From: Blasia pusilla
Lineage: Eukaryota
NCBI GenBank assembly: GCA_050084515.1
Contig: CM114271.1
Location: 46,252,001-46,316,000, forward strand
DNA: 64,000 bases
Direction of reading: 5' to 3'
Shown here: positions 1-64,000 of the stretch, piece after piece
How positions within the stretch are numbered: position 1 is the first letter of the stretch
Layout of the letters: each line of letters starts with the position of its first letter
The notes under the pieces: model-generated
What the model was told of the DNA's origin: nothing
What the model saw: only the letters and a program-made list of their open reading frames with translations
The model's database searches: none
Made by a program: the position numbers and the translations under genes

Positions 1-2
1 GT

Positions 3-125
3 GCGGCCACGATGCTAGTATGTGATGGGTGTTCGAGAGGATGGCATATGGCATGTTTGACGCCACCTCTCACTAGGGTTCCTCATGGACAATGGATGTG
101 TCCCAGATGTACATCGAGAAGGTAG
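3..125 (+). CDS. C-terminal PHD finger of the E2 pol polyprotein (partial)
   Basis: Translates AATMLVCDGCSRGWHMACLTPPLTRVPHGQWMCPRCTSRR*, the second half of a C4HC3 PHD finger. Confidence 0.85.
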   Translation, partial: AATMLVCDGCSRGWHMACLTPPLTRVPHGQWMCPRCTSRR

Positions 126-294
126 TTCTACATTCTGACTTGTGTCTATGACATGGATGACAAGGAGGCGACTAACGATGGGGCCACATGAGCACCCGGC
201 CTTCTTGCTCTTAGCGTCAGAGATGTATGTCATGGTAGGTAGGGATAGATGGCTATCCGGAGTTAGAGGACCTAACCACCAGCTAGGGGGCGAT

Positions 295-1060
295 TGGAGA
301 TATTTTGGTTCTTCTTGTCTCGTTGTTTGGATGCCATGAGTTGCATGGGATCATGCGTGTTTTGTGTGTGTTCGGTGTGACAAATGATGTATGTTGTGTA
401 GCGATGTGTATCGCACGGCGGTATCACGTCTTTTAGGATAGATCGGTGGGATCTAATAGAGCGCCTTCATGAGTAGTGGAGGACACTTGATGGAGGTCAA
501 GGGTGACTGCTTTGAGGCCCTTGGAAATCTGAGATAGCAGGTTTCCCCCGTTCGGCTCATTTGGAGCCATATTGAGGAACTTACTATTTTAGGTAAGTAC
601 CATTTTGAGTATATGATCGACTTACTATTTTTGTTAAGTGGCCCTTGACCTCCTACATCAGGTCAAGAGCCAAGGAGGTGACTTGGGAGAATAGGTTACC
701 ATGGAGAGAGCTTGGGAGAGGAGAGGGGTATACCTCAAGGAGAGAGAGCTTGAGAGCTCATTCTCTCTTTGTTGAACCTCTTGGCATGAGGCGGCGGAGC
801 TATGGTATCTTGCCTTGTGAGTGTAACCCAAGCCTCTCATTAGGAGAGTGGGTTTGGTTTGACATGAGAGAGAGTGCACACCTTTGAGAGCTATGGTGTG
901 AGATGGTGAAGAGAGAGATTGGATCTTACTTTAATTGGAGATATTTTGGTTCTTCTTGTCTCGTTGTTTGGATGCCATGAGTTGCATGGGATCATGCGTG
1001 TTTGTGTGTGTGTTCGGTGACAGCGATGTATGTTGTGTAGCGATGTGTATGCGCACGACA
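295..1060 (+). repeat. A-B-A split terminal repeat of E2
   Basis: 295-420 and 936-1060 are near-identical ~125-bp direct repeats flanking a ~510-bp B unit that matches 60486-60999 (reverse complement). Confidence 0.88.
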
Positions 1061-1320
1061 GATGGTAACCCGGCATCACTCTATAAGGAGAGCGCTATGT
1101 TTGAAATTGCGTATAGGAATCTATGAGCACATTTAGGAGAGAAGGAGGTCCAAAGATCCCAAGAACTTTGGAAATCTCAATCTTAAGTGGGAAAAAGAAG
1201 AACCCAAAGTTCAAGCTTGAGAAGATGAACACATTGGGCCTTAAATTGAAAAGATTGGATCACCATGGAAATAGTTACAAACAAAATTCTAAACGTCCGC
1301 CATAGTCCTCCTCCTCTTCC
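1061..1320. repeat. Dispersed repeat (second copy about 41763-42030); E2 inserted into this copy
   Basis: Near-identical sequence GATGGTAA...CGTCCGCCATAGTC; ORF-track entries 1123..1305 and 41825..42007 are almost the same. Confidence 0.85.
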
Positions 1321-3081
1321 TCCATTCCACTCCTCAAATTCCTCTATTTTGTGAGTCAAGCATGTGTTGATTATGAATTATCATGGATGAGTCATGATCA
1401 ACACATGCTTGATTTCCAAATAAGGGTATTTATATTTAATTCCATGCATGCTATATACTCCTTTTTAAAATTTACAATATGTTCTATTGAAAATATTTAA
1501 GTCATTCTTTATGAGCCAAAATAAAAAAATCTTAAAATAGCTCTTTTTATGCCATACTTCCAAAAAACCTTTGTGGATTTATGTCTCTTGACGAACCATA
1601 AGAAGTATGTAGGAAAATTATTGGAAACACTTAGCAAGAAAAGCATTATCTACCTAGTGAGATTGAATATGTAATTTTGGATAATTAAAACAAATATTAG
1701 AATTCCAGAAAAATACTTTAGATGTAAAAAAATATAAGAAGTTTTAAAAGAGAAATATTTTTTCCTGTTAACATTATTCACAAAATTATGCCACTTGATG
1801 GAGAAATACTTTTTATCATTTGATTGAGAGATAATGAGAGTTAGATCGATAAGAGATTTTATTGATGCATATTATTGCACAACATCAATTATTATTAATA
1901 TTTTAATTAAAAATTTATGATTTTATCATTCAAAAACCTTTGAGTTTGAAATTATTTTTCAATGAGAATAAATATAAATTTATTACATATTTTACAAAAA
2001 AATCACACTATTTGAGAATCATATAAACAAGACTCTTTCACTAGTTGAATAGTGATAACAAAAAACCTACGCTTCATAATCTTTATGGACATGATATATC
2101 AAGCTATATCTATCATTATTTTTGATAATCCAATATACAATAAACTTAAGATTTTGTTAAAATTTAAATTCCAACCATACACCTAATTCCAAGGCTAAAC
2201 ATCAAAATAAAATTTCTAATATAACCCCTCAAAACGTCAAAAGAAACCTCTCTCAATGATTTATGGACGACAATTCCAATTTAGCATTATCATTCATTAA
2301 GAAAATTATATATATGTATATATAATTTTCTTGCATGTATTGTAATTTAACTAGTGATGGTAAAGGAGTGTTGAATTCTTTGATTCGTTATCAATTTATG
2401 TACCATTTTTTATCACATTCATGCTTGTCTTAATCCATAGTAGAGCAAGCTTTAAAAAAATTGTAAGATTTTTTAATTCTTTATAGAGAGTTGTTAAATA
2501 GATATATGTAAATAACGCATGTATCCACATTATCTAACATCATTCCCGTCTTATTATGTTAGTATTCTCTTTGAGATTTTTCTGGCAATATTAGTGCTTA
2601 CATGAAAGATGGAGATCTTCAAGCATCGAGGGAATTGACTCATGGGTATTGCGAGGATGTCTAATAGCTTTGAATGAAGAATATCCTTAAGAAATTATGC
2701 ATAAATGTCCCATTTGGTGACCATGCAACAAAGCTAGTCCATGGAAGTTTGAAAATTCCTAAACTTGACTGAAAAAATTCCAATATAAGAGTATAAACAA
2801 ACAAACTCTAATTTTCTATAGAAACTCAATGATCCTCTACTCTCGAATGTTGTCCCCAAATGGCAAGCAAGACCCTTTGCATATATTAAGGGTAGAGAAA
2901 GGATTTCCACGCCTCCATATAGGCCTAAAGATACGGCGAACAATTAGCTTTCACAAGAAAAATAAGTTGCGAAGGGGGAAGTCATTCTTGGCAGCGCGAC
3001 TTTCCCATTATTTCGAAATATTATCGACGGTCATACGAGTTACAATCCATCAAACCTCTTCCTCTTCAATTTAGAAACAAC

Positions 3082-3250
3082 ATCCTCCATTCACTTCGAT
3101 AAGAAACACTGCATGGTTATGGATGAAATCACCATATTTCTCACTGACCAAAGCACGTTTTAGTGACAATATCCTCCATTTACATACATAAGAAACACAT
3201 CTCGCTCGTGGATGAAATCACCATATTCCTCACTAACGATAGCACCTTTG
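3082..3250. repeat. Diverged tandem duplication, period about 89 bp
   Basis: ATCCTCCATT...ATAAGAAACAC...TGGATGAAATCACCATATT..TCACT occurs at 3082 and 3171. Confidence 0.75.
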
Positions 3251-5420
3251 AGGCATTCTATTCCACGTCTCCAACATGAACACTCGATTGCAATTCAATA
3301 TCTTGCATGGTCCATTGTAGTCATGTTCACTATATGACTGGTCAAAACCCATATTTACCCCTTTTCCCTTCTTAGCCCCTTTTTAATAGGCCTTCCAACC
3401 TTTCAATTTCTAGTTGCTTTTTACGGGTTGTTTCTCCGTCCCTACGGATGGACGCCTTTCCCGTTAGTTGAATCCTAAGGGAAGTACAAACTACCAAAAG
3501 ACTCTTCGGGACTTTATTACGGACCTTTGCCCTTCCTCTACTTCGTAAAGCTTTACTTCCATTTCTTTTGGAAGGAAAAAGACGAATAGGGAATATGATG
3601 ATTTGGGATCGAAAATCGAGGGCCCAAAGTCCTTTGGAATTCTCTACTGACAGAAGGTGGATTCTGACATCGATATTCCCCGTATTTGATTATTAAAATT
3701 TCCATTTTATTAAATTTATTTAGCCTATATTCGCACAGCTCGCATCGACGCTAATTTGGGGGCCCGGGCCCAAGGACCACCGGTGGTCCCGCCCGTCCCG
3801 AATCTCCCGGCCTCGCTCCCTTCGGCCGGAGTGGAGATCGCGAATCGCGATGCCCTTCCCCAGATGTCGGGGATCTGTCGGTATACCGGGAGGTTCTGAC
3901 GGAGAGACGGACGGGCAAACAAAGAAACTGTGTTGGATGGTACTACTGTAACGTCATTGTATCGCGAGAGCTCGTTGATCGTGCGGATTAGGGGATGCAG
4001 TTCGGGAAAGCTATCGGAAACCCTTTAAGACTTTTAAGTCAACCGACGACGGGTCCAACAAGTCGACTAAGTTTGGTTTCCTTTCATCCATTTCAGGAAT
4101 TTCTGCGCAATTTAAAGGCAATAGGCGTAAATGTGGCAGAAATTCCTCCCTGTTCTCGAGAATTCTGGGATTAATAACTAATCGCCGCTCTCCTCCTCCT
4201 ACTCTTGAGCGAATGAAGGAAATGAAATGACACGACACGGAACAGTTGCTCACAAGTACATAGGACAACACATTCCTTCTTTCTCCGAGGTTATGAGCAC
4301 AACTTATTCCCGTCCCCAAGTTCACGGTGTCGAGACTACCATCCATTCATGAATGCACGCATCCCTCCATGTGTACATTTTCGTGTTTGGTGAGTCACCA
4401 TTCCGTATCAGAGATCAGATTATAAACTATAGTAGAAACGTTTGATGGAAAACCCATCAGGATACGAAGGACCCGGGGGGGCGCATAGAGAGCCAACTCT
4501 TGCACTACAACATCTTCGCACCACTTCAGCAATTCCGTCCGACATGAGAGAGGTAGGAAATGGAGTCACGAGGACTCGCTTCTGTATTCACGTCTGTCGT
4601 CTCTTTCGTACGTCTACGTGTGCTTTCCTTTCTTTTTCGCTTCCTGTGGCGGTGTGTCGAAGAGTTCGAAGTTTGGGTGGTGGAGCCCATGTGCTGTTCT
4701 GCAATTTCCGAGTAATTTGTTTGCAATAATGATGAGAAGAAGTGAAAAAGCGTGTTTCGGAAGTGTATTATGGCACTAGAGACTCAGCGTGGAGGGTAGG
4801 GTAAGCATTTATGCATAATGTGTGGCGCACACATCCGATAGCTGGAAACACGTAGCAAGGATGTGGTGCCGTCGAAGCGTCGTCACGGTGTCTTGCAATT
4901 GAGGGAGGATGACCTTTACGTGGGGAGGTGGGGGGTGTTTTGCTTTTCTTGCAGAGCCTTAGACGCGCGATGAGGAGGAGCCTTGCGGGACGAAAAGCTT
5001 AGTCACATGGTCTGTCCCTCTCTTGCCAGAGAAGGACTTGGAGAAGGGGGGGGGGGGGATCCTCGCCTCGTGATCAAGATTCTGGGCAGCGGCAAGAGGT
5101 CAACAGCTGAGAGGAGGACACCACAACCATAATGCTGCACCTACACAGTAGCTCATCATAACATCCTCTCATCCGTCCGTCGATAGCGCACTGTAGCCCA
5201 CTCTCTCTTCGGGAAAGCCCGGCGTTCCTTAGAGAAGGCACTCCCACATAAAGCAAGAACCAGAAAGAATAAACCACGTGTTAGTGGGGGAAGGTGAGCG
5301 ACGCGATGCTGCATACGAAGAAGGAAGGAAGGAAAGAAAGAACGAAACAACACTCACTTAGTCTGGAATTGCGTGAAGGAGCATCCGATGAGGAGTGAGG
5401 TGCGGAGCAATGACCACCCT

Positions 5421-5423
<3 letters not shown>

Positions 5424-5469
<46 letters not shown>
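5424..5469. repeat. (TA)n microsatellite
   Basis: Direct inspection. Confidence 0.97.
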
Positions 5470-5471
<2 letters not shown>

Positions 5472-8218
5472 TTCTCTGATTGGGATTCGCCTGAAATGAA
5501 ACAAACGAATTATAGACTCGGAGTTAATAGTTTTCTCCCCTCCAACTCAATCATAGAAACCCCCCAACCATCCTTTACACCGTGACCCAGCTTTAATAAG
5601 TAATCCCAGCTGTTCTGCAAAGATGCCTGCTGGGTACTGTGCAGTACTGTCCTGCTATGCTATGCTAAGACTCACTCTGCTTTGTTAAAGGCACCGTAGT
5701 GTAGTCTAGTTAGTGTATCGTATCCAACACCCTCACTAAGTAAACTCTCAGATTGTAAACAGCAGCTCAATTCACCCCTTAAACGCGATCGATTACTACT
5801 TGACAACGCCGATGCTCCTACTACACAAACCTGTGGAAAGCCGAGCACCACGGCTCGGATCCGTACCTCGCTCCCTCAACCACTTGTATCCAGACAGCTG
5901 GTACGGCCTCCCAGTCCAGGGCGACGGAATGTTCCCCCGGATTCTGACACGTCTCCACGCCGGGCGATGGTATCCGGCCGGCGTGAGTTACACGGCAATG
6001 TCGTGAGGCCCGGGGGGCGACTATTCTTATCGCCCGGCCCTTCACAGCTATGGCGCCCGAATACGGCCAACGGGCGTGCTCGGTTGGACATGGGGCGGTT
6101 GACCGGATGAGGGCCGTTGCTCCATCCCTATCGACGGAGACTGTGGTTAGCGCTCCTCGCAACAACCGTGGTGGCCCTCCCGTGTAAGGCCAGTACGTGT
6201 CTTCGTCGTCATTAAAAACTACAAATCTCTCATGAGAATGCGAGTGAATAAAGTGGAATTAACCATGGTTAGTAGGGATTCTCTTATGATGACTCAGTCC
6301 TTTATTACAGGGCCAGGCCTGAAAAGGAGAACATCACCGCAGCACAGTCGCAGAAAGGCAACAGTGCACAGCTAAGATAGTTAGTAGAGTTCGTAACTGT
6401 GATCGAGAATATTCAAACTGCGTCATTAAGGAACCGTTCGCCGTGATTATCACGTTTGATTGCCTCCGCTAAAACTTCCCGCCAACTTCCTTGCCCCGCA
6501 AGCCGTACCTCATCCTGCGGACGGCTATGACGGGAAGATATGATCCGGTAATAAATGCAGGTGACTCCACTCCAGTCTTACAGCGCCCAGACGCCGGAGT
6601 GGGACTCCGAACCGACCCCGGCGTCCGGGTGGTTTTTCCACGGGAACCGGTAAGTTGCCGGTATTCTCCACCCGGGCACGTTAGTGCCCGTTTCCAGATA
6701 TTTTATACAAAAATACCTCATTTCTGGGGAATTGTTTCCCGAGGATTCCAAAACAATTAGTTATAACCGGCTAGAAATGAATCAGCGCCGGTCGATGTTT
6801 TCCCACCGATTACAAAAGAAAACGGATTTTTTCTTATGATAATCGGTTAGGACTAATCATTTACCGATAATAATTACATTAACTAGGATTATGAAATTAA
6901 AATTTAAAAAAAAACTATTTAAGTTTTTTAACGTGTCGTGTATCAAGAGCAGATCCTATTCCCATCCTTAATAGTATAGATATTGACATAGGAGGATCTC
7001 CCCGGGCCCGGCCCTTTCACCAGGTGGCAAACTTTGTTCGTGAGAAACTGGTAAGCATGAGTTCCGCGCTCGTTGGGTTTGGATTAGGGCCTAAATGGAG
7101 GGAAGGAGTTTCGTTTACCGTTGGAGGAAAGCAAAACATATTACATTAAGACCATTCTTCTTTGGATGGATTGTTTCGGTTCCGAACTTCGAAGTGGCCG
7201 GATTTTGAAGTGATCGGCATGATGACGTGCCGTGGATTCACATGTTGCAAGAGGATACCTCCCGACATTAATGTCCATCGTCCCGATTTGAATATAGCCA
7301 ATCACAAGAAAGACAAACATATCATGGCCAAATCCTAACAGACTCTATACCTTCAAATATCCGAAATATCAGTTGCATAGCAAAAAGCCGATTCGAGTCA
7401 TTAATCCGATTTCTATAATAAAATAAATAATACCTCTAAATTATTTGTCAAAAAATGTCCGTAGTTTTCATTGGGCTCCATTTGCCGAGGACTAGAATGA
7501 AATCGTTAATATTTCGAATATTATTATATCCTGTCTTTGTCTGTGATTCGTCATTCACATGAACTAGGATAGGTCCACGTTCGAGTAGACCCCAACCTGC
7601 ACACGGGGCACCCATCCATGAGGTGTGGTTTTCATTTCCAAGACTTATCTCCGTCCACTTCGACAGTGCAAGCAAAATTTGGGCCATAGTTACACGTGGA
7701 TACGAGGGCGTCTCAATTCGGGACTGTAGCCGCTGTTACAACTTCGAGTCATGACACCGCTCGTAAATAAGAATGGATATGTCTCTTACGCCCCCTTCCA
7801 CTGCTGGAAGGACAATTGTCATCCTTTTTTAAGCGGTAAGGGTTTCTTGTAAAGACAAGATTTTTTCATCTTTCTTTTATTAATACAAAAATTTAAGAAC
7901 ACGATCAATTCTATTACTCCGGCTTATGACTTCTTGTAGGAGAAAATGTTTTCGACGACTAAGTATTTATTTGAGAAGTCCTAATGCGAATTCATATCAA
8001 CGGGCGCATAGATTTTTAGAGCTTCCCATTTTTTCCCGATCAAACACTCGAGAGGGTCTGATCGGAAATTTCTAAATATCAGCCAGTTTTTTTCAATTTT
8101 TACAAAGAAACTGCATTTTCCGATTCTGTTTTCTTCCGAGACTTTTCTGATCAGATCAGAAATTCTTAAATTTTACCCACTGACATTACAAAGAATGCCA
8201 GTTCTTGACGCTCGTAGA

Positions 8219-8408
8219 TTCATATCTAGAACATTGCAATGTCTTCAAAAAATGTTTTGGACACCTAAGTATTAATTTGAGATGCCCTTATGCAAGTTCA
8301 TATCTAGAACATCCACAATGTCGAACCAAAAACTAATTTGGACACCCAAGTGTTTATTTCAGGGGCACAAGTGCAAGTTCATCTCTAGAACGTCCGCAAT
8401 GTCTTGAA
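8219..8408. repeat. Imperfect tandem repeat, ~79-bp unit, about 2.5 copies (related fragment near 7945-8000)
   Basis: TTCATATCTAGAACAT..CAATGTC...TTTGGACACC.AAGT recurs. Confidence 0.7.
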
Positions 8409-11400
8409 ATCTACATACAAATTGGAGGATGCAATTTTCTCAATATTTACTCTATTTGATATGTGCCTCTACTCATTCAAACACACTTTCGTGGTCATGT
8501 GGTGTCCATGTTTCCTTTGGAAAAGAGGAATTATAAAATTTGAGATTGGTAAGGGGAGTCCCATTTGAGCGTGAGTTATTAAACATGGATCCATACATGG
8601 CTTGCTCCCTTATGGGTACTTACCGGTCATGTTTATATTTGGATCTTTTCAAGAGTTTAAGATTCTCTTTTTCTTTTTTCTATATTGTTTGAAGTTTATT
8701 TGCTCATTTCTTTTTTCCTATGTATGATGTTTGTTGTGTTTTATTCCTATTTTTCCTTTTTAACTTGGTCCATCCATGAAATTATCATCATGTCTTTTTT
8801 AGACTAAGTGTGTTTCCCCATTACACCACCTTTATGGGGGCACGATTCCTTTATTGTCCCTTCTTAGAATCTTGAATTGAATTAAGAATTGAAAAAGTTC
8901 TTCCACCGTGTAGAAATAGCCTTAGGTTGCCACCTAGACTCTCTTGGTTATCAGGCGCCCGTTATTTTGCCTTGGGATTCCAAGAACTAGATGGTACTCT
9001 TGAACATCACACTCTCAAGGGTAAAATATAATCATCTAAGTTTGAGACTACTATGTTAGGTCATGTCACGACTATAGGAGAGATTTCATCAAAACCTAGA
9101 AGGATCCTTTGTAGCTCCCATTTAACAAGGTCATTGTGATTCATTGCCTTGGAGTTGATCTATAAGTATAGGTCGCCCTTTCCCTTGATAAAAAAAAAAC
9201 ACTCTTTGAGGGGTTTCCACTTCTTCTTTTGTGGCATATTTAGGTGCCTTGATGGTTGGTAATGCCTCTTGGCCAATTGGGCCAAGTATGATGTATTACT
9301 AATGAGAGTATCCTATTTTTTAATGTCTTTCTTCCATGTAGCTTTGAAGAGGATCATGTGTCGCAACTTCTGAGGTTGTATACATTGTGTACTTCATGTC
9401 CTTTGTGACTTACTTTGGATGAGTAACTCTTCCCAACATATTTCCATGGAGTTTCCAAGATGGTAGGTATATCCTTAGTGAAACTTGTTATTTTGCTCAT
9501 CTATAAGATATCAAACCCAAAGTTGCAATCCATGACAAATGTAAATGTGCCCATGTATGGAGCTTAGATTATCTTAAGTAAGAGTATGTTGGGATTAATA
9601 AGGACATCACATTTTTTAATTTTATATTGATTCCTGTGATCATATCCTATTTTTGGAAGCAAGGTGTGCATGTTGAATGCACCCAAAAAACATTGGGAGT
9701 CAATGTTGTCCTAGAACATTTGTATGGTGGATTTTGTATGCAAAAGAAAAATTCACTTCTAAATGATGAAGCAATTTTCTTTTCAATAATAAGAGAAATT
9801 TGAGGAATCGACTTCATGTTTAATGCACAATTGGAGGTATTTCACGCTTAGAATTGCAATCATAAATCCTTGTCATGTGGCAATACATATATGAGCCAAA
9901 ATTATTTCTAAAATCATGATAAAATAAAATAAAAACTATTAAATAAGTTGAAGTGCAACAACTTTGAGAGAAATTGAAGAGGGAAAGAATTCGTAATTCC
10001 TCGTTAGTTTCTCAAGTGATTAAAAGAGAAATTGGAATCCAACTTGAAGGTGGGAATGTGCAAGAGAAATCTAATGAAGAAATCAATATCTACTACGACA
10101 TGATGGAGTGTGGGAAATTCAACAACTACGTGAGCAATGAATTCTTGAGTTCTTATCATGTTTGCTTGATACTAGGTCAAATTGGATGAAATTTGGACAT
10201 GAGGGTGATCAAGCAAAGGCAGAAGATCATTATGGGAAAATTTAGGCTCATTGTGCAAGAATTCATAGAGTCTAGCTTTACCATTGGAATTATGTTGAAA
10301 ATTCGAGTAAAGCGATTAAAACGGCCCCTTAAACAAAGCGTGTATGAAGAAGATTCTAAAAACATTTCCCATATTTTCATAGATTATTTGGAGGTGCTAA
10401 GTTGGTTTGAGCATTGATTATGTGGAACTTAGAGATGAGGATCCGGTGGATCTAATGTTGGTTTATGCATGATTATAAACACTCGGAGGTAAACTTTGTG
10501 CACAAGGATCCCCTTACACTTCAAGCATGTGTTTCTGGTGTCTCCTTTTATATGAGAAAGTGAACATATAGAGGTGAAATTGATGCATAATTGTCTAGTG
10601 GGTTTGCATGTGTGGAACGCCATAGTATCCAATACACAACCTTTCTCTATATTTCCATTGGGTGACAATCGATGCGCAAATGATTGTGAAGATCAAGTGG
10701 CTTCATGAATTTGCATCACTAGTATTGGTGTCCATTCCATTAAGATAAAATATCAATGGACATGGTTTTACCTTTCATATCAACATAACGGGGGCTTTAA
10801 CATGAATTGGTGGACGGTTGATATGAAGGGGATGTTGCAAAATTATGGAATCCCAAGGGGAACTTTTTTCTTTGTGGAATGTATAGGAGGGATTCTCATT
10901 TTCTCTATAGGATTCATAGGGGGTTGTAGTTTCCATACCTATTACCCAAGGTAAACTTTTATGGGAATCTGGTGAGAACTCGTCATAGAGCATAGATCTA
11001 CCAAAGAGCAAAGATGAACATCTTTTCTATGAAGGACTATCTTAAATCCAATTGTGAGGTCTTACAAATGAGTAAAGTGTATGGCATAGAGAATAAATGG
11101 GAAAGGAGGCTAGGTGGGTGAAGGTTTTTGCGGTGTTTCGAGACATAGAAGGGATGTGAGTAGGCATGAGAGGCATTGAGGGTTATAAGCTAGGCGGGAT
11201 GGGATGAGATCACACTAAGCAAGAGGCAGTTAGGTATGAGAGTGAGTGGCCTGGTTTTGATATTGAGTGAGAATTTGGTGTGTCCTAGATTGGACTATGT
11301 TATATTTTGATCTCGTAGCTTGGGAGTGAGGTAGATGGATTGTGCATTTCTCACCATAATATACCCACAAACTACTAGGGAGCACGTTAATGTAAGGAGA

Positions 11401-11550
11401 GATAGAGGATTCATGAGAGTGGAGCTACATATTGGAGGTTTCTATATGAGGAACCATCTCACTTGCCACATCTGTATATTATGCAGAGGGAGTATGAAAG
11501 GATTATGAATTACCTAATACATCATAGATTGTCACAAGTATCCCCACACC

Positions 11551-11774
11551 ATTTTTATGGGATATGGATGATTTCAATGCACATGGCTCCACAAGCGGAC
11601 CCTCAAAATTCTTAAGTATGGGGGGGACTATCAAGTTGGATTATTTTGTGGAGGATTTTGATAGTTGCTATGAGGCATAGATGATGCATAGATAACACCC
11701 AATTGGACCCCTTCATGGCATGGAAGGTACTCTTTTAGCATTTGGAGGGCTCTTCTATGGGTGATTATCTCGAG
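11551..11774 (+). pseudogene. Decayed gag fragment homologous to the E1 gag
   Basis: FLWDMDD...GGTIKLDYFVEDFDS...PFMAWKVLF*HLEGSSMGDYLE aligns by eye with E1 LIWDMDG...GTIELEDFMREFDT...PFLAWKGLFQ.LEGPPMDDYHE (26630-26845, minus). Confidence 0.7.
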
Positions 11775-13199
11775 GACCTCACCATACATATGTACTCTAT
11801 GCCATATGTGTGCGAGACCCTAGTAAACCACCCCTAGTTTTTTCCTCTCCCTAATATTAAACTCCCTTTTTACACCAAAATTATCGTATTAAAGCCCCTA
11901 CGGGCCTATCTTAGAGGTGGCATCTGTATATTTCAACCCCATACTGGACATAAATGTTTTTTGAGTCCCACAAAAAAAGGCGGAGAAGATCTAGAACTAC
12001 CAATGCATCAAAAATTACCCCCATAATTCCACACCAACACTCTTCTCTCAACTTTGCTCATTAAAATATGAACCTCGATTCTTCTCATAACTCATTGTGA
12101 CTCAATTCAGGTCATGGATACCTTTTTGACACATGTTTGGACAAAAGATTTTGTGTCTACGTGACCCAAACCAAACTATGGCAACAAGATTGGTCATACA
12201 AATTATGACGTGGTGAGCTCATATTCATGTACTATAGGTGAAGAGCCTACTCTAAATATTGGATGGGCTAAGTTGAGAAAGGGATCATGCATTTCCTTCT
12301 AAACTTTCAAACAATTTAGATTTCAATTTGGATGCTCCAATTGAAAAAATAGAAATCCCAATAGAATTTTTATTTTTGGTTTTTAATTCCAAGTCCTAAT
12401 GCTTGAAGTTCCTTCAACTTTTCAAATATCTTTAACCATCCCTAACACAAGTCCATATCAAGTTTCAACACTTGAAAGAGACAAAGGTGGAAGTTGTACC
12501 ATCTAGCTCGTGAGCGACTGAGTGTGAATCCTTCATCTTCCATTTTCAAGGGCATGAGTTGGGACCGTTGGATTTCCTCAGACTTTGCAAAGAGATGTGA
12601 AAATATACGAGGTGAAATTTGATTGAAAGGCTTAGATGATGGGAATTCTGTCCAATGATCTCTCCAAGTTCTAGCTTTAGGATTTAGCCATCATTTAGGA
12701 TTTTTTAATTTTAAGTAACTATTAGGAGGACTATAACCTTTGAAAAACAATCAACATTGCAAGGTTGTAGAGAAATGTGTCCCCAATTTTTTTTAGAGTT
12801 TTTCGATAGCTTATGGAGACGTAAAAATAATTTAAGTATTTTACTAATGATGATATATTTAAAAAAATTAGATATGTAATAATTATATGTATTTATGGGA
12901 TATACTCCTTGTTTTTTTTCTATACAAAAAATGCATTTAGTATCCCCGTGCTTATAGGTTAGTGCAAAATTTTGGGGAAAAAAAGAAGAAGGAACCCTCC
13001 TATCTTAGGGGTTAATATTTCAAAAAATCGCCCATTTCTAAATATAAGTACCCATATCTTAACTTACATTGGCTAAGTAATCCAATGAACACTAAAGTCT
13101 CCAAGGTGATTTCATGAGTTTTGTATTCTCTATGGGGTCATGGTCGGGGCATGGAGAGTATTTTGGTCTCGTGGACACGTATCATACACATAGCTATCA

Positions 13200-13720
13200 A
13201 TGTACGATGTGGAAACTATGGCTACAGCTATAACATCAACCACTATCTAGAGGGAGGATACATTTGAAGATATTGAAAACCTGAGTGCATAGAGTGTACC
13301 CATCCAAGCACTATGTACGTTCAACTTGCTGCTTGAGTTCTTCTGACAGTTTGTAAGGAACAATCAACCAAGGGTTGAGGACTGATAAGCTTTAGTCAAT
13401 TTATGAGTTTTGGTGGAGAGCTATAGTAAGTCTTTGAGAGGCGTATGTGTGTCTTTGATGATTGATCACAATGACTCCAATTGTGGCAAGGTTCAAGTTC
13501 TCATATATATATGTGATGCTAGACCATGAGTTACACAAAAGGGTATGTGGTGGGACTCTCTTGCACGTTGGTTCCATATAGAGGGGAAAGTGGCAAGGAT
13601 TCTTAGGCCTCCTAAGTATTTCACGTTATGATCAGCTCTTTGGAACTCATTGTGGAGACAACATCTTCTAGATGGTATTGTCTTTGATGGAAATGCATTG
13701 AGAGGAACAGTTCATACGAG
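13200..13720 (+). pseudogene. Possible highly decayed CACTA (TnpD-like) transposase relic
   Basis: Weak ordered motif remnants (FNL.., LRG...ND, TKGYV, FDG) interrupted by stops; not reliably alignable by eye. Confidence 0.2.
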
Positions 13721-14345
13721 TACGTTTATGATGACTATGCAACATCAAACATATGCATAGCCTAGCACGATGGCGTTGCAAAAGTTAGTAACGACTTTGT
13801 ATGACAGTTAGTGACATGTAGAGGCAGCCCCACAAAGGCTTTTTGGTTGGTGGTGATGCTCTATTATAGAGATACGAATTGGACATGTGGCAAATATATC
13901 CTAAAAGCATGTGCTCGAGACAATATACACAAAAATCTGGGATGGTGTGACAACTAGGGTGGTGGACATATTCTACATGCCATTTATAGAGCTCATGATG
14001 GTTGCACCTTGTGTGGTGATTTTGAATAACCAAATTGGGATATTCCATTTGGCTAGCGAGTTGGCTAGTCCATATAGAGCTCTATATTGACTTCATCTTC
14101 AAATTGAATCAAGAGCTTAGCTCCTTTTGTTGGGGAAGACAACATTTTTAGCAATATGGTTTAGAAAATGCTACATCATTCCACATCCATTTCAAATTAT
14201 AACATCAGTTGGATGAACTTCCTTGCCACAATACATGACTTATGAGGAGATAGCAATGAGGATTCAACAAAACCATCCTACATTTAGTGCAATGGTGCAA
14301 ATGAAACTGAAGGTGAATATGGCAAAGAAGAGGATATAACTCAAG

Positions 14346-14349
<4 letters not shown>

Positions 14350-14440
<91 letters not shown>

Positions 14441-14457
14441 TGTGTGTGTGTGTGTGT
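14350..14457. repeat. Compound (GA)n(GT)n microsatellite
   Basis: Direct inspection. Confidence 0.97.
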
Positions 14458-15885
14458 TGGAAGGAAGAAAAACCTTCACAATTATTTACTTTGACTTAGG
14501 CAATGAGGATTCCATTGATAGGTCTTAGTTGGGTATCAACTATACTAGATGAAGTGGCAAGTATGTGGTGTGGAGTGGTGAGTGCACCAATGGAAGCTTT
14601 ATAAGGTGAGGGAGTGCTCAAGTTGAGTATGTTATAAAGAGTAAGAATAATGACATATAGAGCATCCATGTCTTTTTGCCATTAACTTGACGATCATGGA
14701 AGTGGTTCTAACTGAGGTGTTCCAGTTGGGTAATAATTTATGTGGGAATGGTGGTATTTTTTCCTCATGTTTATAGGTAGATAGTTTTGAGGTGGCAACT
14801 CCTATATTGAAGAGAGAGATGAAGACTCCTAGATTATTGAGGTGGCAACTTCTTGTACGTGGTAGGCTGCAACAACTAGGATGGCGAAGTTATGAGCTAG
14901 GTTAGCTATTACATCAACCATAGCTACCCACCATGATGTGTAGTTACCACAATTGGTTTTTTCAGTGGAAATGTATGAGATACATATGTGTGGGTTCATT
15001 GATATTGGAGGCCTTGCATGCCACATACTCGGCCACATGGAGTGTGTGGGAGTTTGAGGAAGGAAGTACAATTCCGAGATCCATCTCATGGGATTTTCAT
15101 ATTGATGCACTATTACAGTGATGATTTCGTCCACATAGGTATGAGTATGATGGTTTTGGTCGGTATGGGAGATCAATCACCTTTTTTGGGCTAATCTTGA
15201 AAAGTTGGTAAGCTTTCATGACATCATCTGAAATTTTCATTTGTCCTGGGAATTTGTGGTAATCCACAACATATTTTTATAGAGGGTTTATGCTTGCAGA
15301 AACTCAAACTAGATGGGGGTATGGCCACAATGTTAGATGATGATAATGAGGAGCACATGACCCACACCGTGTTACCCTTGGATGTAGTTCTTCAAGGGAA
15401 ATGATTTTGCACTAGATGGTTATTGGTAGGATTGCAAGTGGGAGATTAATGATTGGGTGAGAGAGGACTTGACCTTCTCATCATACCATTGTTAAGGTGC
15501 ATATAGTTCTTGATGCTGCAATTGTATAATTTGGGTTGGAGGGACCCAACTATCAACTACGGAAACGATTTGGTGGCCCCTATCACCAACATGATGTGCC
15601 AATTCAGATTTTTGGAATGCATGTAAATTGTTAAAGATAAATTTAAGAGTATGAAATGTTAATAATGCATCTTTAATGGTAGTATATATTGATTGATTGC
15701 CTGATGTACCGAAGTCATTTTTAGTCATATAGACTCCCATGAATGAGTTTTCTATGAGAATCCATAATTTCTTCCAATAAAGGTCATGGAAATTTGACCA
15801 AAACTTTGGGAATATGAAAAAAATGATAGATTCTTTATTTCAAACGGTAAATTAGAAAGGAAACCCCTTTTTGACATGGGACTCA

Positions 15886-16340
15886 AGTATGTTGGACATA
15901 CTCCCAACATATATTGGAAATTTTGGTTAATAGCTCACCCTTTCATTTTCAACCTTTATGGTATTTCCCTTCACCGAATGATGGTGATCCATGCGGTTGC
16001 TATTGATGGAGTGTTTTTGTCCTCAAAATTTCATTTGTTGATATCTAGTTGCCTAAAGACAACCATCTTTCAATCCTAATCCTCAACAATAAAGGAACCC
16101 TTTTTGACTCAACTCTTCTAAGCTACTCCAAAAATCTGCAAAATATGTCGGACATCCTTATGGCATGTCTTGGATATTTTGGCTAGTAGTTCATCATTTC
16201 ATTTTCAACCTTTTTGGGACTTTCCTGCCTTTAGTGATGGCGTTCCATGCATTTGCTATTCATGGAGCCTTTTCGTCCTCGAAATTTCATTCGCAGATGT
16301 CTAATTGCCCAAAAGACAAGTATCTTTCGATCCTAATCCC
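15886..16340. repeat. Diverged ~195-bp direct repeat (15886-16082 and 16142-16340)
   Basis: Shared TATGT.GGACAT...TTTCATTTTCAACCTTT...AAATTTCATT...ATCTTTC.ATCCTAATCC. Confidence 0.75.
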
Positions 16341-17525
16341 AAAATGTGATGAGGAAATAAGAAATGGTCCTCTACATGTATTCTTGTTTCATCTACCCCT
16401 TCCATTTAAAATTAGGTGTGTCATCACTTAAAATAGGATGAAACAAAAAAAATATTATATGAGCCAAATGGCCGTCGAAATATCCGAAATCGCTCGGGTG
16501 ATCCAGTTTGTGGTGGAACTAAATGGGAAGGGAACTCTAATCTCCGAAAGAAAAGGACATATGAAACTTTAGACGGAGGGCATATGTCGTCCGGTCTATG
16601 TAGCGGTCAGCATACGCCGGCGGGGCCTTTCCACGGCGGATTCTCACGGCTAGGGACCGAGAGGGCACAGAGGAGGAGCATGATACACGGGAAAATGAGC
16701 TGGAATCTTTAGACACCGCCCGGATTCAATGGGAGTTGTGCAAAAGTTAAATGAATAGTAAGACCTCCATAACACAGGGCACTGAGAATTGAAGAACGCA
16801 AAATGGATGATGCCTGGTCATCATAAATTAAAAGAAAGAGGGGAGACGGGAAAAGAAAAGACGCAAAATCACAAGGAAGCAGCGAACGACACCACGATAT
16901 TCTCGACCAAAACCCCGTGCCCTTTTCCCTCTCTAAAGTCGCACCTCCAGACGGGCAGCGCTGCCCCGGATCTGCGAATCCGACACCGCTCCCGATACGG
17001 GCAAAAAAGTAGGCCTTAGCTGGAGTCGCCGCGCGTCGACTTACGATTCACGGGGTTGGCATTGGACGGGAGTGGGGGGGGTTAATTCCGTAGCAGGGGA
17101 CGAAAGGGGGCGGGGCGGGGGAGAACGGTCTTGTTTTTCTCCGAAGAGAGGGAGGAAGGTTTAGCGTCGAGCGTCACCGGACTGGATGGACTCCCAGAGC
17201 CAACAACAATGATGAACTGAACTCTAACTACCGAGATTTGGCTGTGTAGCGATGGACAGGTGGTGAACAGGAGCAGGCTTGTCAATCCTGTAGCGAAAAG
17301 AGTCTGTCCCGTTCTGGTGCAAACCTCCGTTACTCCGTAGAGATAGGTCACGGGAGGCACTCGAATGAATCAGGGAGCCTGTGGGGGACATCTTGGGGCT
17401 GCCGAACACTAGTGTCCCTAAAGTAACGACCGTTCCAGATGTGTGTTCATCACATGCTTGTTGTGTTGTTGTCAGGTTTGGGGGGTTTCTCCGTCGAACC
17501 CGTACATTTCCCGACCGGTAACGTC

Positions 17526-17590
17526 AATCCGGTTTTTGAATACGATTTAAATCCGGTTTTTGAATACGATTTAAATCCGGTTTTAAATAC
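17526..17590. repeat. 24-bp tandem repeat, about 2.7 copies
   Basis: AATCCGGTTTTTGAATACGATTTA at 17526, 17550 and partially at 17574. Confidence 0.85.
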
Positions 17591-19158
17591 TCTATAAAAA
17601 AAGAAATGCTTCTTTCCTAGTTGATGATTTGAAAACGAAGACGATTTTTACTCTGTTGAAAAAATAAAATTAACTCAGTAGGCGTACTCGGAACCCGGAT
17701 CTCCCTAAACCCGGTCTAATTAGCTTCGCTCGCTCCATCTAAAAATATTTACCTGACCGTGATACTATGGCATACCGTAAACGATATCTCTAGCATGAGC
17801 ATTTGGTTGGAGGTTCCGGGGGGAACGCATTTCCCGTAAAATAACACTGGTACGATCTTTATGCGACGCACGGGCATCTTACTTGGGGATGCAATAGAGC
17901 GAATCAATTTTGGCTCGGTGAGTGGCCCAAAGCTTGAGTCGTGTCCACTATTGTCGGGTGGCTTTTGAGGTGCCCGTCCCACCGTGACGGGGCGTCCTGT
18001 GCATCTTTGTGGCCGTGTATTCGTGTGTACATATGTGGCGACATCACGACTATCCAAAACTAATTGTCTGATTCCTTGAATTCTTCACAGCCGAGAGCTA
18101 TGGACGTCCCCTTTCACGGATGATCGAACTCACAGGCCGTAATACTCTTGCTAAACTCTTACAATGGCGGTCGTGATCAAATTTAAAAATGTGAACTAGA
18201 AATATGATGGGGCAATTGGTGAGCTTTTGCTTGTCGAAAATTTCAAATGTGGAAGTCTTAGATAGCCATCCCAAGATGGGTGTCTCTAATAATAGTATAG
18301 ATAATGTAAAGGGTAAATAGGGTTTCTCATATTAGTCCGGTATGAATGTGGTGTTCACGATCCTCATCACTTCACATGCCTAAACCTTGCGTTTGATCAA
18401 ACGCAAGGCAAGAGGCAAGACTTGGGAGGAGTTCAAGTTTCAAGACATTGGTTGCCAAGAGGATTTGGAACTTGACTAGTCTTTGAGGGTTTTGCCGTGT
18501 TTAAGGTCATAACAATCGGCCCCTAAGTGCATTTAAGATGGAATTGGAAAGCTTATGTAAAGATAATTCCAACTCACCAAAGATCCAAACAAACGTAAGA
18601 ACAGATATCAAGAAGATATCCCTCAACTATCAGATTGGTAGTTGCGTTGAGGGCCAAAATGAGCAGCCCAAGAGGACTTTCCCAAAGGTAGGGAGAGGGA
18701 AGAGATCTCTAGAACTATATATAAGAAGGAGGGTCTCCAAGGGGTGCTTAGGGCGTGAACTCTACTTTGGGGCCCCGTGAGGCGAACCAAGGGCACGAAG
18801 TGGATCGGGAGGTTGGCTTCGGGGTTGTGTACATCAAGCCAAGTTCGAAGGGTGAAAGTTTAGATGTCAACCTTAGACCTCGACTCGTGATTGAATTCTT
18901 AGGTCTCGATTTTAGGATTTATTGGACAATTGGAATCGCCAGGCATGCAAGGCTCGTATTAGGTGTATGGACTATCTAGGAAGTATGTCCCAAGTCTAGA
19001 AGACTTGTCGGTGTTGGAAGTGAGGAGATAGGAATTGTTGAGCTTGTTAGATAGCCAGAGTTGAGAACTCGAGAAGATGTGTGGATGATTGATTCAAACA
19101 TTGCTTAACATGAGTGTGTTTGGGTGCAGATTAGTAAGGAGAGCGTGTTGAATGTACG

Positions 19159-19262
19159 TGTCGTGCGAATCCACATCGTCATACAACATACATCGCTGAC
19201 ATACCATACTCACATACATACATAACATAGACGAGAGTATCCACAAACACAAGTGTACCACA
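19159..19262 (-). repeat. E1 terminal A' repeat (104 bp)
   Basis: Matches 19636-19739 except for 2 substitutions; TG...CA ends. Confidence 0.92.
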
Positions 19263-19264
19263 AC

Positions 19265-19632
19265 TGAAATGCGTGAAAGACCTACTGTCATAAAACACGT
19301 TTACAATCACATACAATCGAGCCAAACCCACTCCACGATGGGAGAATCCAGGTTGAAGCTTGCGGGAAACACCATAGCCAAGAGCTCTACTCACTACCAA
19401 GGCTAACTCCCAACGCAACAGGCTCAACTCAAAGAACTGACTGTTCTTTGAGTGCACTCCACCTTATATCCTCCAACCTAAGAGCGGGCCCTACTGGGAA
19501 ACTCACCCCCAACTGAGTAACCCCCAACCCTATGTATGGAACCGCATCTCTACCAAGCCACTACGGTCCTACATAAGGAATGACCTCTACTAGCACACTA
19601 TACTCTACGACATAATCCGTATGGTCATGACA
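19265..19632 (-). repeat. E1 3' B repeat (LTR core, 368 bp)
   Basis: Matches 28533-28931 apart from about 4 transitions and a 31-bp insertion in the 5' copy; TG...CA ends. Confidence 0.95.
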
Positions 19633-19635
19633 AAT

Positions 19636-19739
19636 TGTCGTATGAATCCACATCGTCATACAACATACATCGCTGACATACCATACTCACATACATACAT
19701 AACATAGACGAGAGTATCCACAAACACAAGTGTACCACA
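19636..19739 (-). repeat. E1 internal A repeat (104 bp), directly after the PPT
   Basis: Direct repeat of 19159-19262; preceded on the sense strand by PPT AGGGGGGCGA plus GT. Confidence 0.92.
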
Positions 19740-19740
19740 A

Positions 19741-19751
19741 CTCGCCCCCCT
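19741..19751 (-). other. Polypurine tract of E1
   Basis: Sense AGGGGGGCGAG abutting A; the same motif occurs at 285-293 and 61129-61138. Confidence 0.85.
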
Positions 19752-19914
19752 AATTGGCGGTTAGGTCCCTCTAACTCCCAGGTAGCCCTATACATCTACT
19801 ACATGCTATACACCTTCTTGGGTGCCCGAATCAGAAGGCCAGGTGCTAGGTTGCCCCATCGTTAGTCGCACATCTGTAATCCATATCATGCAAAGATCAA
19901 GTTATCTACCTCTC

Positions 19915-20062
19915 CTAAGTACATCGAGGACAAACCCACCTTCCAAAGAGGGAACAACATCCAAACGTGGAGTCAAACACATAATGTGCCAACCCTAGAA
20001 CACCGATCACACACCAACATACGGGTCTGCGTTACAAAGCAGACCCACACAACATGCACCTC
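19915..20062 (-). pseudogene. E1 PHD finger (frameshifted)
   Basis: CMLCG...MLVCDRCSR/GWHIMCLTPRLDVVP/GRWVCPRC across frameshifts. Confidence 0.8.
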
Positions 20063-20069
20063 AAGCTAG

Positions 20070-21300
20070 CACGTATCATGGCTAAGCTTGGGTCAACAGT
20101 ACCATCCACATTTGGAAGATGACATGGCGCACAATTACGCACATGGTCCTTCCAAACAACTCCATCACGACCCTCCAACATGAGAACTCTAGAAGCTAAC
20201 ACCTTGCGACTCAGTAAAATAGTGCGCCTGCCGTCACATCCAACATTGTCGGGGCAATCTGCTACAACAGACATAAGTCCCCACATGGAACCTACAAATC
20301 GATGGTCGATAACCTCCACCTCAAATGGTTGCATACCGCAACGTATCCCTGTGTTGAGCAATGGCAAGATTCTCAAAGGCCGTTGGCATAACTCTCCGAA
20401 AGAGCTCCGCCGAGAACACACCTCATCCACATCTCCGGGTCATCAAGGTTCACCACCTCACTAGACTCCCGACCAATTTCTGCTGGCAAGTCCGGATCTC
20501 GGCCGATAAAAGTAAAATAAGGTGAGAAGGAAGCCAAGGATGCTTGGCGATCGAACCTATACCCCATGGCTAACCATGGCAAATCGAATATCCGGTCTCC
20601 AAGATGCCCTTCAGAGGCCATACTTGCGCAATGCCCTCTTCACCGCCTCGAACCACATGCTCAGCCAAACCATCCGCCTACGGATGATCTCGAGACGTGG
20701 TCCGATGATCAATCAACGCCTTGTCACACAAGACCTGAAACTCACCCAAACTCAGACTCGGTCGGTCAAGACTTCAGGTGGTGCACCAAAATGACTAAGC
20801 ACTCTATCCAGAAATGCATACGCCGTTCCTCACTCGCCTTGTCCGGTAATGCCACCAACTCAATCCACTTGGAGAAGTGCTCCACCATCACCAACACATA
20901 TCGATGATGTCGCGATACCAACGGTAACGGTCCCGCAAAGTCCACACTCCAACGGTAACCCAACCCCATAATAGGCAAGGGGTGTAATTGTGGTGTAGGG
21001 GCATTAAATGATGCCTCACCCGGTCACAAACCATACAACGTGACACCAATCGCTGCACCGAGTATGCATGCCACGCCACCAATATCGCCAAGGAGTAAGC
21101 TATACGACGCTTTACCCCAAAATGTCCCAACTCCTCATGGGCATGTCGCACAATGCGCTCTCTCTCGAGCCAAATGTGGCACTACTCAGACTCTACCATC
21201 CTCCCACACGCGGAGAATATGTGTTCCCTCCAATCGATACCTCTTAGCACGTTGAAGAACACGGTCTCGCTCCTTGGCACTCACTATGCCCGGCACCCGA
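20070..21300 (-). pseudogene. E1 integrase (HHCC zinc finger plus DDE core), frameshifted
   Basis: HAHEELGHFG...CMVCDR; WSVDFAGPLP...VMVEHFSKWIELVALP; LPWLAMGYRF. Confidence 0.92.
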
Positions 21301-21608
21301 CTGGTCCGTAGGAACTCCAACACCAACGCATCATCATGAATATCACGCTGATCCGCACCACCATCTCCAACCTTAGGATCTCAAGGTCGCCATCTACCCT
21401 CGACTAGAGTAAGATATCACGTGGTCCTCCATACTAGAGTCCACACCTAACCAACATTAAAGGCGGATGCATGCCAACCTGGCACCATCTCCTCATCAAC
21501 CTCGCCATGCCATCTAGCCCCTGTTGTATCCTCTTGGCTAGTACATGGGTTCCTACTCAACCCATCAAGATCAAGGTTGGCAACCCAGGTCTATGTACCA
21601 CCCGGAAG

Positions 21609-21971
21609 TCATACTCTGTAAGATAAGAGCCCACCGTGCAAGCTTCCTGTAAGCTTGTCCGACTCCATCAACCACTTGAGCGGTTGGTGATCAGTAACAA
21701 GGGTAAACTGGGTGCCAAACAAGTAACACCTAAAGTGTGCCACAGCCCACACTGCTGCCAAGCACTCTCCCTCATATGAACTATAGCACGACTCCGCTGC
21801 ATTATTCGAACGACTTGCATAGGCCACCACAAACTCCATGTGCTCATCATCATGTTGTGTCAACACCGCTCCAAGTCCCAACCTACTCCAATCAGTGTGT
21901 AACTGAAATGGGCGCCCTCTGATAGGTCTCCTCAAGATAGGCGCCGCCACCAACTGGGCCTTAAGCTCCAC
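21609..21971 (-). pseudogene. E1 RNase H
   Basis: PFQLHTDWSRLGLGAVLTQ...VVAYASRS...YSSYEGECLAAVWAVAHFRCYLFG..FTLVTDHQPLKWL. Confidence 0.93.
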
Positions 21972-22049
21972 AAAAGCTCTCTCCTGATCATCTCCCTAGT
22001 GCCACTCTTGATCTGATTTCAGCAATTGGTTCAAAGGCTTTGCCATAGC

Positions 22050-22900
22050 ACTAAATCCCTTCACATACCTCCGATAATAGTTCGCCAATCCCATGAATGC
22101 TCAAACTCTACTCACATCTACCGGACGCGGAATAAGTGCAATAGCCTCCACCTTTGCTTGTTGAACTCCCAAACCACATGGATAGATCACATGACCCAAG
22201 TACTCAACATCCTCATGGAAGAACTTACACTTTCCTGGATGCAAACGTAGACCATGAGCTTTCAACCGCTCAAACACCATCTGCAAATGTATCTGATGCT
22301 CCTCCACCGTGTTATTGAACACCAAGATATCATCAATGTAACACCGAACAAAATCCAACCCTGCTAGGATCCTGTCCATCACTCTTTGAAACTCGGCAGG
22401 TGCATTCTTCAACCCAAAGGGTAAGAATTTCCACTGGTACAAACAATCCTTGCCATGAGAGTTGACACCCCAAAATGTGTCTTGGCCTTGTCACTCTCCC
22501 AAATCGGCAATTGATGGTATCTCGCTCAAGATCCAAAAATCTTGAAAATCTTTGCCTGTCCCACCACATCAAAGATCTCCTCAGTGTAGGCATGACATAC
22601 CTATCGGCCTTGGTTTGCCGATTGATAGGACGGTAATCTCCACACATCCACCTATCGTGTAGTTGCCATGCATATCCTTTTTGGCGGGCATGACAAAGTG
22701 GGCGATGCATACTCTCCATGCGACAACTCCACTAATCCAGCCTCCAAAAGGTCCAACGTCCTACTCAATCAAGTCCCTCTCCATATCACTATATCGATAG
22801 GGACGACGGAAGATTGGCGTATCACTAGCCAAATCAATCCGTATACCGGTCCAACCAGAGAACCCAACTCCTTCATGCTAAAGGCAAAACAACTCCTATA
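22050..22900 (-). pseudogene. E1 reverse transcriptase, frameshifted
   Basis: MCGDYRPIN; PFGLKNAPAEFQRVMD; YIDD at 22329-22340; KCKFF..VEYLGH. Confidence 0.95.
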
Positions 22901-23269
22901 AGCACGTAGGAGGCGTGTCAGCGTTGTTTCTCACCTCCCGTAAGCTTGGGCCCAAGTAATGGCTCCCAAGTCTCCTCCACCGGCACACTAGAGGGAGAGG
23001 ACGATGCCATTGGGCACTCATAACCCCCTCACAAGATGGTACACCCTTAGCTACACCATCATCCGAGCAAATAACTCCTCCACCAAAGCATGAGCAACCA
23101 ACTCCACATGCCCAGCCATTACATCCCATTTACTCCAAGGATGCAAAATACTACTCTCCTCGCCCCGGGCCGATGCCTCTACCGCCCCGGTAGCCATCGA
23201 GCTCATTACAAGGGGTGGAAGACCCATGACATAGTCCGAAGTCGATTTGCTCGCCATACCAAGACTCAA

Positions 23270-24215
23270 AATCCAAGTCAAACAATTCAGGTCCATGGCC
23301 GACCCAACACATGACGTCGTGAAGCCTCAGAAATAGAAGCAACATTTGTCACACCAAGAGCAAATCCCATCGCACGCTCTCTCTCATCAGCGTTAGGCTC
23401 CACCAACTGCCGCACATGAGAATCCCATACAAGCCGGACCACCTTCCTCGTAGGCATGTGACGAGGAAAACTCACAAATGTGGGTAGTGCCATCCTAGGG
23501 TGGCCCACACGGTTCACCACCGCCATGGGTGACCGATCAATAACCCTCACCACTTGAGAAAGTCGCCCAAGATTCAAGATACTATCCCTTTGAAGGCGAG
23601 GATCCCGCCGCACCGCATCATATGCTCGACGAGAACCTCCTAGGCAACAAGTTTGTCCACCACAAGCGTGGGCGATGTGCACGCTGAGCCAACTCAGGCG
23701 CAGATCCAACAACACCGCTGGTCCAATCCAAGACCGCACTCATGAACACTCGCCATCATCCGGGTCCGAGTGTCACCCAACAATGGAACATTCTCCGAAA
23801 GTAAGCTAGAGCACGTGCTCGATGAACTGAAGATGTCGTAACACCCGTAACATCTCCCAAAACAATCGAGACCTAGGGTCATGTAATCCCTCACCCTCAC
23901 CCGACAAAGACGTATGACTGACGACATGGCCATCCAAAGAATCACCAAATCCACAGGACCAACCCTCTCAAGGTCCTGCGCCCCCAACAATGCAATGTGT
24001 GATGGTAAAGCACGCTGGTACCCACGAATAGCTGATGGCGGCAACAACTCAGGGTATCTCCACATCAACTGACCAATATGTCGAGATGAGACTCTATGGG
24101 CCGTCTCATCTCGCTCCACATACACGTATCTCCGCACAGGAATACCGGCCTGCAACACTGCCGCCAAACCAGTGCTAATCCCACCAAAGAGATCTAACAC
24201 ACAAATGCCCTCCGG
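23270..24215 (-). pseudogene. E1 DNMT3-like C5 cytosine DNA methyltransferase domain, frameshifted
   Basis: Motif I VLDLFGGI (~24177-24200), motif II YVE, motif IV DLVI/GWPC (GWPC 23924-23935), motif VI ENV (~23788-23796), motif VIII AHRPRLWWTNL (~23648-23680), motif IX ERERAMGF, motif X RRHVLG. Confidence 0.9.
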
Positions 24216-24519
24216 AGGATACTGCCATACAATGGGTATAGTATCCAAAGGGGATAACCCAACTGGACCAGAAGTAGGAGTCCATTTGTGGGGCCTCCTC
24301 TTCCTCGTGAGGTATAATGACCTCACACCAAGCCTCTGCACTAGGCGATCGGCCTCCTGCCGTAGTGCACCGCCTGAACTCCAAAGTGGCACATCCAACG
24401 ATGAGGATGCCACTGCTGCAAAAATAGGGACCTCCTCTACCTCCTCATGCGCAGGAGAATCCATAGCAGATACATTACCCTCCAAAAAGTCTCCTGGCCA
24501 AGTGACTACTCCACTAAAA

Positions 24520-25140
24520 CCAGCCCACAGATGCTAACACTGGGGAAGACCCTCCGGTCGAGCCCGGAAATAAATCTCACAGAACTTGGCTCATACGTCC
24601 ATCCCCAGATCGCCAACCAGGTGCAGAAGACGCTGCCTCACCCAATAATCCATCTGAAAACCCATTGGGTACAATATTGCTCCTCCAACTAGTACATCAT
24701 ACGACTCGGTGATGTGACTACCGCATGATACTCCCAACCGGGAGCTATGATCTGGTCTCAATCATGCAGTAAAACTTCTCCGTGTCATGAATTGAGACCT
24801 ATCATTGGCTCCTCCTAGTGATGTTTGAATCTGGAATGGGCAAGGCTCAAGCTCGACCTCCGAATACCCAAACCAATACATGCCGCCTTTCCCAACATCA
24901 AAGGTTGGGCACCGAGTCTAACAAGACTCTATCTGGTCTATACACCTGTCTGTAGGACTCACCAATCGGAAGATCCCACTCCGGTTGTCCAACATACATA
25001 CACAGGTGTAAGCCTCTCACGATCAATGGCTGGCCGGGTGGTAATGCATCCATCTTCGCCATTTCGCCGCCAAGTAGCACCGGGTACTCAATGCTACTCG
25101 ACATAGAGGGTCGCTCCACCGCAACACCCTCATCCACCTC
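24520..25140 (-). pseudogene. E1 aspartic protease, frameshifted
   Basis: RVLLDS(G)AQPLM at about 24896-24930 once a 1-nt deletion is restored. Confidence 0.75.
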
Positions 25141-25399
25141 AACATGTGTAGCAAGAATACCCCACCTTCACACAACGTGGTCGCTAACTGAAATACTGAG
25201 CTAAGTCAACTCCTAAAGCCATCGCCCGTGGCGAAAACAATGGTGATCCAACACCGAAGTTGCCATCCGCATAATCTTGCATTGGATGATGCATCCGTGT
25301 CTACTACACGCGATGTAGATGCCTCGATCCCCACTGTCGGCTCAATAGGTGCGAGGAACCATGGATGGAGTCCTAAGCACCTCAGACAACAAGAATGAC

Positions 25400-26020
25400 C
25401 GGGAAGCCTAGCTCGCCTCCCGCCTCACCCCTCTGTGGGTCCAACTCCACAAGAGCACCACGTGGCTCGACGCCGAGTGGCTCCTCTCAGAATCGTGATG
25501 CCTCAACTTTGTCCGCACTCGCCATATAAGAGAGATCATCCCCTCCATAAGAGGTGGAAGCCCTCGCTCCCGAACCTGATCTATGTTGGATACCGACCAT
25601 AGTAGCCAACTTCTCGCTCCAATCGCCAATCGTGGCGACCATAGTCGACTCCTCGTAGTGGTAGGGGTAGCCACCGTGAGGCTCTCCAACCACCTGGTCC
25701 ACCTCTACCACCCCTACCACCTCTACCACCTCGGCCTCTCGGAGCTACTCCACCACGGCCACGGCCTGATCTCAACTCGGATGAAGATCAAAGCAACGCT
25801 CTCGAGGATGACCTAGTCTCCGCAATGATCACACTGAGTTGGGGCCGATCGAGGCCCATCCTCCAAAGTCCGTCTCCCATCCTCTTGGGGACAAAACTTC
25901 CTAACATGATCACCTCCACATGTCCAACATGATCGTCCCTGGGGCAGCAAATGAAGGCAATGGTCTCTGCACAAATGTCCTCTAGGACTTGACTCGAGGG
26001 CGTGTACCCCCACGACTCCC

Positions 26021-26052
<32 letters not shown>

Positions 26053-27156
26053 GAGACTCTGAGGTGGGCGGCTGAACACGAGAAGTAGTAGTTGTATCCC
26101 TACTGAATGCGGATGTCACCACTCTCTCCTTCACCATGTTAAGCTCAATCTTCTCAGATAGAGCAAACACATGGGTCAATGTGGGTGAATCATCACTCAT
26201 AAGAGTAGCATCACGTACCCTACGGCGCAAATCTCTGTCCAAGATCCCATACCAAAACTGGACTGCCTGATCCTCAATCACACCCTGGGTAACTGAAATC
26301 AAGCGTCACATACGAGTGTATGCCTCACGAAGACTCTCACCAGTTTTTCGCTCAAAGTCCTGAAGATTCCTCAACTTCTCCGTCTTCACTCCCTGATAGT
26401 TCTTCTTCAACCTCTTGAAGAACTCGCAGAATCGGCTAACGATGGTGGGGCACTAGTACCTCCACTAGTACCCCCACTCGGCTCTGCACTGCACCACTTT
26501 CAATGGTCGGGCCGGGCCGGGCATAGTAGGAGCACTACTACCAATACCACCATGGGTGATAGACACATAACTGGAGACCAATATTGTCTCCATGCCTCAA
26601 TCTCAAAGCAACATGGTCCTTCCTAAACTCATGGTAATCATCCATGGGTGGTCCTTCCAAGTCTTTGAAACAACCCTTCCAAGCCAAGAAGGGTGTAAAC
26701 AACGTGCGTTCCGCAACATCCGCATATCACACCACGTATCAAACTCCCGCATGAAGTCCTCCAACTCAATGGTGCCCACTTTGCACCGAGTATCGTCGTG
26801 GGCCCTTCATGGCCCCATATCCACCGTCCATGTCCCAAATCAATGGAGCCGCAACACTCGATAACAACGTAGAAGACTCGGTGTTTGGAACACCCTGGTC
26901 CTCCTCTTCATCAACCGTCGGAAGTGGAAAAGGTAGCCGATACCTAAATCCACTCCGTGTGAAACCACCACTGTCCGCACCACGGTCCCCAACCAGACCA
27001 TCCGACAGCTCCGTGATGACCAACGCCGATGCCGCACCACCACCAAATTACCCAAGTGACGTCGATGTCGCTCTACTATTGTAGCTCTACTAGCTATGGA
27101 TGTAGGCAATCTAACCTTTCATCACTACAAGAAGCCTCCCACGGTCTACTGGTCAT
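25400..27156 (-). pseudogene. E1 gag with CCHC zinc knuckles and an RGG-rich tail, frameshifted
   Basis: CWTCGGDHVRKFC, a second knuckle CDHCG..H.RERC, and RGRGGRGGRGG; lies upstream of protease. Confidence 0.8.
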
Positions 27157-27740
27157 CACTCCAGCCTCACTACCGGTAGCACACAGGAGTAACACTACTC
27201 TGGAAATCAGCGTCAACCCCAACAATGGGCGCGCAAGCAAGAAGCACGATGGAGGGGATCCAAACACAGGAAATCCAACGACAACCCTCCAATCGCAAAT
27301 GGAAATCAAGGTAACACAATCCACCAAACGTGGTGCCCTCTGAATCCACAAAACCCACCACACAATTCTAACGCAATAGCTACTCCGCGCGGGTCGATGA
27401 CGTGCTAGTAACACGCAAAGACCTGAAAATATCACCTGCATGGAGAGGCTACACCGTACTATGCGCTAGAGGTACATCAACCAAAAACCTGAGATGCATA
27501 AAGCGCCTAACACATCTCCGAACAAAGACCAAATGAGCTGTCATGCAGTACATCTGGCATAGTTAAGAACTCGGTAGTTAAGCGTCCTCCAGGCATAATA
27601 GCCCAAAGATGGGTGACCAGTTATGCAAAACTCAAATCCCAAATCCTGAAAAAATTTCCTCACGCCCAAGCAAGCAAGCTTGCTTGCTTGCTCCTTGCTC
27701 CTTACTCCGCCTCTCACGCCCACTCGCCCGAAGCTACCAC

Positions 27741-27780
27741 GAGTTGCCTCGAGTTGCCTCGAGTTGCCTCGAGTTGCCTC
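27741..27780. repeat. (GAGTTGCCTC)x4 tandem repeat in the E1 leader
   Basis: Direct inspection. Confidence 0.9.
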
Positions 27781-28520
27781 GAAACGCCGAGAAATGCTCG
27801 AGACATGCCCCGTTCGCCATGCTTCGCTATGGAGAGAGGTCCAACCAGGGCGCCCCCAATGGGATAGGCGTCTCCAACAATGAACGAGTCACCAACCAAC
27901 CAGCCCCTCCGATCCATCCGGCCCACCATAGCGGACCTTGAGCTAGTCCGCAAAATTTAGATCAGAAATTACTTCACAAATACGTGACCAAATCAAATCT
28001 GTTTGATCAGAATTCAATTGACCACCATAGCTATCTCCCCACAAAACTCAGCTACAACCGAGCTCCGTACTCAAGCTAAAAATCAGACAAACTTGTCTGT
28101 CCATACACCTCTAGAACCAAAACCGACAGGCGCTTCCGCCAAGTTTCATGCACGCAGAAATCCCAACGCTCCACGCACTCGAGCAGATAGCTTCACATGA
28201 GATCACAATACAAGTAGCAATAGGAACCTCTCACCCGATCTGGATGAACTTCAACAGAGCTTCCGCACTCCAAGCTCTCCACATCGAAAAGCGCCGAACA
28301 CGAACAGAATCTTCAATGCTTGATAACTTCCAACTCCCTTGACGAAACCGGCGATCTACAGCGTTGGAAAGCTCTCAGCAAGGCGCTTCTTTCCCAACCA
28401 ACCACGCACCTGATTCACACCTCCAACATAGGCAACAAGCCCGAACATCCACGGCTGAGTACACAATCAGCCCTAACCAGATCCTACTGATCTACAATCC
28501 AAGCTACCATCAATCTACTC

Positions 28521-28532
28521 CAGTTCTTTGAG
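28521..28532 (-). other. E1 primer-binding site (self-priming type)
   Basis: Sense CTCAAAGAACTG abuts the 5' B repeat, is not a TGG-start tRNA PBS, and is exactly complementary to CAGTTCTTTGAG in B. Confidence 0.75.
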
Positions 28533-28931
28533 TGAAATGTGTGAAAGACCTACTGTCATAAAACACGTTTACAATCACATACAATCGAGCCAAACCCACT
28601 CCACGATGGGAGAATCCAGGTCGAAGCTTGCGGGAAATACCATAGCCAAGAGCTCTACTCACTACCAAGGCTAACTCCCAACACAACAGGCTCAACTCAA
28701 AGAACAGTCAGTTCTTTGAGTTGAGCCTCAAAGAACTGACTGTTCTTTGAGTGCACTCCACCTTATATCCTCCAACCTAAGAGCGGGCCCTACTGGGAAA
28801 CTCACCCCCAACTGAGTAACCCCCAACCCTATGTATGGAACCGCATCTCTACCAAGCCACTACGGTCCTACATAAGGAATGACCTCTACTAGCACACTAT
28901 ACTCTACGACATAATCCGTATGGTCATGACA
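28533..28931 (-). repeat. E1 5' B repeat (399 bp)
   Basis: Direct repeat of 19265-19632; flanked externally by the TSD TACG. Confidence 0.95.
28727..28768 (-). promoter_or_regulatory. Putative E1 LTR promoter: TATA box and initiator
   Basis: Sense TATAA starting at 28767, with a CA initiator 30 nt downstream (28738/28737). Confidence 0.6.
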
Positions 28932-31900
28932 TACGTTTCTGCAATATTATAGATTGACGTTCAAGAGGAGTTGGTGCACGACAAGTTATAATAGTTCTTA
29001 CACAATTTCCTTAATAAGAGACAACGCAATGCTTAAACAAACGTTGGTGTTATCTATAATATTAAAATAGAATGGACATGTCACTGAACCAAAAACATTA
29101 GTCAATCCATAAAAATGTTTTCCTTCCACCATGTATTGCATCTTAAGGGAACATTAGGGATGAGTGAGTGGGCAATTAAGAAAGGTTATCCACTACTCTG
29201 AATTTTGATCTCTACAATGTATATAAGCTATGAGTCCCAAAATAATTGATTGTGTGTGGCATGGAAGTAACCCATATTATTGTATAATAATGCAAAAAAA
29301 TTACTTAGTGTTCATATTACAAAACTAAGGTTTTTGTCTCATCATCATATGCGAATCATACTAGTGTTTTGCACATAAAAGCTTATTTTCTTATAATTAA
29401 AATATAGAAGTCAAAATTTGATGGTTCAAAGAATTACAATTATCTCACCATTTTGTTGTTTGTGTCACCGATTTCATTTGAGACCCTCCTTTACAGAAAT
29501 TTTTGGTAGAAAGTTTAGTAACTAGGTCTTGCGTGCCCATTATGCTGCATCCTATTGAAGCCGAATGAACATTATTTTTAAAAGGATATTGGAATATTAA
29601 TTTATCCTTAGAGTTTAATAGTTAGGTATTCGTGTCGATGCACTGCATTTAATAAGTGAGGATAAAATTTAAATATGATATCAAAACTTGGCTTATATTC
29701 TTAGAGTTTGATATGCATCTAGAGGGGAAGGCGTATTTTCCATCGCGTGTCAAACATAGAAATGTAACAGTTGGAAGGTAAATTCCATCAAAACATAGAT
29801 AGTGACTTTTTAAATATAAACGCAAAAATGTAAGATTGGAAATGAATGTGAAGATATGAAACTAAAAAACAAAAAAAGTCAAGACTAGAATACATGAAAT
29901 TCATGAAAAGTCTTACATTTCATACTTGCTAATATATATATTATAATAGGCGATCCTACATGTTGAATAAGACAAAATAGTAAGATAATAAGAGAGAAGA
30001 GCAACATTTTTAAATTTTATTGAAGGATGGAATAATTTAGGGCATTGGAATATCATTTAAATTCTAATCAAGGAGTGGAATCAGTTAGAAGAGGGGAATG
30101 TTATTTCTCTACTAAGATTTAAGAAATTAGAGATTATATTTAAACTTTGAAATGAAACTTACGATGATTACTTAAAATAATCTTGTTAATTCACATTTGA
30201 TATTTCGGGGAAAGAAATGGAAAAGGGAAATAATTTCATTAATTAGAATTAAATTATAATTATGACCCCTACTTCTATGTCGTATTAGTCGGTTTCGTCT
30301 CTCACGTTGTCACGTGTTCTCCTGGCATGCGAGTGCTAAGACGATTTTGAGTGCAAACGCCGGAGAATGCAAGTTATTTTGCAGTGACTTCTTGACGGTG
30401 GAATGTGCACGGGGATGTGAGTCCAAATAAATACATTTGGATTCACTCTCCAAATTGTGTTGATTATTTGTCTCTAAGGTTTTTGTTTCTATCCAATTAT
30501 TTCTCGTATGTTTCCTAACACTCTTTTCTTCCACTCTTTGTGTTTTCCCCCCGTTGTTGCGGTTAAGTTTGAAAAATTTATAATTGTGGGTCGAAGACCC
30601 TATAAATCCCACGGTTTTGGCTAGTAATTTTGAATTTCATCCGGCCAACTCAACACATAATTTCGGACGTTATTTTATTCCACTCTCCGTTTTAACGTCA
30701 CATCCCATGTTTTTAACACCTAACCCTTGAACATTTTTTTCTTCCACTCCGTGTTAGTGTTGTAGGTCGGGTCTTCATTTGTTTTGACGATGAATTCCAT
30801 TATTTTATCCATATCGGTTTAGTATTTATTTTATATTTTAAACCCAAAAAAAAAATTTATAGAAGAAAATTATTTAAGAGAATTAGATACTATTTCAAAA
30901 TGAATGGCCATAATCAGATGTTATATATATATTTTTTTGAAATGAAAATATTTCTCAATTATTTTCGTGTGAGCATGGGCATGCTAACTAATAATTTTCT
31001 ATAAAATTTACTAGAATATCAATAACCTTGCAAATAAATGAAGAAAGATAGAGGTTTCAGGCTCGGATATAATAGACTTCAATGACGTGAGTTATATCGT
31101 GCACGGGTGCAGCCAAGGAGGGCCATGTGAGTGAAAAAGGAGGAGGAGGTGAATATGCCGACACTCCGCAGATGTTTGGAGATCGCCTCGTGGAGCGACT
31201 TGGGTGTCTTCCAGAGGTTCCAAGGTCCTATATTGTAATACGTCCTTTCCATTTGATGTACCCGAGCTCTTCGCGTACGCAAAACCCGCCGTTCGTTATG
31301 ATGGTCTATCAACGAGAACCACGGCGAATTGAAGAGATGAGTTCAAAGCGAACAGTGGGTTCGGTCACGTTTATGGAGCTTTATTCTCCGACTCCCGGCG
31401 AAGTGAAAAGAAATTAAGAGTCATCGGTACATCCTCTCGCGGCCGCTCCTGCTGGTGCACTCTCTCGCTGACACGGTTAAGAGAAGAAAAGAAGAGGGCA
31501 GTCGTCCGATTAATTGGCGGTTTGTTTCCACGGGCGGTGATTAGTCTCTAATCGCGAAGGGTTAGCGAGGCCGTGAGTCGTTCGAATTTCGAAACGGTAA
31601 CTGGGCTGGGCCTCATTCCATTTCTGCCATTACCCGCGCGGCAATGCATGCGGGGCCTGATTAAGCCAATGATAACGAGTTAAAACCGGGCAGACACAGA
31701 CTGGTTATTTATTTATTTTCTTTCCCCTGACAGATTTTGAATTGGAAATAGGTGGTAGAAAAACGTCCTTTTCCAACCAAAGACGGGCGCAGTGGGCCGG
31801 CCGGTATGTACGCCGGCGGTCTCCTGAGTCGTGACTCGTGAGTGCTGACCGATCCGTTCCACCGATGAAGTAACAGAATGAGGAGCTTGTTATTATCCAC

Positions 31901-33473
31901 TTCCCTCCAACGTCTGGGGTTCGGTTCAGTCGGATCAGTCCTTCGCCAAGATCCCGTTCCGTGCTTTCTTTAACCGGAGGAAGTCCTGTGGGGCTCCCAC
32001 TCAGTCAGTCAGTGATCCGGTGATCCCGTGGCGTGCGAAGGGAGTTTGTTCGGATTCATAACTCCCTGCGTCCCTCCCTGGAGGACCTGGAGTAGATGGG
32101 TAACCAATCGTAGCTCTCTGAAGTAGAAGGGAGCTCCACACTCATGATAAGACATTGATTGAAGATCTGTGACAGGATCTGGGTTGTCCTAACCTGCCCA
32201 CTTTGGTCGATTTATGGTGGTGTGTTGTCCTTATCTCTTCGCTAGACATCCACGGACGATTTTCCACAACAACGTTGGAGGATGGATCCAGCCATGAGAG
32301 GGAGGGAGACTAGGAGCTGCCCAACGAATGTCCTTCCTTCATCATCACCTCCATGCGTTCGGTGTCGCCCTCTAATCTTCCTGGATGCAAGGGTCTTTTT
32401 TCAGTTCTCATCTCCCTGGCCGTCCTTGTTTTATGCTCTGGTGTTTTTCTGTCCGGGAGCTAAACAAGTAAACCTCTTCGCTTCCTTGCGCGGGATCATG
32501 ATTAAGACGGCGAATGTCATGCGAGATCAGGGTTCTAATGGGACCTCGTCCGTAAAAATCGAAAACTATCCATACTTCTTTCGAGTTTGGTTTAGAGCTT
32601 ACGCGTTTGAAGAAGTAGCGATGTGGGATAGGGTTTCAAATTTATTATCATATGGGGAAGAGGGTTGGGAGAAAACTACTAGTGAGAAGATGAACCCATC
32701 CGGAAGAAATCGCGAGAGTAACACGGCGGGGAGAAAGTGCAACACAAAGGACTAACAAAAACCTAATTAATACTAATACAGGGGAGTAATTGATATGGAG
32801 AGGATAAAAATGATCGCACGTCCATAAATTCAGGAATGGGGAAATTGTATACTCCAATCTTTATAATAAGGGCCGTACTAATAAGGAGTAAGAAACAATA
32901 AACTTATATTAAGAGCAAAATAATAGCATTGGTCTCATTGTTTATCTATCTTATTTTAAATGTCTTTTAATTTATGTATTCATGGGAGGATTGAGTTTTT
33001 TTTATGTTAACGTTGGTTTCGGACAAAATCCACTACTTTTTTTTCTAAAAATGACCCAATTTTGTGTGGAAATATATTGCTCAAAGGTATTAAAATAGGG
33101 ACACAAGCACCTTATTAGTATAATCGAATGTGAAAATGGATTGCATCCTATGAAAAGAGAAAAAGGAAAAAAAATCATGGAACCATGCGTAATGCGAACA
33201 TGCTCCAATAAAAGTACATATTGAAAATTTTGATACCTAATGTTAGATTCCTACTGCCACTTATGGGATCTCGATCGTTAAGCACAAAAGAGAGAATTTA
33301 AATTATTTTTCATACTTTTACAAACCTTTTCCTTTTTCTGTCACCATGTAAACTCTTTATTAATTTGCATGTTTTGAAAGTTTACAAATGTGAAGGTTTG
33401 CTTTTGAATTTTAGAAGAATACGTGCTCCATGTGAGATCTCCCTCACATTTACTTACATTGTTCTTTTTTAAA

Positions 33474-34064
33474 TAGTAGTGAATCCACTTTATCATAAAA
33501 TAAACCTCAAAAGAGGACAAAGAAAGGTAATAACAATTCAAAAGAGGAGTAAAAAAAATGCATAAAAGAATGCAAAAAGAAAATGGCAACAAGCCCACGT
33601 AAACACCGGCTCAACGAGCAACACGATTGATTGCCTGAAACAAATCTGACAAGAACACGAGTGGTTGGTCGACGTGAATGGACGACAGGCGGCGACCTCC
33701 CACCAACTCCCACGACGACGTATTAATGCCAAGGCTTGTGCACGTTGTAAGGCCACTGAGATGCATTGCCTAAAATAAGTAGTAACAACCGAGAGAGAAG
33801 GACTACGGGAAGGGGCAAGGTGATTGATTCTCGAGGAGTGGTGAGCACATGTTTTCAAGAAAGTATCAAAAGACACATGTAAATGACCGAATACTTCCAC
33901 TGCAAACGGAATAAATCCGTCAGTCGCATGTCTCACAACATAACTTAACTCCTTGATTCTTGCTGCAGCTTCGGCCGCCAAACCTTTGGTATGTGCAGCT
34001 CTACACACCAAGTCAGAACGTGTTGGATCAGCAACCACCACATCACCTAGTGTCTGGAATCCAC
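33474..34064 (-). mobile_element. 5'-truncated copy of the CRE-like non-LTR retrotransposon (RLE C-terminus plus 3' UTR)
   Basis: Near-identical to 37550-38141; translates TLGDVVVADP...KELSY...FIPFAVEVFG. Confidence 0.88.
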
Positions 34065-35320
34065 GAATAAGGACTAAGAGAATGTAAAATACTCTATGAA
34101 TATCATGTATCTTTTTCAAGTGTTGAGAACTTGTTTGAAATTTTTTCATTCATATTTTAATTTTTTTGTCACAATGACGTATAATTTCTAGATTTTTTCT
34201 TCTTAAATTTTGAAACATAAATTTGGAAATATTTAAATTTATTTTCAACCTCCAGTTATTATTGCATATGTGAAATGAGAAAGAATTCTTTTGGTTCAAT
34301 TTTTATTGAAATAATAATCCCTATTTGAATTGAAAATTAGTTCATTTTGTTGATTTGTCAAACTCAAAGTGGGATGTGGATTATTGAGTGTTTTCCTTCC
34401 AAGAAAAAGGAGTAGTGGAACATTTCCGTGATAATCGCAGATACTATTTATTGAGCTATATTCTTTTAAGAGTGAGGGTTCCAAGCTTTATGCCATCTCT
34501 TCTTCCATGTAGGCTACAATGTTCGGAGAGTCTTTCCAAAAAGACAAGAAGGGAAAGAAGATCATAAAAAATGCTCCAAATAACACTATATGGTCCAAAA
34601 AGGGAAGAAAAAACTGAACCTTTATAATAGGATGGTTCAAAGTGTGGGCCAACTTTCTTTGTATGATCCTTTTTCTAATGTATTTAATTATTGTAATCAA
34701 GTTCATATCATACTAATGTAGCATGTCCGTACCATGCACTATATTTCAATACAAAGTTGACGAATGAGAGAGAATAGAATGAGTAAGCGCGTGAGCTAGT
34801 GAAAATGGTGAATGAATAAGGGCGTGACCATAATTCGTCTCTCAAGCCAGACATCTATTGATGGTGAAGCTCAAATGATTTTAGAAATTTCATACATGCA
34901 CACGTCATTTGCTCTAAGCAACAGGGACTACGAGTCTACAACTCTCAACATAACAAAAAAATCACGAATTTCTATCCTTCCATCATTTTTTGCACTAGTT
35001 AGTGCCTTTGCTATGCGCGGAATAAGGAAAAGTCCTCCTTGCAGCCTTTATCTATTAAGATAGTTAGAACTAAGTTATTAGAGATGAAAAATATCACAAC
35101 AAGAGACCCATGAGGAGATGTGTAGAAGAGGGAGATGTTTGTTGTTGACACTCGTGTCACTTTAATTTCTCAATCTCAAAACCCTTATCCCTAACATAGA
35201 GATAGACATAATATTTGCTTGATGATTTCCTTTCTGTTTCTAGACCTTGCACTTTCAGTAAGTGCTTGATCGTTTCTTGAATGCGTCATATCTATCTATC
35301 TCCATCTATCTTTTTTTCTT

Positions 35321-35325
<5 letters not shown>

Positions 35326-35392
<67 letters not shown>

Positions 35393-35400
35393 GATATATA
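35326..35400. repeat. Compound (CT)n(TA)n microsatellite
   Basis: Direct inspection. Confidence 0.97.
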
Positions 35401-37549
35401 CCAACACAAAAATTAGTCCTCATGGAAAATGTGTATGCTTACATATTAGAGAGTGCTTTCATGAAGGGTAAAGAGGAATTGCATTTGAGATATTGTAGTT
35501 GTAAGGGAGATCATCTCAAGATACTTCTCGCACAATTTGGAGGAAGAATAGGGAGAAGTTTTGGAATATAAAATTATGGTTTTTGGGTCAACAACTTGAC
35601 ACATTAAAGGCAAGAATAGAAGAGGATTACAAAGCTGATCAATGTCAACCATAGTCTAGACCATAGTCTCCACCAAATGTATGGATTCAAATCCATAGAC
35701 TTTGCTCGCACTTGATAAAAAAGCATAAATTTTGGGTTGGATCCAAAGGGTTTTGGGTTGCATTAGGAGACCCTCCAACGATAACTTACCACAAAGGCCT
35801 CGTCCTTGACCTAACCAACCCTTAAAGTGCAATGTTATAAGTTGAGTGTTAACGAAATACAATGGATGTACGAGTCTTAGAGATGACTGATTGTGGTAAG
35901 TAGGAGGTAAGCCAAAAGCAAAAGAATTTCTTTGTTCATTCAACAAGGCACACATTTATAAAATGAGTGATAGGATAAGTAAACGAGCATTTCCCTAACC
36001 CTCGCTTCGAAGTTGCAAGAAGTTAAGTGGCCTTCTCCGAATGAAGAATACTTCATCCATTCACTTCAATGTTGACTTACTTAAGGAGGCTCCTACCCTT
36101 ACGAATATAGATGTAAGAAGATAATGTCGTCTTCTAGAGGGATAGTTGTAACCCCAACAAGATAACTAAGAGCTATCCTTTTAATTCTATGAAGTATTGA
36201 CATAACTTCAATTACCGAAATCCCCATCAGATTGCTTTGAGCTCAATTCTCTCCCATAAGGGAGAAATCCATCCAACACTAAACTGCCATTCAATCCACA
36301 CATATGGACTTCAAATATTAACAAGAAAATCGAATTAATTAAATTTGAAAGAGTACAAAACCTTCTCTCCTATATTCGAATGAAAAACCTACACACCCCA
36401 GGATCATCCCTTTCTATAAACATACCCAGGTGGGCCGGACTCGCCGTGGGCTAGTTTGGGTAGCCCTAATATGACAAAGGGATGATTCGAGACGTGTAAT
36501 TGCCATGCAGAGAACATAGAAGGAAGAGGAAGGGTCCGTTTAAGGTACCACCGCATTAATCGTGTAACACAAGAATCGTACTCTTGGTGGTCCGGTCTCC
36601 AACCCACAGTGAACCACACCCACAGTGGCGGACGATGATTACCCACTACATGCTTTGCGACTACTGTGTAATGAATTCGTGCGATTGCTGACTTGCTATG
36701 AGTCACTCCGGGACAACAGGTGAGCGACATCTGTGATGCAGAGGTACAAACGGGACTTTCCAGGTGCCACGTACTGAAGCATATGACTCGTGACGACGTA
36801 GAGCCTTACAGTTCCTCGACTCTCGAGTGGTAAGTGGTATATATGCGCGCTGGAGTGATATCGCCGCATAGTCCTCGCATTTCTCGCTGAAAGGAATTAA
36901 AAAACAGCGAAAAAAACCGCTCTTGTCCCTCCAAACTCCGACCAGACTTTTGGTTGGAAGGGACGGAAAAACGAAGGTTATATGATTAATTCAGTAGCCG
37001 GCAGCCTTACTTCGTCCATGCATATCTTGGCTCAGTCAACACGTTGCATTGGATGCTTACCGAATGATCCACTGGCGAAACCCCACTACTACATAGGCAT
37101 TAACTCGCGAGGATGCGAAGCTGCAGAAGAAAGATTGCGTTGATGTAAGTAGTGGAAAGTGGGAATGGGAGGGTGTTGCCTTTGACTCGCCCCACTTGAG
37201 AGGGACGAGGGGCCATGAAAGTCCATAAATGCTGGAGAAAATGACGGGCGACTTGATCCGATAATAAACTCCCAGGCCACTAGGACGACAACTATCCTGT
37301 AAACTCGTCGATGAGAACCACGTTGATAAAGGGCTTGACCTAAAGCCTATACTCACATGTCGAAAGGAGTTACCTCGAGGAGGAGGAGGAGGAGGTGTAT
37401 AAGAGGAACCATCGTCTGCTGGGCTACGGAAATCTTCAATTTTCCTTCTCATAGTCCTCTTTTATGCAAAAGTGTGACCAGGAACGTGCCATGGACCATC
37501 GACTCATCTAGTATTGGAGGAGGCATCATATTGTCCTTTTGGGTGCAAC

Positions 37550-40500
37550 TAGTACTGAAACCACTTTATTATAAAATAAACCTCAAAAGAGGACAAAGAA
37601 AGGTAATAACAACTTAAAAGAGGAGTAAAAAAAATGCATAAAAGAATGCAAAAAGAAAATGGCAACAAGCCCACGTAAACACCGGCTCAACGAGCAACAC
37701 GATTGATTGCCTGAAACAAATCTGACAAGAACACGAGTGGTTGGTCAGACGTGAATGGACGACGAGGCGAGCGACCTCCCACCACCTCCGCACGACGTAT
37801 TTATGCCAAGGCTTATGCACGTTGTAAGGCCACTGAGATGCATTGCCTAAAATAAGTAGTAACAACCGAGAGAGAAGGACTACGGGAAGGGGCAAGGTGA
37901 TGATTCTCGAGGGAGTGGTGAGCACATGTTTTCAAGAAAGTATCAAAAGACACATGTAAATGACCGAATACTTCCACTGCAAACGGAATAAATCCGTCAA
38001 TCGCATGTCTCACAGCATAACTTAACTCCTTGATTCTTGCTGCAGCTTCGGCCGCCAAACCTTTGGTATGTGCAGCTCTACACACCAAGTCAGAACGTGT
38101 TGGATCAGCAACCACCACATCACCTAGTGTCCGGAATCCACCTCGAGACATAACAAAATCCACTCTCCGACGAGAGGTTGCTTGTGTGGTTGAAGGTAGG
38201 ATATGGAGTTGCTCTTGCCCAACGGTATATCCTGTCGTACGAGCTACTGAATGTACCGCCTCTCCAATGACATCATGTGTGGCCGTTCGTTCTCCACCAT
38301 GTGCACATCGGAGAATATGGATACCCTTGGCATCAATAGGATCCCTGCATACACAATTTGGCACACCTAAGAGAGAAGGATGGGAAAGTCCAAGACGTAA
38401 CCGCAAAGCTGTCGAGAATATACTTCGAGGAAGACGAAATGGAAGAATAAGAGGATTTGCAGTAAGCCACGCCCCCGCTCCGGTACCAGCACATGAACAT
38501 AGACGAGCTCGATTAGCGTCGGAGGATGCCTCTGAGAGAATGCTAGAAAAGTTTATTTGATGCAGATTCTCGGAGATATGCTCTTGAAGTCGATCAAGCC
38601 CTTCTGTAATTAGTTGACTGAAAGGGGTAGAATTGCTTGTGTAGCAAAAGGAAGAAGAGCTCGTGCATATCTTAGTTGTTGTTGAAATAACAAGTCCCCC
38701 TCCTCGACATGGGCGATATGATCCATCAAGATAGGTGTATCTCCTTGGAGAAACCTTGAAGCCATAATCGGTGCTACCAACGCCCAACTCCCCAAAAAGG
38801 CTGTGGGAGCAGATGTGACTGTGGAGGATAGTCCCACCCCTCCAAAAGAAATAGGCAAGATAGCTTGTCATGAAGCAAAGACACCATCCTCTCCCTCAAA
38901 GGTATTCGGGTCAAGAAGTTGACCAAAAGTTGCCAAGATAGAAGCATCAAAAGAGGCCAGCCGATGTAAGAAGCTTGAAGTGGGAGGACAAGTGCGAAGA
39001 AGGTAGGAAGGATGTCGAAGAAAAAATTGGGAGAGAATCCCATAAGCCACTTGGGTATCCCCAAGATGAGGTAATAAATGAAGCCATTCCACGTCTTTGA
39101 AAAGGGTCTCATCCAAGAACTTTGAGACATAGTCGATGAAGCCAATTGGGAGCTCAAGAACTCTAACCCCTTCAATGTAAATGGGAAAATCAGAGTAGGT
39201 GGGATGAATGTTGAGGGAAGGCATGAAGGAGACCATACTCCACATTTACTAGGTTGGACTTTAAGGTTTAAGAAAGAGAGTTGCTCCACGAAATGGGTAT
39301 AAGCAGGAACCACTTCTGAAGGAGGACCTAAAATGTGAGTGTCATCAGCAATAGAAGGGAAAAGACAAGATGGAAATGCTTGCGCTGATGCTCGAAGGGC
39401 ACGAAAATGGGCAATGGCAAAGAGTGGGCCTCCCATGGGATCACCTTGACGTGTGCCACAAGCCGATTGTAGAATACTATATTCCCAGAAGTAGCATGAT
39501 GGGAAAAGATAATGGGCGTATCATAGGCATAGAAGGAGCAAACAAATGGAATGAGGCTCGCGAGTTGTCCTCCTTCACAACGTAATTCCTCAAAGATGGC
39601 CGCACGAGAAACTGAATTGAATGCGTTAGCCACATCGACTTGAATTGCTACCCAATCTGGATGAATATCAAGAGTGGAGCGAATCCGATGCACCACAGCC
39701 TCACAACCTCCAGGAGTTGCCACTCCAAATTGATGAGGAAATAAGTGGGCACTAAAGTGAGGGCAAAATTGCAAGCATAGTGATCGACTGACCAAGCGGT
39801 ATAAAACCTCTCCAATAGCCAAAGGGCACACACCTGAAGGAGGCTTATCCATAGCCAACAAACGAGAAGCCCCTAAGAGCCTAGAGATAGAGAATGGGAG
39901 ACGACCTGCCGCCATATGTGCACACACCTTATATAGAGAGACAAAGCCACTTGTTGAATATGCTGGGATAAAGCAATCACGGAGATGCTCAAAAACCATC
40001 CCTGATAGCCCGCTTGCTGATAAGCGAGGAGTATGCAGAAAAGCCCTAGTGAGAACCTCCAAGTCAAGGTGCATTTGTATAGTCTTCCACAAAAGATGGA
40101 GCATCGCCACTTGAAGGAGGATGAAGAGCTTCTAAGAGAGCCCCTTTGTTTCCGCACTTGGAACCGCCGGAGAAAGAGGACCCAATGCTCGAGCTGCACG
40201 TGAAAACTCACCAACTTGCCCCAATAGTAGACTTCGTCGAAGGCGTTGTTGTATTGAAGGCCTCCCATGATTGGCATGTTGAGTGGCATGAGCCGCAGCT
40301 AAGGCCTCAACTCGAAGTACATGCTCATTCTGAAGATTCTCCCAATCCCCTGACATAAAGCGTTGAATACGTGTGGAGGTTTCACGATGACCCATTGCAC
40401 CCCCCCTTGGAGGGAGGACTAAAACCCATTGTGGGAAGAGTAGTAGGAGATACCAAGCATTTATATCTGTGGGGTCACGCGCTAACCTTTCTAATGGGAA

Positions 40501-41760
40501 TAGCAAAGCTTGTTGGGTGATGGGGCGAAGAGCAATAGGAATGCGAGTGTAGAGTCTAGGACGAGGAAGACCTGGATGGAAAGAGCGAAGGAGATCAATT
40601 TGGCTTAACTAGGTCCAAGCAGTTGTTGTGGGGAGTGCAGTAGGAGTTGGTATCGGGTTAGGGATTGAAGGCCCATGCATGGATCGACTGACCGATGATG
40701 TCTTTTGATCCCATTAGGAGCAAAGTCCTTACCACAAGGTATGCAACAAACCTTTGGTACAAATGGAGAAGTAGAAGGGTTACAAGGAGAGGAGGTGGGA
40801 GGTGCAAGAGGTGGTGATGGCCGACGATGAGGGGATAAATAGGTTGGGGAAGGAGGAGGAGGAAGAGGGGAGATTCAGGTAGAATAGATGGGAGTTGGAA
40901 GCAAGGGCATAGATGAGATATGTGGGGATGGCAAAGTAGAAGGATTTGATAATAATGGATCAGGATTAGGCTCAATAGGACAAGGCGAAGAAGGGAGAAG
41001 AGGAGAATCCGGAAGAAATGTAGCGAGTGTAATGGGTGTATTAGCATGTGGAGGAAAATGGCGAGATCGACGATGAGGAGGTGAACCAGGGGGAGAGGTT
41101 ACGGCTGTAGGAGGGCGTGTAAAACCAGATAAGCGAGTAGATGGAGAATCCAAATCCATCTTTGATGACATAGAAGTAAAGGTAGGAAAGTCTCCGAAGA
41201 CAAGAAAAGACATACGGAACGTGGTTTGGAGAAAGCATGAGGATAACAAACAAAGCAAAAGTAGTGGAGAGATGAAGATTAGGCAATACTGAATTTATGA
41301 TTGAAAGTTATTATAAGAAAAATATAAAAATTAATTGAAAAGGAAAAGTGATGGATATGGCATCGGAAGATGTGGCTCAAGAATATGAATTTCTAATGTT
41401 CTAAACATATGTAGGGGCGAAACAATAAGGTAAGGAGTTGAAAGAGCAAGGAAGACTTTTGGGAGGAATTGACCTAAAACAAACCCGTACAAAAAAATAG
41501 GCGCCTACAAAGAAGGAATAAAAAGTAGAAAACCTACTTGATATCAAAAGAACGAGCTCGTCAAGAGGATCGAAACAGGCCCAAACACGCCCAAAACCGA
41601 CATTCAAGAAGAAAGTTATGAAAGAAATTGGAAACACCGAAAAAGAGAATGTGGGGGAGGGAGTGAGCCACCCACCAATGACCGCTATGAGGGAATGAGT
41701 TCGTAATGTTGGGCCCATCCCGCATCAAAAGATCCAGAAAAGCAAGAGGAATCCGTTAAA
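37550..41760 (-). mobile_element. Near full-length CRE-like non-LTR retrotransposon (zinc finger, RT, CCHC, restriction-like endonuclease); 5' boundary approximate
   Basis: Single disrupted ORF: CIPCGKDF...IKRHH; PLAIGEVLYRL; HQFGVATPGGCE; DVANAFNSVSR; IADD; CVC..H...C; RRVD..D...K..Y; FIPFAVE. Confidence 0.9.
37750..41170 (-). pseudogene. Disrupted RT-RLE ORF of the CRE-like element
   Basis: ORF fragments 40875..41258, 40132..40506, 39328..40110, 38774..39436, 38868..39245, 38610..38858 and 37813..38871 chain through frameshifts. Confidence 0.88.
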
Positions 41761-41762
41761 CC

Positions 41763-42030
41763 GATGGTAAGCTGGTATCACTCTATAAGGAGAGCGCTAT
41801 GTTTGAAATTGTGTATAGGAATCTATGAGCACATTTAGGAGAGAAGGAGGTCCAAAGATCCCAAGAACTTTGGAAATCTCAATCTTAAGTGGAAAAAAGA
41901 AGAACCCAAAGTTCAAGTTTGAGAAGATGATCACATTGGGCCTTAAATTGAAAAGATTGGATCACCATGGAAATAGTTACAAACAAAATTCTAAACGTCC
42001 GCCATAGTCTTCCTCCATAGTCCTCCTCCT
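41763..42030. repeat. Dispersed repeat, copy of 1061-1320
   Basis: Near-identical sequence. Confidence 0.85.
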
Positions 42031-42672
42031 CCTCAAGCCCCCCTCCAAACCTCCATCCATCAAGTCAAATTCATCATACAAATGGGTGGTGCTTCCTTAA
42101 GCATGAAAGTTTTCTATTTTTAATAGTCTAGTTGAAGTTTGAGCTTGAAACAAAACCATAAACCTTGGTAGATGGACTTTCAAGGACGCGGAGAAGAGAG
42201 TTCGTTTTGTGAAGGTCTCTACATCAAAAGCACAAATGGGATAGTAAGCCTTTACATGGTGGAATTTTGTGAATGTTATTTAAGGGGGTTTGAAGGTTTT
42301 GAAACCTTTCATGGCGAGGGTTTGAGTAGGAAAGGCTTAAATCCATGATGTCAAAGGTTATCCGCAAAGGTACTCATATATAAGTAAAACACATTATATA
42401 CCCATATAACTTTCATCATAAGTCCATAATAATTGGTTGCTATGTACAATTGGGAACCTTGTAACTCTTCTCTTTTTATGATTGAGAAGTTACGTGACTC
42501 ATATTTATGCACATAATCCATCTTGAACAAATTTTTTTTACCAACATAGATAACACAATAAAATTTGAGAGTACTATAGTAAGATCTAATATGTTTGGTG
42601 TTGTCTATTGTACATGTATAATCTTGAGAATGGAATCTTCTAATCCGTGGACGATAAATCTTCTCCTCGGAT

Positions 42673-42770
42673 GATGGTACGTTATGTATAGACCATGAAC
42701 GCGTAAATATGTTAAAAAAAGATGGTACCTTATGTATGTACCATGAATGTGTAAATATGTTAAAAAAAAA
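42673..42770. repeat. 48-bp tandem duplication
   Basis: GATGGTAC.TTATGTAT..ACCATGAA...GTAAATATGTTAAAAAAA occurs twice. Confidence 0.85.
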
Positions 42771-45700
42771 CCAAAATTTCAAATTCCATAGATAAAAGTG
42801 TGTGAAAAAAAAATCTCCATTGTCTTAGTACACATTTGGATCCAAAAACATCAAGTTTGCTTCAATTCAATGGTGCCCTAAGATGATTTCCATGACATAC
42901 TTGAGATAAACATGATTCCAATGTCATATCAATGTTAGCCAAAGAAGGTAAGGTACTAATTTTGGATGAAAGAGTTGCTCCCACATGTCTTTCCATGCAT
43001 ACATACATATCTATTTTAAATGTATTTTTCCAAAAAAGTAATTCAAATACTCGTGATGGATTTGGGCTTAAAACTTTCCAACGAACCAATTTCGGTATAG
43101 CTGAGACTTTGAGAACATAATGTGTATGAGTGTTACATTAAAATATGCTATATTAACGTACATTTCATGCTATGCCATCTCACAAAATTTGCCTCAAACG
43201 TATATTCCGAACGCAATTTCGACCAATACAAGATTGCAATGTATATGCAGATTTTCAGATTTTAAAATTTAATTACACCAGTTCAAAATAATGATGAAGA
43301 ATTCAAAATACCCATCGTTTGTAGCATCCACTAGTAGTCTCTTAATGATATACATGATCCTACGCATTCGAGCAGGAAGTAGTTTCCCGATGAGAAGAAG
43401 AGAACAAGTGCCCATTCCATGTGTGTTATTACAACCCACTCGACCCAAACCATCTGTTTCTCATACACCATTTTATACGTAGGAGTAAACCGTAAGCGTA
43501 TTGGTTGTTGCGGTCGTGGGTGCTGGAAACCATTTCTGTTAGGGCAGGCGATCCTCGGAGGAAAAAGCAGCAGTAGGTCTACACCGGTCTATTGGCGATC
43601 CTTGCGAGCCATGAAAAGGAAGACAAAAAAAGTAGGCCTACGTACTACGTAGTTCCACATATCCAAAGCGAAAGGTGGAATCATGGCGTCAAACGCCGTC
43701 GAGTGAGTGGCAGCCAGGGGGATACCGTCGAGCACGAAGGTAGCGCAGGAAATCCTCGCTCGCGGCTCGCGATATCGACGTGTTGAAGTCCAAGGGGGAG
43801 CAGCTAGCACATGACAGAGAAGCAGTCGCACATGTGCCGGGGAACACTAGGGTTAGTTCCTAGAGCATAGAGATATCCAGTTACAGTGAGCGCAAGCAAT
43901 GACGGTCCCGTTGGTATGGGGGAACGGGGCGGCAAGAGGGGAGAACACTGGACATTTCCGGCATTACTTTTCTCCCGGAACATGTGCAACAGCCCAGTCC
44001 CTCCGTAGCATGGAATCTGCGGCACAAGGATGTCCCTTGTCTCTCTGTCCAAAAGCCACTATTCTACGAGGAAAGTCACTGGTCACGAAACGAGAATGTG
44101 GTCCGTTTCGTCCCCCTCACCCGTTCCACTTCCTCGCCTTCATTACGGCCCTTTCTTTAAACCCGTCCTATAAATAGGTCACCCCCGTCGTGGCGTGCGA
44201 CTTCCTTTGTTTTTCTTGCATGCAGCCGGCTGTTCTTGTACCGAGCGACCGCGCTGTTGAGCCGCGGGACCCGAGGTAACTCCGGAGTGGGTTACTCTGA
44301 CCACATCCGTTGATCGCTCACGATTGAACGAAGCAGGCCCTGCCAGCAGCTCGACTCTGGCGAGACTCCAAACCTCCGTAAACCCGGGAGGGAAAACCCG
44401 ATGCTTAGACCGTCACTGGATGAAATTAATCTCCTCGTTCTGTACCGTCGATTCGCCCTTTTAGAGATCCGTTTCGCTGACACTGGACCGACGGCCCCAC
44501 CGAGGATTTCGACTCCGTCGTCTCCGATAGGCATCCTCCCGGTTATCGGGAACTGCCTTACTGCGACCGCGGGAGAAACAAAGTTCTCCGAGAGAAATGT
44601 CAAAATCTGCACTTCCCGATGGTTTTCTTTCAAACCAAAACAAACTGAGGGGAAAAATGAACTAAATTAAAAATTAAAAATTCATAAATATATTATTAGA
44701 TAAAAAATTCAACCCGAGCCCTGTTCCCGACGGTAAGTTGAGATGGCATGTAGCTTCCCGACGGATAGCAGCTTTTGCGTATACTTTCCGCGTAGAGCTA
44801 ATAGCATACTGTTTAATAATATTGCCGTTAAATCTTCGCTAATTTAATGTGAGGGAATTGTTCGTAGAGAAAAATATTAACTCTCGGTCGTAAACAATTA
44901 GAAGCGGCTAAGTAAACGTTATTGGTGGAAGAAACGCGAGGGGAAAATCACGATAAGGACGGAAAATTTTCGATTATAAAATCAAAGCAATCTTAAAGTT
45001 TGAGAAACAAATGAGAACTTTATGTACTTATGTTACGTGATCCTCCATTATCATCCGATTCTATGGGAATCGCCCGTTGGAAGACAAGTGGGAGTGCCAA
45101 ATTTGAATTAGGCATGGCAAACACTCGTACCGACATGGGTCCCACATGTCGGTGAGAGTAATATGAGGACACTCCATGGGTAGAATCATCTGGTTTAAAT
45201 ATTACGGCCACTCAAATTCGAATGGGCATACACCCTATAAAAAGCAGACGGTTGTGAGGGTTGAGTTGTAAATATTTTTCAAATTGTATGGATGAATAAT
45301 GGGAAATGAATTTTGATTGGAGTCTTAAAATTTAAATAAAATCTACTCCTCCATTAAATTTTTATTTCTTCTTTCCATCAAATATGAATTGGTTTATTTC
45401 TCATGATGATAACATTTTTAAATATTTATAATCATCAATTATAATATTAAATTAATTAATGCATCAAATCCCTATTTGTTTTCTTTGTTCGGTTTCTAAT
45501 CGGGCTAAGGCAACAACATCGAAGGATGTTGTCTATTTTGTCTTATTGTCCCGCTATCTTTTCCTAGTATGCATATGTGGTCGTAAATTGTTGTATAGAT
45601 ATGGGTCTCCATGCTATTGCGGCACCCGAGATAAATTATCTACCAAGATATTGTAAGGAGAAACAAATATGAATAAATGGAGATAGAAACTCATCAGAAA

Positions 45701-46698
45701 TTACAAAATGACCACTCAAATAAGAACACTCTTGGGGCAAAGGAAAAGGGGGCTCCCCTACAAACTAAACTCACCAATAGTATAAATAATATCAACTACA
45801 TCTGAAAAAAATGACTATCATCAAGAGAGTCTTTAGTGGTGACGTATTCCATAGCATGGCATGAATCCACCTCAAACGCCCATTTGCTTGGGCACGTTAC
45901 AAAACTACGAAGAGTCTTTTCTTGCAATAAAGGAGCACAATAGCTAAAGACAACTTATTTGTGTGAGGAATGAGTCAAATCTCTCTCTCCCTCCCTCCCC
46001 ATGGCCTTGTACATCGATCTCCTTCATGAAAACGAATATATAGTTGGGTCTTTTTTGCTATCGCCACTTCTATTAGCAATCTCCCTTGTGCCATTACGCG
46101 TGCCCAAAAAAACTCTAACATAGAGTCATAATTATAACATCGTCCACCACCACCACCTTAGCCTCCATTATAATGTAAAGATAAACACAAATAAGGGAAT
46201 CCCACATAGAGTAGTATCACTCTCTTTGCATCTCAAAGCCACTCTCGCGAGCAATTCACAGTATTTTTAGTGGAAATCCTTTCTCTCCCAACATAATAGC
46301 ATGACAAATGCATTCCATGTGAATCCATGCTACGCCGTTACTCACGATGTGGTGATCCAACCGCGTATGGTAGGGGGAGGCCCTTTGTAACTAATTTTAT
46401 TGGAATGCAAGAAGCATGTGAATTCCTTCAAATGTGGTTTGAAATATTATATGAATGTTGTACAAAAAATTTATATGATCTTATAACTCTTTGGGCTACC
46501 AAATGACTACTACTTGGGACTCACAGAAAACCACTTCTTCAATTTGCTGTTTTGCGACGATTTTGTACTTCCTCTGCAAGTGATTTTTTCCAACCTATCC
46601 GTGTTTGTATAGTATCGAAAGTACTTGCAAATGACTCACAAATCTATGAGTCAAATGTAAGCACCATGCAACTATAACTACAAATAACTTGCAAAACA

Positions 46699-46973
46699 AG
46701 TCTCTCATTGTCAAATTTAAATTTATCTACCTAAGGTCCATGAATGTCATTAAAATTTAACAATGGGAGACTTCTTTTGCGAGTGAACTAAAAAATGGAA
46801 CTTTTTAGTCGTGTTGTCATTGCGACAGACTTGCGAATTTGCTATTCTAGAGAGTTTGTCTTGTGACTATATTGCGGATTTTGTGACTTGCAAACTTGCT
46901 CTAACCGTAGTAGTGGAAGGGCCCTGTCTCTGCCTGAAAGTCTCTAATTGTCAAATTTTAATGACATTCATGG
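46699..46973. repeat. Inverted-repeat (foldback) DNA transposon relic
   Basis: 46738-46772 is the reverse complement of 46939-46973 (32/35 match); a third partial copy lies at 46699-46720; GTAGTAGTG near 46907 resembles a CACTA end. Confidence 0.5.
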
Positions 46974-48648
46974 TCAACACGAATTAAAAAAATAGATATT
47001 TTCCCATCAAAATGACAACAAATGTTATTAGAGTGTCCTACTTCATGTTTCTAAACCTCATCCTTATATCAAAACTCTAATTCATGCTCCCCCTTATATA
47101 TTTAGAAACCATTTATCCTACCTCCCTCTTTAGGGGAAAATTATTATTCTCTCTTCGTTCGAAAACAAAATCCTCATCCCCTTCTTCATTATGTGGCGAA
47201 AAAATACACCTACAACTCCTCATTAAGAAATTAGAAAGAAATGCCCACTCTTCCCATGTTCCTATCTCTACTTAAAAAATCCCACTATCTTCTAGTAATT
47301 TATGTTATGATTTGATCGATTTTAGAAATCTAAATGGAAACTCTTTTGTATTTTAATCATATGTGTACTATGTACATGTGTCCTTTTTTGAATCTACGCC
47401 TTGAAAATCACAACCAAATTTTATAAAGGAATAATGTGGACAATGATCTCCCTCCCCGACATTTGATAATTGAATTATCAGAGTTTCCAAATTTAATCCT
47501 GAAAATACTGCTATTTGCGTTATTTATGTTGAGAACCTATGAATGAAGGCCATGTGACACGTGCCAAGTGTCTTGAATTTTTTCTTCTTTTCCCCTACTT
47601 AAGTAAAAAGTAGAATGAGTCAAAAAGGTTTTAATAAAAAAATATAAATAAAAATCTCCCAATCTTCATGAAATGTTAGTAAGTCTCCCTTATATTCATT
47701 ACCTTTTCCCATAAAAAAAGTCAATATTATTTGTTTAAAGGTTGAAGAAAGAAAGCTTTAATTTTTATGCACACACTTTAGTTTGGAGAAAAAATTAAGC
47801 ACTATTTTGGGAAAAATCTAAAATTTCTATAAAAAAATGACGGAACAAGAACTATTCTTGAAAATGGTGAAATTAATTTTAATTTCTAGAATTTTTTTAA
47901 AATTTCAAATTTAGTTAGAAAGAAAATTTAAATTATAAATAATTGACGAGAAGAGTGATTTTGTTTTTCTTAATGGAGAGATGGGGTTGGAAAAGAAAAT
48001 GGATAGTTTTCAGTAAATAATAATTTTGAATTTTTTTAGAAAATAGGTTTAATTATTAATTAAAAAATTCCTCATGGTTATTTGATTCGATACTTTTTAG
48101 TATTAAAACTTAAATTAATGACTTCTCCACAGATTAGTTTGTAAGGTTATTATTTCCTTAAAATTAGAATATTATTAGTTAGATTAAAAAAATTATATTA
48201 TTACTAACATTTTTATTTTCACATTTATATTATTATTGGATTTGTTATATATTTGACATGATACAATGGACCGATAAAAAATACTTCCATCCTACGGAAA
48301 ATTTATTTATTTATTTCCTCGAAAAATAAATAAGATTTATGTATAATATGGTTAATCCCTTCAGTCGCTGGGACTAGTAAGCACGACCATAATTTTGGAG
48401 GCATGGCTAAAATGGATGGGGTGTCTCCGGACTATGGACTCGGTACCGATATAAAATAAACGAACTCAAAGATGACGATACGTGACGCTCACAACAAAAA
48501 ATCATGGGTTGACTAGTGTGGAAGCAAACCCAACACATGATGAAATGGAACCTTCACTAAAATTCATCGTAGTAGAACATTGGTAGAAACAGGAAAACTT
48601 AACATTTGAGTGTGTAACAATTGTAGAAGACGTAGACGAATTCAGGGA

Positions 48649-48888
48649 CCCGTCCCCGTCCCCGTCCCCGTCCCCGTCCCCGTCCCCAGTCCTCTCCCTC
48701 GCGCCCGTACTCCGCGATGCGTGCTGGCATCGGCAAATGCGAAGAGTGAGCGCGCATTCCGTAATATTTGCGAGCTGTGCTCCGTTCGCCACTTTCGCTT
48801 TCTCAAAGATCTCCTGATCAACGCGGACGGAGTGGAGTGGAGGGGAGCGGAAGGGAAGGGAAGGGAAGGGAAGGGAAGGGAAGGGAAG
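48649..48888. repeat. (CCCGTC)n and (GGGAA)n simple repeats, probably at the start of the FPP transcript leader
   Basis: Direct inspection; they mark the switch from AT-rich intergenic DNA to CpG-rich genic sequence. Confidence 0.7.
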
Positions 48889-51774
48889 GAGGAATTACCT
48901 GGCACATCGCGCTTTTCACTCCAGCCAAGGGAGGAGAGGCGAGGTCCTGATCGGCAGCCTGTAATTGATATTTTGGCGACATTTCTTCTCCGGGGGATTT
49001 TAAACGCTTTATCTTTTGGGAAGTGGTGTTAGGAAGGGGTGAGATGCTCGTTGTGTCACCTGATCGGGGAGGGTGACGAACTAAAAGTTGAACGTGTCCG
49101 AGGGAGGCACGAGTTCGGGGATTGTGCACTTGTTCCTTCGTCGCTCGGGCGGTGGTTGGAGCGAGTGTTGAGTGCAGTGCAGTGCATTCCTTATTTGCGC
49201 TTCATGGTGTGTATGACAACTCATCGGTTGGAGACGAGGTATACCGCGGACGAGGAGCCCACGCCTTAAGCACTGTGTACTGCTCGCGGCGGAGCAATCT
49301 GGTGGCCCTGCCTGCCGCATTTGGAAGAAGGGCGTGGTTGGGTCATTCGCGTCTAGAGTTCTACTGTGTCTGATGGTTTCCTGTAGGATTTCCATCCGGG
49401 GGCTAGGAAAGCGATCGTCCTGTATAGGCATTTTCCTGATTCCCCGAGCGTTGCAATCCCAGCCATAAGTATTCCTCTGCAACTCCAACGTCTGGTTTTC
49501 TTTCTGCTCTCGCCGCAGGGTGCAATGCGGATCATCATCTTAGTTTTCTGAGGCAGTCTCTCCCAGTGGGAGATTTCCGCCTTTCTCCTTGCCGAGGGTT
49601 GTCTTATCCGCAAGTCGATTTTAGTGATCTCGTTTACGCTTCTCATTCACTAGGCTGTCACACTTGTAGAGAGTGGAGTGATGCTGTGAATCTTAAAGGC
49701 GAAATTTCAAGTGCGCCTCTCACTTCGGTCGTCGAGCTCGGAGGAGCTACTGTAGCTGTCTACATTAGCCATAAAGCCTAAGACTTCCATCGCATCTGTA
49801 GTTGTGTATGCCCGTGTTTCAGCTTGATTGAAGATTGGCGAAACCGGCAGATGCGAGCTCTTCTTCGAGCACTGTGCAACGGTTCTCATTGCGACGCAGC
49901 CGGTCGACGTTCGACTTCTCTATTGTCGCCGATTCACTCCGACAGAGTGTCACGGGACCTTATACTTTGGACTGAGCTGCGAGTCATGATGCTCGGACGA
50001 CGGGAAATTATGCGGGTTGACGGAAATATGAGGAGGATGTGCGAGAGCTGTGATCGAAGACGATGTGTACAGGTAGGTCTGTCCTGTCCCTGAGCAAGTC
50101 TCGTCAGTCATCAGAATGGCAATGGAAAGGAACATGTAGGCACCGCAGACGCTTGGCAATGACGGGTACAAGTTCGAGAACAAGGAATTTGGCGCAGTGC
50201 ACTCGTCCTCCTTCCAAGTCATGGCGTCAGTTCTCGCCTGTTTTTCCCATCGGCGCTGCTGCCAGTGCTTCGGTCTTTCGACAGGAGAGTGCGTCATGGC
50301 TTAGGACATGTCGCCACCGTAACCAATCATGTCGCCGCGCGAAAGCTGACAGCTCAACGCATGTGCACCGAGCTTCAGTGTCTTTCAACCGAATGCTTAC
50401 ACGTTAGTTGTGGCGATCAGATCTACAATTGCACTCACTTTGTCGTGATATCCGATGGTGATATGGACATCTGGGATCAACGTGCTGGAAAAGATCAGCA
50501 ACGAACGCCGGGCGTTCTTGGAAGAGTTTCCAATTGGCGGGATAGTCCTACAGCGATGTTTGCTGATTGCAGTTCCTCGTCGCATCCATGTTTCATCAGC
50601 TCCCTCCGTGGATTACCTGGGAGATTACCTCACCTCAAGGCTACCTGGAAGTACTCCCAGGACATGCTTTTGGTCCGTGATCAAACCGTTGCACTCCTGT
50701 TTTCACGGGAGGTGGCATTACTCCGCGGAGCTTTAGAAGTGGAGTTGCGCAGCTCCCACCCGCACTTGCGTCGGATGGCTTTGAATATGAACTCCCGCAT
50801 GTCACAGAGCGAAGCATGCCTTCTGTACGTTGCGAAATGCCTATGACAAGTACGCGTAGGTAATGGCTTGAAGAGACGGCTGTGTCGTACACATGTCTTT
50901 CATCAGGAATGGTAACCTGACGACGGCCGGATCTGTCATGTACCTTATCGTAGAAGGTCTCTGCAGCGATGACTGAGTCCGGCGTCTGCCTCAATTAGCG
51001 GTCTCGTGTCATGGTTTCGCCCCTAAACGCTGTCCTTTCGAAACTGCTACCGCAGATGATGGCAAAGCTAGAGAAACTGGATCTATCCCGTAGTCGATAC
51101 TTGTCATCCTCAGGGATGGTCGTGAGTTATTCAGGTGTCATCTCTAGATCTGCCGTTGTAACTCTGGAACAGATTTGCCTCGCGATTTCGGATGTTTTTC
51201 TGCAGGTCTCTGGATAGAAGGTCGAGGTCGGAATCCTCCTCTGTGTCAGCAAAGGCTTCATGTCCTCATAACGCAGAGCCTGCGAACATTGTCCAGTCTT
51301 CCTGTCACTCGTGCTCATGGGAGTTGTGGATTGTAACGCAATGTGCTGCGTATTTGCAGGGACTTCCTTCTTGAGCTTATTCTGAAAATCAAGCAAGGTT
51401 CTTGAGGTATAGCTATTCCTTTGTCACCATGAATCAGTTCCTCGGTAGGGGTGTCAGCGAGGGATCCGATTGGGTCGAATCTGCTAGTTTCATGCTGTCA
51501 GAGAGATGGATTCGATCGTCTTGTTGCATCTGTCATAAGTCTAGCCCGTTTACTTCATACTTTTGAGATCTAGAACAGATTGCCTTCCTTCAGCGGATAG
51601 TCAACGCAGCTGGTAGCTAGCATTGTTGGTATAAGTGATGCGAGCAGCGTTTTAACGTCGATGTGTATTGAAATTATCTGGAGTCAGCGATGCGTCAACA
51701 TTTGGTTTGATCCATCGTCGGCTTTGCTTCTTTTTACAGAGATCGAGCACGGACTGAAGGAGTGAGTTAAAGTC

Positions 51775-54700
51775 ATGGCCGAATCAAAGCGCAGCTGGCC
51801 ATGGAAGAAGAAATCACAGGAAAAAGTCGCGTCTGCTCCCGATTCGACCGAGTCTTCGCCTCGACCTTCTCCTCACTCATCTAAGTTCTTCGACGAGCAG
51901 GTTTGTTTGGCATCTTGACAGTTTCTGTAGATGTACTCACAACAAGGTCTTACAACTTCCGCAAAAGAAATACGGATTCTTGTCCATAGGGCTACCTCGC
52001 AATCTGTTTGGAAGTTGGAGTATTATTCATCGTTCCAGAAGCGCGTGTCTTATCTAAAATATTTAAATCTTGCAGTGGTGGCATCGACGAGTTTTCGTCC
52101 CAGTGAATGAACATTAATTTTATCAGTTGCCATAAGGAACCACTGATCCAAATATCTGACCTTCACTGAATTACGGTTGTGGATCAGGATGTGTCGAAAG
52201 TCGTAGCAGATCACACTCGTTCCTCCAGTGACGCTCTGGGACAATGGCAACAATCCGAGGCCAAACTTAAGAGCTTGAGCGACAAGTTATCAGTTGCCAT
52301 ATCCGAAATAACAGCGAAGGATAGTCTCGTCAAGCAGCATGCCAAGGTTGCCGACGAAGCAGTCACTGGTGAGATCTCCGTCATCTATAATGTCCAGAAT
52401 TCGGGCCTTTTTTCACTGCTGATGTGATGGCAGCGCCTGTGTATCTGTTAGGCACTAATTGGTGAACCTGTGCTGATCTTGAAGCTGCCTACTCTTCCAG
52501 CTTAAGCTTGTAAACCGTGACAATTAGCAGCGAGATGAGTGGTTTGTTTCACCATGTCTACCGACTTATTGCCCTGTAATTCGATCATACCAATATGAGG
52601 AGAGAGGGTTGTAATTCTCGATCATAGAATTTTGGAACTTACCTGGAGTGAACTCCAACTTGAGAGTTGGGGACAGTATGTCTTGGCGTCTGGTTCAGAT
52701 TCTAGATTTGAACTATTTCAGCCTGTTTTTCCTTCTCTCCTAACGTGAACCGTTGAAGTCGTCATACTCATTCATTCCGAAACTGATGAAGAGTTTCATG
52801 TTCTCTTGAAACAAAGGAATCTTGTAGAAAGTATCGATCATGACCTCGCCCGAGTGCAAGAGCAAATACATTTTTTTAGTGAAATTGTGACCTTGTTTGA
52901 TACAAGTAAAATTTTATGCTGAAGTGGCAAGTGAGATGTTCCTGATCATTTGAGCTCTCTGGAGTCAGGTTGGGAGAAGGCAGAAGCTGAGGCAGCTGCT
53001 CTGAAACAACAACTGGATGTGACAATTCAGCAAAAGTTGGCTACTGAGGACCGAGTCTCTCATCTGGATGGAGCTCTGAAAGAGTGCATGAAGCAACTCA
53101 GGCATGTACGAGAGGAACAGGAGCAAAAGATCCATGAAACGATGGTGAAGAAGACTCGAGAGTACGATAAGCTTCGTCAAGAGATGGAACTGAAACTGTC
53201 CGAGGTCAGCCAGCAATTGCAAGAAGCTCGTTCAGAGGGACTGGAGTCGCGAGGTGAGGCTCGTGCTATGGCGAATGTTCTTCAAGAGAAGACCAAAGCT
53301 TTATCCGAGATTGGCGAGGCGAAAGCACGGGCTGAGGCAGAAGTTAAGATTCTTCAAGTTCGGCTAGACTCACTTGAAAAGGAGAATTCGACATTAAAAT
53401 ACGAATTGCATGTGCTGAACAAGGAGCTCGAGATCCGAAATGAGGAGAGGGAATATGAGAGAAAAGCAACCGATATAGCCAGTAAGCAGCACTTGGAGAA
53501 CGTGAAGAAGATTGCAAAACTGGAGGCAGAGTGCCAAAGGTTGAGGATTCTGGTTCGGAAGAAACTTCCCGGTCCTGCTGCTCTGGCGCAAATGAAGCAG
53601 GAAGTAGATGCGCTTGGAGGTAACAAGGAGTTCGACAGTAAGAGAAGGAGATCTTTGGGTAGAAGTGTCACCTTAAGAGATTCCGATTCTACCAATGAAA
53701 GTCACCATGACAACTTCGCAGATGGTGTCGGAAACAGGGAAGCAGAACTGTTCGCTGAAAGGATGGTGGCGATGGACGATGAACTGAAACTGTTGAAGGA
53801 AGCTCTGGCAAAACGGGACGTGGAACTGCAGGCCTCACGTCTTATGTGTGCAAAGACGGCAAGCAAGCTCTCTCTCGTGGAGGAGCAACTGGAAGCTGCC
53901 GGGAGGAGTGGGAAGTTGAACACTCTGCACATTTCTTCTCAAAGAGACGGTTCAAGAAATGGTGGACTCAAAGATGGCAGTGAGTGCAACTCCGTCGATG
54001 CTTGGGAGGCAGCCTCTGCTTTGGTCGCGGAACTTGACCAATTCAAGAAGGGATCGGACAAGGGGCTTCAATCTACCAAGCTGGATCTCATGGATGACTT
54101 CGCCGAGATGGAAAAATTGGCTATGTCTTCGGAGAAAGCCGAGAAAGAAGTCAACTGTGGGGCAAGGGAAGTGAATTCGGAATTGAAGGAGAAACTTTCT
54201 GCGAAGGAAAGAGAACTGGAAGCAGCCAGTAGCTTGTGTCAAGAATTGAGCCAGAAGCTTGCCAATGCAGAAGCCCACCTCGTTGCTGTTCAAGCTCGAA
54301 ATGGCGCCAACGAATCAGCTTTAATCAGGCTTCAAGAGAAACTAGACACCCTCAGTGAAACAAACAACGAGGAGGGTGCTAACATCACAAAGGCTTTGGA
54401 AGAGCTTGTCGAAGCCCAGTCCATCTCTTTGAGAAATGGGGTCGCTAACGAATCGGCGGCTCTTTATGAACTTGAAGAGGGAAGTCAGAATGGCACACGG
54501 CTGACAAATGGACGCAGGACTCCGATGGGATCGCATAGTTCATCTGAAGTGGGATATGAAGCGAATGAAGACCTTGCTTCTGTGCTGTCTGATGCGGAGT
54601 CCAAGGCCAGTACCATGGGGTCTGACATGCTGACCACTCTCCGCAGAGTGGTACGAGCTGTTGAAGCTTTAGCACAGGCAACTGGTTCAGAACATGAGGT

Positions 54701-56698
54701 TACCAATAAATCCAAGCAGCTGTCCAGTCCTTCAAGACACAATAGAGCAGGCCAGGACGTCCGGGTTGTTCCTTTCATACACTGGAAGAACGTGGAGCTC
54801 GATGGCAACATGCAAGGGCTTATAGTGATGAGCAATAAGGTTGTCCAAGGGAAAGCAGACATGGTGGACTTCCTCGGAGAACTAACGTCGGTTCTCAACT
54901 TCTTAGTGAATGTCTGCACTCGCAACGTAGATCAGCTCGTTGAGTCCATCGAGAGTCAGTCAGATGGTGCTAACACAAGAGAGAAGGAAGAGGCTCTCAG
55001 GAGAGTTCGCTCTGAGAAGGCTGCTCTAGAATCTCACATGCGAGCTGAAATGAGCCGTTTAGCGGGTATAGAGGGAGAATTAGAGACGACCAAGAGAGAA
55101 AAAGCAGAATTACAGAGATATTTGGACGATGCTAATGAAAGGCTGGAAGTGACAATGAAGCAGTTGAGGGAAGCCGAGAAAGTTGCCTCTGAAGTTCATG
55201 GCTCGCAACAACACATAGAAAATGAGCTACATGAGTTGTCTACCTCTAAGGCAGAACTGGACAGGGAAATGCTCACTCTGCACAAGAAAATAGCCAGCCT
55301 CGAAGGGGAACTACAAGCAGAGAGACGACGACATCAAGAGGTTGTGAGCAAGTATCACGATCTCCAGCAACAAGTTCACAAGTAAGGACTTGATTTTGTC
55401 GTCTATTCACTTGCCAGACATAGTGAAGTATGAGGAACGGAGGAATGTCAACTTTGCGTTTGGAGTACTGACGGAGGATGTCCTGATCGGTGGACTCTAA
55501 CTTAATTATCTCCTCCTGCAATCGATGTGCAGTGTCGGAAGTGATAGCTCTGCTGGCTCGTTGACAAGGGAGGGTGATTGGCGACATCAATCTGTTGACG
55601 ATGGAGATCTCCGCTTGCGAAAGGTCGGAAGCTGAAACTGTGTCCGACCAAGTGTATATAAGTCCTCATGGCACGGGTTTTGTTTCTTTCTTCATGACGG
55701 CCACGGGCCTTAGCATTGTTTTCTCATGATGACTATCTCGTCTAGGATTTTGCTTGGACATCGATTTTCTGGAACCCCCTAATTCGACTCAGGACCCGTC
55801 ATATTTGCAAGCGTCCTTTGTGGAGAGATTCCCGGGATCACGATAAGTTCACTTGTCGAGGCATTTGATTGCAGGGAATATAGAGACAGTATCTCGTTAT
55901 TTCACTTCAGAAATCACTTCACTAACAGGTTGTTCCAATCTTCAGGAGCGGGAGATATCTTCTGCGGCAGAGAAGCTCGCTGAATGTCAACGCTCCATTC
56001 TGGATCTAGGAAAGCAGCTCAAAGCCTTAACTTCACCTCGCGAATCCCTGGATGTGTCTTATGAGTCTGATACTGCATCTTCCATCGACAGAATCACTCT
56101 TAATGGCGGTCATCGCGCCATGCAAATGCAGCCCGAAGAAAGCCAATCGGAAACGAACGGGAACTCTGAGAAGCACGAGCGTACACCGTCCGGCGGGTCC
56201 AGAGAAGAGAGCACTCCATGGAGCACCCCTAGAGGGAATTCGATCTCAGGCAGTCCATTTGTTGATAGGAGAAGAAGTCCAAGCCCCAGTCCTCCTCAGG
56301 TAAACCTGGGAGCAGCTTCGAACGGCCACCACCATCCAAGCCCTGTTTACACTAGACTGTCTCAGGATTTCAAGCAGGCCAATGGATTCCATTCAGGAAA
56401 CGGGGCCAATGGCAACGGCGTCAGCAATGGTGCGGGAAGCTATCACTATGGAAGTCCCATGGCCGCGCCAGCTCCCTCAGAATTCTCTCTTGTGGGATCT
56501 CTCTCTGTACCAGCCTCTCCTGCGAGATCTCCAGCATCCGCCTTGCCTTTTAGACCTCGTGGTACGAGCCCTATGAGGTCGGACTTCTCGAACTCGTCGA
56601 GTAGTGGAAATGGCACCAAGGAAGCGGACTCTGAGTCGAGTACGACGAGCTTCAGTAGGTTTTATGCAAGAACCAAGAGCAGCAGCCGTTCAGACTGA
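51775..56698 (+). CDS. FPP: Filament-like plant protein (long coiled-coil FPP family), 5 coding exons, about 1187 aa
   Basis: join(51775..51900,52188..52368,52969..55381,55533..55623,55946..56698) = 3564 nt, all introns GT-AG and phase-consistent. FPP motifs: KRSWPWKKKS, KQHAKVADEAVTGWEKAEAEA, LDGALKECMKQLR, KLEAECQRLRILVRKKLPGPAALAQMK, LMDDFAEMEKLA, AAEKLAECQRSILDLGKQLKAL. Confidence 0.93.
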
Positions 56699-59600
56699 GT
56701 GGTGGGTCGCTCAACTTCAAAATTGAATATGGTGCTTTTATCCGACATAGGGAGAGAGGGCCTCTCAACGCTTCAGCCTCTCCGAACTACCTACTATTCC
56801 GAGAGCAATGATTCATAGTTTCCAACCTCGTGAAGGATGAGAACATTGTAGATAAATTTGGAGCCTTATCGAGAAAGGTCAGTTCGGTTAGTGAGTCCTG
56901 GCTACCCTACCCCGGGCACATCTCGTTCCTTATTCCATCGCAGGAGGCCTCGGTTAAGTGCCTATCACGAGATTCATGGAGTCGAAGGTTAGCTACGTCA
57001 CCGAGAGCTCGATGACCGGCGACGACGGCCCCCGATAAAGCAACCATTCACTCATCTGGTATGTCTCTGGACTCGGTTATTCCTCCTCATGTCATAGCAG
57101 TCGATTCGGGGGAGAGCAATGGCATTTCAAGCACACGCCGCTCCTCCTTCACACGAAGCGATCCATAGCGTGGGATGTACTACGGTTATCGAAGAAGACC
57201 TGACCTCACACCAACTCCTCGACCCCTCGACCTCTTGTCAGCAGCTCGGTTGCTCATGGGGATTTGAGTGCCAATGCGCAGCATGTAAGACGTCGTAGGG
57301 TTCAACGTCGTTGCAGAGAATGTGGCTGCCGTCAGTGGCAGCGAAAGCCAGATGCTGTGGAAGGGAGAGCCACGACGGATGACAAGGAATTCACTTCGAC
57401 TCCTGGGGCGGAGTTTTGGCCATGCGTGTAGGGGCATAGACTATAGGGTTAGTCCTTGGGGCTTCCGATTTTTCAGTTACTGGAAAGAACACTGTATATT
57501 TGAAGTTAATGTGAAGTCATGTACCCGGATCTACACAGGTCCGTGTACTTTTTAATGAACTTGTGAATTAAATATCGATAGAGATCAGTCTGTAAAGGGT
57601 AGTGGAGGAGATTGGGAAGATTTAGTTTGACAGTCTCTTTTAACTTCAACTTTTTACTTCCAGTTTAGCAAAAACCTGGTCTTCACGGGTCTCCTTAAGA
57701 GGAACATCCCAGGAGCGACAGATGAGCCTTCTCGTTTTGTCTCCGATCTGTTCTTGGGCATTGTGTAATGTGTAATCCTATCTTTCATACTACGGAAGAT
57801 GACTAAGCAATGACGATTTTCAGTTGTGATTGTCGATCCCCACTTTCCGTTGTGATTGTTCCTGTTGGATTACACACCTGTGAACAGTGTGAAGCTTCGT
57901 ATGCATGGAGGTTATGGGCTGCTAGATACTCCACGAGCCCGTGAGGAAACTGCTTCTAGACTCGACGGCACGTGATCGCGTAGAACTCGCACTAACAATA
58001 CTCTTTCTCCGCAACATCCTACGGCGGTTTTCTGATGTGCGTGGGATTGTGCATCTACTTTCCAGTACGAATATCACTCATCTGCCAGCATTTTTAACCC
58101 ATCTGGACGGGGGAACGTAATCTGCCCAACAAACGGGATTTTGCAACTCGAGCTGACGCGACTCTCTGTGCTTGGACAACGCGTGAGGGTGCCCCCTTCA
58201 GCGATTCCGGATTGTACCAACAGTAGCGGCCGCCCACTCTCAATGGTGTCCATGCCAATGGTCCGATGTCTGTTGGGAATTTCCAAGCGCCGCTGCTTGG
58301 AAATTGTGGTTTACGCCCAACTTTGAGCGGCCTGAACATATGCGTAAAAGAAAAAACAGGAGGCATATGAAAGTGGGCACAAATCGTCTTAGGCAAATCA
58401 TACCTACACTATTAAAAGTAAAAGACGGCGGGGTTTCAGGCGAGAGCCTCCTTCAAGACGGCTCGACAACTTGACACTTGTCCCTCCACGAGGCCCCCAA
58501 GAATGACACATGTTGATTTCTGGTTCATGACTTCAACCCGCGTCTCTCACATTATTATACCATATGTCATTGTTGTACGAGTGACAACAATGATATTTGG
58601 CCGTTTGAGGTATTCAAACTATGTATTCGGTAGCCGTTTTTAACAATTAAAGTAGAGTAGTGGAGCTGGCGGGGACAGTTGGGATTTCATTGCACCATAT
58701 CTAATTTGAAACCCAAATCCGATTTGAAATGGAGCCATTTGGGCACTTTGGGGGTCTCAAAGGCAAGTATTTAAGCACTAGGGCAGGTCTTCAAATGCTT
58801 TCATGCAACTTTCAACATTAAGATAGTTGTTTACATTGTGAAAAGGTGAGGCTTGGATTTCCGTGTTTTCGTAAGGGTATGAAATGAAGCGTACAAGCGT
58901 TTGTTTCACGCTTCATGCATCAGTTCTATTCTTAGTTGTATATTCTCCACGTTTTCTTACCTACTACTATCTGTACATCTCTAAGTAGAAGCAGAGTTAC
59001 ACAACCAATCTGCCCACCGAGCTTTACATGATTGCACTAGTACATCGAGAGCGGAGGAATGCGTTCAAGACATCCAACATTGTAAGTTCCCTCCACATGC
59101 GCTCTCCATCTTGATAGTCTCCTTCCATGCATCGTACCCTAGAAGCCTGCAAAACCGGCAAGGCAAGTATATAACACATTTCTAACAATATTTCTTCATT
59201 GTACACAACTGAGCTGAGCATAAGAAAGGTGAGATGACTCTAAGATGTACAACTATGAAGTCTACACAAGCAAAGGGAAGGAATGCACTCAAGAAAGAAA
59301 CTTACCTTTCAAGTTCAAAGAAATACTATGGAGTTAAGCCAGCGGATATTCCACCGTCGGAGAGACCATCGTGGTCTCCGATTTCTCAAAACGACTCGAT
59401 AAGGTTTGACTCGGGTCCGAAAGAAACATGCAAGGTCAACTGAGAATGGGGGACCATGTTGGGCTATGAGAGCGAGCCAAATTATGGGGATGCAAAAAGG
59501 GATTCTCTCCTCAAAACCTCATGAGGAGCAACCTCCAATCCATGAATGATTTCCTAAGGGGACAAACACATTGTTACCCACTTCTCATCCGTGATACGCG

Positions 59601-60358
59601 GCATTGTTAACAACTATTCATTTGTGAAAAAGTGCTCTTCCATGTGGAAATTTGTGTCCATCTATAAAAAGTCCCTTGATCAAGCGGGATAGCGACTTGA
59701 AAAACCTTGTACAGTCGGTTGAGTTTCATGTGCAGCCTAAATTAAAGCGACCTCCAAATAAGGATCCAAAGCCAAGCAAAAGACCCAATAATATTAACTC
59801 AGAAGAGTACATTCCAGAGCCAGTGAGGCTTAAGGATATGAAGATGCGAGTTGACGATCATATTCAAGGCGACAAGCACATTGGACAAGACTCTACTAGC
59901 AGTTCGAGTAGGAGTAGACAAAAGATGCCAAGGCTAGCTAGAAACAAAGGAGACCAATGCAAGTGAGCGTTGCCATCAAAGTTAGAGTGTAAACTTATCT
60001 ATAAGGTTCTACATCTAATCTAGACGATATGTTCTTAATTTGTGTGCATGTGATTTTCCCTGTCCGCACTCTAAAACGTGTCGAAAGCGCTCCCAACCCT
60101 AACCCAAACACTCACCAAGCCCAAGTGTCTCCCACTACGGCCACGTTGGGAGTTCTACCCAACCTGGAAAAAACCCAATTTGCCCTCCCCAATAGAAAAA
60201 TTCCAATGAATCTCATGTGACTCTCTCTTCATGGCGCAAGGAGAGGGCGCGGGAGTCCAAGTTCCTAAGACAAGGCGCGCAAGGGTAGGAGCCGGCTTAT
60301 AGTCAGGAAATGAGCACAAACCAACAAAGAAGGAGGAGCAAAAAGACACCAAGCCTAG

Positions 60359-61127
60359 TTTCGTGCGCATACACATCGCTACACAATATACATCGCTATC
60401 ACCGAACACACACATAAACATGCACGATCCCATGCTAACTCATCGCATCCAAACAACGAGACAAGAAGTACTAAAATATCTCCAATACAGTAAGATCCAA
60501 TCTCTTTCTACACCATCTCACACCATAGCTCTCAAAGGTGTGCACTCTCTCTCATGTCAAACCAAACCCAGTCTCCTAATGAGAGGCTTGGGTTACACTC
60601 ACAAGGCAAGGGACCATAGCTTCGCCGCCTCATGCCAAGAGGTTCAACAAAGAGAGAATGAGCTCTCAAGCTTTCTCTCCTTGAGGTATACCCCTCCCCT
60701 CTCCCAAGCTCTCTCCATGGTAACCTATTCTCCCAAATCACCTCCTTGGCTCTTGAATTGATGTAGGAGGTCAAGGGCCACTTACCAAACATAGAAAGTT
60801 GATCATATACTCAAAATGGTACTCACCTAAAATAGTAAGTTTCTCAATATTGCTCCAAATGAGCCGAAACGAAGGGGAAACCTGCTCTCTCAGGTTTCTC
60901 GGGGCCTCAACAAGTCATCCTTGACCTACTGAGCGTGTCCTCCACTACTCAAAAAGGTGCTCTAATAGATCTCACCGATATATCCTAAAAGACGTGATAA
61001 TTGTTGTGCGCATACACATCGTTATACAACATACATCGCTGTCACCGAACACACACACAAACACGCACAATCCCATGCTAACTCATGGCATCCAAACAAC
61101 CAGACAAGAAGTACGAAAATATCTCCA
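60359..61127 (-). repeat. A-B-A split terminal repeat of E3
   Basis: 126-bp direct repeats 60359-60484 and 61002-61127 flank B. Confidence 0.9.
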
Positions 61128-61314
61128 ATCGCCCCCCTAGCTGGTGCTTAGGTCCCTCTAACTCCAGATAGCCATCTATTCCTTCCTACCATGACATACA
61201 TCTCTCGGACACTAAGAGCAAGAAGGCCGGGTGCTCATGTGGGCCCATCATTAGTCGCCTTCTTGTCATCCATGTCACATAAAAAGTCAGAATTGAAACC
61301 TGCCTAGTATCTCC

Positions 61315-62740
61315 TCTATGTACATCTAGGACACATCCATCTTCCTTGAGGAACCCTAGTGAGAGGTGGCGTCAGACATGCCATATGCCAACCTCTCGAA
61401 CATCCATCAGAGACTAGCATCATGGCCGCTCTACGGGCAGGGTACCACACAACATACAACGCAAGCCTACATGAACTATTGCTAAGCTCAGATCTACTGT
61501 ACCATCAATGTTAGGAAGGTGACATGGCGCACAATTACGCACATGGTCCTTCCATACCATACCATCGCGTCCCTCCAGCAAGAGAACACCGGATGGCAAA
61601 ACGTCACGCACTCTCAGGATAGTGCGCCCTGCAATCACATCCAACGTCGTCACTGTCGTCTGCTGCAAGTAGACGTAATCTTCCTGATGAAACCTCCGGA
61701 TAGTTGGTCGATAACCACCACCCCGAATAGTCGCATACCTCAACGTATCCGGATGTTGCGCAATCGCCAAGTTCTCGAACGCCATGGGCATCACTCTCTG
61801 AAACAACTCAGCCCTCTGAGAACATGCTCGTATCCATACATCTAGGTCATCAAGGTCCAGCACTTCACCAGCATCTCGACGAATGGCCGCAGGTAAATCT
61901 GGCTCTTGGCCATAAAGTAGCAAGTACTATGAAAAAGACACTAAGGATGCCTGCTTGTTGAATCTGTATCCCATCGCCAACCAGTGCAATTGGAGGTCCC
62001 AATCTCTTAGGTGACCTCTCTGCAAGCCATACTTGCGTAAACCCCTCTTCACCGTCTGCACAACTCTCTCCGCTAATCCATCCGCCTCGGGATGATCTCG
62101 CGAAGTCATGCGATGGTCGATCAGCGCCTGATCACACAAGGCTTGGAACTCACTTCGAAACTGAATACCCTGGTCTGTCAACACCTCAGCCAGTGCGCCA
62201 TAATGACTCATCACTCTATCAAGGAAGGTATAAGCTATTCCCTTACTTGCTTTGTCAGGCAATGCAACCAACTCGATCCACTTCGAGAAGTGCTCGACCA
62301 TCACCAACACGACTGTGACGCTCCGTCAAAGGCAAAAGTCCTGCAAAATCTAAACTCCATCTATACCCTAAGCCCATGATCGGTAATGGATGCAACTGTG
62401 GAGTTAGAGCATTGAATGATGCTCGGAACCAATCACACACCATGCACATGGCAAAAAACTGGTGAACGTCAGTCTGCATGCCTCGCCACCAAATCTGAAT
62501 CTGGAGCAAGCAGTACGTCCGCTTCACCCCAAAGTGACCCAACTCCTCATGGGCATGCTGCACTAGTCGTGCTCTATGCAAAGGATGCGGCACTATGCGT
62601 ACTCTTCCATCCTCCCAAACCCTCAAAACATGTGTCCCCTCCCAACGGAACCGTCTGGCCCGCTGTAGGATCCGATTCCGCCACGGTGCTCGCAAGGCTT
62701 CCAGTACGAAGGTACTCCAAGACTACTCCATCATCATGAA
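61315..62740 (-). pseudogene. E3 integrase plus PHD finger, frameshifted
   Basis: HAHEELGH...CMVC; WSLDFAG; VLTDQG; HPEADGLAERVVQTVKRGL; CMLCG...GCSRGWHMACLTPPL...WMCPRC. Confidence 0.92.
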
Positions 62741-62993
62741 TATCTCGGCCATCTGTCGTCTCCTCATTGGCCTCGGGATCCAAGGACTCTCTACTAGACC
62801 TCGCCATCAAAGTCTCCACACTCTGGCTCTCCATAGCCAACATGCCTAAATAGGTTGACGTGTGCCATCCTGGCAGTGACTCCTCATCACTCTCTCCATG
62901 CCATCGAGCTCCAGTCGCATCTCGCTGACTCGGGCATGGGTTACGACTCAACCCATCTGCATCCTGGTTGAGCGTCCCAGGTCTATGTACCAG

Positions 62994-64000
62994 CTAAAAA
63001 TCATACTCTTGCAACAACAAAGCCCATCTCGCAAGCTTCCATGTAAGCTTGTCGGACTCCATCAACCACTTCAGTGGTTGATGATCAGTGATGACGGTAA
63101 AGGGATTTCCGAATAAGTAACACATGAAATGCGCGACAACCCACACTGTAGCCAAGCACTCACCCTCATACAAGCTATACTTTGCCTCTGTAGCATTGTT
63201 TGAGCGGCTAGCGTAAGCCACCACGAACTCTCTACCCTCATCATCATGCTGGGTGAGCACCGCTCGAAGCCCCAACATGCTCCAATCTGTGTGCAACTGG
63301 AAAGGACGCCTCCTGATTGGTCTCCTCAAGATGGACGCGAACGTTAACCTGTCCTTGAGCAACTGAAATGCTCGTTCCTACTCACCCCCTTGTACAACTC
63401 GTGATCCACCTTGGTCAGCAAGGTCAGCGGCTTTGCAATCGAACTGAATCCCTTGACGTACCACCGATAGAAGTTCTCCAATCCCATGAATGCGCGAACA
63501 CGGCTCACATCTGTAGGGCATGGAATGCATGAGATAGCCTCTACCTTTGTTTGTTGAACACCAAGGCCCCATGGGTATATTGTATGACCAAAGTACTCAA
63601 TCTGGTCGTAGAAGAACTTGCACTTGCCTTGATGTAGCTTCAGCCCATGTAATTGCAATCGTCAAAACACCTCCTCTAGATGTCGCTCATGCTCCTCAAC
63701 CGTGGCGCTAAAGACTACGATGTCATCAATATAACACCTAGCAAAATCCAAACCAACCAAGATCCTATCCATGACCCTCTGAAACTCATCCGGGGCATTC
63801 TTTAACCCAAATGATAAGAACCGCCTCTGTAACAAACAATCCTTCCCGTGAGGATCGATGCCCCAAAATGCCGTCTTCTGCCTGTCCTCCAATCTGATAG
63901 GCAGCTGATGGTATCCAAATCGCAAATCCAATGAACTAAAAACCTTTCCATGACCAATCGCATCAAAGATCTCCTCAGGGGTGGGCATGGCATACCTATC
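62994..64000 (-). pseudogene. E3 RT and RNase H, frameshifted
   Basis: DLRFGYHQL; FGLKNAP..FQRVMD; CYIDD; FQLHTDWS; TDHQPLKWL. Confidence 0.93.

Follow-up and report, generated by a model that had tools for sequence, protein, structure and literature searches.

A probable Gypsy-DNMT3 retrotransposon copy, degenerate as assembled, in the genome of a marchantiopsid liverwort

Cytosine methylation is the main weapon of the host against transposons, which makes a transposon-encoded de novo methyltransferase paradoxical. Such enzymes have been published from a dinoflagellate and a charophyte alga, and their role was left open there. In the window, i.e., the whole stretch of 64,000 nucleotides analyzed here, the motifs of a C5 cytosine methyltransferase lie inside the pol region of a Gypsy-type element. 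The element at 19159–28931 (minus strand), in the genome of a marchantiopsid liverwort, is very probably a degenerate "Gypsy-DNMT3" retrotransposon. Its DNMT3-type domain would be a module conserved under selection throughout a large retroelement lineage and not a stray host fragment.

The six C5-methyltransferase motifs quoted in the sequence-only reading of this DNA can all be found on the minus strand. They follow one another in the canonical sequence I-IV-VI-VIII-IX-X but are distributed over the three frames of that strand (Table 1), and the span given in that reading, 23270–24215, is nearly exact, as the domain of about 330 codons runs from about 24260 to 23270. The longest open pieces over this stretch encode 279 aa (23694–24533) and 150 aa (23287–23739). 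The motif set is not a product of chance, since the 279-aa piece alone matches 24 of 5.8 billion proteins at E ≤ 0.001 (best E 5.7e-74, to Marchantia polyproteins), and PF00145 is precomputed on 18 of these 24. The PF00145 search proposed in the same reading gave a divided outcome: in the Pfam scan, neither fragment of the window matched the family even at E ≤ 0.1, which is attributed to fragmentation and not to absent homology, while the intact relatives scored 26–45 bits against a gathering cut-off of 22 bits and passed it in 3 of 5, 5 of 5, and 2 of 2 cases in three sets (in the first, P0002, P0011, and P0005 pass, and P0019 and P0003 lie below). In a phmmer search of the PDB, the 279-aa piece reached an E-value of only about 0.03, with DNMT3A or plant DRM-type "DNA methyltransferase" occupying the top 18 rows. 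Frame-aware alignment of 23043–24458 with the intact Calypogeia polyprotein P0005 revealed 65% identity (304 of 469 aligned residues) with 18 shifts and no stops; identity to Marchantia over the domain is 74%.

The surrounding element follows the order gag–protease–DNMT–RT–RNase H–DDE integrase in frame-aware alignments to its relatives. The gag-like region is identical to residues 1–508 of Marchantia P0002 at 320 of 500 positions (17 frame-shifting steps, 2 stops), and the protease and linker region to residues 560–850 of the same protein at 188 of 287 (13 steps, 1 stop), with the active-site stretch VLLDSxAQPLMLGK interrupted by a frameshift at the G. No Pfam protease was found in the window fragments; the relatives P0035 and P0039 contain PF13650 above the cut-off, N-terminal to PF00145. 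RVT_1 (E 4.7e-25 at 22101–22490) and RT_RNaseH_2 (E 1.2e-30 at 21609–21995) are recognized by Pfam, and this region is identical to Marchantia P0011 at 376 of 442 positions (9 steps, 1 stop). The integrase, identical to P0048 at 228 of 445 positions, bears 14 steps and 6 stops, and its rve (E 5.6e-5 at 20766–21023) and Integrase_H2C2 (E 0.03 at 20888–21181) matches are both under the Pfam cut-offs. The position of the methyltransferase between protease and RT, as read earlier, is thus found in frame in the relatives and in homologous order in the window. The features of Ty3/gypsy elements, i.e., the PR-RT-RH-IN order, a DDE integrase, TG..CA ends, and a short target duplication, are all present. 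A tyrosine recombinase, the hallmark of DIRS elements, had no match in any Pfam scan, and the rve/H2C2 integrase remnant is found instead.

The termini, which have TG..CA ends flanked by a 4-bp target duplication, are built from split direct repeats, A1...B1-A2-B2; a 4-bp match at fixed positions is expected by chance in about 1 of 256 cases. This notation is the usual one for split direct repeats of the DIRS order, Ngaro/PAT type. Two plain identical LTRs are absent from the window element, whose 5' end consists of A alone and whose 3' end reads B-A-B. In the A pair, 28727–28931 equals 19428–19632 (205 nt, 100%) and 28533–28721 corresponds to 19265–19453 (189 nt, 96%), while the B pair, 19636–19742 and 19159–19265, is 98% identical. 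A second, related element with 72–74% nucleotide identity to 19738–22605 and tblastn matches from family polyproteins has the same 3' layout, with B1 at 61006–61129, A2 at about 60487–61005, and B2 at 60363–60486; its B pair is a 124-nt repeat of 92% identity. The DNMT part of this second element would fall past base 64000. Among 12 metagenome loci, the full A1...B1-A2-B2 arrangement was observed in L061, the B1/B2 pair only in L045, L046, and L047, and the A1/A2 pair only in L049, with neither pair clear in the other 7.

Table 1. Features of the window and the basis of each assignment (positions in the window; DNMT motifs, element domains, terminal repeats, second element).
Feature	Position	Strand	Basis and remarks
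Motif LDLFGG	24180–24197	-	
Motif GWPC	23924–23935	-	
Motif ENVP	23784–23795	-	
Motif AHRPR(LWWTNL)	23666–23680	-	
Motif ERERAMGF	23362–23385	-	
Motif RRHVLG	23302–23319	-	
DNMT3-like C5 cytosine methyltransferase domain	23270–24260	-	Motifs, frame-aware alignment; 12 frame-shifting steps, 0 in-frame stops
Gag-like region with CX2CX3HX4C zinc knuckle (CWTCGGDHVRKFC in ORF 25813–26115)	25302–26831	-	Alignment and translation
Aspartic protease and linker region	24298–25152	-	Alignment to Marchantia P0002
Reverse transcriptase (YIDDI 22326–22340) and RNase H	21492–22968	-	Pfam and alignment
DDE integrase, degraded (zinc-binding H2C2 and rve core)	20010–21362	-	Pfam and alignment
A1, 5' terminal repeat, about 399 nt, begins TGTCATG	28533–28931	-	Direct repeats, ends read
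A2, 3' copy of the A repeat, about 368 nt	19265–19632	-	Direct repeats
B1, 107-nt repeat, 3' end of internal region, after purine run (aggggggcg)	19636–19742	-	Direct repeat, junctions read
B2, second 107-nt copy, ending ...CACGACA, the element end	19159–19265	-	Direct repeat
Target-site duplication CGTA (minus-strand reading), 5' side	28932–28935	-	4 bases ahead of A1
Target-site duplication CGTA, 3' side	19155–19158	-	4 bases after B2
Second, related element (IN, RH, part of RT; runs off the window)	60363–64000	-	Nucleotide identity, tblastn

The host FPP gene is 78% identical to that of Marchantia polymorpha and 71–72% identical to that of Riccia, which agrees with the land-plant genome suspected earlier; judged by this gene, the host is a marchantiopsid liverwort.

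The ranking of PDB entries by sequence profile and by fold assigns the DNMT domain family to the DNMT3 type. A profile of five domains searched against the PDB retrieved DNMT3A/B/C at E-values of 3.8e-18 to 1.4e-13, which filled the first 29 rows, followed by DRM (4e-9 to 3e-6), M.HaeIII (1e-7), and DNMT2 (2e-4 or weaker). An AlphaFold model of the family domain (pLDDT 95.2, pTM 0.93) was compared with Foldseek, and the 32 matches listed (ranks 1–50) were all DNMT3A/3B/3C, with a best E-value of 2.4e-19 and a TM by target of 0.78–0.83 for catalytic-domain chains; the structural neighbours in the Atlas are DNMT3A clusters (TM 0.76). Profile, fold, and structural-neighbour rankings therefore agree with the DNMT3-like character first read from the motifs. 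The motif order in the family domain is unrearranged, unlike that of DRM. Pfam scans of the relatives revealed no PWWP or ADD reader domains, and the likeness to DNMT3 thus concerns the catalytic part only. Among 32 domains with an identity of 32–44% to the first sequence, C111 (the catalytic Cys) and E154 (the Glu of ENV) never vary, and the conservation of R194/R196 is 90% or higher. Intact members thus keep the SAM-binding motif I, the catalytic Pro-Cys, ENV, and RxR, on a predicted catalytic fold like that of DNMT3A/B.

In trees composed of TE-borne domains only, and hence free of host DNMT3 or DRM, the window domain clusters with polyproteins of Marchantia, Calypogeia, Sphagnum, and Closterium of the order gag-PR-DNMT-RT-RH-IN. 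In Marchantia P0011, PF00145 at 460–529 is followed by RVT_1 at 833–919, and in P0051, zf-CCHC, PF00145, RVT_1, RNaseH, and rve follow one another in that order; the integrase of the relatives scores above the Pfam cut-off for rve. The DNMT family occupies two positions in pol, PR-DNMT-RT and RT-RH-DNMT-IN, each of which corresponds to one clade of the DNMT tree. Among 184 rows covering at least 290 profile positions, with RT regex matches inside the DNMT domain excluded, 10 were placed before RT and 55 after RT, and 119 contained no RT motif. The position after RT is found in chlorophytes, including Scenedesmus sp. PABB004, and some relatives of this type carry a PHD finger behind the integrase. 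The family comprises 413 clusters at E ≤ 1e-30 among 1.84 billion representatives, and the domain is encoded at 76 metagenome loci. By these matches, the Gypsy-DNMT3 lineage occurs in liverworts, mosses, zygnematophyte algae, and, at the second pol position, chlorophytes.

The dN/dS comparison across copies that had been suggested gave a depth-dependent answer. It was based on 35 single-frame metagenome copies with stop codons skipped, which provided 595 pairs, 157 of them saturated. At dS 1.0–2.5, the median omega of 42 pairs is 0.18 (0.12–0.28), while among closer pairs the median is 0.50 (285 pairs, dS 0.1–0.3) and 0.82 (22 pairs, dS <0.1); other medians are 0.57 (67 pairs) and 0.73 (4 pairs). 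[quoted passage not shown] The domain is open in only 5 of its 50 full-length metagenome copies, and these intact copies alone furnish 2 usable pairs (omega 0.82 and 0.13), which are too few.

It is tentatively proposed, with a confidence that stops a little short of probable, that Gypsy-DNMT3 elements with DIRS-like split repeats form an old, green-plant-wide lineage that would have carried a DNMT3-type de novo methyltransferase across the land transition; it would persist in liverworts and mosses, including Marchantia polymorpha, with the DNMT in two pol positions of one clade each, and at very high copy number in the liverwort of the window. A competing explanation, in which the bryophyte elements gained the domain independently of Klebsormidium, or through transfer between retroelements, so that the likeness is convergent, is the less likely but has appreciable weight. 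Repeated independent capture of DNMTs by retroelements is documented, as far as their available texts go, in PMC5890265 and a 2026 preprint; no Klebsormidium protein is among the named matches, and the two pol places of the same DNMT family imply that the module moved or was acquired at least twice. Convergence would, however, have to produce two rare traits together, i.e., the presence of a DNMT3-type domain within a Gypsy pol and the combination of DIRS-like split repeats and a DDE integrase, and the family is also present in the charophyte Closterium, the copies of which share both DNMT clade and architecture with those of bryophytes.

The window copy itself is dead as assembled, with every gene interrupted. 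Over the whole element, about 70 frame-shifting steps and 10 stops were counted, and with such broken reading frames the copy as assembled cannot make the enzyme. The earlier description of a young copy holds only for the terminal repeats, which are 96–100% identical; the coding region is wrecked. In a competing reading, which these repeats favour but which we consider improbable, the copy is really young and intact, and the approximately 70 shifts are indel errors of long reads left unpolished in a very high-copy repeat. The ratio of indels to stops is odd for natural decay, both in the 469 codons aligned above and over the whole element, and copies from short-read metagenomes decay in the opposite manner, with 35 of 50 keeping one frame yet holding 145 stops. 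In the likely source organism, moreover, the family reaches an extreme abundance (34,245 contigs, depth 1e4–1e5), a setting in which short-read polishing fails, and contigs from three other runs show 11–16 gap letters per 400–530 bases against the window, approximately as the predicted shifts would give. Sequencing error is nevertheless difficult to reconcile with the distribution of the shifts, which show no link with homopolymers: runs of at least 3 are near 6 of the 18 shifts, against a baseline of 39%, and runs of at least 4 are near 1 of the 18, against 8%. The A and B repeat pairs are gap-free over 205, 189, and 107 nt, where a random indel error of 1% would give several gaps, and the host FPP exon is a single clean ORF of 816 aa (profile positions 17–813). 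In addition, two shifts of the window are common to most of the family depth in run X1 (70% at 23085 and 89% at 23433, among 12 of 55 indel rows). The four runs were compared as contigs. The family is so repetitive that the reads of a single insertion are inseparable from the rest. Gap density in blastn alignments was also considered as a decay test (30 openings/kb at 79% identity between the window and the loci, 1–3/kb at 90–94% among the loci) and was rejected because the divergences differ. As assembled, the window copy is a dead relic without functional weight.

In active copies, the DNMT would be produced as part of Pol and would methylate DNA de novo. The most likely target may be the new cDNA of the element itself, as the sequence-only reading also suggested, or the insertion site, and methylation could then set the chromatin state or the self-recognition of new copies. 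This role is proposed by analogy, with cDNA methylation borrowed from a hypothesis on DIRS-type elements in the Discussion of de Mendoza et al. 2018 (PMC5890265, available text). That the family domain is instead a pseudo-enzyme or an RNA methyltransferase is quite improbable: its precedent is the TE-borne DNMT of SymbioLINE, for which the available text of the same paper describes no DNA methylation in yeast and suggests an RNA role, whereas the elements discussed here conserve motif I, Pro-Cys, ENV, and RxR, and their nearest folds are DNA-bound DNMT3A/B, with the RNA enzyme DNMT2 ranking far lower.

It is scarcely credible that, as the sequence-only reading had allowed, this one copy picked up the DNMT stretch by chance, as a piece of a host DNMT3 gene functionless for the element: it is out of frame and fails to match PF00145 in the window, but many polyproteins of Marchantia, Calypogeia, Sphagnum, Closterium, and metagenomes contain the same domain in frame at the corresponding position, its catalytic residues are invariant across the divergent members, its deep-pair omega is low, and gag, PR, RT, and IN are frameshifted equally, so that the breakage reflects a general decay of the copy.

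The land-plant example is new, while the Gypsy-DNMT3 kind of element is already known from Klebsormidium. Our search, which did not extend to subscription journals and supplements, found no published statement of land-plant Gypsy-DNMT3 elements; de Mendoza et al. 2018 (PMC5890265) contains 0 mentions of Marchantia or liverwort in its available text, and the accessible part of a 2025 MBE survey says only of some DNMT3s that they reside within retrotransposons, "as previously reported in streptophytes". Elements of this kind are found among the annotated but unremarked "hypothetical proteins" of Marchantia polymorpha, and they also occur in Calypogeia, Sphagnum, Closterium, and, at the other pol position, Scenedesmus, which moves the question to organisms with genetics, methylomes, and transformation. 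If the proposed lineage is real and its intact copies are expressed, a transposon-encoded enzyme would contribute de novo methylation to bryophyte methylomes, and it would become possible to test in Marchantia what TE-borne DNMTs are for.

Among known systems, mammalian DNMT3A/3B/3C (PDB 6w89, 6f57, 6u8p, 8tci, and others) are the best matches by profile and fold and share the motif order I–X. The wording of the motifs in HMMER alignments (DNMT3/family) is also close: LFdGIaTGL/LFGGISTGL, GsPC/GWPC, lfENV/ilENV, AHRaRyfWgNL/AHRPRLWWTNL, and EmERvfGF/ERERAMGF. The element domain differs in an identity of only about 22–25%, in being approximately 45 residues longer (331 vs. about 285), and in its location within a retroelement polyprotein without PWWP or ADD; to our knowledge, it has no DNMT3L-type partner. 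Plant DRM2 (PDB 4onj, 7l4c), a DNMT3-related de novo methyltransferase, belongs to the second-best PDB group, and DRM matches profile positions 14–143 only, at residues of about 227–350 in the C-terminal part of the chain, which fits its rearranged motif order.

With regard to the element, the DIRS order (Ngaro/PAT type) shares the repeat layout of a 5' A and a 3' B-A-B; unlike it, the window element has an rve integrase, a 4-bp TSD, and a gypsy-type RT/RNase H, without a tyrosine recombinase. SymbioDIRS-Dnmt3 of Symbiodinium, for which de novo CG methylation has been demonstrated (PMC5890265, available text), likewise combines a DNMT3-type domain in pol with DIRS-type repeats, but, as described there, is a tyrosine-recombinase DIRS element of a dinoflagellate, in contrast to the DDE integrase, TG..CA ends, and target duplication of the window element. 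The nearest counterpart is KnitGypsy-Dnmt3 of Klebsormidium nitens, for which the available text of de Mendoza et al. (2018, Nat Commun 9:1341, PMC5890265) describes DIRS-like repeats, a Gypsy domain composition, and a non-rearranged DNMT3-type domain in the Pol ORF, with key catalytic residues conserved and under purifying selection (Ka/Ks <0.2); the same text stresses the few copies of the element. The links to the Klebsormidium elements and to the unusual termini, both drawn in the sequence-only reading, are consistent with these published repeats and the split direct repeats of the window element. KnitGypsy-Dnmt3, as described in that text, differs in its charophyte host and few copies, whereas the window family is very abundant in a land plant and the window copy is dead; both have a DNMT3-type domain in a Gypsy-type Pol, DIRS-like repeats, and a streptophyte host, and by this shared architecture and these repeats, rather than by sequence comparison or a tree, the window element may be regarded as the same kind of element.

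The gypsy-type retrotransposon at 19159-28931 on the minus strand of the window is very probably a degenerate copy of a Gypsy-DNMT3 element, with a DNMT3-like C5 cytosine methyltransferase (DNMT) domain inside pol. Three-frame translation of 23150-24560 and a motif search recovered all of the methyltransferase motifs quoted in the sequence-only reading, on the minus strand and in canonical C5-methyltransferase order, split over more than one reading frame. Neither of the longest open pieces (279 and 150 residues) has a PF00145 match in a Pfam scan, even at E ≤ 0.1. The 279-residue piece matched 24 proteins in a protein database search at E ≤ 0.001 (best E 5.7e-74), from Marchantia polymorpha (17), Calypogeia fissa (2), Sphagnum (2), and others (3), thus excluding a chance origin of the motifs; 18 of these proteins carry a precomputed PF00145 assignment, and most of the intact relatives scanned pass the PF00145 cut-off (P0019 and P0003 do not). 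Against PDB sequences, the best E of the 279-residue piece was about 0.03, and the top 18 rows were DNMT3A or plant DRM-type enzymes.

Features of the window
Feature	Position	Strand	Remark
A1	28931-28533	minus	
Internal region	between A1 and B1	minus	
B1	19742-19636	minus	107 nt; three bases separate it from A2
A2	19632-19265	minus	
B2	19265-19159	minus	
DNMT open piece, 279 aa	23694-24533	minus	
DNMT open piece, 150 aa	23287-23739	minus	
Motif I, LDLFGG	24180-24197	minus	
Motif IV, GWPC	23924-23935	minus	
Motif VI, ENVP	23784-23795	minus	
Motif VIII, AHRPRLWWTNL	from 23680 down	minus	
Motif IX, ERERAMGF	23362-23385	minus	
Motif X, RRHVLG	23302-23319	minus	
Gag N-terminus and protease remnants	11582-11774, 13932-14330	plus	30-57% identical to Gypsy-DNMT3 family polyproteins
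Three overlapping ORFs	37816-40131	minus	248-360 aa; RVT_1 E 2e-4 and 9e-4, below cut-off
Filament-like plant protein (FPP) host gene	52935-55382 and 55847-56695	plus	PF05911 E 3e-158; one clean 816-aa exon
Second, related element	60363-64000	minus	extends past window edge

Frame-aware alignment, performed with our own dynamic-programming script, matched 23043-24458 to the intact Calypogeia protein P0005 with 304 of 469 aligned codons identical (65%), 18 frame-shifting steps, 12 of them inside the 330-codon DNMT domain, and no in-frame stops. The remaining regions are similarly degraded: gag (320 of 500 aligned positions identical, 17 frame-shifting steps, 2 stops) and the protease-linker with active site VLLDSxAQPLMLGK (188 of 287, 13 steps, 1 stop) against Marchantia P0002, RT-RNase H (376 of 442, 9 steps, 1 stop) against Marchantia P0011, and integrase (228 of 445, 14 steps, 6 stops) against the related protein P0048. 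Pfam matches were RVT_1 (E 4.7e-25), RT-associated RNase H domains (E about 1e-30), and weak rve and H2C2 integrase matches below cut-off. Together, these alignments and matches give the order gag - PR - DNMT - RT - RH - IN, bearing out the earlier placement of the methyltransferase between protease and RT. The description of a young copy holds for the terminal repeats (A1/A2 96-100% and B1/B2 98% identical) but not for the rest, as the coding region is broken; the window copy itself is a relic. Overall, the sequence-only reading is confirmed in what it observed and supported in part in how it interpreted this.

That the frameshifts are an assembly artefact instead of real decay is unlikely, even though shifts outnumber stops to an unusual degree (18:0 around the DNMT domain and about 70:10 over the whole element) and the family's abundance (34,245 matching contigs from sequencing run X1) would make polishing unreliable. 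Furthermore, copies in short-read metagenomes show the opposite decay, with stops rather than frameshifts: among 50 full-length DNMT domain matches, 5 are open and 35 single-frame, the latter (among loci L001-L047) containing 145 stops, most commonly CGA>TGA (34), CAG>TAG (19), and CAA>TAA (11) relative to the column majority. These mainly C-to-T changes are as expected from methylated-cytosine deamination and are the reverse of the window copy's pattern. However, the shifts show no link to homopolymers (6 of 18 near runs of at least three identical bases, baseline 39%), the terminal repeat pairs align without gaps, and the FPP exon, also from this window, forms an uninterrupted open frame that matches its profile over the full length. 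Two of the window's shifts are also common to 70% and 89% of family contig depth in run X1. Real decay of the copy is the more likely reading.

A profile built from five intact DNMT domains and searched against all PDB sequences ranked DNMT3A/3B/3C first (E 3.8e-18 to 1.4e-13), followed by DRM (4e-9 to 3e-6, where only the first half of the profile aligns, to the C-terminal portion of the protein), M.HaeIII (1e-7), M.HhaI (about 1e-5), and DNMT2 (2e-4 or weaker). Modelling with AlphaFold on an alignment of 32 sequences gave a confident structure (pLDDT 95.2, pTM 0.93); all Foldseek matches listed (32 rows, ranks 1-50) were DNMT3A/B/C (best E 2.4e-19), and the ESM Atlas structural neighbours were DNMT3A clusters (TM 0.76). 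The 32 domains share 32-44% identity with the first of them; all keep the catalytic Cys and the ENV Glu, and the two motif VIII Arg residues are at least 90% conserved. Pfam scans of relatives placed no PWWP or ADD beside the DNMT domain. By profile ranking and predicted fold, the element's domain is of DNMT3 type, the trees made here holding element-borne domains.

HMMER, run over 1.84 billion representatives, retrieved 9,921 proteins at E ≤ 0.001, of which 413 reach E ≤ 1e-30; the best 150 all scored 1.8e-58 or better, many in proteins of 1,000-3,400 residues. Named members of the family came from Marchantia, Calypogeia, Sphagnum, Closterium sp. NIES-53/54, and Scenedesmus sp. PABB004 ('pol'). 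Two architectures occur. PR-DNMT-RT-RH-IN is found in the window, in bryophytes, and in Closterium (Marchantia P0011, Closterium P0051, P0046, P0048). The other, RT-RH-DNMT-IN, occurs in Scenedesmus and many metagenome contigs and frequently adds a PHD finger at the C-terminus (P0058). P0118 is also cited among the proteins for the two positions. Among 184 rows with at least 290 profile positions, the domain lies before RT in 10 and after it in 55, and 119 have no RT motif. In a FastTree phylogeny built on the full set of 185 rows, the 11 'before' rows, the window among them, have a smallest common clade of 52 leaves that is free of 'after' rows; the smallest 'after' clade likewise lacks any 'before' row. 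A quick IQ-TREE analysis of 62 rows (11 'before', all named, 28 of 55 'after', 16 random unnamed; long branch P0081 excluded) separates the architectures by a single branch with SH-aLRT 99, and groups the window with Calypogeia and Marchantia at 99.

Metagenome contigs align to the element along some 7 kb, with 76-81% of nucleotides identical. Parts of the stretch also occur, with small word shares, in runs X2 (organism B; contigs of 480-780 nt, about 95% identity), X5 and X11 (organism C), and air metagenomes X12-X17, so the family, or close relatives, is not confined to one species. Elsewhere in the window, no DNMT match follows the plus-strand gag and protease remnants, and the three overlapping ORFs probably represent a different, unrelated retroelement. 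Identity of the FPP exon at 52935-55382 is 78% with Marchantia polymorpha, 71-72% with two Riccia species, and 49% with both Calypogeia and Sphagnum, which puts the window in a marchantiopsid liverwort distinct from those species.

Selection was assessed on the 35 single-frame copies from metagenomes, ignoring their stop codons; they give 595 pairs, of which 157 are saturated. Median omega was 0.18 (range 0.12-0.28) for 42 pairs at dS 1.0-2.5, 0.73 for 4 pairs at 0.6-1.0, 0.57 for 67 at 0.3-0.6, 0.50 for 285 at 0.1-0.3, and 0.82 for 22 below 0.1. This pattern is that expected of lineages constrained while active, with copies decaying neutrally after insertion. The deep pairs agree with the published Ka/Ks below 0.2 in the accessible text of de Mendoza et al. 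2018 (PMC5890265), although the comparison is not a clean test.

These data show a conserved, probably selected module of Pol with a predicted DNMT3 fold. In active copies, translation as the part of Pol that separates protease from RT would bring the domain to the site of cDNA synthesis. It would act as a de novo methyltransferase on DNA, with new cDNA or the insertion site as its likeliest target. Such methylation would set the host's reading of the new copy through self-recognition, protection from editing, or self-limitation. We put this role forward tentatively; the same hypotheses are discussed for the published elements in the accessible text of de Mendoza et al. 2018 (PMC5890265), in which the Symbiodinium DIRS enzyme is the only one shown to methylate CG.

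Self-comparison of the window, read on the minus strand, located the terminal repeats. The element starts with TGTCA and ends with GACA, is flanked on both sides by CGTA, and has a purine run before B1. A1 exceeds A2 by about 31 nt (19428-19453 / 28721-28727), and the gapless block offsets of 9299 and 9268 indicate that a single short indel or duplication separates them. The second element has the same B1-A2-B2 tail, with a 124-nt B pair at 92%, and is 72-74% identical in nucleotides to the first over IN-RH-RT. Among 12 metagenome loci, the repeat pattern is complete in L061, limited to the B pair in L045, L046, and L047 and to the A pair in L049, and in the other seven neither pair is clear.

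Gypsy-DNMT3 elements of streptophytes are already published, and for bryophytes the accessible text of de Mendoza et al. 2018 (PMC5890265) gives host DNMT3 only. Our partial literature search, with supplements and subscription journals outside it, found no published statement of Gypsy-DNMT3 in land plants and no paper combining Marchantia, DNMT3, and polyprotein. The element is of a known kind, and its land-plant occurrence is apparently new. Its split direct repeats are arranged as in DIRS-type elements, yet it carries an integrase of the DDE class and has a duplicated target site. The Fig. 4c legend of de Mendoza et al. 2018 (PMC5890265) describes KnitGypsy-Dnmt3 of Klebsormidium as having repeats like DIRS and domains like Gypsy; since the repeat layout fits this legend, the window element shares both rare traits of that family, a DNMT3-type domain in a Gypsy pol and DIRS-like repeats.

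Follow-up and report, generated by a model that had tools for sequence, protein, structure and literature searches.

Split direct repeats count as a hallmark of retroelements that encode a tyrosine recombinase, and what they do in replication is still described mainly by models. Elements of the DIRS order, whose split direct repeats were reportedly dealt with by Day in 1988 and by Goodwin and Poulter in 2004, encode such a recombinase, are thought to integrate from a circle and leave no integrase-type duplication. In the sections of PMC7192593 that deal with them, the members with split direct repeats (PAT-like, Ngaro, TOC1) carry a single repeat 5′ and a block of three adjacent repeats 3′; the internal repeat pair copies the joined termini, a role described there as experimentally shown for the ICR of DIRS-1, and many of these members have a methyltransferase domain as well. 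The classic case of an 'unusual arrangement of LTRs', TOC1 of Chlamydomonas, is treated in the relevant section of PMC9940879 as a non-autonomous DIRS element.

A Gypsy family with such repeats is known from the charophyte alga Klebsormidium nitens. According to the text devoted to it, KnitGypsy-Dnmt3 has Gypsy domains, and its Pol includes a cytosine methyltransferase of the Dnmt3 type (de Mendoza et al. 2018, PMC5890265). Its repeats are described there as those of a DIRS retrotransposon, with the layout A-coding-B-A-B, and the acquisition of Dnmt3 is treated as specific to the K. nitens lineage. That text gives no account of the ends, target duplication, PPT/PBS or mechanism of the element, and 'PHD' is absent from the main text (PMC5890265).

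The DNA analysed here is a window of 64,000 nucleotides. It is eukaryotic, rich in transposons and contains at least one plant gene (filament-like plant protein, PF05911, 52935-56698).

Three elements of the window, E1, E2 and E3, belong to a bryophyte lineage of Ty3/gypsy-type retrotransposons, and all three copies are decayed. The integrated, heritable form of this lineage is B - internal - PPT - A - (2-3 nt) - B - A, and this split-direct-repeat layout is that of DIRS-order elements. As far as KnitGypsy-Dnmt3 is described in PMC5890265, its A-coding-B-A-B is the B...A-B-A of the window with the letters swapped, and the window elements agree with it in layout, domains and DNMT and have a PHD finger in addition; the hosts differ, being a charophyte alga on the one hand and liverwort-like and moss-like DNA on the other. 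Since KnitGypsy-Dnmt3 has already been reported with DIRS repeats and Gypsy domains, the window elements are land-plant members of a known, barely described and mechanistically unexplained kind. What is new is the finding of integrase-type ends with a target duplication, the conflict between the boundaries of reverse transcription and those of integration, and the spread across bryophyte families. No K. nitens proteins were among the matches of the integrase and DNMT protein searches, a weak negative as these searches are word-indexed. In the full-text literature, whose coverage leaves out subscription journals and Repbase reports, we found neither later papers naming KnitGypsy-Dnmt3 nor an A-B-A or DIRS-like Gypsy layout in bryophytes.

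Split repeats in the three window copies

The 3′ ends of E3 (60359-61140, minus) and E2 (285-1060, plus) have the order PPT, A of ~127 nt, B of ~512 nt, A. Their parts are as follows.

61140-61133, minus: E3 PPT GGGGGGCG, directly upstream of A1
61132-61002, minus: E3 A1, followed by the spacer AT (61001-61000), the A/B junction
60999-60487, minus: E3 B, beginning TATCACG, with TATA-like GGTATACC and then a short hairpin
60486-60359, minus: E3 A2, the terminal repeat copy, ending ..GCGCACGAAA; flank CTAG at 60358-60355
61316-64000, minus: E3 coding remnant, frameshifted and cut by the window end, with RT, RNase H, integrase H2C2 and rve, integrase C-terminal region and PHD finger
1-292, plus: end of the E2 coding region, with the PHD finger tail at 3-113 and the PPT AGGGGGCG at 285-292
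293-421, plus: E2 A1 (293-417, or to 420) and the type-2 junction CACG-GCGG (418-421)
422-933, plus: E2 B, delimited by reading and BLAST
934-1060, plus: E2 A2, ending ..GCGCACGACA; flank GATG at 1061-1064

An earlier note, made from the letters of the window, had proposed this order for both copies with an A of 126 bp. The repeat finder and BLAST confirmed the order; the length of A is 127-131 nt, according to whether it is taken to include the terminal ACA and the 2 nt that follow the PPT. A1 and A2 are 91.9% identical over 124 nt in E3 and 94.5% identical over 127 nt in E2, and the B repeats of E2 and E3 share 91.8% identity over 512 nt (BLAST), all far beyond chance. Between the E1 family and the E2/E3 family the final ~64 nt of A are 77-81% identical. 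The observation that B of E2 and E3 could not be aligned to the E1 B also held, as no BLAST match was obtained at E <= 1e-3. The right boundary of E2 is independently supported: its flank (1061-1337) has a paralogue at 41763-42036 (94.6%) whose likeness starts exactly at GATGG, and this confirms GATG (1061-1064) as flank. Empty-site paralogues of the E1 and E3 flanks were not found in the window or the metagenome loci.

On the sense strand the E3 junction reads CGCAC-AACA-AT-TATCACG, and AACAATTATC is, as had been claimed, two G>A changes away from the palindrome GACAATTGTC. The palindrome itself stood for only part of the copies: GACA-N2-3-TGTC is present in E1 and in two metagenome loci described below (L001 and L009) and is decayed in E3, but it is absent from E2, whose junction CACG-GCGG-TATCACG lies outside it.

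E1 (19159-28931, minus) is the sole complete element in the window and reads B, internal, PPT, A, 2-3 nt spacer, B, A.

28533-28931, minus: E1 B1, the lone 5′ B, beginning TGTCATGACC; CGTA before it at 28935-28932 (..AACGTA)
28523-28532, minus: CTCAAAGAAC, candidate self-priming primer-binding site, directly after B1
19918-26831, minus: decayed coding region, with gag (CCHC), DNMT3-like domain (ORF 23694-24533), RT, RNase H, integrase and PHD
19743-19751, minus: PPT AGGGGGGCG, directly upstream of A1
19633-19742, minus: A1 (19742-19636) and spacer ATT (19635-19633)
19266-19632, minus: B2, beginning TGTCATGACC
19159-19265, minus: A2, ending ..CGCACGACA, then CGTA at 19158-19155 (flank CGTACATT)

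A leader of ~1.7 kb separates CTCAAAGAAC from the coding region. The joints of the element read as follows: B1 ends CATTTCA and is followed by CTCAAAGAAC, the PPT AGGGGGGCG is followed by AGTTGTGG of A1, A1 passes into B2 as ACGACA-ATT-TGTCATGACC, and the end of B2, CATTTC, joins the start of A2, AGTTGTGG, with the same start letters as A1. The termini are TG..CA, with a 7-nt terminal inverted repeat (TGTCATG / TGTCGTG), and are flanked by a target duplication CGTA/CGTA of 4 bp, or of 5 bp (ACGTA) if the last A is counted as target. This duplication was seen in the one complete element available, and a match of 4 nt has a probability of 1/256 by chance. E1 does not have two identical long terminal repeats; its 5′ end consists of B alone and its 3′ end of A-B-A, and BLAST of the repeats within the window revealed neither an A beside B1 nor a third copy of A in E1.

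A1 and A2 of E1 agree at 105 of 107 positions. B1 and B2 show no mismatches in their first 213 nt, and in the last 155 nt there are four differences and a 31-nt insertion in B1, an inverted duplication of the hairpin that B2 does not have. If mutations fell evenly, divergence as uneven as this would have a probability of ~0.03 (hand arithmetic), and it fits strict LTR identity less well.

The layout could also be read in terms of an ordinary short-LTR Gypsy element, in which A is the LTR and B the 5′ leader, and in which A-B-A and the missing 5′ A are secondary and due to aberrant reverse transcripts or to tandem or recombined copies. The classical rules are indeed followed by A: the PPT lies directly upstream, A starts with TG and ends with CA, and a conserved motif is found 2-3 nt further on, at the position of a PBS. 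We nevertheless consider this reading very unlikely, because the 5′ boundary of E1 is the start of B, with CGTA on both sides of the element and a 7-nt inverted repeat between the start of B and the end of A, and because there is no A before any B1 and no third A in E1.

Encoded proteins

Pfam matches in the ORFs of E1 and E3 comprise RVT_1, RT_RNaseH, Integrase_H2C2, rve and PHD, in the order RT, RNase H, DDE integrase on the sense strand, and tblastn placed gag, DNMT, RT, RH, IN and PHD collinearly on E1. The E3 integrase C-terminal ORF gave 59 longer protein matches, mostly with rve and PHD, and its best named relatives are from Marchantia polymorpha (79%), Calypogeia fissa and Sphagnum fallax. 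The E1 ORF at 23694-24533, located between the protease region and RT, has no Pfam match and shows weak likeness to the motif I region of DNMT3A (E 0.03). PF00145 is carried by 18 of the 24 longer homologues of this ORF, whose sources include Marchantia, Calypogeia and Sphagnum, and one homologue (P0070) displays the order DNMT, RT, RNase H. The DNMT3-like domain was read in E1; E2 and E3 end before this region inside the window. The lineage encodes gag, a protease region, a DNMT3-like domain (decayed), RT, RNase H, a DDE integrase and a C-terminal PHD finger. These results suggest that the Gypsy-DNMT lineage goes back further, and extends more widely, than a single alga.

The elements resemble canonical Ty3/gypsy elements in the order RT-RNase H-integrase, the gag zinc knuckle, the PPT, the TG..CA ends and the short target duplication. 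They differ from them in that their two ends are not identical LTRs and in that the integrated ends lie inside the predicted reverse-transcription unit. Compared with chromoviruses, a PHD finger occupies the position of the chromodomain, and the protease region is separated from RT by a DNMT domain. With the DIRS order E1 shares the succession of one repeat, coding region and three adjacent repeats, the 3′ parts of which are also found in E2, E3 and three metagenome loci (L001, L003 and L009). In contrast to that order, however, the window elements encode a DDE integrase, the Pfam families matched by their RT, RNase H and integrase are of the Gypsy type, and E1 has TG..CA ends and a 4-bp duplication.

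A layout identical to the A-coding-B-A-B given for DIRS-order elements in the relevant parts of PMC5890265 and PMC7192593 might mean that the elements are mobilised in trans by the tyrosine recombinase of true DIRS elements, the encoded integrase being irrelevant. This is hardly credible. The TG..CA ends and 4-bp duplication of E1 are the signature of a DDE integrase, and across families the integrase and its PHD finger remain conserved, with identities as low as 41%. In addition, none of the 55 E1 ORFs of at least 70 aa matched a tyrosine recombinase family (E <= 0.01), and none was detected among 11 other large ORFs scanned. Mobilisation in trans and the reading of A as the LTR both match the ends of E1 poorly.

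Recurrence of the terminus in other families

A metagenome scan with the integrase C-terminal region yielded 11 loci, which correspond to 7 distinct ones after merging the near-identical L003/L004/L005, L007/L011 and L009/L010. A readable 3′ end is present in 5 of these 7; L006, which ends 214 nt past the integrase match, and L007/L011, which retain one degenerate A-like stretch, were left out of the counts. Three of the five readable ends (L001, L003 and L009) are PPT-A-B-A and represent three further families, with integrase identities of 74%, 60% and 41%. In L001, A is 107 nt long, its copies are 98% identical and the junction reads ACGACA-GT-TGTCATGAC. L003 has an A of 98 nt with copies 80% identical and a B that starts TGACATGAG, and L009 has an A of ~93 nt and the junction GATA-GT-TGTCATGATT. 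A partial 5′ B of L009 is located 7.5 kb upstream, where its last ~210-310 nt are recognisable at 73%; the B-start motif of L009 was not found upstream, and no 5′ B of L003/L005 was found within 10 kb upstream. Searches of viral and genome contig collections by protein or by a PPT-region pattern found no relatives.

The remaining two readable loci, L002 and L008 of the L001 family, end PPT-A and continue into unrelated DNA, as would be expected if A were the LTR. Both sit in short-read contigs, which all break inside the element, so that a collapse of the 107-nt repeat, which occurs easily, is indistinguishable from a real B-internal-A or B-A-B-internal-A form. The reading of A as an LTR is further weakened by the recurrence of the split terminus: in the window and the metagenome loci together, A-B-A is found in 6 of 8 scorable 3′ ends belonging to 5 families, to which the published alga family is to be added.

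That three further metagenome families carry PPT-A-B-A demonstrates that this end is heritable and lineage-wide, as the earlier note had supposed; the complete E1, the variants shared by A1 and A2 (see below) and the Klebsormidium Gypsy family lead to the same conclusion. A one-off rearrangement, judged unlikely in that note, and an assembly artefact were both ruled out, because the three window copies differ by 2-12% and each carries private variants.

A survey of 20 sequencing runs, all as Logan contigs, revealed that the E1 family is highly repeated, with 250,086 matching contigs in run X1 and 3,999 in run X5; these contigs are too short to order A, B and internal in other copies, and a few junction variants were read from them. 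The layout suggests that LTR annotation tools requiring two identical LTRs will mis-call or split these abundant bryophyte elements.

Repeat renewal and a possible route of integration

A starts directly after a G-run in all six A-B-A termini (E1, E2, E3, L001, L003 and L009). The motif at the end of A, ..GCGCACGACA, and that at the start of B, TGTCATGA, recur across families, and the rest of B is unalignable. In a four-way alignment of A, the two E2 copies share GGTT, the absence of an extra A, and CATG, and the two E3 copies share the alternatives; the last few bases aside, no position separates A1-type from A2-type copies. These element-specific variants indicate that both A copies derive from one template per transposition and were identical at insertion, like LTRs. 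Together with the agreement of A1 and A2 in E1 and the mismatch-free first 213 nt of its B repeats, they indicate that the repeats are renewed from one template in each cycle.

In the self-priming group of Ty3/gypsy elements, Tf1/sushi, the primer site adjoins U5 and is complementary to the bases with which the transcript opens. In E1, CTCAAAGAAC is perfectly complementary over 10 nt to GTTCTTTGAG, located inside B ~28 nt downstream of TATAAGG. This 10-mer occurs 7 times in the window (0.29 expected), and all 7 occurrences are in E1 B copies or directly after B1. The position of CTCAAAGAAC directly after B1 corresponds to that of a primer site adjoining U5 in self-priming elements, and we regard it as a candidate for such a site, complementary to the predicted RNA start as in the Tf1/sushi group. 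The candidate was checked in the only usable 5′ end, that of E1. The RNA fold of E1 28505-28700 (R-U5-PBS) was not above shuffles (z -0.21); the chosen start cut the partner sequence.

As A starts at the PPT, where plus-strand DNA should begin, and the E1 B ends at a candidate site of the self-priming type, reverse transcription should build an LTR consisting of A-spacer-B. The product would be an ordinary linear DNA whose own ends are probably unused for integration, and the integrated copy would be this expected product rotated by one A. CA is found at the end of B in E1 only, and at the end of A in E1, E2 and L001, which fits the idea that the ends made by reverse transcription are not integrase substrates. 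Each A-spacer-B LTR would instead hold ready-made integrase ends, the A-end ..GACA and the B-start TGTC.., placed head to head as at a circle junction. The integrating DNA would be topologically a 2-LTR circle, in which the DDE integrase opens the A/B junction of the 5′ LTR to give B...A-B-A; a circle-equivalent might arise through end joining, or through the kind of templated restoration that has been proposed for DIRS. The retroviral integrases of foamy virus and HIV-1 can cut a palindromic 2-LTR circle junction with head-to-head CA/TG to give integration-competent ends. In retroviruses such a junction is made from the cDNA ends and belongs to a side pathway, whereas in the window elements it would be present in every LTR and the route would be obligatory. 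Deduced as it is from sequence boundaries, opening by the integrase of a circle-equivalent at the A/B junction built into the LTR is the reading that we put forward as a serious possibility, although we would stop short of calling it probable.

Of the possible permutations, only B...A-B-A would retain all of three features: a B with its promoter upstream, a complete A-B (U3 and R) close to where the RNA ends 3′, and an A end on which the integrase can act. It would therefore be the form that propagates. Sequences downstream of poly(A) sites are often GU-rich. A is GU-rich as read in E1 and E2, which would explain the need for an A after B2. A 2-LTR circle would have two A/B junctions; if the second one, or both, were cut, B-A-B-internal-A, unit-length B-internal-A and solo B-A would be expected. 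L002 and L008 may be such by-products, or else short-read assembly collapses.

The main rival to circle opening dispenses with the circle. Reverse transcriptase would make the full B...A-B-A directly, in a DIRS-like manner, and the integrase would insert linear DNA. The RNA would start inside B1 and end in or after A2. The minus strand would be primed at the start of B2, 2-3 nt after the CA of A1, and after A1 has been copied it would switch to the homologous A2 and continue after A2 through B2, A1 and the internal region as far as the RNA 5′ end. A switch from B1 to B2 would then supply the 5′ part of B that was still missing. In this scheme the internal A-spacer-B exactly copies the joined termini, as the ICR or B1-A2 repeat does in the DIRS models outlined in PMC7192593. 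The spacing from the end of A over 2-3 nt to the start of B is also that of the usual U5-spacer-PBS layout, and the uneven divergence of B1 and B2 in E1 agrees with the 3′ part of B being inherited separately. On the other side, the scheme requires a change of template from A1 to A2 that nothing forces, and neither the start of A exactly at the PPT nor the end of B exactly at a self-complementary site is accounted for. Moreover, since A1 and A2 share variants along their whole length, A2 is not inherited through the RNA unless the RNA ends at the very start of A2. On balance, direct synthesis of this kind appears unlikely. The internal A-B as a copy of joined termini is consistent with both circle opening and DIRS-like templated restoration.

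The type-2 junction, CACG-GCGG-TATCA, counts against circle opening. It is found in E2 and, by its letters GCGGTA, in several contigs of other E1-family copies, so that both families have two junction types, which differ almost only by A/G changes. It lacks CA/TG and could not supply the ..ACGACA end seen in E2. It contains GGTATCA, 7 nt that resemble the usual plant initiator-tRNA primer site, a point that would favour DIRS-like priming at this position. As a tRNA primer site the start of B is at most a lead: it has no initial TGG, so that no tRNA 3′ end fits it, and the resemblance is limited to the 7 nt in the type-2 junction.

The landmarks that make circle opening testable are the PPT at the start of A, the primer site at the end of B and the head-to-head GACA/TGTC junction. 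The occurrence of split repeats in elements with a DDE integrase suggests that this layout is a general way of restoring termini and not a by-product of tyrosine recombination. It is conceivable, if doubtful, that the elements form a streptophyte-wide DDE-integrase lineage with an obligatory circle-equivalent, opened by the integrase at the junction built into the LTR. Split repeats would then be independent of tyrosine recombinases, and in DIRS and Gypsy elements alike they would have emerged, or persisted, alongside a methyltransferase, a hint that cDNA methylation may be tied to this mode of replication.

Single contigs from other E1-family copies (88% likeness) contain deletions with filler exactly where the end of B meets the start of A, one joining 19265 to 19305 with 7 other letters and one joining 19250 to 19293 with 3. 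Another single contig (88% likeness) enters the start of B at 19632/3 from unrelated sequence. These contigs weakly back the circle-opening model.

Coding domains of the elements

The DNMT3-like domain of E1, the complete Gypsy-type retrotransposon of the window, and the PHD fingers map as follows:

23287-24533, minus: decayed DNMT3-like domain of E1, between the protease region and the reverse transcriptase
61316-61504, minus: PHD finger at the integrase end
3-113, plus: PHD finger at the integrase end
19918-20226, minus: PHD finger at the integrase end

Homologues of the E1 DNMT3-like domain (among proteins P0060-P0082) came from Marchantia, Calypogeia, Sphagnum and unnamed sources. Judged by their domain content, bryophytes do have Gypsy-DNMT elements, since PF00145 is present in 18 of the 24 longer homologues. 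This differs from the account of KnitGypsy-Dnmt3 of Klebsormidium nitens by de Mendoza et al. (2018, PMC5890265), in which the DNMT acquisition is framed as specific to the Klebsormidium lineage.

The PHD finger that closes the integrase is kept among relatives down to ~40% identity. It occupies the place that the chromodomain has in chromoviruses, and may direct integration to marked chromatin.

Junctions, insertion sites and variant ends

The A/B junction (end of the first A copy, spacer and start of B) was located in all three elements:

412-426, plus: junction of E2
19629-19641, minus: junction of E1
60996-61007, minus: junction of E3

Among the window elements and the contigs aligned to them the junction takes two forms, GACA-N2-3-TGTC and CACG-GCGG-TATCA, each of which occurs in both families (that of E1 and that of E2 and E3). 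The second form is without CA/TG, and A/G changes make up nearly all of the difference between the two. None of the models tried accounts for this two-form junction.

The lone 5' copy of B in E1 (B1), and only this copy, carries a 31-nt insertion (28706-28736, minus), which is the reverse complement of the adjoining hairpin CTCAAAGAAC-AGTCA-GTTCTTTGAG and coincides exactly in position with the predicted start of transcription and the predicted self-primer. E2 is inserted in a repeated sequence: 1061-1337 is 94.6% identical to a second window copy at 41763-42036, which served as an empty-site proxy for the 3' boundary of E2.

Two copies of the L001 family on metagenome contigs end differently:

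L002, 583-700: PPT-A, then unrelated DNA
L008, 370-480: PPT-A, then unrelated DNA

In both copies B-A is absent after PPT-A, and the L008 flank starts with the junction-like CA-TGTCATG. These ends are either real insertions, unit-length or permuted, or the result of collapse of the 107-nt repeat in short-read assembly. On another contig, L003, a ~2.5 kb AT-rich, low-complexity stretch (10610-13080) separates the PHD stop from the PPT and represents either inserted DNA or a very long 3' UTR.

Other features of the window

52935-56698, plus: host gene between transposons, filament-like plant protein (PF05911, E 3e-158), two long exons
33471-34064 and 37547-38141: ~600-nt direct repeats, 97-99% identical, 4.08 kb apart
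37813-40608, minus: ORFs with weak similarity to reverse transcriptase (RVT_1, E 2e-4 to 9e-4), adjoining these repeats
11582-11774 and 13932-14330, plus: short stretches matched in tblastn by P0061, a Gypsy-DNMT protein of Marchantia, in its gag and mid-region

The ~600-nt repeats and the RT-like ORFs constitute an additional retroelement of a different kind. The matches to P0061 represent a fourth, heavily decayed relative, with no recognisable A or B. Finally, numerous overlapping inverted matches of ~70 nt, in 2-nt steps, between 14346-14438 and 35291-35365 point to a dinucleotide-type microsatellite at both positions.
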